IMG/VR virus record: IMGVR_UViG_3300014913_000015
Coordinates: 1 to 59,388 of that record
Length of the DNA stretch: 59,388 nt
From: a virus
Taxonomy: Duplodnaviria > Caudoviricetes
Direction: 5' to 3' (one strand)
Made by a program: the position numbers and the translations under genes. The notes beneath the pieces were generated by a model. The model worked only from the letters and a program-made list of their open reading frames with translations. It searched no databases and was not told the origin of the DNA. How positions within the stretch are numbered: the stretch's first letter is position 1; the number at the start of each line of letters is the position of its first letter. This document shows positions 1 through 59,388 of this stretch, in pieces.

Positions 1-10
1 AGACACATTT

Positions 11-23
11 TATGGTATAATTG
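11..23 (+). promoter_or_regulatory. putative extended -10 promoter (TGnTATAAT) for the structural operon
   Basis: TATGGTATAATTG at 11-23, upstream of the AAGGAG RBS of the first ORF; the same 13-mer recurs at 3560-3572. Confidence 0.55.
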
Positions 24-43
24 AAATAGAAAAAGAGAAGGAG

Positions 44-430
44 TTGATTTTTATGCCTGATCCCAAATATCAAGGATCTGATATCCGTATTGCCCGCCGA
101 ATAGCTCGAAAGCATGGTCCTGATATTGAGAGGCGGAGAATCAGAGCTGAGCAGTTTCTGAGTAAAGTTCGGTCCGCTGCTCGTCGAACTGCCAAAAAGA
201 GAAGCGCTATTCAGGCTGAAATGGAGCAGTTGCGTCGTCAAATAGCTTCTTCCTTTGAAGCTCAGCTTGAAAGAGAACAGCGAGTGCTTTCTGATTGGGC
301 CCAGAGACAGCTTTCTCGGATGCAAGATCGCTTGCTTTCCTCTGTTTCTCCAGAGGACTTCGCTTCTATTGAAAGAGCGCGAAGAAAGTATACAAGTTTT
401 GCTGAACTTATCAAAGATTTGGAAGGGTGA
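44..430 (+). CDS. hypothetical basic/coiled-coil protein
   Basis: 128-aa ORF after an AAGGAG RBS; overlaps the next gene; no recognised motif. Confidence 0.55.
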   Translation: MIFMPDPKYQGSDIRIARRIARKHGPDIERRRIRAEQFLSKVRSAARRTAKKRSAIQAEMEQLRRQIASSFEAQLEREQRVLSDWAQRQLSRMQDRLLSSVSPEDFASIERARRKYTSFAELIKDLEG

Positions 431-618
431 GTACGATGGCAAAAAAGAAGATTGGGGGGCATCCTTTTGAGGTCGAGGATCGTGAGCCTCTGGAAGTGGA
501 TCGCAGGGAAGTAGATGTATCTGATATCATCATTTCAGAACTTCAGCAAATCCCTATTCCTGAAGGTTTTTACATCTTTTCCGTCCTTCCTCGACCGACT
601 GTACTAAAAGACGAATAA
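427..618 (+). CDS. hypothetical protein
   Basis: 63-aa ORF packed between ORF1 and the portal; true start may be ATG at 436. Confidence 0.5.
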   Translation: MSTMAKKKIGGHPFEVEDREPLEVDRREVDVSDIIISELQQIPIPEGFYIFSVLPRPTVLKDE

Positions 619-629
619 AAGGTGAGATC

Positions 630-2456
630 ATGGCAAAATTTAAGACTCCTGCTGGGAAGGAGATAGATGCGAGTTATATTCGCAATTTGTACAATGAGGT
701 AAAAGTTTGGCGGCAGCCTTATTATCAGCGCTGGATCAATTACTACAAGCAGTATCGTAGTTATCGAGAAGAGGCCAATTATCCCTTCCGAAGCTCACTC
801 TTCATCCCCTATACATTTTCACTTGTTGAACACGTTGTTCCTTCCACTCTTTCATCTATTTTTTCTTCTGAACCAGTTATTTCCGTTTCTCCCAGAAAAG
901 GTGCTGTCGCTGAACTTGCTACATTGATTGAAGAAGTTCTTAACTATTTCATTGAGGATAATCGCCTCAAGCTTTATTTTCGCCTTGAGGATTTCTTCAA
1001 AGAAGCTGCTATCTACGGAACAAGTTTTGCTCGTATCCTTCCTTCTTTTACCAAGGAGAATTTCTACAATCCTATTACTGAGGAATTTGCTCCCTTCCTT
1101 GATTATGTCAAGGTAGAGCCTATTGATCTCTTCCGTGTTTATCCTGACTGGCGTGCTTCTGATATTGATGATATGCGCTTCATCATTATTGAGCATGAGA
1201 AGTCTGAAGATGAACTGTATGAACTTGCTGCTCTTGGGTTGATTGAAAAAGGAATAATTGATGAGCTGGCTTCAACGGGTGAAATAGATAGAGCAAAAGC
1301 TGAGCGTTTAGGTGAAGTTGGTTTAAGCCATACTACGACAGGAAGGGAGAGAAAGTTCTTCAAGGTACTTGAGTACTGGGATCGTAATTGTGTGATTTGG
1401 GTTTGTGAGGATAGGATAATCAAGGAAGTAGAGAATGTCCTTGGTGTATTTCCTTTTGTTATGATGCAATATACTCGTGTTCCTCACGAGCTGTATGGTA
1501 TCGGCATTCCTGAAATGATTGCTGATCTTCAGGAGGAATTGAATACTATACGAAATCAGAGAATTGATAATTTGAACCTTATCATCAATCGTATGTTCAT
1601 TGTGAATAAGCTTGCAGATATTGATATGGATTCTCTGGTTTCCTATGCAGGCAACTGTATTTTGACGAACGATGTTGATGCAATCAGACCGTTGGATACA
1701 AGAGATACTGTTCGCAGTTCTTATCTTGAGGAAGATATAATCAAGGCTGATATTGAAGAGACGACTGGAATTACACGTTATACAAGAGGGCTACCACCTA
1801 CTCGTCGTGAACCTGCAACTACTACCATTCGTCTCCAACAGGCGGCTTTTGTCCGTTTTGATGCTATTATGAAGATGATGGAATATGGCGTTATTCGAGA
1901 GATTGCTTCAATCTTTCTCAGCTACATTCGCAAATACCTTCCTCCTGAGAAGTTTGCTGAAATAGTGGGTTACAATGAATTCATTGAACGTGGTGGTCCT
2001 CTCTTCTATATGATTCCTCTTAATGATATCTTAAAGAATTACCACTTCAGACCAGTTGGCTCAGCTATTACTGGAGTACGTGAACTGAGAACACAACAGT
2101 TACTGAATGCCTTTGCGATGTTTGCTAAATTCCCATTCACCAATGTTTATGAATTTGCTAAACTCGTTCTTCGTGAAGGTTTCGGTATTAAGAATATTGA
2201 GCAGCTCCTCCTCCCTCCTCAGTCGGCCGGGGGACCTCCTGGACAACCTCAGCCAGAGGCCCAGCCCACAGAGGCTGGACAACCTCAAGAAATGGTTGGG
2301 GCCCAGGGGCAATCTCCCACTCAGCTTCCCGGTCAGGCTCTTGAACCAGTAGCTCTTGAAGAGCTTGCCACAAGGGGAAGCGAAAACGAGGGTGTAAATA
2401 CAGAGTCTTTGCTTCGTGGATTGGCAGGAATAGTCACTTCAGTTGAGGGGAGGTAA
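630..2456 (+). CDS. portal protein (P22/podovirus-like)
   Basis: 608 aa; motifs RSSLFIPYTFSLVE and YGIGIPEMIADLQEELNTIRNQRIDN; Pro/Gln-rich C-terminal tail; lies before scaffold and capsid. Confidence 0.85.
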   Translation: MAKFKTPAGKEIDASYIRNLYNEVKVWRQPYYQRWINYYKQYRSYREEANYPFRSSLFIPYTFSLVEHVVPSTLSSIFSSEPVISVSPRKGAVAELATLIEEVLNYFIEDNRLKLYFRLEDFFKEAAIYGTSFARILPSFTKENFYNPITEEFAPFLDYVKVEPIDLFRVYPDWRASDIDDMRFIIIEHEKSEDELYELAALGLIEKGIIDELASTGEIDRAKAERLGEVGLSHTTTGRERKFFKVLEYWDRNCVIWVCEDRIIKEVENVLGVFPFVMMQYTRVPHELYGIGIPEMIADLQEELNTIRNQRIDNLNLIINRMFIVNKLADIDMDSLVSYAGNCILTNDVDAIRPLDTRDTVRSSYLEEDIIKADIEETTGITRYTRGLPPTRREPATTTIRLQQAAFVRFDAIMKMMEYGVIREIASIFLSYIRKYLPPEKFAEIVGYNEFIERGGPLFYMIPLNDILKNYHFRPVGSAITGVRELRTQQLLNAFAMFAKFPFTNVYEFAKLVLREGFGIKNIEQLLLPPQSAGGPPGQPQPEAQPTEAGQPQEMVGAQGQSPTQLPGQALEPVALEELATRGSENEGVNTESLLRGLAGIVTSVEGR

Positions 2457-2459
2457 CTG

Positions 2460-3209
2460 ATGCCCGGAGTAAGTCGTTCTTTTGCAGGACCAGTGAGATT
2501 GAGCGATCTTTTGGCATTGGAAGAAATACGAGGAACTATTCCCACTACTGATGAACTGATTGATATAGCTCTTAATTGGGTTACACCTTTTTCTTTGATA
2601 ACTCGTCCTCAGCTTCTTTCTTTTATGTCAAAAGAGTTGATTCCTGCTCTGCAGAAAGCGAGTCGTCCTCCATACTTCATTGATCGTGTAAAAGCTATTT
2701 TGGAAGAATTACCGGAGAAAATTTATGAACCAGTGAGTGAGATTGCAACTCCAGCTTCTTTTCCTGAAAAATATTCTAAACTTTTTGGCAGAAATTTGGA
2801 GGACATTGAATGGAACTTACGTCATCTTCGTAAAGTACGAGGATCAGCAATACGTCCTCTTGGGAAAGTTTCGCCCTTTCTTATTGCACTTAATCCTGAG
2901 TTGATGCGTTCTACGACCCCAGTTCATGAGATGTTGCATTATTGGGCTGCACTTGAACATCTCCCTTTAGGAGTACAAAATCTCCTCTTAGAGACTCATA
3001 TGGATATACCTGCTTCGCAACTTGCATTGCATGAAGCTCTTACTTCAACTGCTTTGTCCTCTCCTAGTGAATATGGAGCAGAATTTATAACACGTTTTCT
3101 TACCGCTTCAACTCCTAGAGAAGAGGCATTTTGGGCGCGACAGATAGAGGAATTACCTCCTGTTTATAGGGATTGGATTAAGGAAATAATAAACAGGATA
3201 TTCAGATAA
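2460..3209 (+). CDS. putative zincin-like metallopeptidase-domain protein
   Basis: HEMLH (HExxH) motif with a downstream acidic EYGAE segment; GGAGGT RBS. Confidence 0.5.
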   Translation: MPGVSRSFAGPVRLSDLLALEEIRGTIPTTDELIDIALNWVTPFSLITRPQLLSFMSKELIPALQKASRPPYFIDRVKAILEELPEKIYEPVSEIATPASFPEKYSKLFGRNLEDIEWNLRHLRKVRGSAIRPLGKVSPFLIALNPELMRSTTPVHEMLHYWAALEHLPLGVQNLLLETHMDIPASQLALHEALTSTALSSPSEYGAEFITRFLTASTPREEAFWARQIEELPPVYRDWIKEIINRIFR

Positions 3210-3228
3210 TTAAAGGGAGGAGGAGAAC

Positions 3229-3555
3229 ATGTATTTTGACGACGATCGTCGCAAGGCAGTAGAAGAACTCTCACGTCAAACTCCGAATGAACAGGTCATC
3301 AGTAAATCCCATGAGGTTATCGATAAAGGTTCTGCTTATGCCAGTTTGAAAGACAATCGTGGCTGGAAGTTTCTCGTAGAAGAATTTATTCAACCTCGCC
3401 TCTCTATCAATCGCTTTCTGACTGCTGATAAAGGAGAACTTCCTTATATTCAACACGAAATGAGAGTTCTCAGTGAGTTGTTGAATTTTGTGGATAATAA
3501 GATTGCGCAGGCTAATGCTGAACAGCGTTTGTTAGAGAAATTGAAAAAATCCTAA
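3229..3555 (+). CDS. small head-module protein (portal-scaffold interval)
   Basis: 108 aa; strong GGAGGAGG RBS; position typical of podovirus head modules. Confidence 0.6.
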   Translation: MYFDDDRRKAVEELSRQTPNEQVISKSHEVIDKGSAYASLKDNRGWKFLVEEFIQPRLSINRFLTADKGELPYIQHEMRVLSELLNFVDNKIAQANAEQRLLEKLKKS

Positions 3556-3572
3556 ATTATATGGTATAATTG
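3541..3572 (+). promoter_or_regulatory. putative sigma70-type promoter upstream of scaffold/capsid
   Basis: TTGAAA (3541-3546), 18-nt spacer, TATAAT (3565-3570) with the TG extension; shares the 13-mer at 11-23. Confidence 0.6.
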
Positions 3573-3625
3573 GATAGAATAGTGGAGGAGATAACTAAAA
3601 TTTTAGACTGAGGAGGGGATCATAT

Positions 3626-4594
3626 ATGGCAAGGAAGAAGCAGGAAAATTTGGAGGAAAAGATAATGGAGTCTGAGCTTGGCCCCACAGCAGATGACATA
3701 ATAAAGCTGTGGAACGAGTCAAGCTCGACTGAGGAAGAAACAGAGGTCGCTGAGGAGGAAAAAGGGATGGAGGAGCCCACGGAGGAGGAGAAACCTCAGG
3801 CAGAAGAGGAGAAAGGGGAATACGAAGAACTCCTTAAGCTTTTGCCTGAGAAGTTCCGGAGTCAGGATCCGAAAGAGGCTCTCAAGCGTTTCGTGGAGTC
3901 TTATCGGGATCTTGAATCACGGCTAACACAGACCTCTATGGAGCTTACGGAAGCAACCAAACTGTTGCGCACACTCGCTGGCGCTTCCTCTGCGCAGCCT
4001 GTACCTGAGTCCCAGCCTCAAAAGGAAGGAGAAGATCTTAACATTAAGTTTGATATTAAACCGGATGAGTATTATCAGAATTTACCAGAAGCAGTTCAGA
4101 AGACTGTGGTTCAGGCAATTAAGCAGGCTGTTCAGCAGTATCGTCCTGATCAGTATGCTGCACTGGCAATGCAACAGGTAGCAGCGCAGATGGCTCTTGC
4201 TCAGTTACGTTCGCGTGATCCTAAAACTTTTGAGCTAGTAAAAGGTGATCTTTTGCAGGTGCTTCGTGAGAAACCTCATCTTGATACCATTGAAGGACTT
4301 GAAATTGCGTACGAGGAAGCGAAGCAGCGATACAAAGCGCGACAGGAGGAGCTTCGTAAGCAGCTCATAGATGAGAACTTTGTCAACTCCCTCAAGGAGG
4401 GAATACTCAGAGAGCTTGCCTCGAAAGTGGGATCTCAGGCAAGGGAAGCCACTGGTGTTCCTCAAGAAGCGACCGGTGGTGGGTCATCTGAGGTTGCCAA
4501 GAAAGAGGCGGAGAAGAAGTCTCCTTCCGAGGTACTCTCTGATATGATCATGTCAGTTGGAGCGAAAGCTCCGCTTCTAACTGAAGACTTTTAA
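3626..4594 (+). CDS. capsid scaffolding protein
   Basis: acidic N-terminus, coiled-coil segment ESYRDLESRLTQ, immediately upstream of the major capsid gene. Confidence 0.75.
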   Translation: MARKKQENLEEKIMESELGPTADDIIKLWNESSSTEEETEVAEEEKGMEEPTEEEKPQAEEEKGEYEELLKLLPEKFRSQDPKEALKRFVESYRDLESRLTQTSMELTEATKLLRTLAGASSAQPVPESQPQKEGEDLNIKFDIKPDEYYQNLPEAVQKTVVQAIKQAVQQYRPDQYAALAMQQVAAQMALAQLRSRDPKTFELVKGDLLQVLREKPHLDTIEGLEIAYEEAKQRYKARQEELRKQLIDENFVNSLKEGILRELASKVGSQAREATGVPQEATGGGSSEVAKKEAEKKSPSEVLSDMIMSVGAKAPLLTEDF

Positions 4595-4632
4595 TTTCTA
4601 AACAATCAAAATTTTTACGGAGGTGAAAGAAA

Positions 4633-5808
4633 GTGGCTACCATTATAAGTGGTGCTGCCGGGACTTTTGACGTTCTGGCTCAGAGGCTTGTTGTGGATAT
4701 GGCTCCTAAGATCTATCTCCTTGAACCGGATTCGGCCCCGCTTACAGTTCTTCTCAATAAGCTTACCAAGGAGAAGGCGGAGAATCCTAAGTACGAGTGG
4801 ATGGAAGATGAGCTGATGCCCAATTGGACCAACATTACCAATAATGCCGGCACTGGTACTACCATCAATCTTGGTGCTTCTGCTGGTGCGACCGGGCATG
4901 CTAAGTACGTGACCAAGTACTCTCTGATTAAAGTGCCTTCCACTGGTGAGGTTATGCTGGTTACGGCTGTTAATGAGTCAACTGGCGCGATCACTGTGAC
5001 CCGTGGTTATGGTACTGATGTATCTTCGGTGGATGGTTCTTCAACTCCTGTGCCTGTGGTCATTATCGGTACCGCGTTTGCTGAGGGTGCTGCTGGTTCT
5101 GAGCTGACCCATCACACCACCAAGCAGACCGGTAATTACAACTATATCCAGATCTTCCGTGAGCCGGTGAAGGTTACCAGAACCGCTGCCCTCACCAATA
5201 TGTATGGTGGCAAGCTGCGGGTCACCGAGCAGGCGAAGAAGGGTATTGAGATTCTGAGGAACATTGAGAACGCTTTCCTCTATGGCGTCCGTTACCTTGA
5301 TACCAGTGGTGAGCGTCGTACTACTGGCGGGGCTCTCTACTTTATCAGCACCAACTCTACCAATATAGGTGGCGTTCTTACTTACACTGCTCTTGAGAAC
5401 TTCCTGCGTTCCGTTTTCAGATATGGACGTCAGAGGAAGTTCCTCATCGCTTCGCCGCTCGTGATGTCTGCTCTCAGCATTATCGCTGAGGCGAGGGGCT
5501 CTGTCCGCTTGGTGCCAAAGGCCACTTCCTACGGTGTGTCTATCCGCCAGTGGAGCTCTCCTCACGGAGACGTAATGCTCCTTAAGGATGTGAACTTGAC
5601 TGGTTCCACCTATGGCGGGTACGGCATTTGCCTTGAGCTTGAGGAGTGCGCTTTCAGGTACATGCAGGATGTGGTCTTGGAGACCAACGTGCAGAATCCT
5701 GCCGACCTGTTCTATCTGGATGTGTACACTGCGATGGTGGGCTTTGAGCTGCACAATGAGCAGAAACACGGAGTGATGTATGGAATTAGTGGTGGTAGTG
5801 GAAGTTAA
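4633..5808 (+). CDS. major capsid protein (SU10/DUF5309-like)
   Basis: 391 aa; motifs PKYEWMEDEL, NYIQIFREPV, IENAFLYG, RRTTGG; GGAGGT RBS; more C/G-ending codons than neighbours; followed by a terminator. Confidence 0.85.
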   Translation: MATIISGAAGTFDVLAQRLVVDMAPKIYLLEPDSAPLTVLLNKLTKEKAENPKYEWMEDELMPNWTNITNNAGTGTTINLGASAGATGHAKYVTKYSLIKVPSTGEVMLVTAVNESTGAITVTRGYGTDVSSVDGSSTPVPVVIIGTAFAEGAAGSELTHHTTKQTGNYNYIQIFREPVKVTRTAALTNMYGGKLRVTEQAKKGIEILRNIENAFLYGVRYLDTSGERRTTGGALYFISTNSTNIGGVLTYTALENFLRSVFRYGRQRKFLIASPLVMSALSIIAEARGSVRLVPKATSYGVSIRQWSSPHGDVMLLKDVNLTGSTYGGYGICLELEECAFRYMQDVVLETNVQNPADLFYLDVYTAMVGFELHNEQKHGVMYGISGGSGS

Positions 5809-5843
5809 TAACTAATGATAATTTGTAGTCTAATTCTAATGTG

Positions 5844-5874
5844 AGGGGAGGGAGTTATTTCCCTCCCCTTTTTT
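5844..5874 (+). terminator. rho-independent terminator after the capsid gene
   Basis: AGGGGAGGGA-gttatt-TCCCTCCCCT stem followed by a T tract. Confidence 0.85.
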
Positions 5875-5882
5875 CTGTAACG

Positions 5883-6500
5883 ATGGTTGATTTGATAGAG
5901 TTGATTGATGGATGTTTATTAGGTGATGGTTGCTTAGCCTTACGGCGGGCTTCAGGATGGCGGAATGCACGATTTGGGTTTGCATCAACACGAAGTTTGA
6001 CATTGTTAAAACAATTACAATCATGGCTGGAGTATTATGGTTTCCGTTATCAAATTCGAGACATTGGAACGGATTATCAGCAGCTTGTTACCGGTTTAGA
6101 TCCATTTTTTACAGCAATGTGGCGACGCTGGTATCGTAATGGAAAAAAAACAATTCCACAAGATGTTCGTCTTACTCCTTTATCACTTTTGCTGTGGTAT
6201 TTAGGAGATGGTACAATTTCAAATGATAAGAGAAAATGGGGAAAATCAGAATTGTACTTAGCTTCCGTATGGCCAGTAGAAGAAGCTAAATTTCTTCAAC
6301 AGAAATTATTAGATGAGCAAGACTTACATTTTGGTTTAGTTCGACGAAAAACTTATCGTCCAGAACATTATAATTTACGTTTGAGTCGTTCCGACTTGTC
6401 AAAGTTCTTTACCATAATTGGTACAAAACCTCCTGCATGGGTACCAGAATTGAGTTATAAATGGGAAGTATTCTATCAAAATCCTAAAAATTTTTGTTAA
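5883..6500 (+). CDS. free-standing LAGLIDADG homing endonuclease (two motifs)
   Basis: LIDGCLLGDG and LLLWYLGDG motifs; ATG 5883 chosen because the ORF-track start (5841) lies inside the terminator. Confidence 0.8.
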   Translation: MVDLIELIDGCLLGDGCLALRRASGWRNARFGFASTRSLTLLKQLQSWLEYYGFRYQIRDIGTDYQQLVTGLDPFFTAMWRRWYRNGKKTIPQDVRLTPLSLLLWYLGDGTISNDKRKWGKSELYLASVWPVEEAKFLQQKLLDEQDLHFGLVRRKTYRPEHYNLRLSRSDLSKFFTIIGTKPPAWVPELSYKWEVFYQNPKNFC

Positions 6501-6530
6501 ACCAAAGACTGAGGAAGGAGGAGATGAGCA

Positions 6531-6986
6531 ATGGCTAACAAAACAAAAAGCTGGACATTTTACAGCAGACACAAGAATTTACAGATCTGGTTACGACAAC
6601 CTGAGGAGACGTATGATTCACGAGGTAAGTTGCGAGTGATTGATCCGGGAATACTCGTTGAATTTGAAGGAGGTCATTACAGCACTACTGATCCAGTAAT
6701 TGCGGAAGGGTTGATGAAGCATCCGGATTTTGGCCGTACCTTTGAATTATTTAAGGGTGAACCAGTTTCTCCAGAAGAGATGAAAGAGAACGCGCTTACT
6801 GCGATTCAGAAATCAATTGAAGCTGGGCCTCCTTCAGGAGATATAATCCCCAAGACAAAAGTAAAGAGAGTATATCGTTGTAAGGAATGTGGAGCAACTT
6901 TTACTTCTGTTTATCATTTGACAAAACACAAGAAGGAAGCTCATCCAGTTATCGCTGAGGAAAAGACTGAGAAGGTAGAAGAATAG
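6531..6986 (+). CDS. protein with C-terminal C2H2 zinc finger
   Basis: CKECGATFTSVYHLTKHKKEAH matches C-x2-C-x3-F-x5-L-x2-H-x4-H; strong AGGAGG RBS. Confidence 0.75.
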   Translation: MANKTKSWTFYSRHKNLQIWLRQPEETYDSRGKLRVIDPGILVEFEGGHYSTTDPVIAEGLMKHPDFGRTFELFKGEPVSPEEMKENALTAIQKSIEAGPPSGDIIPKTKVKRVYRCKECGATFTSVYHLTKHKKEAHPVIAEEKTEKVEE

Positions 6987-6996
6987 TGTTTCCTGA

Positions 6997-7161
6997 CATT
7001 ACTGGATCGAGGGCTTTTTCAATAGGCCGAGTATTTCGTGTAATAAATGTGGATTAAAGTTTTCTTCACTTTCTGATTTGGTTTATCATGTTTGTAACAA
7101 GGAGGTAGATTCAAATGGCCAAGAAGAAATCAAAGAAGAAACTTCCCGCTCAGCAGATTAA
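6997..7161 (+). pseudogene. orphan zinc-finger reading frame without an in-frame start
   Basis: frame reads HYWIEGFFNRPSISCNKCGLKFSSLSDLVYHVC...; preceded by an in-frame TGA at 6994. Confidence 0.4.
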
Positions 7162-7354
7162 AGCTGCTATTAAGAAACGAGGTACAGAAGGTACTTTCAG
7201 GGAGTGGTGTAAGCGACATGGCTTCAGTGGTGGTAATGAAGCCTGCGCCAATTATGCTCTCAGGCAGTATAAAAAAGGTAAGGTATCAGAGAGTATTATG
7301 AAGAAAGCTCGTACTGCTAAAGCGTTGGCTTCTATGAGGAAGAAGAAAAAGTAG
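7115..7354 (+). CDS. small Lys-rich basic protein
   Basis: 79 aa, very basic; AAGGAGGT RBS. Confidence 0.7.
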   Translation: MAKKKSKKKLPAQQIKAAIKKRGTEGTFREWCKRHGFSGGNEACANYALRQYKKGKVSESIMKKARTAKALASMRKKKK

Positions 7355-7366
7355 GAGGTGTGAAAA

Positions 7367-7687
7367 ATGGCCTTTCGGCCTTACAACAGTGGTGTATGGG
7401 AAGGTGGAAATAAGATTGCAACTGTTGATGGTGCTTCAAGTCCTGTCAGTTCCCCTCTTGCAGTAGATACTACTACAATCAAGACTCTTACCGTTCCCAC
7501 TAATGCCGTTTCTTTAGTTATTTCAGGTTCAGTTGCATTGCGGATAAGTGAGGATGATGATATGAATTCCTATTTTGTATTGCCTGCGGATACTCCTCTT
7601 CATCTTGATATAGCTAATGAGGATTATATTTATGTAAGAGGAGATAGTGCTTCAGGTAATTGCTATTTTGTATTTCAGTTGATATAG
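7367..7687 (+). CDS. putative small virion structural protein
   Basis: 106 aa, beta-strand-like composition; AGGAGGT RBS; lies in the head-tail module. Confidence 0.55.
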   Translation: MAFRPYNSGVWEGGNKIATVDGASSPVSSPLAVDTTTIKTLTVPTNAVSLVISGSVALRISEDDDMNSYFVLPADTPLHLDIANEDYIYVRGDSASGNCYFVFQLI

Positions 7688-7701
7688 CTGGGGTGAAGTA
7701 A

Positions 7702-8007
7702 ATGCCGGAATTTGAAAATTATCTCTCTTTTGTTCCACAATGGCCTTATGGAATGGGGTATAGTAAATTATTTGCTCCAAATCAATATTTGGAATCCCCC
7801 TTTTTTTATGAATATCGTGTTCATCGTCCTCCGACATTGCTTTTACCACCTTCTTATTTCTGGATGCCAGTAATGTCAATTCCTGATGTTTTATATCCTT
7901 CGTTTGACCGCTATTTTCCACCGTCTGGGGTTAATCCATTTTTTGATGTTGCTAACCCTCTTTTGATGACAAGGATAAGCTCGGTATTGGAGAAAATGCT
8001 GAGGTGA
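7702..8007 (+). CDS. hypothetical Pro/aromatic-rich protein
   Basis: 101-aa ORF filling the gap in the operon; GGGGTG RBS. Confidence 0.5.
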   Translation: MPEFENYLSFVPQWPYGMGYSKLFAPNQYLESPFFYEYRVHRPPTLLLPPSYFWMPVMSIPDVLYPSFDRYFPPSGVNPFFDVANPLLMTRISSVLEKMLR

Positions 8008-8026
8008 GTGGAGGTGTGGACTAAGT

Positions 8027-8707
8027 ATGAACCTAGGACAAGCAGTACAAGAAGTGCTTCGGTATATTGATTGGAATGGTAGTAATGCTGAAACTTTAGC
8101 TAAATCTTGGGTGAATCGAAGTCGAGAAGACCTAGCCACAAAATTCGACTTTCCATTCCTCTTCACAATAGCTACCGCCACCACTACTTCTTCCAATACC
8201 TATAACTTTCCAGATGATTATCTTGATCATCTCATGATTTTTATTGATGATGAGGATGGTAATCCTATTTTAATCTATGAAATGACTCCCGGTTACTGGG
8301 CTAATCTTGTAAAAGTACCTTCTCCTCTTGACCTTTCGGCAGACACCCCTCCTTACAGAGTTCTTCTTCAAGGCACTCATTTCCGTATCATTCCCGATCC
8401 TCCTTCAGGTCGCACCCTCACTCTTTGGTATTACCGTCGCCCCGAAACTCTTACGGATGATACTGATACTGATTATTTCTTGAATACTTATGGCGAAACA
8501 GTTGTATGGGGTGCTGCTTGGAGAGGAGCAGTTTATCTTGATGATGAACAGAAAATTCCCAAATTCCGTGCTGCTTATGAAGACGGGATAAAGACGATGA
8601 TCGCAAGGGAAAATAGAAAGAAGGCTGATCGAAAGGGAGTTGTGCGCTTCAAGACATGGCGTGATTTTCCGCCTGCTACTATAAGAAGAATCTTTGGAGT
8701 CTTTTGA
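8027..8707 (+). CDS. head-tail adaptor protein
   Basis: 226 aa; motifs YNFPDDY, FRIIPDP, LWYYRRP..L typical of podovirus adaptors; position. Confidence 0.7.
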   Translation: MNLGQAVQEVLRYIDWNGSNAETLAKSWVNRSREDLATKFDFPFLFTIATATTTSSNTYNFPDDYLDHLMIFIDDEDGNPILIYEMTPGYWANLVKVPSPLDLSADTPPYRVLLQGTHFRIIPDPPSGRTLTLWYYRRPETLTDDTDTDYFLNTYGETVVWGAAWRGAVYLDDEQKIPKFRAAYEDGIKTMIARENRKKADRKGVVRFKTWRDFPPATIRRIFGVF

Positions 8708-8720
8708 GAGGTGGTGAGGA

Positions 8721-9962
8721 ATGGCGACTTGGGATAAAAACACACCTGCCGGTAATGATCCAATAAGATTAGGTGATGATGAGATAAGAAATATGAAAGA
8801 TTATCTTGAGGATGCATTATCACGAGAGCATACTTTTCCCGGTACTTATGGAAGTGACGCAGGGAAACACTTACCAGGACGAATAGGTGTTATCTTTGTC
8901 GGTAGTACCAGTCAGATAGAGAGCTTACCTTCGCCGCCTGAAGGGGCGCTAGCATATGATACTCTTACGCGAGATTTAAAACGTTATAATGGAAGTTCTT
9001 GGGAAGTACTTAATATAAATGCCGATACAGTAGATGGTGCTCATGCTGGTACATTTTTACGAAGGGATGGGGGAAATTCTCCTTACACACATATAAATTG
9101 GGGAGGATATAGGATTACTAATTTAGGTAATCCTCAGGATAGTAAAGATGCTGCTAACAAATGGTATGTTGATAATCATCCTTTTCAGGTAAAACAACAA
9201 CACTTATACACATTTTGGGGAACTGTAAGTGCCGGATCTACTGCACAGACATTGACGTTGCCTGGCGGAGAGTATGGTTTTTATCCCTTAATAAGGATGA
9301 GTGCAGAATACACCACTTACTGGCAAGCTACTATTCTTTGGCCAGCATGGATAGATAGTGATGGTTTTGGGCATGTTGAATCCTTCAAAGGTTGGGTTGA
9401 ACTTGCCGCGAAAATCAGATTGTGTGCTCCTACCGGAACTATTTATGCATATCAACGATATGTAACTTCATCAGGCGAAGTTTATTGGATTTTCTTGTTG
9501 CGAGATAAAAACACGGGAGAAATACTTGCTGGATATTCAGCACCTGATCATCCTTGTTTCGGGAATGGTAATGACCCTATTCTTACCCCTCATCCTTTTC
9601 ATGACTATAATCCTGAAAAACATGAGATTGTTGTTATTAATCCTACTCCTGAACAACTTCAGGAGATGCGGTCTCTTTGCCGTCCTCGTCGAATAGGGCA
9701 ACCGAAGAGATGTTTTCTTGATCTCTTTCATGGGTGGGAGGAAGAAGGTAAGAAAGTAGGTCCATTTTATGAGCCAGATGATAAACAGGAACTTGCGTAT
9801 CCTAAACGAGAGATCACGGTCGGTGTGGTGGATGATGAAGATGAAAAGCCCTTGTGGTGGAAGAAGGAAGCTAAAATCATTAAGGTATCTATTGATAAGT
9901 ATCAGCCAGAATATGTAAAAGTACGACCTTTGAAACGAATTAACTATACGGTATTGCGGTAA
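8721..9962 (+). CDS. tail fibre-like protein
   Basis: NADTVDG and ITNLGNPQDSKDAANKWYVD fibre motifs. Confidence 0.65.
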   Translation: MATWDKNTPAGNDPIRLGDDEIRNMKDYLEDALSREHTFPGTYGSDAGKHLPGRIGVIFVGSTSQIESLPSPPEGALAYDTLTRDLKRYNGSSWEVLNINADTVDGAHAGTFLRRDGGNSPYTHINWGGYRITNLGNPQDSKDAANKWYVDNHPFQVKQQHLYTFWGTVSAGSTAQTLTLPGGEYGFYPLIRMSAEYTTYWQATILWPAWIDSDGFGHVESFKGWVELAAKIRLCAPTGTIYAYQRYVTSSGEVYWIFLLRDKNTGEILAGYSAPDHPCFGNGNDPILTPHPFHDYNPEKHEIVVINPTPEQLQEMRSLCRPRRIGQPKRCFLDLFHGWEEEGKKVGPFYEPDDKQELAYPKREITVGVVDDEDEKPLWWKKEAKIIKVSIDKYQPEYVKVRPLKRINYTVLR

Positions 9963-9963
9963 A

Positions 9964-11568
9964 ATGGCAGAACAGGTATTCATACTGGATGATTTTTCGG
10001 GTGGTCTTCGATATGGATTTTCTAACCGTGAGGTGGAGGTAACTGAAGGCGTAGTTTTTGAGAATGTTCTTTCAATGCCTCATAATTATTTGCGTTCTCG
10101 TTCTGGATATGTAAAGAAAAACACAGGAGGAAAACCAAGTAAAGGAGCTTGGATAAATGGTATTTCTCAGTTTTGGGCTCCTGATGGAAATACTTATTTA
10201 ATCTGTACTACCTGTGAAGATCCATCCAGCGGGGTAACGGGCGCCGGAATTTTTCGGTTCAATACCGGGGCAAAGGATTTTACTGATCTTACTGGCTCAA
10301 CTATTACTTGGAATCCAGGACCGGAAGATTTAGCTTTCTTTGAGTCTTTTGGCGGATATTTGGTTATAGTTAATGGTAAAAATTACCCTGTAGTGTGGGA
10401 TGGGGAATCTTCAGAGGTACAGCAATTTGGGGTTAATTTTTCTATTACTGGAACTAATTGCATTCCCAAATATGTCAGAGCATATCGTCAGTTTTTATTC
10501 TTCGGATATACCGTAGAAGGTGAAACTATTTATGATTCTCGATTACGTTGGTGTGAACCCGCAGATATTACTCAATGGCCAGAAAATAACTATATTGATC
10601 TTGATGCCGATGATGGGGATATTATTACTGGGATGGATCTGATAGGAGATTATCTGGTAGTTTTTAAAGAACGGAAGATATTTGTTGTGGCTTACAGTGG
10701 TGGTGAACAGGTATTTGAATCTCGTCTTGTGGTTGATGGACGCGGATGTGTTTCAGGTGCTTCTCTTACGGCTATTTACAATGACTTAATCTTCCTTGCT
10801 GAAGATGGGATATATTCTTTTGATGGGACAGTCACTATTGAAGAGATTTCAACCAAAGTGAAGCCTCTTGTCTTAGAAATAAATCCCAGTAAAAGGCATC
10901 TCGTTCAGGCTGCACCTCTTGAAGAGATGGATCAATTGTGGTTTGCTTTTCCTCATCTTACTTCTGAAAAGAACAATCGTGTACTGGTTTTGAATTACAC
11001 CAATCCTGATAAGGAATGCTGGTATGTATATGATATACCGTGCAGCACACTGGGATTCTATTATCGTATTGAACAACTTACTTGGGATGATATGGCAGAA
11101 GCGTGGGATGCCTCGGATTTCAAATGGGATGATCGTATGTTGCTTGCTGCAACCAGTTTACTCATTTCCGCAGATTATGAAGGAAATTTATATGATCATA
11201 ATTCTGGAACCAATGATAATGGTTCGGCTTTTACCTCTAAATGGCAAAGCAAATATATAGATTTTGGAGCACCATATCTCAACAAGAGATTAAAACGAGT
11301 CATTCTTTGGGTTGGAAGAGAAAGTGAAGGAAGAACTCTTAAGGTTAAATTATATAAAGATTATGATGAACTTAACCCAAGTGAATTTACAGTTAATCTT
11401 TCTGATTCTACATTCCCGAACAGGCAGATTCTGGAAAGAAGGATTGATATGTCAGAACAGGCACGAGAATTCAAGTTAGAATTATATCAAGATGAGTTGA
11501 ACGCTTGCTGGTCAGTATACAAAATAGCTTTTGTATTTGATGTGAAAGGACGGACGATCAGAACATGA
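9964..11568 (+). CDS. tail nozzle / packaged-DNA stabilisation protein (P22 gp10-like)
   Basis: 534 aa; DFSGGL N-terminus; propeller-type motifs LVVFKERKIF, GRGCVS, IFLAEDGIY. Confidence 0.7.
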   Translation: MAEQVFILDDFSGGLRYGFSNREVEVTEGVVFENVLSMPHNYLRSRSGYVKKNTGGKPSKGAWINGISQFWAPDGNTYLICTTCEDPSSGVTGAGIFRFNTGAKDFTDLTGSTITWNPGPEDLAFFESFGGYLVIVNGKNYPVVWDGESSEVQQFGVNFSITGTNCIPKYVRAYRQFLFFGYTVEGETIYDSRLRWCEPADITQWPENNYIDLDADDGDIITGMDLIGDYLVVFKERKIFVVAYSGGEQVFESRLVVDGRGCVSGASLTAIYNDLIFLAEDGIYSFDGTVTIEEISTKVKPLVLEINPSKRHLVQAAPLEEMDQLWFAFPHLTSEKNNRVLVLNYTNPDKECWYVYDIPCSTLGFYYRIEQLTWDDMAEAWDASDFKWDDRMLLAATSLLISADYEGNLYDHNSGTNDNGSAFTSKWQSKYIDFGAPYLNKRLKRVILWVGRESEGRTLKVKLYKDYDELNPSEFTVNLSDSTFPNRQILERRIDMSEQAREFKLELYQDELNACWSVYKIAFVFDVKGRTIRT

Positions 11569-11879
11569 TTTATCCACGTTATTTAATATCATGGGATAAA
11601 TCTCAGTTATCCACTTTGAATAGAATTCTTTATGATCTGATTTCGTATGTCAATCGGTGGATCTTCGGTAGTGGAAGAAAACATGATCTTGAAGTTACCG
11701 ATACCGGACCAGCCGATACTAATTTTACAGTAACCCATAACCTTGGATATCAACCATCAGGCTGGATTTTATACTATCAAGATAAAGCGGGGAGTTTGTA
11801 TTTGGTAAGTTGGAATGAGAATCAAGCTATATTTCGATTCAGTGCAGATAATGCTCATATAAAATTCCGATTATTTTAA
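11565..11879 (+). CDS. small tail-associated protein
   Basis: VTHNLGYQP motif; ATGA overlap with the nozzle gene. Confidence 0.55.
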   Translation: MIYPRYLISWDKSQLSTLNRILYDLISYVNRWIFGSGRKHDLEVTDTGPADTNFTVTHNLGYQPSGWILYYQDKAGSLYLVSWNENQAIFRFSADNAHIKFRLF

Positions 11880-11901
11880 CTGACAAAGGAGGAGATGGCA
11901 T

Positions 11902-12300
11902 ATGGCTAAATGGACTGATCAGGGTGAAACTGATGTTGGCAACATCTACTTAAAGAATCAAACTCAGAACTCATATCTCTATTTAGGTTTGTATACCAAT
12001 ACTTCTGAACCGGCAGAATCGGCGACTCTCTCTGATATAACTGAACCGTCAGGTGGGGGTTATAGTCGTAAGCAACTGAATCCCAGTGACTGGACAGAAA
12101 ACCCTCAAGGAACATTTTCTCAACCTGAGCAGACATTTACTGCCAGCGGAGCTGATTGGGGAAATATATATGGTTATTTCATTGCTACTTCTTCTGATAA
12201 TACAGGAAAGTTGATAGCGGTGGAGCATTTTTCAGATGGACCGTATAATATAAAAGATGGGCACTCAGTTAAAATAACTCCCAAAATCACGATTAGTTAA
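11902..12300 (+). CDS. virion/tail structural protein
   Basis: LYLGLYT...EPSGGGYSRK...WGNIYG pattern common in phage tail modules. Confidence 0.65.
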   Translation: MAKWTDQGETDVGNIYLKNQTQNSYLYLGLYTNTSEPAESATLSDITEPSGGGYSRKQLNPSDWTENPQGTFSQPEQTFTASGADWGNIYGYFIATSSDNTGKLIAVEHFSDGPYNIKDGHSVKITPKITIS

Positions 12301-12302
12301 AT

Positions 12303-12788
12303 ATGAGCTATCAAGCAGTAAAAACACTGAGTGGGGATACAGTAATTACAACGACTGGGGATACTGTAGTTACTTGGAACTTCTATTATACAGGAGAAAT
12401 TTCCTCTATACTATCTCCAGTCTCAGAATATACTTATCTTGCGGCTTATATTGGAACATTGTCTTTAGATTGTACCCCCGCATCTGATACAACTTATATT
12501 GCAGTATATACTGGAGATCTGGATTGTGCTTTTTCTTTAAGCAGTGATTTTACGTATATTGCAAAATATATCGGTACTGTCGAATGTTCTGTTTATCCTT
12601 CCAGTTCTTACAGTCAATTGTATACGTGGGAAGGAGATGTTCATCTTATGTTTTCTCTTGTGTCTGAGATATTTGGATGGGCAGAGACAGAGCGGAAAGA
12701 AATCACTTGGAGTAAGGATATAATAACTGAAGTTGAATGGACAGTTGATTCTGCTGCTCAGGTAAGCTGGAAAAAAGTATTCAGTTAA
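12303..12788 (+). CDS. hypothetical structural protein with short beta-strand repeats
   Basis: 161 aa with recurring Y-x-G...S-x-Y units. Confidence 0.5.
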   Translation: MSYQAVKTLSGDTVITTTGDTVVTWNFYYTGEISSILSPVSEYTYLAAYIGTLSLDCTPASDTTYIAVYTGDLDCAFSLSSDFTYIAKYIGTVECSVYPSSSYSQLYTWEGDVHLMFSLVSEIFGWAETERKEITWSKDIITEVEWTVDSAAQVSWKKVFS

Positions 12789-12804
12789 GGGGGTTGTGTA
12801 GGAA

Positions 12805-13965
12805 ATGGCCGAAGTTTTTCATAAAGATCTCAGTGGTGATGATCTCCATCCACCAAAAGAACACGGAAATGAAGCTCACAACCCTGATTTCCTTGCAGTG
12901 GATGGGAGTAATAGTCCTACGGCTGATATAAATTGGGGAGCTAGGAAAATAACCAATCTGGCCGATCCTGTAAATAATCAGGATGCAGCCACGAAAAAAT
13001 ATGTGAGTGATAATTTTGCGCCGGTAAGCCATGGCAATGAGCATGAAGCTGGTGGCAGTGACCCAGTGGATGTAAGAGGTTTACAGGGAGGTTGGCTGAC
13101 TGCTGATATTGAAGCTAATCGTCCAGCAGCGGGGACAAAAGATCGTTACTTCTATGCTACTGATACCGGAAAGCTCTATTATGATAACGGTACATCATGG
13201 ATTGAAATTACTCCTACTCCTAAAACACACGCTTCTACTCATGAAGAGGGAGGATCGGATGCGTTAGATATTCGTGGTTTACAGGGAGCATGGCTTATGG
13301 CAGATACCGAAGCCAATCGACCTGCTGCCGGGACGAAGGATCGCTATTTCTATGCCACCGATACGGATAAACTTTACTATGATAATGGATCTTCTTGGGT
13401 TGAAATGTTGGGAGGCGGAGGATTATCAGTTCATGGAAATGATTATCACGATCCTGATATGCTTCCTTTGGAAACCTCCAATACTATTGATGCTTATATA
13501 TCCAGCAATAAGTGGCTTTCGGTATTAACTTCTGGGATTGTAAAATTTCCACGACAAAGTGCGTGTAAGGCATATCTTTCAGCAAGTCAAACCATTGCCA
13601 GTGCAACTTGGACGAAAGTTCAACTTGATACAACTGAATATGATGTACAGGGGGAATTTGATACTGCTAATTATAGGTTCACTGCCACAGAAGCAGGGAA
13701 ATATCTTGTAATAGGGCAGATACGTATACAGAGTATGACTGGTCAGAAACCGATGGGTGTACGGATCAGTAAAAATGGTGGTAGTCAGGCTGAGTTTATT
13801 TGTTATACGGGTTACACAGGACACTCTTCGGTTGCCATCTCCACCGTTGTAGATTTAGCTGCTGGTGATTATATTGAATTGTTTGCTTATCAGAATAGTG
13901 GAGCCTCTAAAGACTTGTTTTCGGATTCATACTACACCTTTATGGCAATTCACAAATTGAGTTAA
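12805..13965 (+). CDS. tail fibre with C-terminal C1q/TNF-like receptor-binding domain
   Basis: DAATKKYV fibre motif; internal 66-aa duplication; C-terminal FDTANYRFTA..AGKYLV...VDLAAGDYIELF. Confidence 0.75.
   Translation: MAEVFHKDLSGDDLHPPKEHGNEAHNPDFLAVDGSNSPTADINWGARKITNLADPVNNQDAATKKYVSDNFAPVSHGNEHEAGGSDPVDVRGLQGGWLTADIEANRPAAGTKDRYFYATDTGKLYYDNGTSWIEITPTPKTHASTHEEGGSDALDIRGLQGAWLMADTEANRPAAGTKDRYFYATDTDKLYYDNGSSWVEMLGGGGLSVHGNDYHDPDMLPLETSNTIDAYISSNKWLSVLTSGIVKFPRQSACKAYLSASQTIASATWTKVQLDTTEYDVQGEFDTANYRFTATEAGKYLVIGQIRIQSMTGQKPMGVRISKNGGSQAEFICYTGYTGHSSVAISTVVDLAAGDYIELFAYQNSGASKDLFSDSYYTFMAIHKLS
13030..13404 (+). repeat. tandem 198-nt (66-aa) duplication within the tail fibre
   Basis: GGSD..D.RGLQG.WL.AD.EANRPAAGTKDRYFYATDT.KLYYDNG.SW.E occurs twice, units starting at 13030 and 13228. 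Confidence 0.9.
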
Positions 13966-13982
13966 GGAGGTAGGGAAACGCC

Positions 13983-14240
13983 ATGCTTACTATCAGAGTG
14001 GGTGACAAAAGTTTTATCCTTACTGACGAAGAGGAGAAAGCACTTCTTACTGATATGGAGGATATTTATTTGTGGGTTAAGAATCTTGTGGAAAATAAAG
14101 TGCGGCAAGTAATAGATCGGATTATTGAGGAACAGACGGAATATAACCCTCGAAAACTGACGCCTGAAAGAAAACGGGAAATTATAGCACCACTTAAACT
14201 CAAGACGGTTGCTGAAAAGAATAGAGAAAATAATAGATAA
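13983..14240 (+). CDS. hypothetical protein (possible fibre chaperone)
   Basis: 85 aa after the fibre gene; AAGGAGG RBS. Confidence 0.55.
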   Translation: MLTIRVGDKSFILTDEEEKALLTDMEDIYLWVKNLVENKVRQVIDRIIEEQTEYNPRKLTPERKREIIAPLKLKTVAEKNRENNR

Positions 14241-14272
14241 ATGAGATACCATTTTTATCAGGAGACTGACCG

Positions 14273-14491
14273 ATGATGGATGAACTGCACAAAGAAATTG
14301 GTATGATCAAAGGGAAACAGGAGATGGTAGTTCAACAATTGAGTAGTATTGAGCAAAAATTGGATAGAGTAATAGATGATATAGCTACTGTTAAAAGTAA
14401 AGTCTCCAAAATCGAAGGTCGCGCTTCTGTCTGGGGGATCATCACAGCAGCTATAACAACGGCGTTGATTAATTTAGGATTACGAAGATAA
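14273..14491 (+). CDS. coiled-coil protein with C-terminal TM helix (XhlA-like/holin-associated)
   Basis: heptad region followed by hydrophobic VWGIITAAITTALINLGL. Confidence 0.55.
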   Translation: MMDELHKEIGMIKGKQEMVVQQLSSIEQKLDRVIDDIATVKSKVSKIEGRASVWGIITAAITTALINLGLRR

Positions 14492-14493
14492 TT

Positions 14494-14721
14494 ATGCAGT
14501 ATATCATCTTTGCCATTAGTCTTTTAATCGGAATTGTTTTTACCGGTATCTTAACTCACTATTGCCCTTTGCTATTTGTTAATCCAGAGAAATATTTCTC
14601 CAAATTGGCAATGAAGCTGGAGAGAAAAGCGAATGGGGCGGAGGAAAATGTAAAAGCTGAGATCAAAGGATTACTGCGTGATCTCATCTTAATCGTGAAT
14701 CGTATTAACTTGATTGATTAA
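14494..14721 (+). CDS. small membrane protein
   Basis: N-terminal hydrophobic helix. Confidence 0.5.
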   Translation: MQYIIFAISLLIGIVFTGILTHYCPLLFVNPEKYFSKLAMKLERKANGAEENVKAEIKGLLRDLILIVNRINLID

Positions 14722-14727
14722 GAAACC

Positions 14728-16968
14728 ATGAAGATTTTAATTGTTGGAATATTTGCAGAATTGATTGATCTGGCTATCCATCTTCAAGATGAAGGACACG
14801 ATGTCTACTACTATATTGACCGGAAAGATGATAAAGGAATTGGAAAAGGTTTAATCAAACTGGTAAAAGGCTGGAAACAGCTTGCTGAGGAAGCTGACCT
14901 TATCATCTTTCCAGATGTCTATTTTGGCGATCTCCCTCTCAAGTATCGTGAAAAAGGTAAACTTGTAATTGGGGGATCAGCCCTTTCTGATCGCCTAGAG
15001 AACGATAGAGAATTTGCTACAAAGATCTATGACCGTTTTGGTCTGAAATACCCTAAAACTTGGCGTTTTACCTCCTTCAATGAAGCGATTGAGTTTGTGA
15101 AGAAGAATCCGAACCGCTATGTCCTGAAGCCAATGGGACAGAAACCTCGTTTTTACACTTACATAGCTGAAGATGATGAGGATATGATAGTTGCTCTCAA
15201 GCATTTCAAAGATGTATGGCCAGGAAAAAGCGATTTCATTCTCCAAGAGTATGTTGAAGGAGTGGAGATTGCTTGTACAGGATTTTTCAATGGGGAAAAA
15301 TTCTTGAAACCTTTCATTGTGAACTTTGAGGAGAAGAGAATTGGAGAAGGAAATAGAGGACCTTCATCAGGCGAGGCGGGTACCACCGTAATTCCACAAA
15401 TGAAGTGTAAACTAGCGCAGCAGACTATTCAGAAGCTTTCTCCTTTCCTTAAATTAGCTGATTTTCGTGGAGAGTTTGACCTAAACACAATTGTCAACGA
15501 TGATGGAGTATGGATTCTTGAAGCAACCTGTTTCCCTGAAAACACTCAGATTCAGACCCTTGATGGCTGGAAAGGTCCTAATGATTTACAAATAGGGGAT
15601 CTTGCTTTAACTCTCAACCTAAAAACAAATAAAATTGAATATCATCCTGTTGAAGACATTCTCGTCTTCAAATATGATGGTCCTATGTGTATATTTGAAA
15701 ACAACTATCTTGAGTTTGCCACAACCCCAGATCATGATATCCTTCATATAACTGATGATCACTACACAAAAACAAAAGCCCAAGATCTCCTCGGTAAGAA
15801 GATAAAACCAGTTCTCTCCGCTGAAAAAGATGGCCTCAATAAGGACGTTTTTGAACTTCCTCCAGTGACGGATGGAAATGAAACACTGACTCCTCCACTA
15901 TCACTCAAAACAAAAGATTTACTTTATTTCCTTGGTTTATACATAGCTGATGGATGGCATGATGCAGGAAGAGTTTACCTGAGAAGGCAATATCGACCTG
16001 AGATAACGGCAAAAATTCTCAAAAGATTGGAGAACTTCCCATTTCCAATTGATAAGATTGAAAACTGGATCGTAATCCGTTCAATTCAGCTTGTCAATTT
16101 CCTTGATCAGCTTGGTTTTGAGCGTGGAAAGATCCTCACTGGACGTCTTATCCCTCCTTTTCTTTTCCAGTTCTCTTCTGAACTGCTTTACAATCTTGTG
16201 GAGGGATTGAGCGATGGGGATGGATCTTCTCATTGTGAAGGAAGACGATTTTATACTGCATCCCGTGAGCTGGCCGAGCAGGTAGCAATGCTCTATCTCT
16301 ATCTTGGACTATCACCATTGATCTCAATCAAACGCCATAAACCTCCTCTTTATACAGTTTATGGAGCTTCTCCTGAAGCTATTTCTCACAATCTGAAAGT
16401 AAAAGAAGATCATTACAAAGGTTATGTCTGGTGTCCAGTGGTCCCCCCTCATCATACGGTACTTGCAAGAGAGGGGAATCGTCCATTCTTTAACTTCCAG
16501 TGTCGCCCGGGGATTCCTACAATTCATATCATTGATGGATTAATGCAGGGAGAATGGGGCGAGACGCTTGTGGATATCGCTTCTGGACGAAATACGGTAA
16601 TTCCTCTTAGAGAAGAATGGTGTGTTGGTGTTGTAATGATGTCTCCTCCTTGGCCATATGAGATAAAGACTGATAAGTATGCTGATTTTCCGCTTTCTTT
16701 TCCTTGGGAACTGGTTGAGAAAAGGCTTATTCATCCGGGTGATATCAAAGCAAAGGTAATTGATAAGCGAGTACTTCTGACCACAGCAGGAAGTGTTGGG
16801 TTCACACTCGTTGCTACTGGACGAGGAAGAACAATAGATGATGCTCAGAGAATGGTTTATAACCGAGTATTGCCGAAAGTGAAATTCTCTCTTGGTTGGT
16901 ATCGTACAGATATTGGTGATCGGGTAAAAAAGAGGCTCGGCTATCTGAAGAAATTGGAAATTTTGTGA
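14728..16968 (+). CDS. PurD-like ATP-grasp ligase, intein-containing
   Basis: motifs RLENDR, YVLKP, QEYVEGVE, GPSSGEAGT, YRTDIG; extein is 422 aa after removing the 324-aa intein. Confidence 0.8.
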   Translation: MKILIVGIFAELIDLAIHLQDEGHDVYYYIDRKDDKGIGKGLIKLVKGWKQLAEEADLIIFPDVYFGDLPLKYREKGKLVIGGSALSDRLENDREFATKIYDRFGLKYPKTWRFTSFNEAIEFVKKNPNRYVLKPMGQKPRFYTYIAEDDEDMIVALKHFKDVWPGKSDFILQEYVEGVEIACTGFFNGEKFLKPFIVNFEEKRIGEGNRGPSSGEAGTTVIPQMKCKLAQQTIQKLSPFLKLADFRGEFDLNTIVNDDGVWILEATCFPENTQIQTLDGWKGPNDLQIGDLALTLNLKTNKIEYHPVEDILVFKYDGPMCIFENNYLEFATTPDHDILHITDDHYTKTKAQDLLGKKIKPVLSAEKDGLNKDVFELPPVTDGNETLTPPLSLKTKDLLYFLGLYIADGWHDAGRVYLRRQYRPEITAKILKRLENFPFPIDKIENWIVIRSIQLVNFLDQLGFERGKILTGRLIPPFLFQFSSELLYNLVEGLSDGDGSSHCEGRRFYTASRELAEQVAMLYLYLGLSPLISIKRHKPPLYTVYGASPEAISHNLKVKEDHYKGYVWCPVVPPHHTVLAREGNRPFFNFQCRPGIPTIHIIDGLMQGEWGETLVDIASGRNTVIPLREEWCVGVVMMSPPWPYEIKTDKYADFPLSFPWELVEKRLIHPGDIKAKVIDKRVLLTTAGSVGFTLVATGRGRTIDDAQRMVYNRVLPKVKFSLGWYRTDIGDRVKKRLGYLKKLEIL
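15529..16500 (+). mobile_element. intein with LAGLIDADG endonuclease and C-terminal Gln
   Basis: starts CFPENTQIQTLDGWK; block B TTPDH; FLGLYIADG and LVEGLSDGDG; ends ...HTVLAREGNRPFFNFQ, followed by +1 Cys. Confidence 0.85.
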
Positions 16969-16996
16969 TAAAATAGTAGTGAAGGGAGATGAAAAC

Positions 16997-17119
16997 ATGA
17001 AGAAACGCTGCCCCGGTGGGAAGATACGTTCCAAAGGGTTGGGACGAGGGAAGGGGTACGGCAAGGGTAGAGGCCCCATCGGTGTTCCTTACAAATTGAA
17101 AAGGAGGTTGGCCAAGTAA
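16997..17119 (+). CDS. small Gly/Lys/Arg-rich peptide (40 aa, not in ORF track)
   Basis: MKKRCPGGKIRSKGLGRGKGYGKGRGPIGVPYKLKRRLAK; GGGAG RBS; its stop abuts the GTG of the next gene. Confidence 0.6.
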   Translation: MKKRCPGGKIRSKGLGRGKGYGKGRGPIGVPYKLKRRLAK

Positions 17120-17617
17120 GTGTTTCCTTGGCGAATAATTATAGGCCCGGCTGCTAAGCTACTTGACACAATTCTTAAACGTGTTCTACCTCCTGAAAAG
17201 GTTTCTGAGAAAGAACGTCTTGAAATTACCAAGCAATTTGAATTGGCTCTTGAGAAACAATTAAAAGAAAGTGAAGCTCAGTTCTTTGAACTTGTGAAAA
17301 CTCAGATTCAATCTGCTGTACGTACTGGACCCTTCGCCTTTTTTACTGCAATAGCTGATATGCTCCGTATGCTTGTTCGTCCAGTTGTTACATTAGCTTG
17401 GTTTGCTCTTTATGCATGGATTAAGATAAATGTTATTTCGATGATCACATCAGATGGTTTTCAAGTGACAGATGTAAAAGTGATCTTCACTCAGTATGAT
17501 GCAATAATTGGATTGGTCATTCTCTGCTTCTGGTTCGGAGATCGTGCTTTCAAGCGTGCGATTGAAGCTTTACGTGAAGGTAAACTTAAGAACATTTTTG
17601 GCTTTATGTTGAGGTGA
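17120..17617 (+). CDS. putative holin (3TM/GTA-holin-like)
   Basis: LVRPVVT and FWFGDR motifs with hydrophobic helices. Confidence 0.65.
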   Translation: MFPWRIIIGPAAKLLDTILKRVLPPEKVSEKERLEITKQFELALEKQLKESEAQFFELVKTQIQSAVRTGPFAFFTAIADMLRMLVRPVVTLAWFALYAWIKINVISMITSDGFQVTDVKVIFTQYDAIIGLVILCFWFGDRAFKRAIEALREGKLKNIFGFMLR

Positions 17618-17826
17618 TAGAGTTGCCAGCTACCTCACGAAAGCAAAGACGTCTAATGGGTATGGCATATGCTTATAAGAAAGGTAAGAGGAGACTTACT
17701 GATTTTCCTCCGTCAGTACGGGATGAGATAAAGAAGATTGCTTCTTCAATGACTCTTAAACAGTTGAGAGATTTTGCTAAAACGCCAGAGAAGAAATTAC
17801 CTGTAAAGAAGAGGAGGAAAAAGTGA
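17614..17826 (+). CDS. DUF3008-like small basic protein
   Basis: PATSRKQRRLMGMA...SMTLKQLRDFAKT pattern. Confidence 0.6.
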   Translation: MIELPATSRKQRRLMGMAYAYKKGKRRLTDFPPSVRDEIKKIASSMTLKQLRDFAKTPEKKLPVKKRRKK

Positions 17827-18200
17827 GGGGTAGAAAGGGAGTAATGTTTCCAATTCGGGAGCGTTACTTCTTTGAGTGTTTTGGGTGCCCAGATACTTCG
17901 GAAACTATCCTCCAGCGGCTCTTTGATAAAATAGTTGAGAAATCAGGTATGAAATTGCTTGCTCCTCCTCAAGCTGTAAAGGTAGATGATGGGGTTTCTA
18001 TTCAGGGAATTTGGGAAGCAAGTACGCTGGCAATACATGGATGGGATGAACCAAAATTGGTTACAATAGATATTTATTCCTGTCGCCATATAAATGCTCT
18101 TGAAATGGCAAATGTAATCAATGAGATTCTGAATCCAAAGATGATTACTTTTTCGGCTATCATGCCGAATGATATGATAACCATTCTGAGGAGGGAGTAG
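17823..18200 (+). CDS. S-adenosylmethionine decarboxylase-like (pyruvoyl) proenzyme
   Basis: GVS...EASTLAIHGWDE...IDIYSC aligns to the SpeD/SpeH consensus ESHxxIHTWPE...DxYTC. Confidence 0.65.
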   Translation: MRGRKGVMFPIRERYFFECFGCPDTSETILQRLFDKIVEKSGMKLLAPPQAVKVDDGVSIQGIWEASTLAIHGWDEPKLVTIDIYSCRHINALEMANVINEILNPKMITFSAIMPNDMITILRRE

Positions 18201-18204
18201 AGGG

Positions 18205-18675
18205 ATGGCAAGAACATCATTTGAAATTACTGAGTTTAATGATCCAGCTTTCATTGGGCTTCTACTTCCGATTTTGAAGGAAATATTTGCAAGGACGGGA
18301 ATTAATGAAATGAAGCCGGAGGATTATATTCATCAATTAGCACATGCCCTTTTTACCAATCAACCAGTGAAAATTTATACAGCTATTGAGAAAAAGACTG
18401 GGGAAGTAGGGGCAATAGCGATATTGACTGCTGGAGGATTTCCTCCGCGGGTATGGGTTGAAGTATTGGGGCAGGCAAAAAAGTTTGCTAAGCAACGTCC
18501 GGCACAAAAGTTGTATCGAAGAATGATTTCTGATATGGAAAAAAGCGGGATAAAAGAAATTTATTGTATTGTACGGAAACCTGCAGCAGCGAAACTCTTT
18601 ATGAGAGAAGCTGCTTTTCGACCAAAAGAAGTAGTTCTTATCAAACAAATAGGAGGGGTAAAAAGTGGTCGGTAG
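18205..18675 (+). CDS. putative GNAT-fold protein preceding the ejection proteins
   Basis: 156 aa with a GNAT-like pattern (KSGIKEIYC...LF...F); position similar to T7 gp13 / P22 gp14-type genes. Confidence 0.45.
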   Translation: MARTSFEITEFNDPAFIGLLLPILKEIFARTGINEMKPEDYIHQLAHALFTNQPVKIYTAIEKKTGEVGAIAILTAGGFPPRVWVEVLGQAKKFAKQRPAQKLYRRMISDMEKSGIKEIYCIVRKPAAAKLFMREAAFRPKEVVLIKQIGGVKSGR

Positions 18676-19375
18676 AAGAATGACAGGATTCTCTCCTTGG
18701 TTTTATCCTTTTTATGGAAGAGGCTTTCCATCTTGGTATCTCTGGCAATGGCTCCCCAGACATCTTCTTTATGAACTTGATTATCAAAAGCCAGAAGGAG
18801 GTCCTAATCTCTTTGGTAACATCTCTTCTCCTCCCGGTATCTGGCAATTCTGGCAACGCCTCCCTCGACATGTTCTTTTCCAGCTTCAATATGGTAGACC
18901 ACGACCAAGAATGGTATCTTCGATATCTACTGAGAATATTCCTCATCCTAGTCCCCCTTCTTCTGAAAATATCCAGCCTACTTCCAGTTCTTCTGCTAGC
19001 ACATCTCCTCCCGGTATCTGGCAATTCTGGCAACACCTCCCTCGACAGGTTCTTTTTCAATTACAGTATGGTGGAAAACGTCCTTGGCAACTTTGGCAAC
19101 ATCTGCCACGGCAGGTACTTTTTCAATTGCAATATGGTAAAGAACGTCCTACTGGAAATATATATTCTGAAGAAATTTCTTCTGAAAATATTTCTCAACT
19201 TGGTTCTGGCATCCCTTCTGAAAATATTTTCTATCCTGGATTTTCGTCAGGGAAAAAATATATAACCAGTCGCGGTGCTTCATATGCTATACCTAGAGGG
19301 ATAACTCCATCCACTTTCCGTTCGAGACGAGCGTATGGTGCAATTAGTTCAGCACTTACCCGTGGAAGATATTAA
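18665..19375 (+). CDS. repeat-containing Trp/Gln/Pro-rich protein
   Basis: four copies of a WQxWQxLPRxVLFQLQYG-like unit plus four S/T-ENI units; AGGAGG RBS. Confidence 0.6.
   Translation: MVGRRMTGFSPWFYPFYGRGFPSWYLWQWLPRHLLYELDYQKPEGGPNLFGNISSPPGIWQFWQRLPRHVLFQLQYGRPRPRMVSSISTENIPHPSPPSSENIQPTSSSSASTSPPGIWQFWQHLPRQVLFQLQYGGKRPWQLWQHLPRQVLFQLQYGKERPTGNIYSEEISSENISQLGSGIPSENIFYPGFSSGKKYITSRGASYAIPRGITPSTFRSRRAYGAISSALTRGRY
18731..19150 (+). repeat. four imperfect in-frame direct repeats
   Basis: identical 31-mer TCTCCTCCCGGTATCTGGCAATTCTGGCAAC at 18827 and 19004; more diverged copies near 18731 and 19082. Confidence 0.85.
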
Positions 19376-19386
19376 GCAGGGGGGAT

Positions 19387-20109
19387 TTGAAAATGGGTGG
19401 TGGCAAAAAAAAGACCAAGACAGTTCAAAGGGTTTATTATCCACCTGGATTTGAAAGTTTTTTCCGTCGAGCAGGTGATATTCTTCTTAAACACGCTCAG
19501 GTTCCCCGAGGCCCTACTTTTGAAATGAAACTTTCTCCTTTTGAAAAAGATATCTATGGGCGAGTATCTTCTCTTCTTTCTGCTGGCACTACTCCAGTTG
19601 ATACTCTTGTTCAAAATTACTTTTTAAATCGAATGGGGATCACTTCTCCATTATCCCGCTTGACTGGAACTTCTGTATCTGAATCGCCTCTACAAGTGCT
19701 CCCTTCTCTTAGTGAAAGTGGATTGCCAGAGTATTACGAACCCATTCCTCCTGCGATTAGTTTACCTCAATCCAAAGATAAAGAAGAGGAATGGTCCTTG
19801 CCTACCAGTTGGCAACAACTTTTTACCGTAGCGCCATTACCTAAATCGCCAAGTGATGTACTCCGAAGTCTGCAAATTGGAGCTACGGCGTTAGCTCTAA
19901 AACAACAATTCCCTGAGTTAACTACCAATGAAGCTCAAGGAATAATCAGTGATCTTCTTTCTCGATCTTATTCATACGATTATGGTTATGGATTACCAGA
20001 TAGTGTTGGTCGTTTCTTATATGGTAAAGACGAACCAATCAGACGTGCTTTCCGCATGCTTGAATCTGCTGGTTTGTTAAATATTCGTGATGTACACCCG
20101 GAGGTGTAA
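19387..20109 (+). CDS. putative internal virion / ejection protein
   Basis: MGGGKKKTKTVQ N-terminus typical of podovirus pilot proteins; position. Confidence 0.55.
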   Translation: MKMGGGKKKTKTVQRVYYPPGFESFFRRAGDILLKHAQVPRGPTFEMKLSPFEKDIYGRVSSLLSAGTTPVDTLVQNYFLNRMGITSPLSRLTGTSVSESPLQVLPSLSESGLPEYYEPIPPAISLPQSKDKEEEWSLPTSWQQLFTVAPLPKSPSDVLRSLQIGATALALKQQFPELTTNEAQGIISDLLSRSYSYDYGYGLPDSVGRFLYGKDEPIRRAFRMLESAGLLNIRDVHPEV

Positions 20110-20119
20110 ACAACTACCA

Positions 20120-21052
20120 ATGGCAAATGACCTTTTTACAAATCTTTTAGGTCCTTATCAGGAAGCTTTTCAGACAAGTGAAGCTCTGCGCTTAGGTACC
20201 CTTTCCCAGCAACTTGCCGATTGGTTAACAAGACAAAAAGCAGAAACTGGACTTGATCTTGAGCAGTTTCAAAAACTAATCGTAAGTCCAGCTCTTAAAG
20301 GAGCCCGGGACGTAGTTGAAGAAGCCCTTCGAGGGAAAGAGGAAATTGAAGAGCGATATGGAGTGCCTTTCAGACAAGCTCTCAGCCGTCTTGGAGAGGA
20401 TCTTGCGCGTGCTCAGCGCAAGCTACAATATCGGTTTGGTGCCAGAGGGATGATAGGAAGTGGACCTTGGGTCGAGGCAAGAGCTGACCTTATCCGTAGT
20501 TATATGCGCCCGCTCATTGACCAATTGTATGGTTATCGGAGAGGAATTTCAGAATGGGAGGGAACTGATGTAGAAACTCCTCTCCGGCGTCTTGCTCTCG
20601 GAATAGAAAGAGGACAGCTTGGTTTAGGTCGGATTCCAATTTCGCTTATGGAATACCGTCGTCAACTTTATTCAGTTCTTCCACAGGCTGCAGAAAGAGC
20701 CTATGGCATATTGAGTGATCTTCTGAGTCGTGCTCAGACGGAAAAACGTTACGAAGATCTTATGCGAATGACAGGCGCGGAGACACTCTATGAGATGTAT
20801 GGCACACCAGCAATACTGTCCACTCTAGGAACTCTTTACGGATTAGCTGGAGCGCCAAGAGAAGTTGAGGAAGCGAATGTAGAGGCTGCTTTGCAGGATC
20901 TATTGTATCGCCTTGGAATTATGAGTCGTATTGCAGGCGGTTTTGGACAACCAAGAATAGAGGAAAGAGTTGAAACAACTCCTTATCTTGGTCCCGCTCT
21001 CCTGAGCGGAATTCAGACAGGGATTATGTCATATCTACTTTCACAGATGTAG
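20120..21052 (+). CDS. putative internal virion / ejection protein
   Basis: helical, with an ARGMIGSG motif; ATG 20120 preferred to the ORF-track start at 20087. Confidence 0.55.
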   Translation: MANDLFTNLLGPYQEAFQTSEALRLGTLSQQLADWLTRQKAETGLDLEQFQKLIVSPALKGARDVVEEALRGKEEIEERYGVPFRQALSRLGEDLARAQRKLQYRFGARGMIGSGPWVEARADLIRSYMRPLIDQLYGYRRGISEWEGTDVETPLRRLALGIERGQLGLGRIPISLMEYRRQLYSVLPQAAERAYGILSDLLSRAQTEKRYEDLMRMTGAETLYEMYGTPAILSTLGTLYGLAGAPREVEEANVEAALQDLLYRLGIMSRIAGGFGQPRIEERVETTPYLGPALLSGIQTGIMSYLLSQM

Positions 21053-21062
21053 GTGAGGTGTA

Positions 21063-22460
21063 ATGGGTGCTGATCCTGTATCCCTTATAGTTGGAGGAAT
21101 AGTTACTCCAGCAGTAGGAGCTGCTACACAGGCTGCGTTCACTGGTGGTGGAGGTACGGTCACTACCACCGCTCAAGAACCAGCAATGGTTTCGGCAATG
21201 CGTTCTCGTGCGATTAGTGCAGCCGCTCCTATTCTACTTGATCTGCTGGAACATCCTGAACATGTAGGTTATTATACTGGTTTACAGTATCTTGTTCCTC
21301 CTCTGACTCCTGCTGAACAGACTATCTATAATATGGTCCAGAATCTTTATACTCAGGGGACTCCTTATGACATTCTTCTGGGGGAACTTTCTAAAGCAGT
21401 TCTTGAGGCAAAACCTGAAGAGTATGCCGCTCCCGCTGAAAGAGCAATAGTGATGGAGACTTTCTTTGGACCCAGCGGTCTGGGAGCTATCAGACGAGGT
21501 TTGGAAGCGCTTACAGGAGGAATTGAGTCCGAGCTTGCTCCTATAATTCAACAGATTGGAAGAACCCGTGAAGCTGCTGGAACACTTGCTCGATTGCTTG
21601 AGCAGGCAGGCGCAAGGACAGAGGAAGTGATTGGGGAACAGGCTGAAGCGATGAGGAGACAGGCTGAAGATACTTTACGCAATGCCGTTCTTGGAACTAT
21701 CCAACAATATCTCACTCCTCGTGGAAGTTTTTGGGAAAAGTTAGCTGCGCGAGGAATGGGGGAGGCTGCTGGTAAGCTTTCCGATCTTCTTGAAAGAGAA
21801 CTTGCTAATCTTCGTATTCCAGAGGTAGATGTTGAGGCAATTCTACCTCGTCTTGGAAGTAGAGAAATTGAGACTCTTGCTTCTTCTATTATGTCAGAAG
21901 AGCCGCCGAAAGGTGAAGTTGGTTCAATATTACCATTTCTCGCTTGGCAGTCACCTCTTCTCCAAAGGATGATTGGGGCAAGGAGTCTTGCTGATTATTA
22001 CAAAGATGTGTTTGCCGCTCGTCAATTTCTTGACAAAATGCAGCTTGGAGCTGCCAAGACTCTTGAGAATTTATTCGGTCTACGAGGTATGACCAAGCGT
22101 CTTGCTCAATTCGCTCCTTGGGCCGCAATCCCACGCGAAAGAGAACATAAGATGAAGACTGCTACCGAACGACTCTGGGAAAAAATAGCTGAAACTGCTA
22201 TGGGTATGATGCGGATACAGCCAGCCGGATCAACTACAACTACTAAAGGGCCTTCCTTTGGTCAGCAATTTCTCAGCCATTTCTTGCCTGGTGTTGGTAG
22301 TTACTTTACCCGTACTTTGCTTAATCAGTTGACTCCTACTCCATCTGCTCCGCTAATGACACCTGGGCAGTGGTCAAGTGGATGGGGGCAATTCAGTCAG
22401 TGGGGTTATGAGGGACCTCCTTCATATAGTTCTTCAACTCCGGGAGGTTATTTTGGCTAA
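21063..22460 (+). CDS. putative internal virion / ejection protein
   Basis: Gly/Ala-rich N-terminus, Thr-rich linkers, LAARG motif. Confidence 0.6.
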   Translation: MGADPVSLIVGGIVTPAVGAATQAAFTGGGGTVTTTAQEPAMVSAMRSRAISAAAPILLDLLEHPEHVGYYTGLQYLVPPLTPAEQTIYNMVQNLYTQGTPYDILLGELSKAVLEAKPEEYAAPAERAIVMETFFGPSGLGAIRRGLEALTGGIESELAPIIQQIGRTREAAGTLARLLEQAGARTEEVIGEQAEAMRRQAEDTLRNAVLGTIQQYLTPRGSFWEKLAARGMGEAAGKLSDLLERELANLRIPEVDVEAILPRLGSREIETLASSIMSEEPPKGEVGSILPFLAWQSPLLQRMIGARSLADYYKDVFAARQFLDKMQLGAAKTLENLFGLRGMTKRLAQFAPWAAIPREREHKMKTATERLWEKIAETAMGMMRIQPAGSTTTTKGPSFGQQFLSHFLPGVGSYFTRTLLNQLTPTPSAPLMTPGQWSSGWGQFSQWGYEGPPSYSSSTPGGYFG

Positions 22461-22480
22461 TTGAGGAGGTCGAAGAGTAG

Positions 22481-24124
22481 ATGAACCAAGGATTGATTTC
22501 TGAATTTCTAACTGGGTTCTTAATGGGAAGCAGTGAAGATCCCCTTTCAATTATGCGTTTCCTTGAAGAGAGACGTCGCCAGAATGAACAGCGACGTTTG
22601 CGTGAACTCCAAATGGCAATGGAACAAGAACGGTTGCGAATGCAGCAGGAGCGATTGCGATTAGCGGAAGAAGCAGCTAAAAGAGATGTTGCCAGCTTTT
22701 TAGCAGGTATGGGGATAAAACCAAGCGCTGTTTTGGAAGCACTTAAAAGAGGAGAATTACCTGAGCTCAAGCCTGAAGAAGTAATCTTTGGTGCAGAAAG
22801 ACCTCTTACAGAGGAACTACCTCGTTTAATGACCGAACTTCCCTATATTGAGGATATTACTGTAAAAGAGATCCCAGCTACTTTACGAGGTAAACCATAT
22901 GTTCCTTCAGAAGAGGCTTACATTTACGAACCTACACCCGCTGAAGGTGAATTTAAGCCTCCGAAAACTGAACTCAAGGCAAAAATATCTCCATATCAGA
23001 CTCCAGAGCAAACTCGACGGGCAGTACTTGCTAAACTACGCGAAATAATTCCTCGTGATAAATGGCAGTTGATTGTTACTGGGAAGACAGTTCCAACAAC
23101 TGAGGACATTGTAGAAAAATACAAAACTCTCAAAGAAGCCGCTGTTAAGATAAGTAAAGAAACAGGCACCCCTCAAATAATAGTTGAAGAGACTTTAGGT
23201 CTTCCTGTTGACCCATTTGCAAAAAAAGACATAGCTCTTGCAAATATGTACACACGACTCAAACGACTGTTTGGAGATAAATATTCTGATGATGAATTGT
23301 TAATGTATGCCTTTGCGGCTGTTTACGGTGGTGGAAAAGTACAACTTGGAAAATTGGAAGATGAAAACGTTGCAGTATCTTGGCGGACTTTTTCTCAAGG
23401 ACCATATAAAATAATGGCTCTTGTTCGCCATGACAAGAAAACTGGGAAACCTTTAGGAATGGAAATTTTTAATGTGGATTTTGATCGCAACTGGATTCAG
23501 CAACAAACGAACAACCTTTCTACTCTTGGGGCAAAAACTTCTGCTCTTGATCCTGACACAGTTGGGCGTGTTGTTGCTGAAGCTTCCAAAGTGATATGGG
23601 GGAATAAACAAATACCTCTTGGTTCACGAAACACTGCATGGTCAATGTATATCTCTACTGCTCGTCAAAAGAATCCAGCGGCTGTATGGTCTTTTCTTTA
23701 TGCTACTGTTCCAGCCCATACGGTGGTAGGGCAACATGTCAGAGCAGGATTGAAGAGATGGGCTACAAGCAATGTTCCTGATCGCTTTGCTCCCGAACAG
23801 ATAATTGGAATTCAACAAAATTTGCAAAAGCTGAGCACTTTAGTTAAAGATAAGTTTTGGGAAAATATCAATAAAATAGCTGGGATTGATGTTGAGAATT
23901 TACGGGAAAGTGATATAGTCAAGATAGCCAAGATCATTGGCAAACCAGTTGGGAAGCAAAGTTTACAGGAATATAAACAGAGAGCTCAAACGTTTCAAAC
24001 GCTCTATACGAGATTTCTCAAAAGTATTAATGAAGCACCAGAAAAGCCGGATCAGTTTGCGCAGAGTTTGAAAGACTTGATCGAATTCCTTGAGAAGGAA
24101 TTTCAAGCTTACCAAGAGCAGTAA
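22481..24124 (+). CDS. putative internal virion / ejection protein
   Basis: FLTGF followed by an Arg/Glu/Gln coiled coil at the N-terminus; 547 aa. Confidence 0.6.
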   Translation: MNQGLISEFLTGFLMGSSEDPLSIMRFLEERRRQNEQRRLRELQMAMEQERLRMQQERLRLAEEAAKRDVASFLAGMGIKPSAVLEALKRGELPELKPEEVIFGAERPLTEELPRLMTELPYIEDITVKEIPATLRGKPYVPSEEAYIYEPTPAEGEFKPPKTELKAKISPYQTPEQTRRAVLAKLREIIPRDKWQLIVTGKTVPTTEDIVEKYKTLKEAAVKISKETGTPQIIVEETLGLPVDPFAKKDIALANMYTRLKRLFGDKYSDDELLMYAFAAVYGGGKVQLGKLEDENVAVSWRTFSQGPYKIMALVRHDKKTGKPLGMEIFNVDFDRNWIQQQTNNLSTLGAKTSALDPDTVGRVVAEASKVIWGNKQIPLGSRNTAWSMYISTARQKNPAAVWSFLYATVPAHTVVGQHVRAGLKRWATSNVPDRFAPEQIIGIQQNLQKLSTLVKDKFWENINKIAGIDVENLRESDIVKIAKIIGKPVGKQSLQEYKQRAQTFQTLYTRFLKSINEAPEKPDQFAQSLKDLIEFLEKEFQAYQEQ

Positions 24125-24148
24125 ATCTGAGAGTTTTATCAATTAAGC

Positions 24149-27100
24149 ATGGGTAGGAAACTATCATTGTTTGATCTCCTCGATGAAGAGGAGAAGGACA
24201 CTTTGACCACACCTGAAAAGATCGCACCTCTTGCGTCTGAAACCGAAATCTTTTCTCTAATTCCTCGTTGGGAAACCAAGAAAGAACTTTCCCTTCCAAA
24301 ATCTCCTTCCGGAACAATTAGTCTTTTTGATCTCGCGGAAGAAGAACCTAAACCAGAGAAAAAAGAAGAAACTAAAAAACCGTCTGCACCGATCAGTCTC
24401 TTTGATCTTATGGAAAAAGAGATCGAGATTCCTAAAGAGCCTTTCTACAAACGTCTTCTTCGTCCACTTGAAGGCTTTTATAAAGCTATAGAAACTGCTG
24501 CTCCACGCTCCCGCGAAGATATCGAAAAGATTAAAGAAGGTCTGAAAATCGGAGTAAAACAAACTATTTTTCACACTTGGCCAGAATGGCTTACCGGTCT
24601 CCGAAAGATAGCTCCTTTTGCCCACCCTGTTCTTCTTGGCGAAACAATAGCCGCCAAGATAGCTGGAAAAGAAGAACTACTGAGACCTACTGAAAAGGTA
24701 GAGAAAGAACTCGTCCGTAAAATTGAAAAACTTGGGCCTACTGAGGAAGAAATTGAAAAGCTCAAGAAAGATCCGACGATTCGGGCATGGGCAAGGGTTG
24801 GTGGATTTGCTGCTGATATTCCCCGGATAATGGGATTAGGATATGCTTTAGGACCTCTCCTTGGTCCTCTTGCTGAAGGAGCCTCTGGAGCAACAATCTT
24901 CCTTGCTCGTCCTCTTCTTCGTCGTGTGGCTACTAATCCCAAGATGCTCCGTCTGGCGGAGCGTTTCCTGATCAAGCTTCCCCAGAGAATGGTTACCGAT
25001 ACTGCCATCTTTTCTGCTCTTTCTGCTCCTCATCCTGAAGAGATGCTTGAAGCTGCCAAGACAGGCGTCACCTTCGGCCTTCTCGCTGGTCCAGCAGGAA
25101 GAAAACTTCAGCCTATTACTACCGGTCTTGCTGCCTATATATCTGCTAAACGGGAAGGAGCAAGCGATGAGGATGCAGCTTGGGAAGCGCTTATGTTTAC
25201 TGGTTTCAACAAGTTCCTTCCTCACAGTGAATGGACAGAAGAAAATATTCTTAAGATTGGTGGGATCAAATCCAAAAAACAGCGAGCCTATATCAGAGAT
25301 GAGCTCCTGAAAGAACGACTCGGAATAGGAAAAGCCGATCCAGAAGCGAAGAAAGCTGCTGCGAATGCCTATATGCGTTGGCTTGAACACTATAGTCTTC
25401 CTCTTGAAAAGATTGCTGGACGAGCTCTTTCCCCTGAAGAGACTACTAAAGTAGTCGCTTCTCTTGAGAAATTCTTTACGGAAGAAGCGAAGAAGATAAA
25501 ACTTGATCCTCTTGATGAGGTAGTTGGGTTACTTGAAGCAAAGGCCGACCTTAAAGTCGCTCCTGCTTTACGGGAACTTGAACGTCAGGTAACGAGACAG
25601 AAGCCAGAAGATGAAGGTCTTTATTCTACTATTGCTGATCTTCATATCAAATCAGTTCTTTCTGCTGCCAGAGAGTGGAAAGAACAGATTGATCAATTAG
25701 CTCGTAAAACTGAACTTGATAAAAAAGCTGCAAAGCTCCTCCCCAAAGCAACTGCCAAACTAATCGTTGAAAAAATCCATGGTCTCCTTCCTGTCACCCA
25801 AGCAAAAGCCGACATGTCTCTCGCTGAAAGAGCTGACCGCTTAGGTGATCTCGTTAGAATTACTCTTAGAAAGAAAAAAAGCACGGTTGCAAGCGCTCTT
25901 AAAGCATTAGCCGAAAGAGCAAGAGAAGTTCATCCTGATGATAAAAAGAAACTTCTTGATTTGGAGAAGGAATACGAGAATCTTGAGAAAAAAGTCTTTG
26001 AACTTGAACAGAAGCTGATTGCAGAAACACCTGATGAACAAAAACCGGCTGTTGCTCGTCAACTTTATACACAACTTTCCAATTTTATTCGTGGAGAAGA
26101 AATCCAGCCGCTCAGTATACGCAAAATAGAGGAAATACCTGAGCCGATTCCTAAAGAAGAAGTTCCTCCAAAAGGTGTTGAAGAAATTCCTCCCGAACCC
26201 AGAGTTGAAGGAACTCATGAGGGAGTCATACCAACACCTCAGACAATTCTTGTAGAAGCTACCAAACTTATTGATCGGGTTAGCAAAGAAGCTCCTAAGA
26301 AACCAGAAATAGATGTTGATTCTATCCTTTTCAATGTAAAACCTCAAAAAGGTAAACACTTTATCTTTTTAGAGGATACAGGTGAATTTGTTGAAGTCCC
26401 CAAACCTTCCTCTATCAGAGTTCCTACTGAACACTTAAATATTGAACCCGAAGCCCTCGATCTTTTCACCTATTACAGTGGGCGTTTTGAAGGCTGGCCA
26501 ATAATCCTTGGAAAAACAGGAAGAGTTATTGATGTTGTTCCAGACCGTGCAACTGCCTTCCAACGTGCTGCTGAAATTTTTGCCAATCCTGAAAGAGTAG
26601 CGGAAATCCTTGCTCAAGCGGCAACTGATATTCGTAACGGGCAGATTTCTCCTCGCTGGAGACCAGAAGAAATAGAAACAGAACGGAGATTTTCCGATAT
26701 TATTGCAAAGCATATTCGTAATGAGGCGGAGGCAATTAAAGCTAGAATTGAGGAAGATCCTATGGCTGCTTACCTTGGTGCTTATGGAATAGCTGGAGCT
26801 GCTGCGATAGAACCTATTTCTAAAGCAGCCGTAGAAGCTAATAAATTCAGCGGAATTGGAGCTATCGCCCTTGACATTGCAAACTTCAAAGCTGCTATCA
26901 ATGATGTCTTCGGCCATCCGTTTGGAGATAAGATAATTCAGAAGATAGTTGATACTTTACGCTCCTTTGAGAAAGAACATCATGTAAGGTTCTCCCGAAT
27001 TCCTATCCGTGTAGGTGGAGACGAATTCATTGTCTTCCTCTCCGCGAGAAACGCAAAGGAAGTTGAAAACCTCGCCTCAAGTATCAAAAAGAAGGTTACC

Positions 27101-30100
27101 CAGTCCATCCAGCGTATGCTTCGCAATCAAATTCAGAAAGTGGTTAAGAAAACTGGCGAGAAACCGGTAATAGAAGAGCTTGGTGTAGAGGTTAAACCGT
27201 CAATGGTTAAAGCTGATGTCACTTCTCATTTTGTAGAAAAGGGAGTTCTTAAGAGTCCGGCTGATTTCAAAGAAGCAGTTCTTGATACAGTAATGGCGAA
27301 ACTTGACGCTTTGAAACAGGCTCGTACCGATCTTTCTCAGGAGAAGCGAAAGACGAAGATCATGAATGATAAACATGTACTTGCTGATCCTAAACCCATC
27401 CTCTTGGCGCTCCTTTCCAAGAAAGAGCTTGAAACTCCTCCAGTTGATCTTGAGAAAACCCCAGAAGGAAAGATCCGTATCAGCTACCCCGATGGTACTG
27501 TTCGTGAGCTTACTCCCGATGCTTTTATTGATGAACTGTTAGGGGCGAAACCGAAAGATAAGGAAGTCGAGATTCCAAAGCCTGAAGAGCCGGTTTCAAT
27601 CACCACTCCAAAAGATCGAGACAGGGTAAAAGACCTTGATGAGGTTCAGCTAACTGATCCTTCCAATCCTCCTCTTACTGTGGATGATCTGATTGAACCT
27701 GATCCAGCTAAAAATCGAGTGCCAGAGATTGCAATTGGCGCTGGAGGAGGAGGGTTCTTCCGTGACCATATGCCCCTTCTTGCCAGAATAATTGACGCAA
27801 CTAAGGAAACGAAACGCAAATTGAAATGGCTTTACAATCAGTTAGTTGATCCAGTTTCCCGAATGGGTGTGGCTCAGCAGGCAATTATTGAAGCTTGGCG
27901 AACAGCTCCAGAGATAACCGCTTCAGCTATCATCAAACTGGCAAACAAAGCTTTCTATACTTTGAGTACTGAAGAAAGGATTCTTTTCCGCTTAATGTAT
28001 ACGAACAAAGACCTGAGAGATCATCTGATGAGCCTTGAAGATTTTCCTCTTCCTCGCGAAGTTTGGGGGAAAACCAAAGAGCTCCGAAAATTCATTGAAT
28101 TGGCTAAAAATCTTGTTCTTCATGAAGCCCGCAAGAGGGGAATCCGAATTGCTAAATGGCCTGATAGTGCTATTAGTCGTATTTGCCAGAGAATTGCTGA
28201 GATTGACAGAATGTTACGTGAGGGAAGTGTAAGCGAAGACAAGCTTATAGAATTAGAGTTAGAACGGGATACACTTTACGAGACTATGAAGAAGCTTAAA
28301 TCAGAGGTATATTTTCCTCGGTCTTTAATTCCTACCGAAGAAGGTATTCTGGCAGCGGGGCAAATAAGTGCAATGATGTCTAAGGCAGTTAACGATGCGA
28401 TTTACAATGTCTTATCCAACGCTGAAAAACGTCTTGGTCGGCAAAAGTTGAGAGAAGTACTGGAGAACATTACATCAGTAGTTAGTGCCAAAGAATTCTT
28501 GCAAAATCTTGACAAACTTGGTGTACCGAAAGCTGATGTTGGAGTTCAGGATAAGATAATTCTTACTACTTTGATGGCCCTTGATGATATGCCCCTTCCT
28601 CCAATTGACATTTCTCCTGCATTGCGTAAACTGGGAATCCAAATGGGCAGAAGAGGCTATGCAGTGGTTCCTGTTGAATCAGTACGAGAAAAACTCCGGC
28701 TGGACAAAATCATTCCTCAGCACAAACGAAAATTCAACACGGAAGCTGAGGCAATGCTGTGGGCTCTTGAAAATGGGATGGGGTATGTGCTTGATCCTGT
28801 ATACGACCTTGCTAATTATCTACATTACATGGAAGAGCGTTTCCAGTTTCACGATGCTATTGAAGCAATGAAAAAAGCTTCAATTGAAGACCTTCGTCAA
28901 TCAGAAATACTAGCAAAGCAGATGGATTTGAAAACACCTTCTGCTATCCTTGGTTCTAACACAGTCATTCTCCCGTTGTCAGAAGCAGCTCGTCTAAAAG
29001 CTCAGTATGACATTGATCTTCGCGAACTTGGATGGAGAGAATGGGGTGGGCAGCCTCCAATTCCTAATCTAAAAGGACACTTAGTTCACCCACTCATTGA
29101 AGCTTGGTTAAAAGATGAAATGTACGTACCTTGGTTTTCTCGATATGATACTCCAGCTCCACAATGGTTAAAAAAGACAGTGCGATCAATTGACAAACTC
29201 GTTCGAGTTACCAAGATGATGCGCTTCTACATTCCTATGATAATGATTGTTAACGACCTTGGACAGATGTGGATGCTTGGTGCGGCAGGCCCAGCCTCCC
29301 TCGTCAAAGGAGCAGCCATTGATGTTCCTCTCTTGGCCTTTAGAGCTGCAAGGAAAGCAATCACGGGAAGAGGAAGCATCGTTACTGGGCAAAAGTATTA
29401 CGGTTTTCTGGGGTATCTTGCAAAGGCTATGTATGATGTAGCAGCGGAAACTGATTTGTACTTAGCGGCCAAGAAAGCAGGGCTGTTCATTTCTCCTGTA
29501 AGAGATCGGGAAGATGTTGGAAAACTGGCCGTCCATCTCCTTGAGAGGTCAAAACGGCATCCTCTTATAAAGCCATTAGTCGCTCTACGTCAAACTTATC
29601 GAACTACTGCTCCTCATCTTGGTCTCCCAATTGAGCTCCCCTTCAAGGTATTACACATGATTTATAAAGATGGTTTGCAATGGCTCACTTGGAAAGGGGA
29701 TCAAATTGCACGAATGACTGCACTGAATTGGTACCTCGATAGACGAGCAAAGATGGGAACAGATGGAAAACTATGGGTTGAGCATCCTCTTGAGTTCAAA
29801 AAGGCAGTCAATATGGTTCGCAAGTTTATGGTAAATTACCGGGGGATTCCTCAGCGTACACGAAGAACTCTCAATTTTGCCTTCCTGACTCCTACTTATC
29901 GAATCGAAGTTCTGAAACTTTATAAGGATATAGCCAAAGGTCTTGTAACCGACCCAAAAGAATGGATTGGGCCTGCTGCAAGGATCTTCACTGCAAAATC
30001 AATCGCTTTTACTGTTCGCTGGTGGTTAAGAATAGCTTTCTTGCGTATGCTGGCTCCAATAGTGGGAGCTGCTCTCAGTGGATTTGATGAAGACGACCTT

Positions 30101-30820
30101 GAGCGAATTAAAGAGAAATATCGTGACTGGAAACTCAGTGTTGATGTAAGAAAGAATTGGACGCTACAGGATTGGTATCATCTTGTACGTGAACTTCCTG
30201 GTGGTCTTGCTGAAGTTGTGGTTCTCCCCAGTCCTCTTTTTGAAATAGACAAATGGCTAGGACGTGATCCACGATACAGTCTCCGAATGTATAGCTCTGG
30301 TCCTATCCACCTAGCATGGTCACTTTTACTTAATCGTGACTGGAAAGGGGACGAAATAGTACCGCCTGCAGTGGGGCCAATTGAAGCGGCAAGTAGAGTA
30401 ACCGCTTACATTATCAGGCAGGGGTTCATTCCTTGGCTTGAGATGATCTTGCTTTCCGATCGTGATAACTGGAAATGGTGGAACTGGTTGCTTGCATCAA
30501 TGGCAATTGTGCACTACAAGGGTAAGAGCCAGAAATGGCGTTTGATCGCTGCTTACAGACGAGCTGAATGGGAGCTCATGCGCTATAGAGCCAAAGCAAT
30601 GCAGTCAGGCGATCCGAAGGATCTCCAGAGGTATTTAAAGATGAAACAGAGATTGATAAAATTAAAACAGAATACAGTCAAAGCTCTTTTGAGACAGGAG
30701 TCACCACGGTTGATTGACCAATTAATCAACTCATACGGAAAGATCTTTGGAGTGGGTAAGGAGACTTACGAGACATGGCTGTACTGGGATATAAACAACT
30801 TTTTGCGGGGTGAGTATTAA
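24149..30820 (+). CDS. giant internal virion (ejectosome/polyvalent) protein with an embedded GGDEF domain
   Basis: 2223 aa; last and largest of the ejection cluster; contains DIANFKAAINDVFGHPFGD...RVGGDEF (about aa 909-960). Confidence 0.75.
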   Translation: MGRKLSLFDLLDEEEKDTLTTPEKIAPLASETEIFSLIPRWETKKELSLPKSPSGTISLFDLAEEEPKPEKKEETKKPSAPISLFDLMEKEIEIPKEPFYKRLLRPLEGFYKAIETAAPRSREDIEKIKEGLKIGVKQTIFHTWPEWLTGLRKIAPFAHPVLLGETIAAKIAGKEELLRPTEKVEKELVRKIEKLGPTEEEIEKLKKDPTIRAWARVGGFAADIPRIMGLGYALGPLLGPLAEGASGATIFLARPLLRRVATNPKMLRLAERFLIKLPQRMVTDTAIFSALSAPHPEEMLEAAKTGVTFGLLAGPAGRKLQPITTGLAAYISAKREGASDEDAAWEALMFTGFNKFLPHSEWTEENILKIGGIKSKKQRAYIRDELLKERLGIGKADPEAKKAAANAYMRWLEHYSLPLEKIAGRALSPEETTKVVASLEKFFTEEAKKIKLDPLDEVVGLLEAKADLKVAPALRELERQVTRQKPEDEGLYSTIADLHIKSVLSAAREWKEQIDQLARKTELDKKAAKLLPKATAKLIVEKIHGLLPVTQAKADMSLAERADRLGDLVRITLRKKKSTVASALKALAERAREVHPDDKKKLLDLEKEYENLEKKVFELEQKLIAETPDEQKPAVARQLYTQLSNFIRGEEIQPLSIRKIEEIPEPIPKEEVPPKGVEEIPPEPRVEGTHEGVIPTPQTILVEATKLIDRVSKEAPKKPEIDVDSILFNVKPQKGKHFIFLEDTGEFVEVPKPSSIRVPTEHLNIEPEALDLFTYYSGRFEGWPIILGKTGRVIDVVPDRATAFQRAAEIFANPERVAEILAQAATDIRNGQISPRWRPEEIETERRFSDIIAKHIRNEAEAIKARIEEDPMAAYLGAYGIAGAAAIEPISKAAVEANKFSGIGAIALDIANFKAAINDVFGHPFGDKIIQKIVDTLRSFEKEHHVRFSRIPIRVGGDEFIVFLSARNAKEVENLASSIKKKVTQSIQRMLRNQIQKVVKKTGEKPVIEELGVEVKPSMVKADVTSHFVEKGVLKSPADFKEAVLDTVMAKLDALKQARTDLSQEKRKTKIMNDKHVLADPKPILLALLSKKELETPPVDLEKTPEGKIRISYPDGTVRELTPDAFIDELLGAKPKDKEVEIPKPEEPVSITTPKDRDRVKDLDEVQLTDPSNPPLTVDDLIEPDPAKNRVPEIAIGAGGGGFFRDHMPLLARIIDATKETKRKLKWLYNQLVDPVSRMGVAQQAIIEAWRTAPEITASAIIKLANKAFYTLSTEERILFRLMYTNKDLRDHLMSLEDFPLPREVWGKTKELRKFIELAKNLVLHEARKRGIRIAKWPDSAISRICQRIAEIDRMLREGSVSEDKLIELELERDTLYETMKKLKSEVYFPRSLIPTEEGILAAGQISAMMSKAVNDAIYNVLSNAEKRLGRQKLREVLENITSVVSAKEFLQNLDKLGVPKADVGVQDKIILTTLMALDDMPLPPIDISPALRKLGIQMGRRGYAVVPVESVREKLRLDKIIPQHKRKFNTEAEAMLWALENGMGYVLDPVYDLANYLHYMEERFQFHDAIEAMKKASIEDLRQSEILAKQMDLKTPSAILGSNTVILPLSEAARLKAQYDIDLRELGWREWGGQPPIPNLKGHLVHPLIEAWLKDEMYVPWFSRYDTPAPQWLKKTVRSIDKLVRVTKMMRFYIPMIMIVNDLGQMWMLGAAGPASLVKGAAIDVPLLAFRAARKAITGRGSIVTGQKYYGFLGYLAKAMYDVAAETDLYLAAKKAGLFISPVRDREDVGKLAVHLLERSKRHPLIKPLVALRQTYRTTAPHLGLPIELPFKVLHMIYKDGLQWLTWKGDQIARMTALNWYLDRRAKMGTDGKLWVEHPLEFKKAVNMVRKFMVNYRGIPQRTRRTLNFAFLTPTYRIEVLKLYKDIAKGLVTDPKEWIGPAARIFTAKSIAFTVRWWLRIAFLRMLAPIVGAALSGFDEDDLERIKEKYRDWKLSVDVRKNWTLQDWYHLVRELPGGLAEVVVLPSPLFEIDKWLGRDPRYSLRMYSSGPIHLAWSLLLNRDWKGDEIVPPAVGPIEAASRVTAYIIRQGFIPWLEMILLSDRDNWKWWNWLLASMAIVHYKGKSQKWRLIAAYRRAEWELMRYRAKAMQSGDPKDLQRYLKMKQRLIKLKQNTVKALLRQESPRLIDQLINSYGKIFGVGKETYETWLYWDINNFLRGEY

Positions 30821-31602
30821 TGTCATACGTTAAATCACTCGTCGCAGGGTTAATCTTCTTTACCTTCATTATCGCTTGGTGGCCACACTATGAACCAATC
30901 TACCGTTATACCAATGAAATAAGTGATGCCACTGTTGATATCTATCTTGCTTTCAGTGGCCATGCAGGTGGAGCAGAGGATGGATGGCCTATCAGTTCAG
31001 TCACTTATGGGCAAGGAATAGCAATCGCGCCTACCTATGTCTTGACTGCTAAACACGTTGTGACCCCTCCTGATAAAATGTTCCTACTTGGAGTGCCTAT
31101 CCCAATAACTTCTGAGAAGAAGGAAATTTTCGTCTTGTCGCGTATTGCAGATAAACATGGCTATTATCAATGGATCTCAGCTTCCGTAGTATGGACTGCC
31201 GAGAAGGATGATCTAGCTATCATTCATTTGGAAAAACCTGTTGCTCATTACTGGAAAGGAATAAGCGAAATTGACGTATATGACAAAATCTATTTTGTTA
31301 CCAGTTGGGGAACCCATAGAGGATATCTTGCAGATGGAAAAGTTATTGGAAGAGGTTTCTGCCCGTTCAAAGCGGAACGGGACATGGGTGCTTTTCCTAT
31401 TATCAAAGATGACAAAGAATTTTGTAAAGATAACCTTCTGGTTATGGATATGATCGCGATGCCGGGTGAATCAGGATCAGCAGTACTCAATCGTCATGGG
31501 CAGATTGTAGCTATTGTTTCTATCCGTTGGAAATATGTAGTGTGTGTTCCAGTTATAGAATATAAAGAGATTATTGAGAACTATGCAGCTTACACGGAGT
31601 AG
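30820..31602 (+). CDS. trypsin-like (S1) serine protease with N-terminal membrane anchor
   Basis: catalytic triad motifs LTAKHV, DDLA, PGESGS. Confidence 0.8.
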   Translation: MSYVKSLVAGLIFFTFIIAWWPHYEPIYRYTNEISDATVDIYLAFSGHAGGAEDGWPISSVTYGQGIAIAPTYVLTAKHVVTPPDKMFLLGVPIPITSEKKEIFVLSRIADKHGYYQWISASVVWTAEKDDLAIIHLEKPVAHYWKGISEIDVYDKIYFVTSWGTHRGYLADGKVIGRGFCPFKAERDMGAFPIIKDDKEFCKDNLLVMDMIAMPGESGSAVLNRHGQIVAIVSIRWKYVVCVPVIEYKEIIENYAAYTE

Positions 31603-31978
31603 AGTAGACTGGAATCAGATAAGACATTTTCGACAAGATGAATGGGGAAGATGGGAGTTTGTCGATCCCCGTCTTATCTATATGATGGATCAATTACGAG
31701 AAGAGATCGGTGCTCCGATTATCATTCATGAAGCTTATGCTACTTCAGGGCATGCGAAGAACTCATATCATTACATTGGAAAAGCAGTTGATTTCCATAT
31801 CAAGACTAAAAAATCATTCCGTACTCAACTAGCAGTAATTATGAGAATTGGATTCACAGGAATTGGATTTTATCCTTGGTGGGAACATCCTGGATGGCAT
31901 GTTGATATTCGCCCTGCATTTAAAACTCAGCTTTGGGTTTCTCCAGAAAAAGGAGTCTACAAATACCTCATGCCTTAG
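31583..31978 (+). CDS. endolysin, peptidase M15 family
   Basis: SYHYIGKAVDF and WHVDIR zinc-ligand motifs; ATG at 31583. Confidence 0.8.
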   Translation: MQLTRSRVDWNQIRHFRQDEWGRWEFVDPRLIYMMDQLREEIGAPIIIHEAYATSGHAKNSYHYIGKAVDFHIKTKKSFRTQLAVIMRIGFTGIGFYPWWEHPGWHVDIRPAFKTQLWVSPEKGVYKYLMP

Positions 31979-31986
31979 GAGGAAAG

Positions 31987-32085
31987 ATGGGGAGCGTCCT
32001 TAAGTGGAGACGTCGAAAGATGAGGAGAATGAAGTATCGGAAACGAAGAAAGAGAATGCGGTTTAAAACGAAGAGGAATAGATAA
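31987..32085 (+). CDS. ribosomal protein bS22/mS38 (AURKAIP1/COX24, DUF1713)-like peptide (32 aa, not in ORF track)
   Basis: MGSVLKWRRRKMRRMKYRKRRKRMRFKTKRNR with AGGAGG RBS at 31977; resembles the bS22 pattern MGSVIKKRRKRM.K.K.RK. Confidence 0.7.
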   Translation: MGSVLKWRRRKMRRMKYRKRRKRMRFKTKRNR

Positions 32086-32095
32086 ATGATCTTGA

Positions 32096-32272
32096 ATGAC
32101 ACAAAAAATTCCTGAGCAGGAGTTGAAGCGACGGTTGAAATCCTACATTAAGGCGTGGTTATGGAGTGATGTCCTTCGGTATCCAATTGAATTAGATGAA
32201 AGGGATCTTGATAGTTTAGTAAATCTGCTTTTACAAGAGATTAAAGAATACCTTCTTACATCTTTTCCTTAG
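32096..32272 (+). CDS. hypothetical 58-aa protein (not in ORF track)
   Basis: MTQKIPEQELKRRLKSYIKAWLW...; last gene of the + arm. Confidence 0.45.
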   Translation: MTQKIPEQELKRRLKSYIKAWLWSDVLRYPIELDERDLDSLVNLLLQEIKEYLLTSFP

Positions 32273-32432
32273 TAACCTTTTCTTTATCAAACCACCGATC
32301 GACTTCCTCAATAATCCTTCTATTTTCCTCAAACCATCGGTAAATATGACGAAGCATCGTTCGTTCCGTTAGCCAGTTTCCAAGCTTAAAACCAATGCCA
32401 AATGAGAGAAGAATTAATATAGCACAGATCAT
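32256..32432 (-). CDS. small membrane-anchored protein (58 aa, not in ORF track)
   Basis: MICAILILLSFGIGFKLG...; GAGGGG RBS; last gene of the - arm. Confidence 0.5.
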   Translation of the reverse strand: MICAILILLSFGIGFKLGNWLTERTMLRHIYRWFEENRRIIEEVDRWFDKEKVTKEKM

Positions 32433-32436
32433 TATC

Positions 32437-34203
32437 TTATCCCCTCATAACTACAACATTTGAAAACTGACTCTGCAATTCTGGTCTGTGCGACACAACG
32501 AAAACTGTCTCAATTTCTCTTTCCATCTGCTGAAGAATCTCAAACACTTTCTCCTGCCCTTCAACATCTAACGCCCGATCAAACAGCTCATCAAGAAAAA
32601 GAAAATTGGTACTCATTAGATGAAAAGATCTTGCCATACGATTCAGGCCAAACGCCAAAGCACATTCAATCCTGTGTTTTTCTCCACTGGAACAGTCCTC
32701 ATATCGTTTCTTGATTCCAGTACGGTAAACTTTTATTTCAATTTCCTCTTTATTATTCACCTCAATCTCCAAGTCAAGTTTGGAGCTGGAAAGCACGTAA
32801 AGAATCTTTTGTGTTTCTTCTTCCAGCTTCTGAAGAACTTGACGAATGTATTCAAATCTGATTCCTTTCTTTCCGAACATTTCCTTTATGATCTCGTATA
32901 GCTCGATTTTGTGATTCAGCTCATTTTGCTTTTCTATTAACTTGTCAATCTCTTTCCGATTTTTCTTCAAATCTTTGTATCTCTTTTTCAGGAGATTATC
33001 ATAGGTGGAAATATCTTTTTCAATGGAATCAATCTTATTCTGGACAAAAGACAGTTTATCGCGAAGGTTACTCAGTTCGTTTTCATATTGAATGCGAGCC
33101 TTCTCCTGTGAGAGTTTTTCAGTAGCTAGGTATTCGATTCTCTTCTGAAGTTCATTAATCCTATTTTCAATCTCCTCTTTTTCTTCCTCTGCCGTCTTTA
33201 TTTGACGGGAAACAACACTCATTTTCCTCTTATGATCCTGCATTAAACGGTGAACAAGATTCTTACTGATTGGACGCTCACAGACAGGGCAAGGTTTACC
33301 AATATAATCTTTAGCCTCGATCTGTTGGAGATCATGGTATTGCTGGCGGAGAGAATGCAGTTTTCCGTTAATCTGAGTAAGCTTTGAAGACAGTTCGTTT
33401 CTTTCCTCCTTTAACTTTCGTTCTTCTGCTTCGTAATCTACCGCTTTTCCTTTTTGAAATCTTTCAAGCTCTTTCTGAACCTGCTTTATACGATAAATCA
33501 ACCTTCGTTTCTCAAGCACCAATTGATGTTTCTCCTCTTCCGCTTCCTCCTTCTTCTTTGCTTTGTTCCGTTCGAGATAATCAATATCTGCCTTAATTCC
33601 TTCAAGATTTCGTTCTATGACACTTATCTCTTTCTCAAGAGAAGCAAGTTCTACCTGATATTGTTTCAAACGTGAACGGGTATATTCATAGGCCATATCA
33701 AAATGATGAAGATCGAGAATCCCACCAAGGATTGCCAAACGTTGGGCTGGAGTTGCAGCAGCAAAGGTACGGATACGTTCAGGAATGAAAGAGGAAATCA
33801 ACAAAAACTGGTTGAAATCCGCCCTTACAAGCTTTTCGAGTTGAAGTTGAATCTCAGAAGGAGATCCCTTGAAATTTTCTCCATCATAAACTACTACAAG
33901 GTCATTTCCTGCTACAGAGTGCTTTCTGAATCGTGAAACTTTAAGTGGTTTCCCATTGAGATAACCATCAATAATGACCTGACAATCCTTTTTTACAATA
34001 TCATTCACCACATCATCCACACGTGACTGACGAGCAGTACGGTTGAAAAGACACCAAAGGATTGCCTCGTAGATAGAACTCTTCCCACTTCCATTGGGAC
34101 CGCTAATCAAGACAAGACCTCGATTTTGAAAGGAAATCTCGAACTCTCTCAAACAGAAAAAGTTGCGAATCGTCAGCTTGCTGATTTCGAGCATTCTTGC
34201 CAT
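32437..34203 (-). CDS. sbcC: Rad50/SbcC-like ATPase
   Basis: Walker A GPNGSGKS, coiled coil with CPVC zinc hook, SSGE signature, FLDE Walker B. Confidence 0.9.
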   Translation of the reverse strand: MARMLEISKLTIRNFFCLREFEISFQNRGLVLISGPNGSGKSSIYEAILWCLFNRTARQSRVDDVVNDIVKKDCQVIIDGYLNGKPLKVSRFRKHSVAGNDLVVVYDGENFKGSPSEIQLQLEKLVRADFNQFLLISSFIPERIRTFAAATPAQRLAILGGILDLHHFDMAYEYTRSRLKQYQVELASLEKEISVIERNLEGIKADIDYLERNKAKKKEEAEEEKHQLVLEKRRLIYRIKQVQKELERFQKGKAVDYEAEERKLKEERNELSSKLTQINGKLHSLRQQYHDLQQIEAKDYIGKPCPVCERPISKNLVHRLMQDHKRKMSVVSRQIKTAEEEKEEIENRINELQKRIEYLATEKLSQEKARIQYENELSNLRDKLSFVQNKIDSIEKDISTYDNLLKKRYKDLKKNRKEIDKLIEKQNELNHKIELYEIIKEMFGKKGIRFEYIRQVLQKLEEETQKILYVLSSSKLDLEIEVNNKEEIEIKVYRTGIKKRYEDCSSGEKHRIECALAFGLNRMARSFHLMSTNFLFLDELFDRALDVEGQEKVFEILQQMEREIETVFVVSHRPELQSQFSNVVVMRG

Positions 34204-35159
34204 ACCTCCCTCGCTATTTTCCTCAGTTCATCCTTATCCGACTGCTCCAGCTCCTGTGCTTCAATCCACTTATCCATTGCTTCTTCCACAGTAAGAGGAG
34301 GTTTTTCTTCTTCCTGTCTCCTTACTCGTTCCTCTTGGAGGAACTCGATAAAGATCCTTTCATTGCCCTCCAGCGGAGAAGCATCAAAAGTATGAGGTAC
34401 CCGTAGAAGAATGTAGTCATGACTGGGATTCTCCTGATACGCCTTCAAGAATTTCTTAAATTCCGATTTTTTGGTAAATTCATAAACTCTAAACTGAGGT
34501 ACAAAAGACGAAACACTAATATCCAATATTTTTCCATCTTCCCAAAGAATCACTCTTTTCTCTTCTCGACTTTCAGAAAAATCCTGCTGGAGTGGAGAAC
34601 CTACACATACGATATCGCCAACCTTCTGAGGAAGATGAATATGGCCATTGAAAATAAATTCTATAGGAGGCACGTTCGATATCCCTTCTTCCATTACCCT
34701 TCCTGTACTCAGCCGTGCACCAATAATGTCGGCATGTAGGAATAGGATATCAACATCTGAGAATGAAGGGATAACTTCCTCCGCCCCATGAGGAATAAAT
34801 CCTGCCTGAACGTACTGAAGAGAAACAATTGTCGGTGAAGAGATAATATTTACGTTTCCACTTTGGAGAAAATCTAGATAACATTCATTCCGAAACTTAT
34901 CATGATTTCCTACAAGGATATAAATCTCTGTGTATTGGGCTAAGTCAGTAAACAGTTTCACACCAAAATTTATCACATCTTTCCTGATAAAAGGAGATAA
35001 TGTATGGAAAACATCGCCAAGATGAATCATGAAATCTGGTTTCTCTTCCTTGAGAAAATCTAAAAAAAAGTCCCGTAGTAACTCAAAATCTCTGAGTCGT
35101 CCTTCTCGACCTCGATAGGTTTCCTTTATATGCCAATCTCCTGTTATAAGTAACTTCAT
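34173..35159 (-). CDS. sbcD: Mre11/SbcD-like nuclease
   Basis: GDWH, LGDVF, GNHD, GHIH, GSP motifs; adjacent to SbcC. Confidence 0.9.
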   Translation of the reverse strand: MKLLITGDWHIKETYRGREGRLRDFELLRDFFLDFLKEEKPDFMIHLGDVFHTLSPFIRKDVINFGVKLFTDLAQYTEIYILVGNHDKFRNECYLDFLQSGNVNIISSPTIVSLQYVQAGFIPHGAEEVIPSFSDVDILFLHADIIGARLSTGRVMEEGISNVPPIEFIFNGHIHLPQKVGDIVCVGSPLQQDFSESREEKRVILWEDGKILDISVSSFVPQFRVYEFTKKSEFKKFLKAYQENPSHDYILLRVPHTFDASPLEGNERIFIEFLQEERVRRQEEEKPPLTVEEAMDKWIEAQELEQSDKDELRKIAREVWQECSKSAS

Positions 35160-35199
35160 TTGGCTACTCCAATCCTTTTATTTAAGAACAGAGACTCCG

Positions 35200-35397
35200 T
35201 CAGAGATTTAAGATTATTGCCAAAATTCCTGTAATCTTCCACGCCACCACTAAGCAGCTTATCAAGTAAAACAAGTACAACATAGCGACGACAATATAAA
35301 CTGCCAGAGGTTGAGAATCAAGATCAACTTTACACCTGAGACCACTCAATACCAACAGAATTGAAAAAATTACATAGAATAAACAAATTTTAAACAT
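35200..35397 (-). CDS. small membrane protein
   Basis: two hydrophobic helices; GGAG RBS. Confidence 0.5.
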   Translation of the reverse strand: MFKICLFYVIFSILLVLSGLRCKVDLDSQPLAVYIVVAMLYLFYLISCLVVAWKITGILAIILNL

Positions 35398-35421
35398 AAT
35401 CCTCTCTCCTCCCTTCTTTAC

Positions 35422-35643
35422 TTAACAAGTTGGAGGAATCCAATCAGGTGTCTTTTTTGGTATCCAGTACTTCCAATCTTCTTTAAGGAAACAGCGCCGC
35501 AATTCATATAAATACCTCCGAATAGCCGATTCCTTTGACTTGCCATATCCATAGAGCCCCCGAATTTTAGGTGAATGGACGATATACTCATCTTCGCTCC
35601 AGTCATACTCAATATAAATAGGAATCTCTCCTCTCTTGATCAA
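35422..35643 (-). CDS. HicB-like (N-terminal domain only) protein
   Basis: YIVHSPKIRGLYGYGKSKESAI matches the HicB pattern Y...P.L.G....G.T.EEA. Confidence 0.6.
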   Translation of the reverse strand: MIKRGEIPIYIEYDWSEDEYIVHSPKIRGLYGYGKSKESAIRRYLYELRRCFLKEDWKYWIPKKTPDWIPPTC

Positions 35644-35649
35644 ATAGCA

Positions 35650-35940
35650 TCAGCCCCCTCCAATACCAACCGGATTGGGAATGCAAAACAACATTCCTAC
35701 AGATATCAGTACCGCCAATATACCAATGAATCCAGTTATCATTAGAAAGCGACCGAAAAAGGTATCTTCCCCATGCTTGTCAGTATACTTAACGGAATAA
35801 TCAAACAAATATCCACCGCCAAAAAATACGATAAGAATAACCCACCAAGGGAGACGGCGAAGGAAAACAGTATAAACTACTGTCAACACGCCTATTGTCG
35901 GGCCTACTACAAAAGGGATTAAATACAAAAGCGTTCTCAT
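35650..35940 (-). CDS. membrane protein (3 TM)
   Basis: hydrophobic segments; ATGA coupling with the upstream gene. Confidence 0.55.
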   Translation of the reverse strand: MRTLLYLIPFVVGPTIGVLTVVYTVFLRRLPWWVILIVFFGGGYLFDYSVKYTDKHGEDTFFGRFLMITGFIGILAVLISVGMLFCIPNPVGIGGG

Positions 35941-36566
35941 TTCTTCTCCTCCACAATAGATTTTGGTTGTGGTTTCGGTAAACTGGTCTGTCCTAAAAGG
36001 ACAACAAGCTCGCCAATGTTTAACAAAATATCTTTTACATACGCAGTATTCTTCCCTCCAACGTATTTCCGTAAAGCCTTGGGTAGATCGTTATTTGCTT
36101 CCTTCAGACATGTTAAGAAGACGAAATAAGTACAGCGCACATTTATCACTGGATCGTAAAGATCTCTTACTTCTCGAATTAGGCCATTACGTTTCAATTT
36201 ATCAGCCCAAAATTTAGGATGAATCTGCCCCAACCCAATCGCTCCTGCCTTAGAGCGTACAAATGGATTGAAAGAACTTTCACGAGCTATTAAGGCCAAA
36301 AGAATGATAGGATATTCTGTCTTAAAACATTCTTGGGCGATCTCCTGAGCCATTGAACGCGGTAAACGAGTTGATTTTTTCATCATCCAGTCAATTACCT
36401 TAGAGGGAACAGTCACTTCCGTTTGAACAACTGTTGAAGGAACAGCAGAAGGAGTGACTTGTAAGGATTGTATAAACACGATGAATCCTATTACAATCAT
36501 TCCTATAACAATACCTGTTATAATTATGAACCACGGAGACAATATTGTAGTTCTTGGTTTCCTCAT
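35937..36566 (-). CDS. membrane-anchored lytic transglycosylase (SLT)
   Basis: RESSFNP..S.AGAIGLGQI and LYDPVIN motifs; N-terminal TM helix. Confidence 0.85.
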   Translation of the reverse strand: MRKPRTTILSPWFIIITGIVIGMIVIGFIVFIQSLQVTPSAVPSTVVQTEVTVPSKVIDWMMKKSTRLPRSMAQEIAQECFKTEYPIILLALIARESSFNPFVRSKAGAIGLGQIHPKFWADKLKRNGLIREVRDLYDPVINVRCTYFVFLTCLKEANNDLPKALRKYVGGKNTAYVKDILLNIGELVVLLGQTSLPKPQPKSIVEEKK

Positions 36567-36985
36567 TGCTTCCTCCTTTCATCTATATCTTCATAAAATT
36601 TGCGTAACAAACATACAGTATTATTCAATAAATATCCAAGTCCCTTAAATTCATCAAAATGACGGTAGATTATAGATTGCAAAACTGAGATTATGTACCA
36701 AACAATCCTCACATCTTTCTTGATGATTTCCAATTCTGACTGGAACCTAAGGCTAAAACGGATATAACTCAACAAAGATTTCACTTCCCACGCAAGAGAA
36801 GTATCTAATCCCAGTTTTTGGCGACATTCTTTCTTGTGAAAGGGGCATTCATAGATCTCCTTACAATTCTCAGCATGACAATACATAGCAAAGGCACGAC
36901 ACAAATGATTCAACTTCTCACAAACTTCTTCGTACTTTTCTGATGGATTTACCTTCAACACACTACCATTCTGGAGATCACCCAT
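36563..36985 (-). CDS. hypothetical Cys-containing protein
   Basis: 140 aa; translationally coupled. Confidence 0.55.
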   Translation of the reverse strand: MGDLQNGSVLKVNPSEKYEEVCEKLNHLCRAFAMYCHAENCKEIYECPFHKKECRQKLGLDTSLAWEVKSLLSYIRFSLRFQSELEIIKKDVRIVWYIISVLQSIIYRHFDEFKGLGYLLNNTVCLLRKFYEDIDERRKQ

Positions 36986-38021
36986 TATTCCCCTCCCTTA
37001 ATCTTATTCCCCCTTTCTCAATTAACTCCAGCACCTCCTTTTCTCGCATGGCCTTTTCTCCTTCAGGCAAGTAATACCAACCGCCTCTTTGAATCAACTT
37101 TCCCAATTCAACCAGTTTGGGAACAAGTCCAGAATACTTCGGAACTCCCTGTTCCCAGAACAACTCAATATGTGCTTCTTGGAAAGGAGCCGCCCATCGA
37201 GTCTTCAGGCAATGAGCGTGCAATTCAATCCCCACTACTTTACCTCCCTCCTTGATCGGAGATGGCTTTGTGAACTGGAGACGAACATTACTGGCAAAGT
37301 CAAAACCCTTTCCAGAACTTGTACTTTTCCCTGTCTGAGAGTAAATCACATGATTCACGACAAGCAAAAGATTCCCAGAAAGAATTACACTATTCACCGC
37401 TCGTATTCCCTGTCTTACTTCTTTTGCCCGTTGTCCTTGATCAACCATTGTAAAACCACGATCTGTCTCGGTCTCTCCTGCCAAATTGGCCAAAGAATCA
37501 ATTACAAACAATTTTCTCATCTTCTCGAATTCAGGGTAACGACAAATGGCAAGAATTCGCTGGAAGCATTCCCAAATAGTATAAGAAGAGGCAAAACCAC
37601 TCTGAGCGAGTTCATTGAATTTACTACGAGCGGAAGTATCCACTTGTTTTGCCAAGTTGGCAAATACTTCTTTGGTCAATTCTATTGCAATATCCTCATG
37701 CATTGATGTACAGATAAAGTTTGTAGCATTGATATCCACACCTATTTTCTCTGCAAATTCAGGGTTGATGCCTCCTTCAATATCATCATAGAAGATAAAG
37801 CCTTCATCTCCAAACTTCTTCTGAAAGGAAGCGACAGTCTGAAGAGCACAGAAGGTCTTCCCTGCCGCCTCATCTCCAGAGATTTCAGCAAAACTCCCCA
37901 GAGGCCATCCTCCACTTCCATCCATCTTTCCTGAAATGATATAATCCAAGACTAACGACCCAGTTGAAACAAATTCCCTTTTTACTAATTCCTTTTCTCT
38001 AAGTTTCTCCAAGATCCCCAT
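36978..38021 (-). CDS. recA: RecA/UvsX-like recombinase
   Basis: STGSLVLD, Walker A GDEAAGKT, VIDSLA, VNHV, SSGKGFDFASNVRL, APFQEA; ATG 38021 follows a GGAGGT RBS. Confidence 0.9.
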   Translation of the reverse strand: MGILEKLREKELVKREFVSTGSLVLDYIISGKMDGSGGWPLGSFAEISGDEAAGKTFCALQTVASFQKKFGDEGFIFYDDIEGGINPEFAEKIGVDINATNFICTSMHEDIAIELTKEVFANLAKQVDTSARSKFNELAQSGFASSYTIWECFQRILAICRYPEFEKMRKLFVIDSLANLAGETETDRGFTMVDQGQRAKEVRQGIRAVNSVILSGNLLLVVNHVIYSQTGKSTSSGKGFDFASNVRLQFTKPSPIKEGGKVVGIELHAHCLKTRWAAPFQEAHIELFWEQGVPKYSGLVPKLVELGKLIQRGGWYYLPEGEKAMREKEVLELIEKGGIRLREGNNG

Positions 38022-38412
38022 AATCAGTCTTACCTCCCTCTTGAAAAGACTCCTTAATTTCCTTTCCAAACAACTTGTTTATCAAGTGCTCCTTGTATTC
38101 CAAAGGAGCTGGCTCACGATGGATATCCTCATACTCTTCAATTTTCTTCCAGTAGTAATGAGTCTTGCCATGAGAATCGGGAAGATCATCCCATCTACGA
38201 CCAAATATATCCTCCTTCTTCAAATCCAGCTCAGTACCATCAGGCCTAACAATAGGTTTTTCTCTATCGCCTGATCGGAATCGAGCGAAGTTGCAACGAG
38301 TAAAGAGGCGTACCATCGGTTTTCCACAACAGTAGGGAATATCGGTTTCATTCCTCTGGAGATACTCAATTATTTTTCCACAATTCTCACAGAGGAAATC
38401 CCACAACTTCAT
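37999..38412 (-). CDS. FmdB-like zinc-ribbon protein
   Basis: WDFLCENCG...CCGKPMVRL. Confidence 0.65.
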   Translation of the reverse strand: MKLWDFLCENCGKIIEYLQRNETDIPYCCGKPMVRLFTRCNFARFRSGDREKPIVRPDGTELDLKKEDIFGRRWDDLPDSHGKTHYYWKKIEEYEDIHREPAPLEYKEHLINKLFGKEIKESFQEGGKTDYGDLGET

Positions 38413-38723
38413 TGCAGGATCTTCTCCTCCTTTCCTTCTTTCTTTTTCACCATCTTCCCCAAAATTGTCTCGACAACATCCCGTGCTCCTTCTGACCTAT
38501 ATACAACCTCCAGAATTCCAATTATCCGTCCCAATGAAAAGACAGCGAATGCCCGCTTTTTATCATCTTCAAAGAGATTCCAGAACTTTTCAATCAGCTC
38601 TGGATAGAATAAAGAACCTTTCTCAGCCTCACAAACCTGGTCAAGTTCGCTAATTATCAAATGAATATCTTCCCATTCCAAGCCGTAAATATCAAAAATA
38701 TTATCTCCTTTATTTAGTTTCAT
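38409..38723 (-). CDS. hypothetical protein (paralogue of 40311-40604)
   Basis: ELIEKFWNLF...LGRIIGIL. Confidence 0.6.
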   Translation of the reverse strand: MKLNKGDNIFDIYGLEWEDIHLIISELDQVCEAEKGSLFYPELIEKFWNLFEDDKKRAFAVFSLGRIIGILEVVYRSEGARDVVETILGKMVKKKEGKEEKILQ

Positions 38724-38967
38724 CTCTCATCTCCTTTTTCCATTTTTCTATAATTGCAAAAACGACTTTTTCAAAAGTTGCATCTTGAGATAAATCCAAT
38801 CCGATCCTTTGCTTTGCTCTCTCTCGCCACTGCGACATGGGAATTGTATCCCAGTCTTCGCCTATTGCCCAAGAAAAACATTCATCTACATCTTGAGTCG
38901 TTCTCAAACCTCCTGCCAAACACATGAGAATGAAAATTGAAAATGTTAATTGATCACGACGATTCAT
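38710..38967 (-). CDS. hypothetical protein
   Basis: 85-aa coupled ORF. Confidence 0.5.
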   Translation of the reverse strand: MNRRDQLTFSIFILMCLAGGLRTTQDVDECFSWAIGEDWDTIPMSQWRERAKQRIGLDLSQDATFEKVVFAIIEKWKKEMRDETK

Positions 38968-39779
38968 TTCCTTCTCCCTAACTTCTCGACTGCCTTCCGC
39001 AAATCGCCAAGATAGGCATGAAGATACTTCTCAGTAGTCCGAATACTAGAATGACCACATAACGCTTGAATAGTGGTTAATGAAACTCCCTCTCTTGCAA
39101 GAGAAGTTGCTGCCCAGTGACGAAAAGTATGAAATCCTACAGGAGGTACCCCCGCCTTTTCACAAGCTCGTTTTAAAGCATACCAGCGATAGCTCATTTT
39201 AGGACTTCCCCTCTGTCCAGCAAAAACGTATTCTGAGCGACGGGGGAGTTTCTTCAATGTTTCATACGCCTCATCATTTAAAGGAATGATCATGTTCTTA
39301 TAACCTCGTCCTCCTGTCTTACGAGTTCGCAAGAAGATAAGACGGTTCTCAAAATCAATATCCTCCCATTTTAGTTCAAGCAGCTCCCCTACTCGTGCTA
39401 AAGTTGATTTCAATACAATGAGTAATGGACGCAATTCCTGATCAGCATTATCAATGATTTTAAAAAGGTATTCGACAGGGGGAAGGGGGCGCTTCCCCCT
39501 GTCGTTAGGAAAGAGGGGAGGTGTGGAGATGAAGGAGGTAGAGAGTCCTCTTTTCTTTGCCCAGTTTTTAATAGCATTAAGAACTGTTAAATAACGATTT
39601 CGTGTGTAATTACTAATTGGTAAAGATAAAAGCACCTGTCGTACTTTTTCCTCTGGAAAAGTAGGATGAGTCTTCCAGAAATCAACATAATATTTCAATT
39701 GCCGGGCCCAACGTTCGGAGATATAAGGCAACCGTTCTTTATAATATTGGTCAAGCAACACCTCTTTTCTCATCTTCAT
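38964..39779 (-). CDS. tyrosine recombinase/integrase (short, no arm-binding domain)
   Basis: catalytic residues in ARVGEL, RKT, HTFRH, CGHSS, TEKY. Confidence 0.9.
   Translation of the reverse strand: MKMRKEVLLDQYYKERLPYISERWARQLKYYVDFWKTHPTFPEEKVRQVLLSLPISNYTRNRYLTVLNAIKNWAKKRGLSTSFISTPPLFPNDRGKRPLPPVEYLFKIIDNADQELRPLLIVLKSTLARVGELLELKWEDIDFENRLIFLRTRKTGGRGYKNMIIPLNDEAYETLKKLPRRSEYVFAGQRGSPKMSYRWYALKRACEKAGVPPVGFHTFRHWAATSLAREGVSLTTIQALCGHSSIRTTEKYLHAYLGDLRKAVEKLGRRK
39473..39504. repeat. perfect 13-bp inverted repeat with 6-bp spacer inside the recombinase gene
   Basis: CGACAGGGGGAAG-ggggcg-CTTCCCCCTGTCG. Confidence 0.85.
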
Positions 39780-39978
39780 CCTCCACTAACACTACTTCCA
39801 CCCAATCGGGCGGAGACTCATCAAAAGCTATCATAATTACTCCTTCTTCTGTAGGAATAAGAGAAGCATATGAAGCCAGATCAGTAATGATTTTTTTCGC
39901 TGTTAATTTAGCTTTCTGCTCGTCAAGCCATCCATCCTCTACCAAACTCTTTGCAATCACTTCTTCAGGATATAGCAT
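39751..39978 (-). CDS. hypothetical protein
   Basis: 75 aa; GGAGGAG RBS. Confidence 0.5.
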   Translation of the reverse strand: MLYPEEVIAKSLVEDGWLDEQKAKLTAKKIITDLASYASLIPTEEGVIMIAFDESPPDWVEVVLVEDEDEKRGVA

Positions 39979-40177
39979 CGCTCTCCTCCTCCTTTAGCAC
40001 TTTTCTACGAGTTAGTTTTCTCACCTCCTTGAAATCCTTCAATACTGAACAATGCTGTTTTTGACGACACGAAAGACAATAGAATAATGTATGATAACCT
40101 GCATTTGGACACCAAATTATACGACTCAACCATCGGTACTCCTCCTTCAGATCCTCCGTCTGAGCTAACCTTCCCAC
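39965..40177 (-). CDS. hypothetical Cys-rich protein
   Basis: CP...CLSCRQKQHC. Confidence 0.5.
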   Translation of the reverse strand: MGRLAQTEDLKEEYRWLSRIIWCPNAGYHTLFYCLSCRQKQHCSVLKDFKEVRKLTRRKVLKEEESDAIS

Positions 40178-40314
40178 CTCTTACATCCCGGGCGATTAGC
40201 TAACATTAACAAATAACACCAAGTGACCAATTCATTAGTACAGTACCCAACCTCAAGTCCTTCTTTGATTACTATAAGAGGACGCCACCATCGACAATAT
40301 CGACACTTTCTCAT
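40165..40314 (-). CDS. small Cys-rich protein (49 aa, not in ORF track)
   Basis: MRKCRYCRWW...GYC...GCKRWEG; ATGA overlap with the upstream gene; GGGGGAG RBS. Confidence 0.55.
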   Translation of the reverse strand: MRKCRYCRWWRPLIVIKEGLEVGYCTNELVTWCYLLMLANRPGCKRWEG

Positions 40315-40604
40315 TGTATCTCCCCCGTATGCATATTATTGAATAAGATATCCTCAATTTGAAGAGCATCAAGAATCATTCCCACTACCCGCCCGAGATA
40401 AAGAATTGTGTATAAACTCTTCTCCACACTATCAAACATCTCCCACAACTCTTCCACCACCTCAGAAACCGCCTTCGTGCCACGCTTCCCCTCCAATACT
40501 TCTCTCAAATAATCATGAAAGCGCTGGAGGTCCTGATCAGTTAGGCCAAAAGCGTTAGAAACACTGACTTCACTATGATTCAGTTTAAGTTTTTCTTTCT
40601 TCAT
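40311..40604 (-). CDS. hypothetical protein (paralogue of 38409-38723)
   Basis: EVVEELWEMF...LGRVVGMIL. Confidence 0.6.
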   Translation of the reverse strand: MKKEKLKLNHSEVSVSNAFGLTDQDLQRFHDYLREVLEGKRGTKAVSEVVEELWEMFDSVEKSLYTILYLGRVVGMILDALQIEDILFNNMHTGEIQ

Positions 40605-40611
40605 CTCTTAT

Positions 40612-40863
40612 CTACCAGCAATAACATTGCCCTCCCCAACATTGAGGAGTACAAGTACCGATTAAACGACCATTTTTGTAGATATAACAAATATTGGAGA
40701 ACGTATCACACTGAATCTCAATAAAAGGTGAAGGAGCTGTAGTAGGAGTGGAAGAACCCAATCCCATCAGGAACCCTCGCAGAAATTCATTAGTCAATTC
40801 ACGGTTGTTGGTACAACCCATTAGGAAACCAATAATTAACAGAACTATTAATATCTTCTTCAT
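40612..40863 (-). CDS. small lipoprotein
   Basis: MKK + hydrophobic core + LMGC lipobox; Cys-rich C-terminus; AAGGAGG RBS. Confidence 0.75.
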   Translation of the reverse strand: MKKILIVLLIIGFLMGCTNNRELTNEFLRGFLMGLGSSTPTTAPSPFIEIQCDTFSNICYIYKNGRLIGTCTPQCWGGQCYCW

Positions 40864-40893
40864 TTTTACCCTCCTTTATCTTTTTGCGCCAGT

Positions 40894-40922
40894 ATTATAG
40901 CACAAAATACAAACCTTGTCAA
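40894..40922 (-). promoter_or_regulatory. consensus sigma70 promoter upstream of the lipoprotein gene
   Basis: minus strand TTGACA, 17-nt spacer, TATAAT with the TG extension. Confidence 0.85.
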
Positions 40923-41098
40923 GCCTGCTCATCATCTTTCCCCAGCATCCCCCATAGACTCCACAACTCCTTGGGAGGAACGAACTTCCCTACTTCTCGC
41001 ACTTCCCATGAAGCACAGCGAGGACATTGAACATGTTCATATTTGCTTACCCAGCGAAAACCACATTTCTCACACTGAAGAGTGTAGATCGCCTGCAT
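40919..41098 (-). CDS. zinc-ribbon protein (59 aa, not in ORF track)
   Basis: CEKCGFRW...CPRCAS; GAGGTG RBS. Confidence 0.65.
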   Translation of the reverse strand: MQAIYTLQCEKCGFRWVSKYEHVQCPRCASWEVREVGKFVPPKELWSLWGMLGKDDEQA

Positions 41099-41099
41099 T

Positions 41100-41429
41100 T
41101 TACACCTCTGCTTGCTCCTTTTCTTTCTCCTGCAAGATAATGATGGCCGCAGCTAAATAAACAATACAATCCAACAACTCCGCAATTTGTGCTTCATATG
41201 TTGCCAGCCGACCAATTTCACAAACTTTTTTAATAACCTGACCAAGGTTGAATCCTAACCCTACTTTACGAGGAATCCAACAGATTAATTGCTGATCAAA
41301 AGGTTCTCCATCAGCATGACGTTGCCGCCCTTTACCTAATTGTGCGCGATTCAGAGCCTGTTCCAGAACCTTCATCAATGGCTGGTAACCTTCACAAACC
41401 TTTGTTTGCCAAAGATAATATCTAGTCAT
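41100..41429 (-). CDS. phage hypothetical protein
   Basis: KGRQRH..GEPFDQQ...GQVIKK..E pattern; adjacent to the RNR gene. Confidence 0.6.
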   Translation of the reverse strand: MTRYYLWQTKVCEGYQPLMKVLEQALNRAQLGKGRQRHADGEPFDQQLICWIPRKVGLGFNLGQVIKKVCEIGRLATYEAQIAELLDCIVYLAAAIIILQEKEKEQAEV

Positions 41430-41441
41430 CTCAATTTCTCC

Positions 41442-43163
41442 TTACAATTCGCAAACTCCAGAACGACACTGGATCGTCTCCTCGTCCGCCCGCTCATCCG
41501 CTTGCTCCAAAAATTCTCTTGCTTCCTTTTCCGAAACATGATAGAGAACTTGTTCTGGACGACATCGATCGCGATAAACCGTTATACCTTTAAGATCGAA
41601 GAAATATTCAAGGAATAATTCTGAAAGCTCCTCAACTGTTGTCGTTGCAGGAAGATTCAAAGTCTTAGATATAGAACCATCTACGTATTTCTGAATTGTT
41701 ACTTGCACCTCTAAATGCTCTCTGGGAGAAATATCATAAGTATCAACGAACCAGTCAGGAATTTCGCCTTCTTGAAGAAACTTCTTGTACAATGGATGAA
41801 TGTATACACGTGCGCCAATTCGATCTTCCCGTCGGTATGCTTTTGCGAATAGAGGTTCTACGCCTGATGTAACGTCCGCTAAAAGAGATATTGTTCCAGT
41901 TGGAGCACAAGCCATGAGAGTAACATTGCGTATTGAGTATTTTTTAATATCCATCCGCAATGATGGCGGTAACTTTCTAATGAAAGAAGCTTTCAAATAC
42001 TCAAAACGATCAAATTTCGGAAAGGGAACTTTCTCCTGTGCAAGAGCAATAGATGCTTGGTAAGCAGTATCACGTATGAATCGAAAGAGACGACTAACCT
42101 CTTCAACGCTTCGCTCCGATCCATAACGAATCTGTTTAGCGAATAAATAATCAGCTAATCCCATTACTCCCAACCCAATACGTCGTCCTTGCTTCGATAC
42201 TTCCTCGATTTGAGGAAGAAAGTAATAGTTGACATCAATAACATTATCTAAAAATCTTACAGCCGTCCAGATAACCTCCTCCATCTTCTTCCAGTTTGTC
42301 TGGGTTCCTTGCACAAAACGAGGAAGAACTAACGCACCCAAACAACACCCCTCAAAAGCAGAAAGAGGTAATTCCCCACAAAGATTACACCCCGCAATTG
42401 GGGCAAAATAATAGGAGTTGTTCTTACGAATATTGGTATAATTTATGAGTCCCGGTTCCGCCGATTGAAGCATATTATCCAAAATCTTATTCCATAATTC
42501 TCTTGCTGGAAGACGAAGATACTCTTTTCCTCCAAATTCCAGAATCCACTCTTCATCTTGATCTACCGCTTCGAGAAATTCATAAGTAACGCCTACTGAT
42601 ATATTATGAGCTGATAACTCTCCATGTTTTACTTTCGCTTCAATAAAATCCAATACCTCTGGATGTTGGGCTGAAACAATAGCCAAAGCTCCTGACCGTC
42701 GTGATCCTCCAGTTTCAATCGTTTGTCCAATGTAATCTAAAGAGCGAATAAAGGAAACAAGGCCACTTGATTTCCCTCCTTTACTTAGAAGAGGTGCTCC
42801 TTTCGGTCGTAAATTAGACCAATCAATCCCAATCCCCCCACCATAGGACCAACAGATAAGAGCATTTTTCATTGTCTCACCAATCGATTCAATATTATCT
42901 TCAACTGGAGGTAAAGTAAAACAATTGAATAAGTTGAGACGTTTTGATCGTCCTGCATTTCGGAGAATTCTACCTCCAGGAAGGAAATACTGTTCTGCAA
43001 TTATTTCAGCAAACTTTTCAGTCCATCTCTCTATCTTTTCTTTATCAGCTTCAGCTTTTGCCACTGCCTGCGCTACCCGAAGGGCAGCTTCCTCCCATGT
43101 CTCCTTTTCATGTAAGGCATAACGATCGTAAAAAACAAGTTCAGCATTAGGACTCAATTTCAT
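41442..43163 (-). CDS. nrdJ: class II (adenosylcobalamin-dependent) ribonucleotide reductase
   Basis: FLPGGR, NCF, GGSRRSG, NLCGE, RRIGLGVMG, APTGTIS, ISKT, C-terminal CxxxxC; no beta-subunit gene seen. Confidence 0.88.
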   Translation of the reverse strand: MKLSPNAELVFYDRYALHEKETWEEAALRVAQAVAKAEADKEKIERWTEKFAEIIAEQYFLPGGRILRNAGRSKRLNLFNCFTLPPVEDNIESIGETMKNALICWSYGGGIGIDWSNLRPKGAPLLSKGGKSSGLVSFIRSLDYIGQTIETGGSRRSGALAIVSAQHPEVLDFIEAKVKHGELSAHNISVGVTYEFLEAVDQDEEWILEFGGKEYLRLPARELWNKILDNMLQSAEPGLINYTNIRKNNSYYFAPIAGCNLCGELPLSAFEGCCLGALVLPRFVQGTQTNWKKMEEVIWTAVRFLDNVIDVNYYFLPQIEEVSKQGRRIGLGVMGLADYLFAKQIRYGSERSVEEVSRLFRFIRDTAYQASIALAQEKVPFPKFDRFEYLKASFIRKLPPSLRMDIKKYSIRNVTLMACAPTGTISLLADVTSGVEPLFAKAYRREDRIGARVYIHPLYKKFLQEGEIPDWFVDTYDISPREHLEVQVTIQKYVDGSISKTLNLPATTTVEELSELFLEYFFDLKGITVYRDRCRPEQVLYHVSEKEAREFLEQADERADEETIQCRSGVCEL

Positions 43164-43405
43164 TCGTCTTCGCCTCCTTTTGTTAACTTCTCTAATCTCT
43201 GCTCAATCTTTTCTATTCTGTCTGCAATTGCCTCCAAAATCGGTAATGCCCAAAGAACTAAATCAATCTCGGAAGGAATCAAAGTTCCTAATCTCTCAGC
43301 CAACTTTTCAGCCTTCTCCTTTGTATGAGGATCAACCCAAAACATTTTACATCTTAACAAACCATTCCAGCCATTATTGATGGAGAAATATAAACAATCC
43401 GCCAC
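43160..43405 (-). CDS. hypothetical protein
   Basis: coupled ORF; start uncertain. Confidence 0.5.
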   Translation of the reverse strand: MADCLYFSINNGWNGLLRCKMFWVDPHTKEKAEKLAERLGTLIPSEIDLVLWALPILEAIADRIEKIEQRLEKLTKGGEDE

Positions 43406-43935
43406 CCGCCTTTACTCCGGCAATAATCATCAATATCATCCGTTGTCACGTCATGCCAGCTCTCCTTTCCAAAAGTCTCCCCTACTGCATCCCAGTAAAC
43501 CTTGGCGACAAGCGAGCAGCAAATCTCCCTTCTCGGTAACTGAATCCACCGTTGGAGCCATACAAAACCTGTCAACCATGTGAAAAGTTTACCCAATATT
43601 AGAACCCAATCATACTTTCGACCAATATGTTTAAGTGCTTCTCGTGCAATACGATTCCGCTCTTTTTCAGTCAGTTTTGTATTTCTGAAAACGATGGATG
43701 GTTTATCAAGAATCTGTCTTTGAACACTGGCAATTCGTACTTTCCATTGTTGCTCAACAACAGCATTTTTATTTAGTATGATCCCAGCATGATAGAAGAC
43801 TACTGGATCAGGTCGCCAGCCGAAAAGACGGCCAAACAAGAAATGCCATATGGTAGGGTATTTCATTACAAATTTCACTACCTTTGCAGCGAAAATATCA
43901 TAGTCATTCAGGAAGATATCGCCTGGTAGGAACAT
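43354..43935 (-). CDS. permuted papain-like (YiiX/YebB, NlpC/P60) amidase
   Basis: PGDIFL, YHAGI, IGRKYDW, ICCSLV (His before Cys); ATG 43935 follows AGGAGGTG. Confidence 0.75.
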   Translation of the reverse strand: MFLPGDIFLNDYDIFAAKVVKFVMKYPTIWHFLFGRLFGWRPDPVVFYHAGIILNKNAVVEQQWKVRIASVQRQILDKPSIVFRNTKLTEKERNRIAREALKHIGRKYDWVLILGKLFTWLTGFVWLQRWIQLPRREICCSLVAKVYWDAVGETFGKESWHDVTTDDIDDYCRSKGGWRIVYISPSIMAGMVC

Positions 43936-43948
43936 TAAATTCACCTCC

Positions 43949-44218
43949 TTATTCCGTTGGTGCAGCAAACTTAGGTATAGCACCTTTATCTACCGTGAAA
44001 TATCCTTCTGTAAAAATCTCATGGATAATAGCTCCTCCTAAAAACTTTGACAATTCATCTTTTCGTACCTACTTTCTTTCAATTTTTCCCTCATTCGGAA
44101 CAATCCAGATCAAAGCGCGATCTGGCGTAGCAATAGCACTAATTCCAAATTCAAAAAGCTTGCCTTCTTTCTCAACCAAAAAACGCTCTCCTACTGGAAT
44201 TGGTGTTCCTACAACCAT
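43949..44218 (-). pseudogene. 89-codon gene interrupted by an in-frame TAG (paralogue of 46976-47206 and 48592-48873)
   Basis: GGAGG RBS; MVVGTPIPVGERFLVE...IERK*VRKDELSKFL...PTE; TAG at 44069-44071. Confidence 0.6.
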
Positions 44219-44219
44219 C

Positions 44220-44330
44220 TTATCTTCCTCCTTTCTGTTTTATTTTCCAGATTAAACGTATCAATAGTTTAATCCAAATATCAATAGCACAGATCGCTAG
44301 ACCAATCACTATAAGAAAAACAGCTTCCAC
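44220..44330 (-). CDS. small TM peptide (36 aa)
   Basis: GTG start, hydrophobic core, basic tail; fills the gap in the operon. Confidence 0.35.
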   Translation of the reverse strand: MEAVFLIVIGLAICAIDIWIKLLIRLIWKIKQKGGR

Positions 44331-44332
44331 GT

Positions 44333-44524
44333 TTATAAGTCATATTTGAAACGCAATGTAACAAACACTATTGAAAAGAAAAGCCATAGAAAGAATAGCA
44401 TTTCTGGAGTTAGAAAAACTCCAAAAAGGTGTTTTGCGAGTCCTTTCAGTCCAAAGACAACAAGAATATATGCCCAAATAAAATCAACAATCACTTTTGC
44501 AAGGAAAAATAAAACATCACGCAT
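44333..44524 (-). CDS. small 2-TM membrane protein
   Basis: hydrophobic; similar to the adjacent upstream gene (FGV.LT....FFLW). Confidence 0.6.
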   Translation of the reverse strand: MRDVLFFLAKVIVDFIWAYILVVFGLKGLAKHLFGVFLTPEMLFFLWLFFSIVFVTLRFKYDL

Positions 44525-44540
44525 CCTTTTCCCTCCTTTT

Positions 44541-44759
44541 TCATTCTTCTGACCGAAACTTGAGTTTAATCAAAGGAGCTACCACTAGAAGAAAAACCCA
44601 TAAGAAAAATACTTCCTTTACAGTTAAACATACCCCAAAGAAATATTCCGCAACATAGAAAAATCCCAATGCAAGTAAATAAGCAAAAACAAGATTAATA
44701 CCCAGCGCCAAAAGAAAAACCAAAATAACCTTCATTCTCCTCCCTCCTTCAAACGCCAC
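44541..44759 (-). CDS. small 2-TM membrane protein
   Basis: hydrophobic; FGVCLTVKEVFFLW; true start probably at MKVILV. Confidence 0.6.
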   Translation of the reverse strand: MAFEGGRRMKVILVFLLALGINLVFAYLLALGFFYVAEYFFGVCLTVKEVFFLWVFLLVVAPLIKLKFRSEE

Positions 44760-45034
44760 CCATAATTTGCTGTAAACATCTCAGCAAAACGCTGTAAATA
44801 CTTTCTCCGAGAAGTTGGATACCTCATCAGATCTTTTCGCAACTGTGTATCTGAAACTAACTCCTTTGTCAACCATTTCACAAAATCTTCCTCTTCCTCC
44901 AACGTCCACTCATACCTGTAAAACCATTCTGGATCAGAAAAATCCAGATCTTCATAACGTGCCCCGACCCTGCGGCACATCTCCCGTAGCACTTTTTCCA
45001 AACCTTGACTAAATTTTTTCTGTTCCTTATTCAT
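44732..45034 (-). CDS. hypothetical protein
   Basis: MNKEQ... start after a GGAGG RBS; W/Y-rich. Confidence 0.6.
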   Translation of the reverse strand: MNKEQKKFSQGLEKVLREMCRRVGARYEDLDFSDPEWFYRYEWTLEEEEDFVKWLTKELVSDTQLRKDLMRYPTSRRKYLQRFAEMFTANYGWRLKEGGE

Positions 45035-45914
45035 AGAACGCCCTCGCCATTCCTCCCAAACGGACATAACGATCATGTTTCTTTCCTTCTCGTAACTTCC
45101 GTGTTTCAACAACCGACATCCTGATTACAGCAAATCCCAGAGGACGAGCAGGAAAACCAGAAATCTCAGCGTAAGAAGGATATTCCGATCGTGAAAAAGT
45201 CCTCTGAAATGTACCCGAAAGAACAAGCAGCCGGCCTTCAGCAGAAATCCAAGGCTCCTTTCCTTTCCGGTAAGTTATTCGAGGAGGGAGATCCTTAACT
45301 ACCAGCTCATGAACATGGCCATAAATGAAGATACGAGCATCAAACTGCATAGCATGGCGAGATAGTGATGTGATATTACCACCTTCCGTTCGAGATCCGC
45401 GACCAAACCCATGATGACAGAAGACCATCACTTCCCGTGCCCATCCTCGATCACGCACTCGTAAAACAATAGGGAACATACAGGAATACCCCAAATTGCG
45501 GATTCCAAGCATCTTACACATTAGATTGTGGGGGTCATATCCCAATTTTCTCATCACCGTCTTAATTGGGTGATTCCCTGAAATACAACCAATTACATGT
45601 TGTTTTATCCAAGATGCTCCTAAACGTTTCTTCATCTGCTCTACAAAATCGTAAACTTCCTCCTCCACCAGACGATGAAACGTCTCTAACTTGTAATACT
45701 CTGGACGTAAAGCAGCAAAGCGGCGATCTTCCATCGAAATAGAATTCAAAATGTCGCCCATAAAAACATATAATGCATCTGGATATTCCTCAAACATCTT
45801 CCACCAGCAATCGTGAGCACTTTCCGCTGAAGCCCAGTGAAGATCTCCTGCTGCTACCAATTCAACAGTTTCGTCAAAATCAATATCCACAATAACAGGT
45901 TGAATTGCCTTCAC
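45027..45914 (-). CDS. calcineurin-like metallophosphoesterase
   Basis: GDLH, MGD, GNH, HHG, GHVH motifs. Confidence 0.8.
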   Translation of the reverse strand: MKAIQPVIVDIDFDETVELVAAGDLHWASAESAHDCWWKMFEEYPDALYVFMGDILNSISMEDRRFAALRPEYYKLETFHRLVEEEVYDFVEQMKKRLGASWIKQHVIGCISGNHPIKTVMRKLGYDPHNLMCKMLGIRNLGYSCMFPIVLRVRDRGWAREVMVFCHHGFGRGSRTEGGNITSLSRHAMQFDARIFIYGHVHELVVKDLPPRITYRKGKEPWISAEGRLLVLSGTFQRTFSRSEYPSYAEISGFPARPLGFAVIRMSVVETRKLREGKKHDRYVRLGGMARAFYE

Positions 45915-45925
45915 TTACTACCACC

Positions 45926-46102
45926 TCATTTTATTGTAATCGGCTTCTTCGTAACAAATCGTAATATGATATTGATAAGTGCAAGCACAATAGGTGTTGC
46001 CGCTTCCTGCCAATCAATTTTTGACGAAAGAACTGCTCCAACACTTGAAAGAATTATCCCCATATTTGTCAAGACAGTCTTCGACTTATACCACTTTTTC
46101 AT
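45926..46102 (-). CDS. holin-like 2-TM protein (58 aa, not in ORF track)
   Basis: MKKWYKSKTVLTN...LINIILRFVTKKPI; AAGGAGGTG RBS. Confidence 0.6.
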   Translation of the reverse strand: MKKWYKSKTVLTNMGIILSSVGAVLSSKIDWQEAATPIVLALINIILRFVTKKPITIK

Positions 46103-46117
46103 TTCTACACCTCCTTC

Positions 46118-46155
46118 AAAAAGGGGGGAGGGAGGGGAAGAGATCTCCCTCCCCC
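46118..46155 (-). terminator. rho-independent terminator (minus strand)
   Basis: 11-bp stem GGGGGAGGGAG / CTCCCTCCCCC followed by a T tract. Confidence 0.75.
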
Positions 46156-46161
46156 ATGTGG

Positions 46162-46347
46162 CTATTCCCCCTCCTCAAGCTCGCCCAGCACTTCCGAGAC
46201 CTTAGGCAGGCCGCCTTCTACGAATGCAACCACGATGTTGTCATAAGGATTCTGAGTTCGCTCAGCGCCTGCCTTCATCAGCGGGAGACCAAAGACCACA
46301 ATAAAATCAATCACATCTTTAATCTTACTCCAATTCGGCTCGGCCAT
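46162..46347 (-). CDS. hypothetical protein
   Basis: 61 aa; AGGAGGTG RBS; followed by the terminator. Confidence 0.6.
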   Translation of the reverse strand: MAEPNWSKIKDVIDFIVVFGLPLMKAGAERTQNPYDNIVVAFVEGGLPKVSEVLGELEEGE

Positions 46348-46366
46348 CCCTATTCACCTCCTTTCT

Positions 46367-46612
46367 TTACTTTACTTTCTCCTTGAGATACGTAAGGATA
46401 TCTCCTACTGTTACAAACTTCTCCTCATCTTCATCGGGAATTTCAATCCAGTACTCATCCTCAAGCGCCAGAATCAATGCCCTCCGATCAAGCCAGTCTG
46501 CTTCTAGGTCTTCAACAAGTCTGGTATCAGAAGTTATCTTTGATTCAGATACTCCAAAATGATAGGCAATCAACCTTTTCAATTTTTCCTCAATCAGAGG
46601 AGCTTCTTTCAT
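46367..46612 (-). CDS. acyl carrier protein homologue lacking the phosphopantetheine Ser
   Basis: aligns along its length with AcpP (VEDLGADSLD...ALEEEF..EIPDE.AEK..TV) but reads EDLEADWLD. Confidence 0.8.
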   Translation of the reverse strand: MKEAPLIEEKLKRLIAYHFGVSESKITSDTRLVEDLEADWLDRRALILALEDEYWIEIPDEDEEKFVTVGDILTYLKEKVK

Positions 46613-46979
46613 CCTTCCCTCCCTTTGATTCTTCCCATAAAATGTATCCTTTCAAAAGTTTAATAAAAGTCCTCATAGACATCAAGATCAGATCCTTCAT
46701 CCGTCGCATCCCAAGCATATGTAATTGTACTACATGTATTTTTGTAGGATGGCGTTCTGGACGTAATTGTTCAAAAGAAGACAGGAGCCATTTTGGAAGT
46801 CGCTGCCGTTCCTTACATTCTACTACAATATACCGCCCTAAAAGATCCTCTTCACCTACAATGCCTATATTCCGTAACTCCTTATCAATCTCACGAAGAA
46901 TACGAGCAGTTTCACGTTGATTCGCTTTTCCACGTTGACGAGAGCGTGAAGACACTCTCTCACTCCTTTCTATACTCAA
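46590..46979 (-). CDS. PD-(D/E)xK nuclease, Holliday-junction resolvase-like
   Basis: SRQRGKANQRE...D...VECK. Confidence 0.65.
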   Translation of the reverse strand: MSIERSERVSSRSRQRGKANQRETARILREIDKELRNIGIVGEEDLLGRYIVVECKERQRLPKWLLSSFEQLRPERHPTKIHVVQLHMLGMRRMKDLILMSMRTFIKLLKGYILWEESKGGKDERSSSD

Positions 46980-47206
46980 ATCTCAATTTCTTGTTCTGGA
47001 CAGGAAGAAATTCTCTCAATCCGCACATCCTCAGACAATGCCTTTTTAAATTCATCCCTTCTCATCCAACGAACTTCCATTTCTCCAGCCGGACGAGTCA
47101 GCCTCGTAGTACGCAAATAATCTCCCGCAATGGCATCTACTCTGAACTCACCAACAGCCACTTCTCCTTCTATTACTAAATACCAATCTCCCAATCTTAA
47201 TCTCAT
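46976..47206 (-). CDS. hypothetical protein (paralogue family)
   Basis: LGDWYLV...RWMRRDEFKK; GGAGG RBS. Confidence 0.6.
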   Translation of the reverse strand: MRLRLGDWYLVIEGEVAVGEFRVDAIAGDYLRTTRLTRPAGEMEVRWMRRDEFKKALSEDVRIERISSCPEQEIEI

Positions 47207-47216
47207 AATTAACCTC

Positions 47217-48191
47217 CTATGGTTCTCTTATATCAACTCCAACTGTTAAATCTTCTCTCATTCTTCGGATCAATTTTGCTGTATTCAAATAAATAGGGAG
47301 AAAGTGAATAGCCAAATCAAGATCCTTCTTAATTCCTTCGTGCCAGATAGCAATTAATCCCCCTGCATTAACGATAAAATCAGTCAAATAATAGATCTTC
47401 CTTTTGTTTATAATTTCCTTAATCTCATCTTTCTCTTCTTCTTTTATTTGGTTATTTGCGCTTCCCATAATGACAGTACCTTCCTTCAGCTTCTCAAGAG
47501 TCTCCTTATTAACTATACCCCCAAGAGCACAAGGAGAAAAGAGGTCAGCACCTGCAGTATAGATATCCTCTGGAGGAAGGATAATAGTAACTTTTTGTCG
47601 CTGTTCCTCTTTAAGCGAGCTGAGGAATCGTTCAACTGCTGAATGGTCAATATCACAAACAAATAGTCGTTCAATAGGGAAGTGTTCAAGCAATAATCTT
47701 GCAAACGGCTCTCCACATTTCCCCAAACCCTGAACAGCAACACTCTTGACTTTGAAATAATACTGTACCGCTAAGTAGGCCCAGCATAATCCAACTGCAG
47801 TCCAGTGCCCCGTATTGGAGTTAACTACGTAAGGAGATTGCTTAGCCATAAAAGCTACTTCTTCAGGAGCAAGCCCCACATCCTGCCCGGTATAAAATCG
47901 TCCTTCAAACTCGTTCACATATTCACATACTCGTGTGAGAACTTCCTTTCGATCTTTTGCTGGATCAGCATAAATCACGCCTTTTGCTCCCTCTGCTGGA
48001 ATCATTGCCCATTTACATTTATAATGCATCGCCTCCGCAAGCCGATGTGCGTCTTCTTTTGCCTCTTCCAAGCTATCATATTTCTTCCATCGAGTACCAC
48101 CAAGAAAAGTCATAGCCGGTTGATCATAGAAAGCTATGACATATTGCCCATAATTTCCTAAAGGTTTCGTAACTATCTCTATCTTTCTCAT
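47217..48191 (-). CDS. Glu/Leu/Phe/Val dehydrogenase (leucine dehydrogenase-like)
   Basis: LGGTRW, MHYK, GAKGVI, TGQDVG, VQGLGKCG, FSPCALGG, GSANNQ, DFIVNAGG. Confidence 0.85.
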   Translation of the reverse strand: MRKIEIVTKPLGNYGQYVIAFYDQPAMTFLGGTRWKKYDSLEEAKEDAHRLAEAMHYKCKWAMIPAEGAKGVIYADPAKDRKEVLTRVCEYVNEFEGRFYTGQDVGLAPEEVAFMAKQSPYVVNSNTGHWTAVGLCWAYLAVQYYFKVKSVAVQGLGKCGEPFARLLLEHFPIERLFVCDIDHSAVERFLSSLKEEQRQKVTIILPPEDIYTAGADLFSPCALGGIVNKETLEKLKEGTVIMGSANNQIKEEEKDEIKEIINKRKIYYLTDFIVNAGGLIAIWHEGIKKDLDLAIHFLPIYLNTAKLIRRMREDLTVGVDIREP

Positions 48192-48203
48192 TTTAAATCC
48201 CTC

Positions 48204-48386
48204 CTATGCAAAAGCAGTCTCTGCTTTTACATCTTCACATACTTCAATATGAATCCAGATTCTGGCAATGAGCTTATTGTCCTTCTCTCGAAAAAGGAGA
48301 TAACACTTCTCTGTCTCATCCCATTTAAAGAAATAACCCTGATTACATACAAGATTTACTATATCCCGCACTCCTATCTCACTCAT
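48204..48386 (-). CDS. hypothetical protein
   Basis: 60-aa packed ORF. Confidence 0.5.
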   Translation of the reverse strand: MSEIGVRDIVNLVCNQGYFFKWDETEKCYLLFREKDNKLIARIWIHIEVCEDVKAETAFA

Positions 48387-48387
48387 T

Positions 48388-48579
48388 TTAGTTAGCCAAT
48401 GCTAGGGAAATTTTCTCCTCTTTTCCTTCAACCCTTGTCCGCAAGACAACCGTCCTAATCGGTTCGTAACTACCCTCAGGAAAAAAAGTCGGAGGACAAT
48501 AGATCTGAACTTCCACTTCATCTGGGTTGAGAATCTTAGAATAATAGTCCAAAATCTCTTTCAGTCTTGCAAGAGTCAT
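48388..48579 (-). CDS. hypothetical protein
   Basis: 63 aa; AGGAGG RBS. Confidence 0.55.
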   Translation of the reverse strand: MTLARLKEILDYYSKILNPDEVEVQIYCPPTFFPEGSYEPIRTVVLRTRVEGKEEKISLALAN

Positions 48580-48591
48580 TCTTCCCTCCTC

Positions 48592-48873
48592 TTAATCATT
48601 TTTCTTCCTCTCAATGAGAAGAGTACCCTCTTTTGTTATAAGAAAGATTCTCATCGCCTTCTCCATAAACTGTTTCAATTCATTCTCATGAACCCAACCT
48701 GTATTTCCCTCTTTATGAACATATAAAGGCAAATCTTCTCTCATCGCAAACAAGCACGGTGATATGTCTATTTCATAATAACCACCTGCTTTTCCCCAGA
48801 TCCCAATCTCAAAAAACCTCCCGTCTGGAGTCTCCAATAAATATTCTTCACCAACCTTGATCGCTATTTTCAT
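48592..48873 (-). CDS. hypothetical protein (paralogue family)
   Basis: VGEEYLLE...FEIGI...GWVHENELKQF. Confidence 0.6.
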   Translation of the reverse strand: MKIAIKVGEEYLLETPDGRFFEIGIWGKAGGYYEIDISPCLFAMREDLPLYVHKEGNTGWVHENELKQFMEKAMRIFLITKEGTLLIERKKND

Positions 48874-48876
48874 TCT

Positions 48877-49476
48877 TTATTCCCTCCTTTCCTCAATCAG
48901 ATCCTCAAAAACTGACGGAGCAATCAAGTAAAGTTGCCTCGCAATTTCTCGGCACAGTTCTCGTATTTCCCATTGAGCATCTGAAGCTAGGCGAAGCTGA
49001 AGAATATGTCGCCATTCACGAAAGTTTGCTGAGATGATAAATGTTGTAGGTGTCGCGTTGGGAAGAATGAATCGTGCGTCCTCTTTCGGAACCCCCTTTT
49101 CAACCATTTTCTCGTACAACGCAAAACACTTCTGCGCTATTTCTTTATATTCCTCCTTCAATTCGGAATCTTGTGCAATCGTAGGAGGTATTATAATCTC
49201 TGATTTTGGTTTTGTATGTCGCTGACTTTCTACTGCAAAACTCGCCAATCGATGGCGCGTAATTTGGGCAAGAAGAGCACGGCTAACACCTTCAATAAGA
49301 AAAGTAGCATAACCAAATTCAAGAATTGAATGGTGTCCCCTCTTGATAAGCTTCCTGATGAATTTTTCTTTGGAAAAAAGAGAAGATGGTGGATGTTGCC
49401 TTCCTCGTGTAATTAATCCTGCTTTCATGATGACATATTCACTGAAAGGTGTATGGGAAATCAACGTTACCTTCAC
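48877..49476 (-). CDS. thyX: FAD-dependent thymidylate synthase
   Basis: GHHSILE, VSR, RHRLASFAVESQR, EDARFILP, AQWEIR. Confidence 0.93.
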   Translation of the reverse strand: MKVTLISHTPFSEYVIMKAGLITRGRQHPPSSLFSKEKFIRKLIKRGHHSILEFGYATFLIEGVSRALLAQITRHRLASFAVESQRHTKPKSEIIIPPTIAQDSELKEEYKEIAQKCFALYEKMVEKGVPKEDARFILPNATPTTFIISANFREWRHILQLRLASDAQWEIRELCREIARQLYLIAPSVFEDLIEERRE

Positions 49477-49853
49477 TTCTTTTCTCCCGTTACTGGAGGT
49501 ACAACCGTAAGAGTAAGTTCGCCCTTATATGTACTTAACATTTCAACCAGTTTCTGAATCACATTCTTACCTGCTGCCTGAAGCTCTTTGAGAGTCTTCT
49601 GGTCATGTCTTTTCTCATAAGTATGCTTCTCCCATACTGAACGGAATTTATCAACCGCTCCCCTTACTTTCACATCCTCAAGGAGACATAGACAGGCAGT
49701 AACAGCCGAAAGTTCTCCAATACAGGGATAAACCAGTTCATGATGAGGAGATTCCGCCCACATCATATATTCTGTGAAGAGCCGGGTGAAATGAAACAGA
49801 AGGGCATACGGATCATGGTAATGTAGAATTGGCTGCCAGCAACTTGTTGTCAT
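49473..49853 (-). CDS. hypothetical protein
   Basis: 126 aa; GGAGGG RBS. Confidence 0.55.
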   Translation of the reverse strand: MTTSCWQPILHYHDPYALLFHFTRLFTEYMMWAESPHHELVYPCIGELSAVTACLCLLEDVKVRGAVDKFRSVWEKHTYEKRHDQKTLKELQAAGKNVIQKLVEMLSTYKGELTLTVVPPVTGEKK

Positions 49854-49865
49854 TCCATTTCCCTC

Positions 49866-50903
49866 CTATTTCTTCTTCCTTATTCGTTTTGCCTTTACTG
49901 CTTTCTTGCATTCCTCAAAGAAGTTACACTCTTGAGTACAAACTTCATCATCGGGATCAAAATAAGCAGGATCGCCAAAACAAGGAGGAGGACCTTCCTC
50001 TACTTCTTCCTCCTCTTCTTCCTCTTCTCCTCCTTCTTCCTCCTTAGGAGCTGATTCTTCAATTTCTTCATCTTCCATTTCCTCTTCTACCGGAGGCTCC
50101 TCAAAAGGTTCTTCCTCTTCTTTTGGCATAACTATGAGTGAATGGAAGAAGGTAGATGGATCTTTCTCCCCTTCGTTAATTGCGTCAAGATCCTCCTGTG
50201 TCACTCCGAAATGCCAGTACAGGCGCAGAAACCAAATATCAGGGTCATCTTTTACTATTGGCAGGAACCGAATATAATTTTCTCCCTCCTCCAGATGACC
50301 ATATTCACGTACAGGAAGGATACGTTGCCTGTTTTCACGCGAAGTATTTTCCACAATAAACTTAACTGTCATCTGAGGTAAACGATCAAGAATAGACGGA
50401 TCAACAGGAGTTGCTTTAGGCTGAGGAATTACATTATAATCATACCTCTGGTTTCTACCCATCACCTTGTGAATCACAATTTCAAACCCATGTTTCGGGT
50501 CCCAGAAGTGGTGGTAGGACTCACTTTTAGCAAGAGCCCGAAGCTTCTGGAAAATTGTCCATCCAATGCGGAAGAGATAGGGTTGGGCAGGATCTTTTTC
50601 CCGCGGAAAGACAACGTAAGTCCATATATGCTCCCTTGCTCGAAGTCTTCTTGCTTCCTCTCGTATCGTATCAGCATAGATCGGTTCAAACGTGGCAGGG
50701 TCTCGTGAGTAAAGAATACCAGGATAGGAGTGCCATCCAAGAGTCATCTTTAAGTAGCGAGTTCCTGCTGGCATGCCTATGAATTCACAAAAGCGACATG
50801 CCTGAAGAAAGGTTCGGGGACAGAGAGCTCGCCCCCCTCGTCCTCTTTCAGACATCAGCTCATCTTGAGCTTGTCGGTAATCCAAGTCCTGATCGTAACG
50901 CAT
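49866..50903 (-). CDS. putative single-stranded DNA-binding protein (gp32-like)
   Basis: CP..CRFCE, IGWTIF, DPKHG..I.K..G...Y.V.P, GENYIRFLP motifs; acidic tail; lies next to a UvsY-like gene. Confidence 0.6.
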   Translation of the reverse strand: MRYDQDLDYRQAQDELMSERGRGGRALCPRTFLQACRFCEFIGMPAGTRYLKMTLGWHSYPGILYSRDPATFEPIYADTIREEARRLRAREHIWTYVVFPREKDPAQPYLFRIGWTIFQKLRALAKSESYHHFWDPKHGFEIVIHKVMGRNQRYDYNVIPQPKATPVDPSILDRLPQMTVKFIVENTSRENRQRILPVREYGHLEEGENYIRFLPIVKDDPDIWFLRLYWHFGVTQEDLDAINEGEKDPSTFFHSLIVMPKEEEEPFEEPPVEEEMEDEEIEESAPKEEEGGEEEEEEEEVEEGPPPCFGDPAYFDPDDEVCTQECNFFEECKKAVKAKRIRKKK

Positions 50904-51174
50904 AGCCCACCTCCTTAGTTGAATTTTTGATGTTCAAAATTGAATTAAATGCCTTAAGGATATCTTCTGAAAGCCCAAGTGGATCTGCTTCCGGGTACTT
51001 GAGGAAGTAGTAAAGATATCGAAATCCACAACAACGAGCAGTCTCGTCAATAAACTCGTCTCGCAACTCAAGCAGTTTTTCAAGAGAAGAATCTTTCCCA
51101 GCTTCCCCAATCTCCTCGATTTTTTTCAATGATTCCTCAACCCGCCTGAGTAAAAGCTCTTTTATCTTTTCCAT
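50860..51174 (-). CDS. hypothetical protein
   Basis: 104 aa; GGAGG RBS. Confidence 0.55.
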   Translation of the reverse strand: MEKIKELLLRRVEESLKKIEEIGEAGKDSSLEKLLELRDEFIDETARCCGFRYLYYFLKYPEADPLGLSEDILKAFNSILNIKNSTKEVGYALRSGLGLPTSSR

Positions 51175-51176
51175 TT

Positions 51177-51581
51177 CTATCCTCCAGTATTCAGCCGAAC
51201 CAACAACTCAAGCATTGTTGCCCTCTGCCCAAAGGCATATCGAGCTGCTACCGCTTTTTCGTGCTCGGCTTTCAGTTCAGCCAGCTCTTTTCTCAATGCA
51301 ATGAGATCAGGATGGTTCTGAAGATACTCCTTAACCATATTCTCGGTTATCTTATTGTGAGCATTTTCAGAGCGGAATCGGGAGGCATAATTGGCTTCCT
51401 CTTCTTTCAATTCAATTTCCTTCAACATTACATCACGCTGGAGATCGGCTGCCTTTTGGGCGTATTTCATATAGAGCTGAGGCTGGCGTTTGAGTTCATC
51501 TGGAAGGAAACTTTCATCAATTGAAAGTTCCTCCATTACGTAATCGTGTAACTCCTCCTCCCTTATCTTTCTCCTTGGCAT
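51177..51581 (-). CDS. UvsY-like recombination mediator
   Basis: helical; LSIDE..L..EL..QP..Y...KITE...AFGQR..ML pattern. Confidence 0.55.
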   Translation of the reverse strand: MPRRKIREEELHDYVMEELSIDESFLPDELKRQPQLYMKYAQKAADLQRDVMLKEIELKEEEANYASRFRSENAHNKITENMVKEYLQNHPDLIALRKELAELKAEHEKAVAARYAFGQRATMLELLVRLNTGG

Positions 51582-52147
51582 CGTAACCTCCTTTTTGCCT
51601 TTGCGTTATTATAACCATCTACCCCAAAATTGACAAGATAGCGGCGGAGACAGTCAAGAGCTTTATGAATTCTCTGTCTTACCGCTTCAGCCGAAATCTT
51701 TAATTCATCAGCAATCTCATAAAGCGTTTTGTCTTCCCAGAAGTAAGCATAAAGCAAGGTTATATCCTTCTGTGGAAGAGAAATTAGTGCCTTTCGTAAG
51801 AGAGAGATCATTTCCTCTCGATAGCAAAGATCATCTGGAAGAGGGTCAGGGGACTCGATTTTATAGAAAGGATCGAAATCATAGTTCTCTCCGTCTTCCT
51901 GTTCCCATTGAACAATGTGACTTTCTCGTGTCATCTCCTTACGCAGATATCGTTTCATATAAGCTCCTGCCCACCAACCTCCGTAAGTAAGAAATTTCAC
52001 TTTCTTCTTTTTTCTGAACCGTTTCTCTGCCTCTATCAAACCTAAATATCCTTCCTGCACAAGGTCGTCAATTATATCCCCTTCTTCCACGTATTTTCTT
52101 GCTAAACTATAAAGGAATCCCTTATAAGCTGAAAGATCCATGATCAC
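51563..52147 (-). CDS. RNA polymerase sigma-70 family factor
   Basis: region 2 DDLVQEGYLGLIEA..RF; region 4 TLYEIADELKISAEAVRQR..KAL. Confidence 0.88.
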   Translation of the reverse strand: MIMDLSAYKGFLYSLARKYVEEGDIIDDLVQEGYLGLIEAEKRFRKKKKVKFLTYGGWWAGAYMKRYLRKEMTRESHIVQWEQEDGENYDFDPFYKIESPDPLPDDLCYREEMISLLRKALISLPQKDITLLYAYFWEDKTLYEIADELKISAEAVRQRIHKALDCLRRYLVNFGVDGYNNAKAKRRLRCQGER

Positions 52148-52150
52148 CTC

Positions 52151-53941
52151 CTACTTCATTTTTTCTTGTGTCCTTATCCCCTCAATTTTAAGAGTTGCTC
52201 TCTCCTTCCAAGGTGGTGCTCTTTCCATAAGTTCCTCCATTTGTCCTTGGTATTCCTTTACTCTCTTTCCACTTAATACATCCATACACTCAGCTATCTC
52301 CTTCTCATCATATTCCTCCCATATCCTCCTCAACACTTTTGAAACTTCCTCCCTTACTCTCCTATCACATTTATTCAAAATGTTATTCCCATATTTTGAA
52401 TTAATGTTTTTACTACTACACCACTTTAAGTAAAAACTTTTTAATCCTTTATGGAGGTAGATCTTATATGGCTTACCTTGTTTATCTATTGACTTGGATA
52501 GAAGGTAAGCGTTTTTGAGTATTTGGTAAATATGGGTCTTAGAGTTTTTGTTGATAGTCTTAAGGAAATCATAAGACGAAGGATAAGGGTTCTTAGTTTT
52601 TTGATATTCCTTAAGTATCTCTAAGATACTCAGAGAATAAGGTTTAGTCTTCCTTTGATGAAGAGATACACTGACATTGAAAACAAAGGAATAAATCTCG
52701 TCAAAGGTAATGTCTGGAAGGTAACGATGATAACCAAGTTCACTTAACATTTTCTTTCCAGATACTTCCCAAGGAGGATTTCGTCTATAGATGGAACGAA
52801 GAGTAGCCTGTGCTTCGGAGGTAGTGTAAGGATGAGAACCTGATTGAGTGTGATGATTGACGTATTTTTCTAAGATGGATTCTGCTTTATCAAGAGGAAT
52901 ATTTCTTAAACGGCATGCAATTGCGATGGTGGTACCGACATGGTGACGCAGACCTTCGGGAACTCTGTAACCATTCTGAAAGATCTTTCTGATAAAGGGA
53001 AGATGGAAGAAGGTTTTGGGGTTGAAGTTATTGATCCGAGGATACTCCCCTTTTGATCTTTCGGGAGACTTAGATTGTTCCAGTTTGGGAAAGGGGACAG
53101 TTACTTTCACTGTCCGATCGGGGAAAAGATCCTTTATCAGTCTTTCTACAGCAATAGGAGGAGTCGTAGAGAAGAGACCTGCTGCTCCTTCATTTACGAT
53201 ATCAAAAAAGGCATATTCATCGTAATAGATGATATAACTGAACATTTTGCGTTTGGGGTTATAGGTTCCGGGGAAACGGAAGAGGTGGAAACGGGGTTGT
53301 ACTGTGGAAAGATCTTTAACAGATAGCAATTTATGCGGTTCAAAAATTCCTTGCAGAGAAAGAGTAGTTACATCCGAAAACTTTTTAGTGTAGTGCCCAA
53401 GAACTGCCAGAGCATGGTAAGTGGTAAATCTTTCAGTACCATTCAGTACGCGGTTATGTACTACTTTTTTCTTTGTCTCCCCGAAGAAAAAAGGTTTTCT
53501 GTATTTAAAAACTACATGTATCCCTTTTCCTGATCGGATGATCCAGCGAACGTGTCTTAGATTATTAGTAATAATCTCAACTATCTCTTCATCCGAAAGC
53601 TCTGGTTTTATATCATCTATATCAAGCGTCGCTATGGAGCAAAACAGACCATCGTTCACTGCATAACAACAATCAGCCTGATGAGGATGGGTTGTATAGT
53701 CTGTTATTTCGGATACCATCTGGGGAAGCTTTGTAATGGTTCGAGGTCTTTTGCCGTCCTGACGAAAGACGGTTCTTATATAGGAATTCAGACGCTGGGT
53801 ACCTGCTTTACATTGGGAATCACGAACGAACATTATGTCGCGGAAGAAAACCCCTGTAAGTTCTCCACAGACGATTGAGAGGCGGTTCACGCATTCATTG
53901 ATTTCTTTCTCTGGTATAAAAGAACCTACTGACTTCGGCAC
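52151..53941 (-). CDS. primase/replication protein (AEP-like with PriCT-like region)
   Basis: TLDIDD, RSGKGIH, FRFPGTYNPK, EGLRHH motifs. Confidence 0.6.
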   Translation of the reverse strand: MPKSVGSFIPEKEINECVNRLSIVCGELTGVFFRDIMFVRDSQCKAGTQRLNSYIRTVFRQDGKRPRTITKLPQMVSEITDYTTHPHQADCCYAVNDGLFCSIATLDIDDIKPELSDEEIVEIITNNLRHVRWIIRSGKGIHVVFKYRKPFFFGETKKKVVHNRVLNGTERFTTYHALAVLGHYTKKFSDVTTLSLQGIFEPHKLLSVKDLSTVQPRFHLFRFPGTYNPKRKMFSYIIYYDEYAFFDIVNEGAAGLFSTTPPIAVERLIKDLFPDRTVKVTVPFPKLEQSKSPERSKGEYPRINNFNPKTFFHLPFIRKIFQNGYRVPEGLRHHVGTTIAIACRLRNIPLDKAESILEKYVNHHTQSGSHPYTTSEAQATLRSIYRRNPPWEVSGKKMLSELGYHRYLPDITFDEIYSFVFNVSVSLHQRKTKPYSLSILEILKEYQKTKNPYPSSYDFLKTINKNSKTHIYQILKNAYLLSKSIDKQGKPYKIYLHKGLKSFYLKWCSSKNINSKYGNNILNKCDRRVREEVSKVLRRIWEEYDEKEIAECMDVLSGKRVKEYQGQMEELMERAPPWKERATLKIEGIRTQEKMK

Positions 53942-53970
53942 GCTAATTGACTCCTCCTCTTAATCCCCCA

Positions 53971-54336
53971 CTATTGTTCTTTAAGTTTCATCAAGTCCTG
54001 TTCTATCTTATCTGCTATTTCCGCTTCTACTTCTCCCACAATAGCACGTATATGGTCTTCAAGTTCAGGGAAGACTCCTACAATGAGATCTTCTACTTCA
54101 AAAACAGGGAATTTAATATCCTTTTGATCTTTCATTAAGTATTCCTTCCAGCTTTTGGACCAAAAATAGATAGTTTCTACCCCCTCATCAGCGCCTCCGA
54201 CAGTATACGTAATGTCTGGGATATAGGGACGGAGAAGATTGGTAAGAATATCTCCAATTTTGTTAGCTTTTTCCTCTGCTTGCTTGACGGCTTGTGTGTA
54301 TTCCTTAACAAGTTGACAAAATTTTTTACCTTTCAT
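53971..54336 (-). CDS. hypothetical protein
   Basis: 121 aa; GGAGG RBS. Confidence 0.55.
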   Translation of the reverse strand: MKGKKFCQLVKEYTQAVKQAEEKANKIGDILTNLLRPYIPDITYTVGGADEGVETIYFWSKSWKEYLMKDQKDIKFPVFEVEDLIVGVFPELEDHIRAIVGEVEAEIADKIEQDLMKLKEQ

Positions 54337-54477
54337 TCATCTCCCTCCTCATAGTTTAAAGGATAACGTTTCTCTCAAAAAACATCAAGACCATCGCCAA
54401 GAAAAGAGGAGATATGCTACTGCCAGTCCGATTACGATTAATAAAAGTGATTCTTCCATTTCATTTTCATCTCCTTG

Positions 54478-54909
54478 TTATTCACTAAAATTAAAAGAAA
54501 GTTGTTTATTTTCCCTTTCTTCAAAAAAGTCTTTCAATTTCTTATATTCCTTCGCCCACCTCTCGTCATATTCTTTCCAGTTTATTCCCAGCTCTGTTGC
54601 AAGCAGACGTTCTATAACCGTAGCGATTGAGTGTTCTCTCCAGTAGGGGGCTTGGGGGTCATCTCCCGGTTCTCCTTCTTTGCCTGATTTGGCGTACTCC
54701 TTATCAAACTTACAGACTTCCTCATCTGTAATTCCTCTCCGGTAGCAGAGGTAGTATTCAACAAGTTCATGAATCATTACGAGAAATTCGTAATCTTCGT
54801 TACCTATTTTGAGGACATGAATCTCTCCTCCGTCTCCTCTGGGAATCCAATCTCCTACTGTTGGGTACCGTAATTCCTCTTTAGGAACTGTTCTTAGGAT
54901 AAACTTCAT
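54478..54909 (-). CDS. hypothetical protein with HExxE motif
   Basis: RYPTVGDW...IHELVE...EPGDDPQAPY.REH. Confidence 0.6.
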   Translation of the reverse strand: MKFILRTVPKEELRYPTVGDWIPRGDGGEIHVLKIGNEDYEFLVMIHELVEYYLCYRRGITDEEVCKFDKEYAKSGKEGEPGDDPQAPYWREHSIATVIERLLATELGINWKEYDERWAKEYKKLKDFFEERENKQLSFNFSE

Positions 54910-55438
54910 TTTGCATCCCTCCTTGCTGGAATAGAGGAAGAAAAAGTTTTTGATAAAGAAAAAGTGGTCTCTTGGATTTGCTTTCTCGTTGATTTAACCA
55001 AGTGGAAGTGAGTACCTTTATCGGTTTGTATCCCATAGCTCTCCAGAAAAGATTACTCTCAAGGTCAATAGCAACTCGCGCTTCCACTCCTTTCTTCCCT
55101 CTTCTTATTGCTTCTTCTTCTACTTTGGAAAGCATTAAAGTTGCACGGTACCATCGTCGGGCATCTTTCCTCACTACGATTTGGAATACCTTTGCCATCT
55201 CACCATAAAATGAGACGTAACAATAACCAGTTTGCTCTCCATTATCTTCAGTGATGTAGATTTTTGAGTATTTCCATCTGTCCCGTTGGTCTACCCTTCT
55301 TTTTTCCAGAACGGATAGGTAGGCTCCCTTTGGGATAAAACCTAAAGCGTGACCTTCCTCTTTACGAAGGGAATCAATAAAGGTAAAGTCACTGGGGATG
55401 CCTTCACGGAGAAGGGTTTCGTTATTTGCGTTTTTCAT
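54881..55438 (-). CDS. GNAT family acetyltransferase
   Basis: QIVVRKDARR and SNLFWRAMGY motifs. Confidence 0.7.
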   Translation of the reverse strand: MKNANNETLLREGIPSDFTFIDSLRKEEGHALGFIPKGAYLSVLEKRRVDQRDRWKYSKIYITEDNGEQTGYCYVSFYGEMAKVFQIVVRKDARRWYRATLMLSKVEEEAIRRGKKGVEARVAIDLESNLFWRAMGYKPIKVLTSTWLNQRESKSKRPLFLYQKLFLPLFQQGGMQNEVYPKNSS

Positions 55439-56199
55439 TGCTGTTCCTCCTTGAGAAGCTTCAATCTTTTTTTGGTCAAAAGTACATAATTTCTTGAAAT
55501 GTCAATTCCGATGAATTTCCTTCCAAGTATTTTCGCTGCAACACAGGTCGTTCCTGTTCCACAGAAAGGATCAAGGATGACATCGTCCTTGAAGGAGAAT
55601 AATTTGATAGCTCGATAAGGAAGCTCAAGAGGAAATGGTGCTGGGTGGTACTTTCTCATTTTCCTTTCTGGAGGAATTTTCCAAACATTGACTGTCCATT
55701 CGAGGAATTCATCGCGTGTAAGGTCGGTTTCGCCTTTATGAGTTAGTTTATATTGTTCTTTGTAAAGGACAAAGAGGAGGTCGATTCTGTCTCTTATATA
55801 GGGAGAAGAAGGGCTGCACCAAGATCCCCATGCTGTTTGTCTCTTTGATATTATTGTTCCTTTATCCCAGATAATAAGATCGCCATGTTTCCAGCCTATT
55901 TTTTCAGTTAGAAGGAGAAGAATATCTATCACTGAATAGGCTACGTATGAATTTTTAGACATTTTCAGATAGGAAGGGAGATCAATAAAAAGACGACCGC
56001 CTTTCTTTGTGATTCGATAGACTTCCTTGAAAACATCAGAAAGCATCTTCAAATATTTCTCGTAAGCCATCGCGTCATTGTGGATTGAATATGGCATGTC
56101 AACATTGAATGGTGGAGAAGTTACCGTAAGCGTAATCAGATCGTCAGGAAATGATTTCAAAACTTCTTCTGCTTTTCCACAATAAATTTGATTTAACAT
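55435..56199 (-). CDS. amino (N4-C/N6-A) DNA methyltransferase, beta class
   Basis: TSPPF before HPAPFP and LDPFCGTGTT; start probably ATG 56199, coupled to the polymerase stop. Confidence 0.88.
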   Translation of the reverse strand: MLNQIYCGKAEEVLKSFPDDLITLTVTSPPFNVDMPYSIHNDAMAYEKYLKMLSDVFKEVYRITKKGGRLFIDLPSYLKMSKNSYVAYSVIDILLLLTEKIGWKHGDLIIWDKGTIISKRQTAWGSWCSPSSPYIRDRIDLLFVLYKEQYKLTHKGETDLTRDEFLEWTVNVWKIPPERKMRKYHPAPFPLELPYRAIKLFSFKDDVILDPFCGTGTTCVAAKILGRKFIGIDISRNYVLLTKKRLKLLKEEQQ

Positions 56200-58610
56200 T
56201 ATGTCTTCTCCAGCTCTCCCCATCTTTCTCCAACTGAAAAATCTACCTTCAGTTGGACAGGCTTGAGCCATTCCTCCTGTGGGTTTTCAAGAATTTCCCT
56301 GATTAAGGGTAAAAGATCATCCATTTCTTCCTTCTTCATGAGGAAAAGGATTTCATCATGCACCTCAAGGATAGGATGACTTTTGACTTTTAACTCCATA
56401 AATTTTTCATGAACTCTTGATAAGCCGAGCAGGAGAAGGTCGGATGCGGCACTTTGAATGGGAAAATTGATTGCCTTGCGCTCAAAATCATAATCCCACC
56501 TGAAGGATCGATAGCGATCAAATGGGGTTTTTATTCTTTTTTCCTGCTTTGCTTTTGAAACAATATATTTAATCCAGCTTTGTAGTCTTCGATATTGAGT
56601 GAAGAAACTTTCGATGTATCGTTTCGCTTCCCTTTCAGAGATTTCCAATCGCTGCGCAAGACCTCTTGCGGTCATGCCATACATAACTCCAAATACTACC
56701 GTTTTCGCTTTTCTGCGTTTTTCTTCAAATTCTGGATCGCCTCCTTCTATTTTTTTGAGAAATTCCTCATAAGGGATTCCCTCAATTGTGGCTGCTGTAG
56801 CTGAATGAATGTCTTTTCCTTCCTCAAGAAGAGAGATCAGCTTAGGGTCTTTGGATAGAGCAGCAGCAACTCGCACTTCATGAAGAGAGAAATCTGCTGA
56901 GAGAAGCAGATATCCCTTTGGGGCATAGATCATATTCCGTATTTTGACTCCATGAAGTTCACCTTTATAGAGATTCTGGCAGTTTGGGTTTTGGGAGGCG
57001 GTCCTTCCAGATCGGGCAATGAAAAGGGTGAAGCTTGGATGGATTTTCCCGTTATGTATGGCTGGAAGATATTGTTCCCGTATGTGAGAGCTGAGTGTAC
57101 GAATTTTTCTGAGTTCAGCAATCCATTCAAAAACTGGATATTCCTTTCCTGCTTTCCGTAAGAATTCCTTATTCCAGGATTCCTTGTCGTTTTTGGTGCG
57201 GGGAACGGGAATTTTGCCTTCCTGAAGGAGAGGTGAACACAGTTTGCTCATGTGATTGTATGAAAAAGGATTAAAATCTTTTTGAGGGAAGAGCTCTCTA
57301 ACAATGGAATCAGAATTGATCTTTTCAAGAAGGGAGTTATATTCTTTTTGTAACTTTTTATAAGCCCATAAAAGGAAGTTACGGTCAGCAGGAGCGCCCC
57401 GATGTTCCATTGCAAGGAGAGCTTTTGTCGCTGGAATAAGGAGAAAGCGGTAAGGTCTCCAGTAAGTTCCTTCCTTTGTTAACTCGTCTTTGAATCTTAT
57501 GTAAAGGCGATGGGTCACGTCAGCATCGGCTGCGTTGTAAAGATAAAGTTCTTCTCCTTCTACTTTAAGAGGACCTCCTTTCTTCAGCACTTCGCGATCA
57601 TATCCTCCCATGTCTGTGTATTTGAAAGCGAGGGAGGAAAGGGAATGTTTTGCTATCTCGTCAATGAGATGATGCATAAGGATGGTATCTTCAATATTAC
57701 ATTTTATATCTTCAGGTTGAAGCCCAAGATCTTTTATTAACCAGCGGAGGTCGAATTTCAGATTGTGCCCGATAAGAGTTTGTTCTGAATTGGTCAATAG
57801 TTTTTTAATGATATCTCTTACTTGTTGCCACTTGTCTTGCCAGTAATTTTCATCCCACGGGATGACAACTGCTTGGTGGGAAGAAGGAGAGAGAGCTATG
57901 GAACGAATACGAGCTTCTTCTTCAAACTCATAAAGGCCAGAAGTTTCTACATCTATAGCGAGGACTGAAGTAAGATGAGTTTCTATCGTGGGGATGTCTT
58001 TCGCAATAGTATATTTCCCATATGAAGAGTTACGAGTTCGGTTAATATATTCCCAAGCAACTTTAATTGTTGTTCTGATGTGATCCCTAATTACGTCACT
58101 CCAGTTCCCTTTTCTAATAACAGCAGCAGGATGATAGGTAGCGAAAACAGGAATATGTTCAATCAGTTTTATCTTGGGAGTTTGGGGAATGAATGAAATA
58201 TCTTGAATTTTCTTCTTCCGCAGGAGAGCCATGCTCGCTACTTCGCCTAAGGTAATGATTACTTTAGGTTTTACAGTAACGATTTCATATAACAAGTAGG
58301 GGAGACAGTTTTTGACCATTTGCTGAGTTGGAGTAGTTTTGTAATAGCATTTTACAACATTCGTTATATAACAGTATTGGACTTTATCTCCGAGTATCTT
58401 CCGTAAAACATTTCCAGCAGGTCCGATGAAAGGCACTCCCTTTATGTCTTCCTTTGTCCCTGGGCATTGACCAACCAACATGATAGGCCCTTTTCCTTCA
58501 CCCCAGAGACAGCGATGTTCGAGTTTACTACGTTTCAGCTCCTCACAGAGCCTGCATTCAGGGTCTCTTTCTCTAATCTCTTCAGCTTTCTTCAAAGGAA
58601 ACCTCCTCAA
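56199..58610 (-). CDS. polA: family A DNA polymerase with N-terminal uracil-DNA glycosylase (family 4-like) domain
   Basis: UDG: GQCPG..ED..G.PFIGPAG, TNVVKC, TYHPAA; exonuclease: DVET, HNLKFD, YNAAD; polymerase: ADFS, RRKAKTVVFGVMYG, VHDE. Confidence 0.92.
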   Translation of the reverse strand: MRRFPLKKAEEIRERDPECRLCEELKRSKLEHRCLWGEGKGPIMLVGQCPGTKEDIKGVPFIGPAGNVLRKILGDKVQYCYITNVVKCYYKTTPTQQMVKNCLPYLLYEIVTVKPKVIITLGEVASMALLRKKKIQDISFIPQTPKIKLIEHIPVFATYHPAAVIRKGNWSDVIRDHIRTTIKVAWEYINRTRNSSYGKYTIAKDIPTIETHLTSVLAIDVETSGLYEFEEEARIRSIALSPSSHQAVVIPWDENYWQDKWQQVRDIIKKLLTNSEQTLIGHNLKFDLRWLIKDLGLQPEDIKCNIEDTILMHHLIDEIAKHSLSSLAFKYTDMGGYDREVLKKGGPLKVEGEELYLYNAADADVTHRLYIRFKDELTKEGTYWRPYRFLLIPATKALLAMEHRGAPADRNFLLWAYKKLQKEYNSLLEKINSDSIVRELFPQKDFNPFSYNHMSKLCSPLLQEGKIPVPRTKNDKESWNKEFLRKAGKEYPVFEWIAELRKIRTLSSHIREQYLPAIHNGKIHPSFTLFIARSGRTASQNPNCQNLYKGELHGVKIRNMIYAPKGYLLLSADFSLHEVRVAAALSKDPKLISLLEEGKDIHSATAATIEGIPYEEFLKKIEGGDPEFEEKRRKAKTVVFGVMYGMTARGLAQRLEISEREAKRYIESFFTQYRRLQSWIKYIVSKAKQEKRIKTPFDRYRSFRWDYDFERKAINFPIQSAASDLLLLGLSRVHEKFMELKVKSHPILEVHDEILFLMKKEEMDDLLPLIREILENPQEEWLKPVQLKVDFSVGERWGELEKT

Positions 58611-59388
58611 ATAGATTTTTCTCTGGATAAAAGTCTAATATGATATGCCCAGTTTCTCCATAGCGACAATTGTCAAGGATTAAAGTTGCGGGACCTTCAT
58701 AATCAGGTACCTTGATTCTATCAAAGTCCTCTTTTAAGGTTCTTCTTCTGTGCAGGACGAAGATGTAATCGGAGTTTGCCCGTATCATTCCACTGTCACG
58801 AAGGTCGGCAGAGGTAGGAGGATTGATTTCATCTGTCTTTTTTGTAACGTGGGCGACAAGAAAGATGGCGATAGATAGCTCTTCAGCAAGAAGTTTGAAC
58901 CGCTTTGTCACCATTGCGATTTCGGCAGGTAGGTGAGATGTGTCAGAGAGGAGGAAATGGAGATTGTCGAAAACGACAACCTTAATTCCGTAGCGTTTTA
59001 CAGATTCTTTGATCAATTCAAAGACTTCATTTGGTTTTCCTGCACCTGCTGAAGAATCAACAATATAAATAAGAGGGTCATCTTCTTTAACCTGCAATCC
59101 TTGCATAGGGTCTTCAACGTAAACGTCTTTTAGCCATGCAGAGATGAATTTAGGAATGAGACGCCGCTTTTTCATTTCAAGACAATAGAAAAGGACTGGA
59201 ATACCTGATTGGGCAAGGTAGCAGCTCCACTGAACAAGTAAACTCGTCTTACCGCTTTTGGGAAATCCACTTATTATTACAAGATCTCCTTCCGTGATTC
59301 CTTTCCCTTTTCGGAGAATTCTATTCATTCCCTCCCAAGGTGTGAACACCTGAAAGACGATAGGCTCCGTTTGCTGTTCTTCATACAA
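58582..59388 (-). CDS. dnaB: DnaB-like (SF4) replicative helicase, 5' end outside the window
   Basis: GFPKSGKT, CLEM, FDNLH, VAHV, DLRDSG..ANSD, RYG motifs. Confidence 0.85.
   Translation of the reverse strand: MYEEQQTEPIVFQVFTPWEGMNRILRKGKGITEGDLVIISGFPKSGKTSLLVQWSCYLAQSGIPVLFYCLEMKKRRLIPKFISAWLKDVYVEDPMQGLQVKEDDPLIYIVDSSAGAGKPNEVFELIKESVKRYGIKVVVFDNLHFLLSDTSHLPAEIAMVTKRFKLLAEELSIAIFLVAHVTKKTDEINPPTSADLRDSGMIRANSDYIFVLHRRRTLKEDFDRIKVPDYEGPATLILDNCRYGETGHIILDFYPEKNLFEEVSFEES

Follow-up and report, generated by a model that had tools for sequence, protein, structure and literature searches.

A GGDEF domain without an I-site inside a giant late protein of an uncultured podophage, a candidate for injection into the host

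Bacteria switch between motile and sessile life mainly through c-di-GMP. The window analysed here, a 59,388-base stretch from an uncultured, SU10-like podophage whose lineage is very sparsely sampled, carries a giant gene (P0002) in which a first-pass annotation had placed a GGDEF domain. [quoted passage not shown] The idea is not new. In the accessible part of Iyer et al. 2017 (PMC5512222), phage polyvalent proteins with GGDEF domains were catalogued by computation and were predicted to be delivered with the DNA and to use cyclic-nucleotide signals. Judged by its sequence, P0002 is a further example of the fusion of GGDEF with giant phage proteins described there. The injected cyclase has been a computational prediction since 2017, and no experimental test of a virion-delivered GGDEF cyclase was found in full-text literature searches. 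The features of the locus are collected in Table 1.

Table 1. Position and basis of the features discussed, numbered along the window
Feature	Position	Strand	Basis
Six ORFs upstream of the giant gene	18205..24124	+	Synteny (blastp); SU10 gp20-24 gene order
Giant ORF P0002, 2223 aa	24149..30820	+	ORF list and translation; Pfam module context; ortholog match
Indel block, aa 838-1057, stalk helix and GGDEF, 220 aa	26660..27319	+	blastp segments against P0006; GC3
Amphipathic helix, aa 839-868, predicted dimer interface	26663..26752	+	AF2 model helix 10-39; homodimer prediction
Complete GGDEF fold, aa ~867-1060	26747..27328	+	VIA-align, Pfam, NCBIfam
Active-site half 1: D909, A911, K914, extra A915, N918, D927	26873..26929	+	PleD alignment, column counts
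RFSR at the I-site position, aa 947-950	26987..26998	+	Aligned to PleD RAID
Catalytic signature loop R954-V-GGDEF, aa 954-960	27008..27028	+	PleD alignment, column counts

The presence of the domain is borne out by two families of profiles. Pfam PF00990 matches P0002 at 51.2 bits (E 1.5e-13, cut-off 23.8) and NCBIfam TIGR00254 at 53.8 bits against a cut-off of 37.4, and a six-frame search of the whole window gave this one GGDEF match only. The PF00990 alignment spans only positions 31-121 of the 161 in the profile; according to the structural model, the remainder of the fold is present but diverged. The AlphaFold2 model of the helix and domain region (pLDDT 80.1, pTM 0.72) contains a complete GGDEF fold, so that the profile search and the structure prediction proposed as checks by the first-pass annotation both came out in its favour. 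Model range 38..231 was superposed by VIA-align on 4zmm_B with a Z of 14.5 and an rmsd of 3.0 A (155/161 residues aligned). In the same way, Foldseek returned 75 PDB matches at E<=1e-3, almost all of them diguanylate cyclases or GGDEF domains among the matches listed, and a PDB sequence search gave 44 matches at E<=0.01, nearly all named as diguanylate cyclases or GGDEF-domain proteins. The fold is thus a true GGDEF fold, almost certainly. A second sequence of the P0002 domain was found in none of the collections searched.

Residues were mapped through an HMMER alignment to PleD, column counts over the 150 best relatives and a MAFFT alignment. Identity of the domain to these relatives is only 24-50%. 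PleD D327, K332, N335, D344, R366 and GG[DE]EF are all retained, as D909, K914, N918, D927, R954 and GGDEF, which upholds the earlier claim that the metal-binding Asp, the Lys, the Asn/Asp pair and the GGDEF motif are intact. In the signature columns the Arg is present in 150 relatives, the two Gly in 150 and 149, Asp or Glu in 105 and 45, the Glu in 149 and the Phe in 146; over the retained active-site columns P0002 agrees with the majority residue, which is carried by 105-150 of these relatives. In the available sections of PMC7288161 and PMC12943098, the roles given correspond to metal Asp for D909, transition-state Lys for K914 and guanine binding for N918 and D927. Since these majority residues are kept despite such low identity, the sequence suggests that the active site is under selection. 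The motif coordinates of the first-pass annotation were right for GGDEF itself (27014-27028, aa 956-960, within RVGGDEFIV). The other string that it had placed at 26873 is present as well, but begins with ALDIANFK at 26867, two codons earlier; 26873 is the codon of D909.

The I-site is missing, as had been claimed. RFSR stands in the place of the RxxD motif, whose fourth position is Asp in 99 of the 150 relatives and where Arg lies outside the six commonest residues, and S978 occupies the column of the second I-site Arg (PleD R390). P0002 therefore has neither the RxxD five residues before GGDEF nor the second Arg of product-inhibited cyclases. In addition, four near-universal features are changed. 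A911 stands at the usual second Asp of the DxD (Asp in 138 relatives, Asn in 10), and one extra residue, A915, separates K914 from N918 where 148 of the 150 have a gap. The N-terminal DxLTGLxNRR turn reads DPMAAYLGAY. Finally, R1059 falls at the column of the phosphate-binding Lys of the C-terminal helix (PleD K442, Lys in 140 of 150) in a MAFFT alignment that is weak in this part; there, too, the equivalent of the phosphate-binding Arg (PleD R446) is ambiguous within the basic stretch RTDLSQEKRKTK. Because four near-universal features are altered, cyclase activity appears plausible from the sequence but is not assured; on balance we consider that the domain is probably an active nucleotide cyclase. 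According to the available text of PMC7288161, a Ser replaces the guanine-binding Asp (PleD D344) in Hypr GGDEF domains, which are cGAMP synthases. A Hypr-type cGAMP synthase was considered on this Ser and rejected, D927 being Asp.

In structural alignment, the helix directly N-terminal of the domain matches the stalks of 6ttr and 3i5c. Homodimer prediction gave a score of 0.55, the best of three controls reaching 0.00; the mark used was reached by 20/30 solved homodimers and 1/23 solved single chains, a calibration set to which the custom alignment and ligands of the present prediction were not applied. Contact agreement between runs was at least 81% and partner pLDDT at least 81, and the interface is formed by the stalk helix (model residues 12-39 and 42-72). 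The P0002 domain is thus predicted by modelling to pair through its own preceding helix; an active cyclase needs such pairing to bring together two domains loaded with GTP. The first-pass annotation had proposed that oligomerisation of the ejected protein could provide dimerisation; dimerisation is retained as a prediction, while whole-protein oligomerisation need not be invoked, because the preceding helix is predicted to suffice. The predicted homodimer resembles solved cyclase dimers, which the prediction model may recall.

Fold and catalytic signature are those of DgcB of Caulobacter (6ttr), GCN4-WspR (3i5c), Dcsbis (4zmm) and PleD. As in bacterial stalk-helix cyclases, the helix leads straight into the domain and, by prediction, pairs two subunits. 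P0002 differs from these enzymes in lacking a sensor or receiver domain as well as the I-site, in the change of the second Asp of the DxD to Ala, in a phosphate loop longer by one residue and in the loss of the NRR turn. Moreover, its domain is flanked on either side by a long non-signalling region.

The gene is the largest and the final member of a plus-strand virion/late module that holds portal, capsid, adaptor and fibre genes in the same block (Pfam, PHROGs). It therefore lies in the late/virion neighbourhood by which Iyer et al. 2017 recognised phage polyvalent proteins and, after the tail genes at the module end, in the position of an SU10-type ejection protein. Together with five of the six upstream ORFs it is syntenic with a relative, L003 (29-55% identity, blastp). 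The six upstream ORFs gave no function-naming Pfam, PHROG or NCBIfam match, apart from one Pfam match below cut-off, and are by position candidates for other internal or ejection proteins. GGDEF is the only domain recognised in P0002 by Pfam, PHROGs, NCBIfam and PADLOC; a polyvalent protein in the sense of Iyer et al. 2017 joins at least two domains of unlike activity in one chain. Pfam found no zincin peptidase, methylase, helicase or ART domain, and no PHROG virion family matched outside the GGDEF part.

The closest guide to delivery is SU10 (Kuravirus), whose gp20-24 were shown to be virion components that leave the particle on ejection (SU10 paper). In SU10 as here, a run of genes after the tail genes ends with the largest, gp24 (1473 aa) and P0002 respectively, and in both this largest gene stands directly before a strand switch and a sigma-factor-bearing early region. 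P0002 differs in having no detectable sequence or profile similarity to gp24 (hhalign probability 0.4%, best BLASTP E 3.3), in which no Pfam domain was found. When 14 SU10 proteins were searched by blastp, only the SLT protein gp20 matched, to an SLT ORF elsewhere in the window, and P0002 thus has no sequence relationship to an ejection protein proven in SU10. From its gene position in an SU10-like module, P0002 is probably carried in the virion; that it is both packaged and injected we regard as slightly favoured by this analysis.

The region that carries the domain is variable among relatives of the giant protein. The ortholog P0006 shares 48% identity with P0002 over 1160 C-terminal aa and has about 30 aa where P0002 has the helix and the GGDEF domain; blastp segments pair P0002 694-837 with P0006 1013-1162 and P0002 1058-2217 with P0006 1194-2354. 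The block has a GC3 of 0.341, close to the mean of the gene (0.337, sd 0.047). In P0007, another relative, the middle region is unrelated and contains an HNHPSG RadC/JAB motif (RadC 23.5 bits, cut-off 22.1). The best explanation is that the helix and GGDEF block is a self-contained module, inserted as cargo where this giant late protein varies, in its middle part. As the nearest ortholog does without it, the GGDEF domain is dispensable for the core role of the protein, and its absence there makes it an optional cargo that fits an accessory, conflict-related rather than a structural role. In the Atlas, the closest neighbours of the C-terminal 1124 aa (score 0.96, with 178 features shared) are viral clusters in which 63% of 51 members carry LPD38, and LPD39 occurs in 28% of 103 members of nearby viral clusters. 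The LPD38 and LPD39 HMMs (PF18857, PF18858) gave no direct HMMER match to P0002, and the link to these polyvalent-protein domains, drawn from Atlas neighbours only, is kept as a lead.

These elements suggest a course of events. P0002 would be made late, packaged into the head together with the proteins encoded upstream and expelled into the cell along with the DNA. Two copies would pair through the stalk helix, and the paired GGDEF domains, with their retained residues, would condense two GTP into c-di-GMP. Without an I-site there would be no product inhibition, and c-di-GMP would rise from the first minutes of infection. The phage might gain motility arrest, a change of surface or receptor, effects on the cell cycle or interference with nucleotide-based defence. 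The whole chain, from packing and injection to pairing and feedback-free synthesis, is a tentative reading to which we give somewhat less than even weight.

Several other readings have to be weighed, and those that concern chemistry turn on the same altered residues. The domain could be catalytically dead or very weak and serve as a GTP-binding, dimerising or structural module, for example as a sensor of a GTP-containing cytoplasm. The four altered near-universal features would fit this, the stalk dimer is predicted regardless of catalysis, and the consulted parts of PMC7288161 and PMC12943098 describe degenerate GGDEF domains with GTP sensing or another activity. Yet known degenerate domains have typically diverged in GG[DE]EF itself (PMC7288161, same parts), whereas here GGDEF, the metal Asp, the Lys, the Asn, the Asp and the Arg are all intact at an overall identity of about 30%, and the altered residues are not among the essential ones listed in those parts of either source. 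We hold a dead or weak domain to be unlikely, at roughly one chance in four. An active enzyme might also make a different product, such as cGAMP, c-di-AMP, a linear dinucleotide or a decoy nucleotide, in the manner of Hypr GGDEF domains or minimal CRISPR polymerases. GGDEF and Cas10-type palms can make other nucleotides (PMC7288161, available portions; see also the Panoptes papers), and the phosphate-loop insertion and A911 could alter the chemistry. Nevertheless, the guanine-binding pair is intact, with N918 and with an Asp, not a Ser, at 927, the matches listed by sequence, fold and family are overwhelmingly canonical diguanylate cyclases or GGDEF domains, and the PADLOC defence models gave no match, which leaves another product very improbable.

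Delivery is a separate matter, as an active cyclase might act late in the producing cell or be a non-virion protein. Packaging is deduced from position, P0002 resembles no known ejection protein in the comparisons run, and a search for transmembrane segments in it found none. Small stand-alone phage GGDEF proteins also exist: a BFVD Foldseek search gave seven matches at E<=1e-3, including Gp350 of Bacillus phage G, an SP-15 'diguanylate cyclase' and a protein of Bordetella phage CN1. These share the phage-encoded GGDEF fold with P0002 but are separate proteins of 146-460 aa rather than part of a giant late protein. Against this reading, the P0002 gene closes its virion module just as gp24 does in SU10, its Atlas neighbours are viral clusters with polyvalent-protein domains, and when a late podophage protein is very large it is generally an internal virion protein (N4, T7, SU10). 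An active cyclase that is not injected is accordingly unlikely, a little more so than a dead domain. One of the BFVD GGDEF matches is a segment of a longer unnamed protein. Finally, bacterial GGDEF DNA might have been joined into the phage contig during assembly, given that the window is a single metagenomic contig and that the domain has no close relative in the collections searched. The reading frame runs through both ends of the 660-nt block within a 6.7-kb ORF, however, and in GC and GC3 the block does not stand out from the gene. Contigs from two sediment-metagenome runs, which belong to two studies and of which one run may be the source of the window, give depth in all 30 bins, and the right junction (27319/27320) is crossed by two contigs, one of them a distinct strain with 17 differences in 224 nt. 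A chimera is therefore extremely improbable.

Several known systems help to place the injected, feedback-free cyclase that is preferred here. Like the polyvalent proteins in the accessible text of Iyer et al., for instance that of an Acetonema longum prophage, P0002 has GGDEF inside a giant protein among late/virion genes; the example given there has at least nine domains, while GGDEF is the sole recognisable enzymatic domain of P0002, whose phage lineage is distinct and almost unsampled. If the reading is right, P0002 would join the N4 virion RNA polymerase and P1 DarB (PMC5512222, same text; N4 abstracts) as a pre-made enzyme injected before phage gene expression, but it belongs to another enzyme class, has no homology to them and would act on a small-molecule signal and not on DNA or RNA. 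Host c-di-GMP is raised during lytic infection by the YIP peptides of PB1-like Pseudomonas phages (De Smet et al. 2021, PMC8085984, available sections). These are small early peptides that activate the host cyclase YfiN, whereas the present phage would bring its own.

The 220-residue helix and domain block, whose limits are clearly drawn by comparison with the ortholog that lacks it, lends itself to testing as a compact construct, and no I-site would complicate the assays. Should the domain be both active and injected, phages would deliver a second-messenger synthase as a virion protein and control c-di-GMP from the first seconds of infection. A broader reading, which we hold as possible and more doubtful than the chain set out above, is a 'first-strike' in which the cyclase pairs in the cytoplasm and floods the cell with c-di-GMP before phage expression, the middle of the protein being an exchangeable cargo slot that holds GGDEF in P0002, a RadC/JAB peptidase motif in P0007 and other inserts in P0006. 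Were this true, the giant protein family would be a modular platform for injected effectors in an almost unsampled podophage lineage.

The first-pass annotation placed a diguanylate cyclase (GGDEF) domain inside P0002, the giant protein of this SU10-like podophage. All the strings that it quoted are present in the protein and its positions are correct save one: at nt 26873 stands the Asp of ALDIAN, not its first residue. Judged from profile and sequence searches, the similarity is much too strong to be due to chance: PF00990 aligns to aa 901-997 with an E-value of 1.5e-13 (51.2 bits, cut-off 23.8), TIGR00254 reaches 53.8 bits against a cut-off of 37.4, and 44 different PDB sequences matched at E<=0.01, their names being in nearly every case those of diguanylate cyclases or GGDEF-domain proteins. 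Since the profiles reach only its central part (PF00990 aligns over positions 31-121 of 161), aa 830-1075 were modelled with AF2 from an alignment of 28 sequences, the other 27 being all the matches shorter than 400 aa in the list of the 150 best. The model (pLDDT 80.1, pTM 0.72) recovered the GGDEF fold, and Foldseek found with it 75 PDB matches at E<=1e-3, whose top rows were, with few exceptions, diguanylate cyclases or GGDEF domains. In a VIA-align comparison, model residues 38-231 aligned to the GGDEF domain of Dcsbis over 155 of its 161 residues (Z 14.5, rmsd 3.0 Å), so the whole fold is predicted to be present at aa ~867-1060. Identity between the domain and its best relatives is 24-50% (best E 9e-14), and none of 1.84 billion representatives matched it at 1e-30.

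Active-site residues were mapped by HMMER alignment to PleD, with the numbering of PMC7288161 and PMC12943098, and their roles follow the available parts of these two papers. For column counts, the matching domains of the 150 best representatives were excised and aligned. The majority residue is kept at D909 (147 of 150), F913 (143), K914 (145), N918 (150), D919 (138), H923 (147), D927 (148), R954 (150), G956 (150), G957 (149), D958 (Asp in 105, Glu in 45), E959 (149) and F960 (146). D927 is an Asp, as opposed to the Ser of the cGAMP-making Hypr enzymes. That all signature residues survive despite 24-50% identity suggests that selection acts on the active site. Several other positions depart from the family: A911 faces Asp in 138 and Asn in 10 of 150 relatives, Ala being absent from the listed counts (sum 150), A915 is an extra residue where 148 of 150 have a gap, R1059 faces Lys in 140 of 150, and the DxLTGLxNRR turn reads DPMAAYLGAY. 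R950 and S978 replace the Asp found in 99 and the Arg found in 67 of 150 relatives, respectively, and the absence of an I-site was rightly claimed, both of its elements (RFSR 947-950 and S978) being wholly gone. None of the changed positions is among the essential residues given in the available parts of PMC7288161 and PMC12943098; the changes are nonetheless unusual. The domain is probably an active cyclase, and four unusual changes make activity a main uncertainty.

In the AF2 model, a 30-residue helix (aa 839-868) leads straight into the GGDEF domain, and the best-matching structures include the coiled-coil-plus-GGDEF constructs 6ttr and 3i5c. A two-copy prediction with GTP and Mg included gave a homodimer score of 0.55 (0.56, 0.55 and 0.41 in the runs) versus 0.00 for the best of three controls, with a contact agreement of at least 81%, a partner pLDDT of at least 81 and an interface formed by the helix and model residues 42-72. 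In the calibration, 20 of 30 solved one-chain pairs attained this mark, as did 1 of 23 proteins whose solved form is a single chain; the homodimer prediction differs from it by its own alignment and its ligands. The prediction supports dimerisation of the domain through the preceding helix; the dimer may also be the model's recall of similar solved dimers.

The sole full-length close relative of P0002 is P0006 (2364 aa), encoded at locus L003. The two proteins align at P0002 67-678 with P0006 149-744, at 694-837 with 1013-1162 and, with 48% identity, at 1058-2217 with 1194-2354. Aa 838-1057 of P0002, exactly the helix and the domain, face about 30 residues in P0006, which has ~270 extra residues elsewhere. 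No Pfam family was found in P0006, and a six-frame search of L003 (26.6 kb of a 53.7-kb contig) and of locus L002 with a GGDEF HMM gave no match (best E 0.72). Two more distant relatives, P0007 (2088 aa) and P0008 (1284 aa), have only the C-terminal core in common with P0002, and a PHROG search of P0006-P0008 gave no match. In its middle region, P0007 has a RadC-type JAB match (23.5 bits, cut-off 22.1) and the motif HNHPSG (aa ~945-962), which we take to be of RadC/JAB type. The GGDEF domain is thus found in one of the four full-length family members and, from these alignments, is optional cargo, absent from the nearest ortholog.

The GC3 of the helix-plus-domain block (0.341) equals the gene mean (0.337, sd 0.047), so by composition the block was not imported recently. 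Both of its ends keep the reading frame. Contigs from two sediment-metagenome runs, one of which may be the window's own source, give depth along the whole giant gene; the right junction is spanned by two contigs, and 17 differences in 224 nt mark one of the two as a different strain. This makes a chimera unlikely. Just 3' of the domain, a 58-aa ATG ORF in the +1 frame (27366-27542) had no equivalent ORF in L003 and no look-alike by sequence.

Among giant proteins (1222-3891 aa) carrying this domain, the search returned bacterial PAS/EAL/GGDEF proteins only. In 50,697 phage records, tblastn of the domain matched nine, none at 80% coverage, and tblastn of the whole protein matched four, via the GGDEF part only. 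Two long records that the domain matched, labelled 'UNVERIFIED Bacteriophage sp.' (L004, MT835480.1; L005, MT835498.1), look bacterial rather than phage: they encode HAMP-PAS-GGDEF and TPR-GGDEF proteins amid PilZ, ParA-like, CCA-adding-enzyme and kinase genes. No relative was found in scans of IMG/VR, nor in scans of species genomes, in which accordingly neither a prophage copy nor a host was found. A profile of the C-terminal core retrieved two fragments only, 89% and 74% identical. In BFVD, seven viral GGDEF-fold proteins were found at E<=1e-3, mostly small and stand-alone.

The window, an entire IMG/VR virus record of 59,388 bases, is linear and ~69% complete (CheckV estimate), with 41.5% G+C and no tRNA genes. 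Its + strand half holds the virion module (nt 630-31978) and its - strand half replication and recombination genes together with a sigma-70-like factor. The portal is only 20-24% identical to those of cultured podophages and, in a BLASTP of 14 SU10 proteins against the window, a partner was found for the SLT protein alone, so the phage is only remotely related to the SU10 type. A promoter and terminator scan of the window gave counts not above shuffles, and no RNA run is listed among the sequencing runs matching it. A LAGLIDADG_2 endonuclease ORF (5841-6500) lies directly 3' of the capsid gene, and an ORF with a C2H2-type zinc finger (6531-6986; zf-C2H2_6, E 1e-6), unusual in phage, lies amid the capsid-side genes. 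Genes for a GARS-like ATP-grasp enzyme and S-adenosylmethionine decarboxylase (14728-18200), both kept in L003, sit inside the virion module between fibre and putative internal-protein genes. The ATP-grasp protein (14728-16968), whose L003 ortholog has 744 aa and is 60% identical, contains a LAGLIDADG_3 match at aa 490-542 that may be an intein.

PleD-equivalent residues of the GGDEF domain (aa of P0002) and genes of the window (nt)
Feature	Position	Strand	Remark
D909	aa 909		PleD metal Asp
K914	aa 914		PleD Lys
N918 and D927	aa 918, 927		PleD guanine-binding pair
RFSR	aa 947-950		PleD I-site RAID
R954	aa 954		PleD Arg preceding motif
GGDEF	aa 956-960		PleD GGEEF
S978	aa 978		PleD second I-site Arg
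SU10-type portal	630-2456	+	Pfam/PHROG family match
SU10-type major capsid protein	4633-5808	+	Pfam/PHROG family match
SU10-type adaptor	8027-8707	+	Pfam/PHROG family match
Fibre and nozzle-like genes	within virion module	+	family matches
Several genes without function-naming family match	18205-24124	+	
Giant ORF P0002, 2223 aa	24149-30820	+	
Trypsin-like peptidase	30820-31602	+	starts on giant gene's stop codon (TAATG)
M15 peptidase (endolysin-like)	31574-31978	+	after trypsin-like peptidase gene
SLT transglycosylase	35937-36566	-	32% identity to SU10 ejection protein gp20; outside virion module
Sigma-70-like factor	51563-52147	-	among early/middle genes, as in SU10 (gp32)

The giant protein had been proposed to enter the cell with the DNA, and the gene layout agrees with this. 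SU10 has gp20-24 behind its tail needle gene; the last and largest of them, gp24 (1473 aa), directly precedes the strand switch. [quoted passage not shown] The window shows the same gene layout, and the giant gene and five upstream genes are syntenic with L003. Against packaging, P0002 has no similarity to gp24, by sequence or by profile, no PHROG virion family matched it, and it showed no hydrophobic segment at threshold. Pfam itself gave only SLT and DUF6453 in SU10 gp19-24. By analogy with SU10, packaging and injection are slightly favoured. A PADLOC search gave no match.

In the ESM Atlas, the nearest clusters to the C-terminal 1124 aa are viral, one with the polyvalent-protein domain LPD38 in 63% of 51 members (score 0.96, 178 shared features) and another with LPD39 in 28% of 103 members. 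The LPD38 and LPD39 Pfam HMMs had no match in the window, and the link therefore stays a lead. The N-terminal 837 aa matched weakly (0.91, recognition 2028) to unnamed viral clusters only, and an AF2 model of the C-terminal 724 aa from six sequences was unusable (pLDDT 43, pTM 0.28). The N-terminus has three [LI]SLFDL repeats (aa 5-10, 58-63 and 83-88; window 24161-24412), with acidic residues after each of them, which are not in P0006 and are candidate look-alikes of the bacterial sliding-clamp-binding motif QL[SD]LF. The downstream trypsin-like peptidase, with plausible His/Asp/Ser motifs, was considered as a processor of the giant protein. This idea was downgraded because the enzyme has an N-terminal hydrophobic anchor and adjoins the M15 endolysin, and because neither peptidase gene is at this place in L003; it may belong to lysis.

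Diguanylate cyclases typically turn over about one product per second. At that rate, a few injected dimers would bring c-di-GMP to micromolar levels in a 1-fL cell within minutes and, without an I-site, nothing would stop the reaction. The numbers therefore leave room for the amounts carried by virions to have a real effect. A lytic phage peptide that raises c-di-GMP via the host cyclase YfiN was shown by De Smet et al. (PMC8085984), whose discussion covers motility arrest, superinfection exclusion and cell-cycle effects. The available part of Iyer et al. 2017 (PMC5512222), who defined polyvalent proteins, reports GGDEF domains in them as 'not very widespread', gives as example a giant Acetonema longum prophage protein, and proposes interference with host nucleotide signalling upon delivery. 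Full-text literature searches turned up no experiment that tests a GGDEF domain carried in virions or in a polyvalent protein. The GGDEF observation is confirmed and the earlier interpretation is partly supported, the main uncertainties being activity and packaging. This kind of fusion is already known from computational description and the present copy is a further member. Its interest lies in a cargo of helix plus domain that is clean and minimal and whose boundaries are defined, in the complete absence of both I-site elements, in the indel relative to the nearest ortholog and in the unsampled phage lineage that carries it.

Follow-up and report, generated by a model that had tools for sequence, protein, structure and literature searches.

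A homologue of ribosomal protein bS22 encoded directly behind the endolysin gene of a phage genome

The virus record analyzed in this study, a linear IMG/VR sequence of 59,388 bp with a CheckV completeness of 69% (hereafter, the window), carries a small gene at 31987..32085 on the + strand, and its 32-residue product is supported by sequence comparison as a phage-encoded homologue of the ribosomal protein bS22 (COX24_C family). The ORF is a genuine protein-coding gene, and it is under purifying selection in the phage lineage. We consider it probable, though well short of certain, that the phage has a bS22 copy derived from a Desulfobacterota-like lineage and that this copy, by homology with known bS22 proteins, may supplement or replace host bS22 in ribosomes.

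Among bacterial ribosomal proteins, bS22, the counterpart of mitochondrial mS38, is the smallest, and gene callers often miss it. The protein is located at the subunit interface, beside the decoding center and the aminoglycoside site. Described virus-encoded ribosomal proteins are mainly exchangeable ones, such as bS21 and bL12. bS22 has been identified in the ribosomes of mycobacteria and of Flavobacterium johnsoniae, where it inserts between h44 and h45 and contacts H70 (PMC7797042), and Borrelia bS22 lies in a pocket made up of h2, h27, h44, and h45 and contacts H68 (PMC10618245). The latter study treats bS22 as analogous to mS38 and eukaryotic eL41, places mS38 in the same rRNA pocket, and predicts that bS22 is present elsewhere, since short genes escape annotation. 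According to a third report, Lys16 bridges to the h44 backbone, and deletion of bS22 in M. smegmatis caused no growth or global translation defect and made aminoglycoside sensitivity two-fold higher (PMC10081302).

The sequence of the locus, as read directly, is TAGGAGGAAAGATG. An AGGAGG Shine–Dalgarno (SD) sequence (31977..31982, + strand) shares two bases with the end of the TAG stop codon that closes the endolysin gene (31976–31978) and is followed, after a 4-nt spacer, by the ATG at 31987; the 32 codons are closed by a TAA stop codon. The earlier note on this DNA, made from its letters alone, had reported this ribosome-binding site and a 32-aa ORF right after the endolysin, and its coordinates and translation were exact. 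SD sequences of at least 6 nt precede 31 of the 61 likely genes of the phage, compared with 2% of random positions. The peptide starts with MGSV, and the ORF stands alone with a length within the approximately 29–33 aa expected of bS22. Lys or Arg occupies 19 of the 32 residues (59%), and neither a signal peptide nor a hydrophobic segment was found in the peptide sequence. The description of the ORF as unannotated held in one respect, as its exact sequence was absent from about 15 billion predicted proteins, but not in another, as an identical sequence is present in the ESM Atlas.

The Pfam model COX24_C (PF08213) matched the peptide with 25.5 bits (E 1.2e-5; cut-off, 23), covering model positions 1–30 of 33. 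In a six-frame genome search with the same model, the window ORF scored 23.2 bits against the cut-off of 23, and only one of 14 control genomes, that of the actinobacterium Corynebacterium glutamicum, had a score over the cut-off. The NCBIfam model ribo_bS22 (NF047430) gave 17.0 bits, or 12.6 bits in the six-frame search, which is below its equivalog cut-off of 34; in a calibration of this model, four of seven cellular relatives tested also failed (25.8–31.2 bits) and three passed. The corresponding ORF of a related contig, L086, described below, scored 30.5 bits with PF08213 and 24.9 bits with NF047430, the latter again below 34.

A family HMM was built from 22 unique sequences representing 30 cellular loci, which had been picked by PF08213 and not by the query. 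The peptide scored 32.9 bits against this HMM, whereas none of 5000 composition-matched shuffles reached that score (mean, -7.3; sd, 2.9; maximum, 11.4). When residues 13–32 alone were shuffled, 2 of 3000 sequences reached the real score, and when residues 2–12 alone were shuffled, 0 of 3000 did; since the half-shuffled sequences nearly never reached the score, both halves of the peptide carry signal. The four other small ORFs of the window with at least 35% Lys plus Arg scored 1.5 bits or less. A shuffled Arg/Lys-rich control of this kind had been suggested in the earlier note, and it indicates that the residue order, beyond composition, matches the family.

Comparison with solved structures pointed in the same direction. 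A phmmer search of PDB sequences returned 12 matches at E<=10, comprising nine bS22, mS38, or AURKAIP1 chains and three eL27 tails; the matches to the former group were mostly colinear from residue 1, and the best was 8crx_X (E 0.077). In the ESM Atlas, COX24_C accounted for 22 of the 30 nearest clusters, with a top score of 0.96. A profile of a 28-sequence alignment, in which the window peptide was included, matched solved bS22 chains with E values from 3.8e-12 to 7.9e-10 and mS38 chains from 3.8e-5 (about 4e-5), and 17 of its 18 matches at E<=1 were bS22, mS38, or COX24. These matches to solved bS22 chains indicate that the family is the structurally validated bS22 family, with the window peptide inside it. 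The PDB alignments also showed that the motif MGSVIKKRRKRM, which had been given in the earlier note as the beginning of this family, is the start of solved bS22 chains.

In the 28-sequence alignment, M1, G2, S3, K6, and R25 do not vary. Lys16 is present in both the window and L086 copies, and both also keep the MGSV start, an aromatic residue at position 26, and the residue order in both halves. Of the members seen, the window copy diverges most, with Met15 at a position that is His or Lys in almost every other member, and the C-terminal tail is longer in both phage copies. AlphaFold2, run with the 28-sequence alignment, predicted a single helix spanning residues 4–31 with a mean pLDDT of 88.5; the model represents the free peptide, in which a ribosome-bound bend is not judgeable.

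Searches with the single sequence were less productive. PHROGs contained no family for the peptide, and phmmer against 1.8 billion proteins gave no match at E<=1e-3, as expected for 32 biased residues. A 50-aa, TTG-started extension of the same frame, used as a protein query, yielded no candidate sharing three words. tblastn against 50,697 GenBank phage records gave no match, a result that says nothing on cultured phages because the low-complexity filter probably masks the query.

Cellular relatives were sought with a degenerate DNA pattern of the Trp7-containing N-terminus, which identified 13 loci in GTDB species genomes: 10 in Chloroflexota/Dehalococcoidia MAGs, two in 'Deltaproteobacteria'/Desulfobacterales MAGs, and one in another MAG. 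At each locus, a GGAGG-like SD precedes a 29–33-aa ORF of this type in ordinary chromosomal surroundings, and the two nearest loci are syntenic. The nearest relatives of the window peptide are single-copy 29–30-aa genes of Desulfobacterota MAGs, with which it shares 79% identity in the case of G003 and G078 (29 aa) and 73% identity in the case of G001 and G002. In the phylum of G003, 49 of 151 genomes had a single copy scoring over the PF08213 cut-off; in its order, the window peptide had matches in 54 of 61 genomes, and the cellular gene is nearly invariant within this order across loci of 30–62% GC. Relatives from Desulfobacterota, Thermodesulfobacteriota, Desulfatiglans, and Chloroflexota are named 'AURKAIP1/COX24 domain-containing protein' or 'aurora kinase A-interacting protein' at NCBI. 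With respect to the closest cellular genes, dN was 0.12–0.16, synonymous sites were saturated, and the flanks were unrelated. The saturation and the unrelated flanks rule out a fresh scrap of host DNA as the origin of the phage gene. The most likely capture source is a Desulfobacterota-like host lineage.

Two features of the cellular genes were observed in addition. The Trp7 variant (MGSVLKW...; loci L015-L027, L028-L035, and L094-L098) was seen only in Chloroflexota/Dehalococcoidia MAGs and in a low-GC Desulfobacterota-like subset (locus GC, 30–44%; genomes mostly small), and it is common to two distant phyla. Furthermore, a Leu codon seems to serve as the start of many bS22-like genes of the G003 phylum (LGSV...), and no Met lies immediately before it (L063, L068, L075, L076, L079-L081, L083, and L039-L042). 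This Leu start, together with the short length, helps to explain why cellular bS22-like genes frequently go unannotated.

As for the host of the phage, there are hints only: the peptide resembles Desulfobacterota genes, SD sequences are used heavily (31 of 61 genes), and the DNA occurs in metagenomes from sediment. Searching 20 kb of DNA against the five nearest genomes yielded short matches alone; the best, of 24 nt in a multi-match region, was taken as chance, and the portal protein was not found in these five genomes. The peptide nevertheless provides a hint for an otherwise orphan phage, namely that its hosts may be Desulfobacterota-like sediment bacteria.

Conservation of the gene was examined in L086, a 3.6-kb contig with 86.5% nucleotide identity to window positions 29114–32249, which was obtained by a metagenome scan with the endolysin. 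L086 has a 32-aa ORF in the same place, in which a GAGGAG SD, the start, the stop, and the length are kept. Between the two ORFs, 25 of 32 residues are identical and seven differ, and 22 of 32 codons differ, 15 synonymously and seven non-synonymously; identity in the two remaining frames is 35% and 29%. The 30 nucleotide differences are distributed 5/5/20 over the first, second, and third codon positions, and in neutral simulations with 30 random changes, 0 of 20000 sequences kept at least 25 residues without a stop (mean kept, 13.7). A dN/dS ratio was not computable for the ORF, because dS was saturated. Conservation in a related phage, which the earlier note had regarded as informative, is found in L086, where the 32-aa ORF is kept under purifying selection. 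Contigs of four runs aligned to the region showed no insertions or deletions, and one contig from a second sediment study spans 31847–32233 with 12 substitutions.

These results bear on whether the ORF is a gene at all. A chance Arg/Lys-rich ORF would be short and of biased composition, as this one is, and would leave the phmmer search of 1.8 billion proteins empty at E<=1e-3. It would not be expected to exceed the PF08213 cut-off, outscore its shuffles, share 79% identity with cellular genes, have profile matches among solved chains, and retain its residues beyond neutral simulations. The shuffle and neutral-mutation controls (0/5000 and 0/20000) refute this explanation, and the probability that we leave to it is negligible. 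The identity put forward in the earlier note, bS22/mS38 (COX24_C, DUF1713), was borne out by the PF08213 match, the shuffles, the 73–79% cellular identity, the profile matches to solved chains, and the purifying selection in L086.

The gene nevertheless changes rapidly. Local identity between the two phages shows a trough at the ORF (0.69, compared with a mean of 0.86 and an sd of 0.08). The dN between the window and L086 was 0.19 for the bS22-like ORF, 0.022 for the endolysin (dS 0.65; amino acid identity, 95.5%), and 0.045 for the protease (dS 0.88). The phage bS22 copies hence evolve faster than their neighbors, whereas the cellular genes are nearly invariant within one order. This fast change could reflect relaxed constraint, a changed role, adaptation to host ribosomes, or small-cassette exchange. 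The strongest drop in identity between the window and L086 was observed elsewhere, at 29497–29637 (0.59–0.66), in the C-terminal part of a 2223-aa protein, where an indel region is present too. A captured host gene that drifts as a functionless passenger would also evolve faster than its neighbors and could have a low NCBIfam score. However, drift fits poorly with the 5/5/20 third-position bias, with the retention of 25 of 32 residues over 30 nucleotide changes (0/20000 in neutral simulations), and with the SD, start, stop, and length kept in L086, and the saturation of synonymous sites relative to all cellular relatives also argues against it; we regard this explanation as very unlikely.

The gene neighborhood is that of a phage. 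The + strand gene block runs to about 32.3 kb, and PHROGs assigned a portal protein, a virion structural protein, and a tail-fiber-like protein to it. Upstream of the bS22-like gene, the block contains a 2223-aa putative internal virion protein (24149..30820, +) in the virion/ejection part of the genome; a trypsin-like serine peptidase located 5' of the endolysin (30820..31602, +; Pfam Trypsin_2, 30.8 bits; Trypsin, 29.6 bits; PHROG 9683, protease); and an M15-family peptidoglycan peptidase, the endolysin (31574..31978, +; Pfam Peptidase_M15_2, 33.8 bits; M15_3, 26.6 bits; PHROG 894, endolysin, 4.5e-13). The last gene of the block is a 58-aa ORF (32096..32272, +), for which no Pfam, NCBIfam, or PHROG family was matched; it lies directly 3' of the bS22-like gene, and its counterpart in L086 (L086:2987-3172) has 61 aa. 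From 32437 on, - strand genes converge, including SbcC-like, SbcD-like, RecA-like, ribonucleotide reductase, and family-A DNA polymerase genes. The bS22-like gene is inside a bona fide viral genome, between the endolysin gene and a phage ORF conserved in L086, and it lies where the structural and lysis block ends, away from the early genes. The Rfam scan of 31000–33000 gave no hit above threshold, neither an intrinsic terminator-like site nor a convincing promoter was found around the ORF, and no tRNA genes were found in the window. The sequencing runs containing the region included no RNA run.

Two other proteins of the window attracted attention. The 2223-aa protein has a GGDEF (diguanylate cyclase) domain at residues 901–997 (Pfam, 51.2 bits), and the translation shows the GGDEF motif itself; it is unusual for a giant putative internal virion protein to include a cyclic-di-GMP synthase domain. 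Among the replication genes, a 324-aa protein (47217-48191, -) has Glu/Leu/Phe/Val dehydrogenase domains (Pfam, 47.3 and 37.3 bits) and may be the product of an auxiliary metabolic gene.

When endolysin-related loci were scanned with the family HMM, the ORF was detected in only one of 14, namely L086, and more distant endolysin relatives have other genes 3' of the endolysin. No close phage relative was found in IMG/VR, where the C-terminal part of the 2223-aa protein retrieved the window alone and the protease retrieved none, and neither IMG/VR nor the metagenome scan provided close relatives beyond L086. blastn of window positions 30000–34000 against GenBank phages gave no DNA match.

Two pattern scans of IMG/VR revealed seven further viral records with bS22-like ORFs, so that at least eight records, including the window, are counted as a lower bound. 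Six of the seven form a marine-type group (L010:3554-3646, L011, L012, L014, L013, and L084), in which the 31-aa gene lies between a SAM-decarboxylase-like (or neighboring) gene and a thioredoxin gene, with Hsp20 and similar auxiliary genes around. The marine-type peptide scored 51.7 bits with NF047430, over the equivalog cut-off of 34, and its acquisition is independent of that of the window. The viral nature of this group rests on the IMG/VR classification, CheckV (93% for G211), and PHROG auxiliary-gene matches; the hallmark models Gp23, Terminase_6N, and Terminase_6C were unmatched in it. A third lineage is represented by a 115,399-bp record, which is 99% complete according to CheckV, has a weak, sub-threshold Terminase_6C match, and carries a 31-aa bS22-like ORF (L085:692-747, -) in a 1.2-kb locus of 22% GC. 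When the hallmark models were applied to five of the records other than the window, Gp23 and Terminase_6N matched none of the five, and Terminase_6C gave one sub-threshold match, in G214. At least two IMG/VR virus lineages besides that of the window carry bS22-like genes.

The location of the gene in the window raises the question of whether its product acts in lysis. The overlap of its SD with the endolysin stop codon suggests co-expression, the peptide is predicted to form a single helix (residues 4–31), and a review on ribosomal proteins as antimicrobials exists (PMC9409020). A cationic lysis helper, or another endolysin-coupled moonlighting function such as outer-membrane permeabilization or RNA chaperoning, might thus be exerted through a basic amphipathic helix. 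However, the peptide has no signal peptide or hydrophobic segment, other viral lineages carry the gene among metabolic auxiliary genes (SAM decarboxylase-like, thioredoxin) and not beside a lysin, and 13 of the 14 endolysin-related loci are without the ORF. We therefore consider such a function decidedly unlikely.

A location where the structural and lysis genes end, following the 2223-aa putative internal virion protein, the protease, and the endolysin, is also what would be expected of a late-made peptide that is packaged with DNA or neutralizes it. A bS22-derived peptide repurposed in this way, as a nucleic-acid-condensing or virion-internal component, would agree with the Lys plus Arg content of 59%, the faster evolution relative to the neighbors, and the loss of the conserved His15. 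On the other hand, both phage copies keep family-specific features unrelated to charge (MGSV, Lys16, the aromatic residue at position 26, and the residue order), which a mere polycation would not need; such repurposing seems rather unlikely to us.

We favor the explanation that the phage carries a ribosomal bS22 copy; the earlier note had proposed, as an inference, either a late-expressed modifier or replacement in the ribosome or a repurposed DNA-condensing peptide. In this explanation, a bS22 gene would have been captured from a Desulfobacterota-like host lineage, and it would now share a transcript with the structural and lysis genes, with a strong SD of its own for translation. Late-gene expression is inferred from the position and the overlapping SD and stop codon. 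By homology, the basic helix of about 30 residues would insert into the 16S rRNA pocket of h2, h27, h44, and h45, at the interface beside the decoding center, and the phage peptide would supplement or replace host bS22 in free or newly made ribosomes during infection. Incorporation into ribosomes and any effect on translation are presumed. Since deletion in M. smegmatis was without a growth or global translation defect (PMC10081302), the benefit to the phage is not obvious. A more far-reaching possibility, which we consider unlikely, is that the fast-evolving bS22 of the phage displaces the near-invariant bS22 of the host in the h44/h45 pocket beside the decoding center and thereby gives rise to phage-specialized ribosomes, or to ribosomes shielded from host factors or small molecules acting at h44, during the late synthesis burst. 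If this were true, the h44/h45 pocket would be marked as a recurrent viral target by the independent presence of bS22 genes in three or more unrelated virus lineages.

Ribosomal proteins encoded by viruses are a known kind, and Mizuno et al. 2019 (PMC6375957) reported 14 of them. 'S22' and 'COX24' are absent from the main text of that paper. A preprint on phage PhiMa05 lists bS1, bL21, bL27, bL33, uL11, and uL1. In the titles and abstracts on bS22, COX24, and DUF1713 that were searched, no phage bS22 was described. The statement of the earlier note that it knew of no described phage bS22 accords with this literature, including the Mizuno et al. 2019 main text, and a phage bS22 appears to be without description in the papers searched. 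The copy in the window and those in at least two other lineages extend the known repertoire of phages by one protein and by one site on the ribosome. They also show that phage ORFs of about 30 codons deserve family searches, and they offer a set of natural bS22 variants with which the function of this poorly understood protein can be explored.

Compared with bacterial bS22 proteins solved in ribosomes, such as those of Mycolicibacterium smegmatis, Cutibacterium acnes, and others, the phage peptide is likewise the product of a stand-alone basic ORF of about 30 aa with MGSV and Lys16, and it is colinear with them from residue 1. It differs from these solved proteins in being phage-encoded and in having Trp7, Arg13-Arg14-Met15, a longer KTKRNR tail, and an NF047430 score below the cut-off. 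The Desulfobacterota/Thermodesulfobacteriota MAG genes (G003, G078, and G001) share with it Trp7, the KYRK and RKRMR stretches, and the kind of SD. However, these genes are 29–30 aa long and near-invariant, whereas the phage copies are 32 aa long and seven residues apart, and the flanks show no DNA similarity. mS38 chains align with residues 3–30 of the phage peptide, and one of them, 9ojm_3, shares VLK-RRRKM and KYRK; mS38 (AURKAIP1/Cox24) is, however, the C-terminal domain of longer proteins (69–200-aa chains), and the peptide on its own matches them weakly (E 0.46-8.5). The virus-encoded proteins bS21, bL12, bL9, bL31, bL33, and others (PMC6375957) resemble the phage bS22 in being small, of cellular origin, under purifying selection, and present in several virus lineages. 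Unlike those proteins, bS22 sits in an rRNA pocket at the subunit interface and not on the solvent side.
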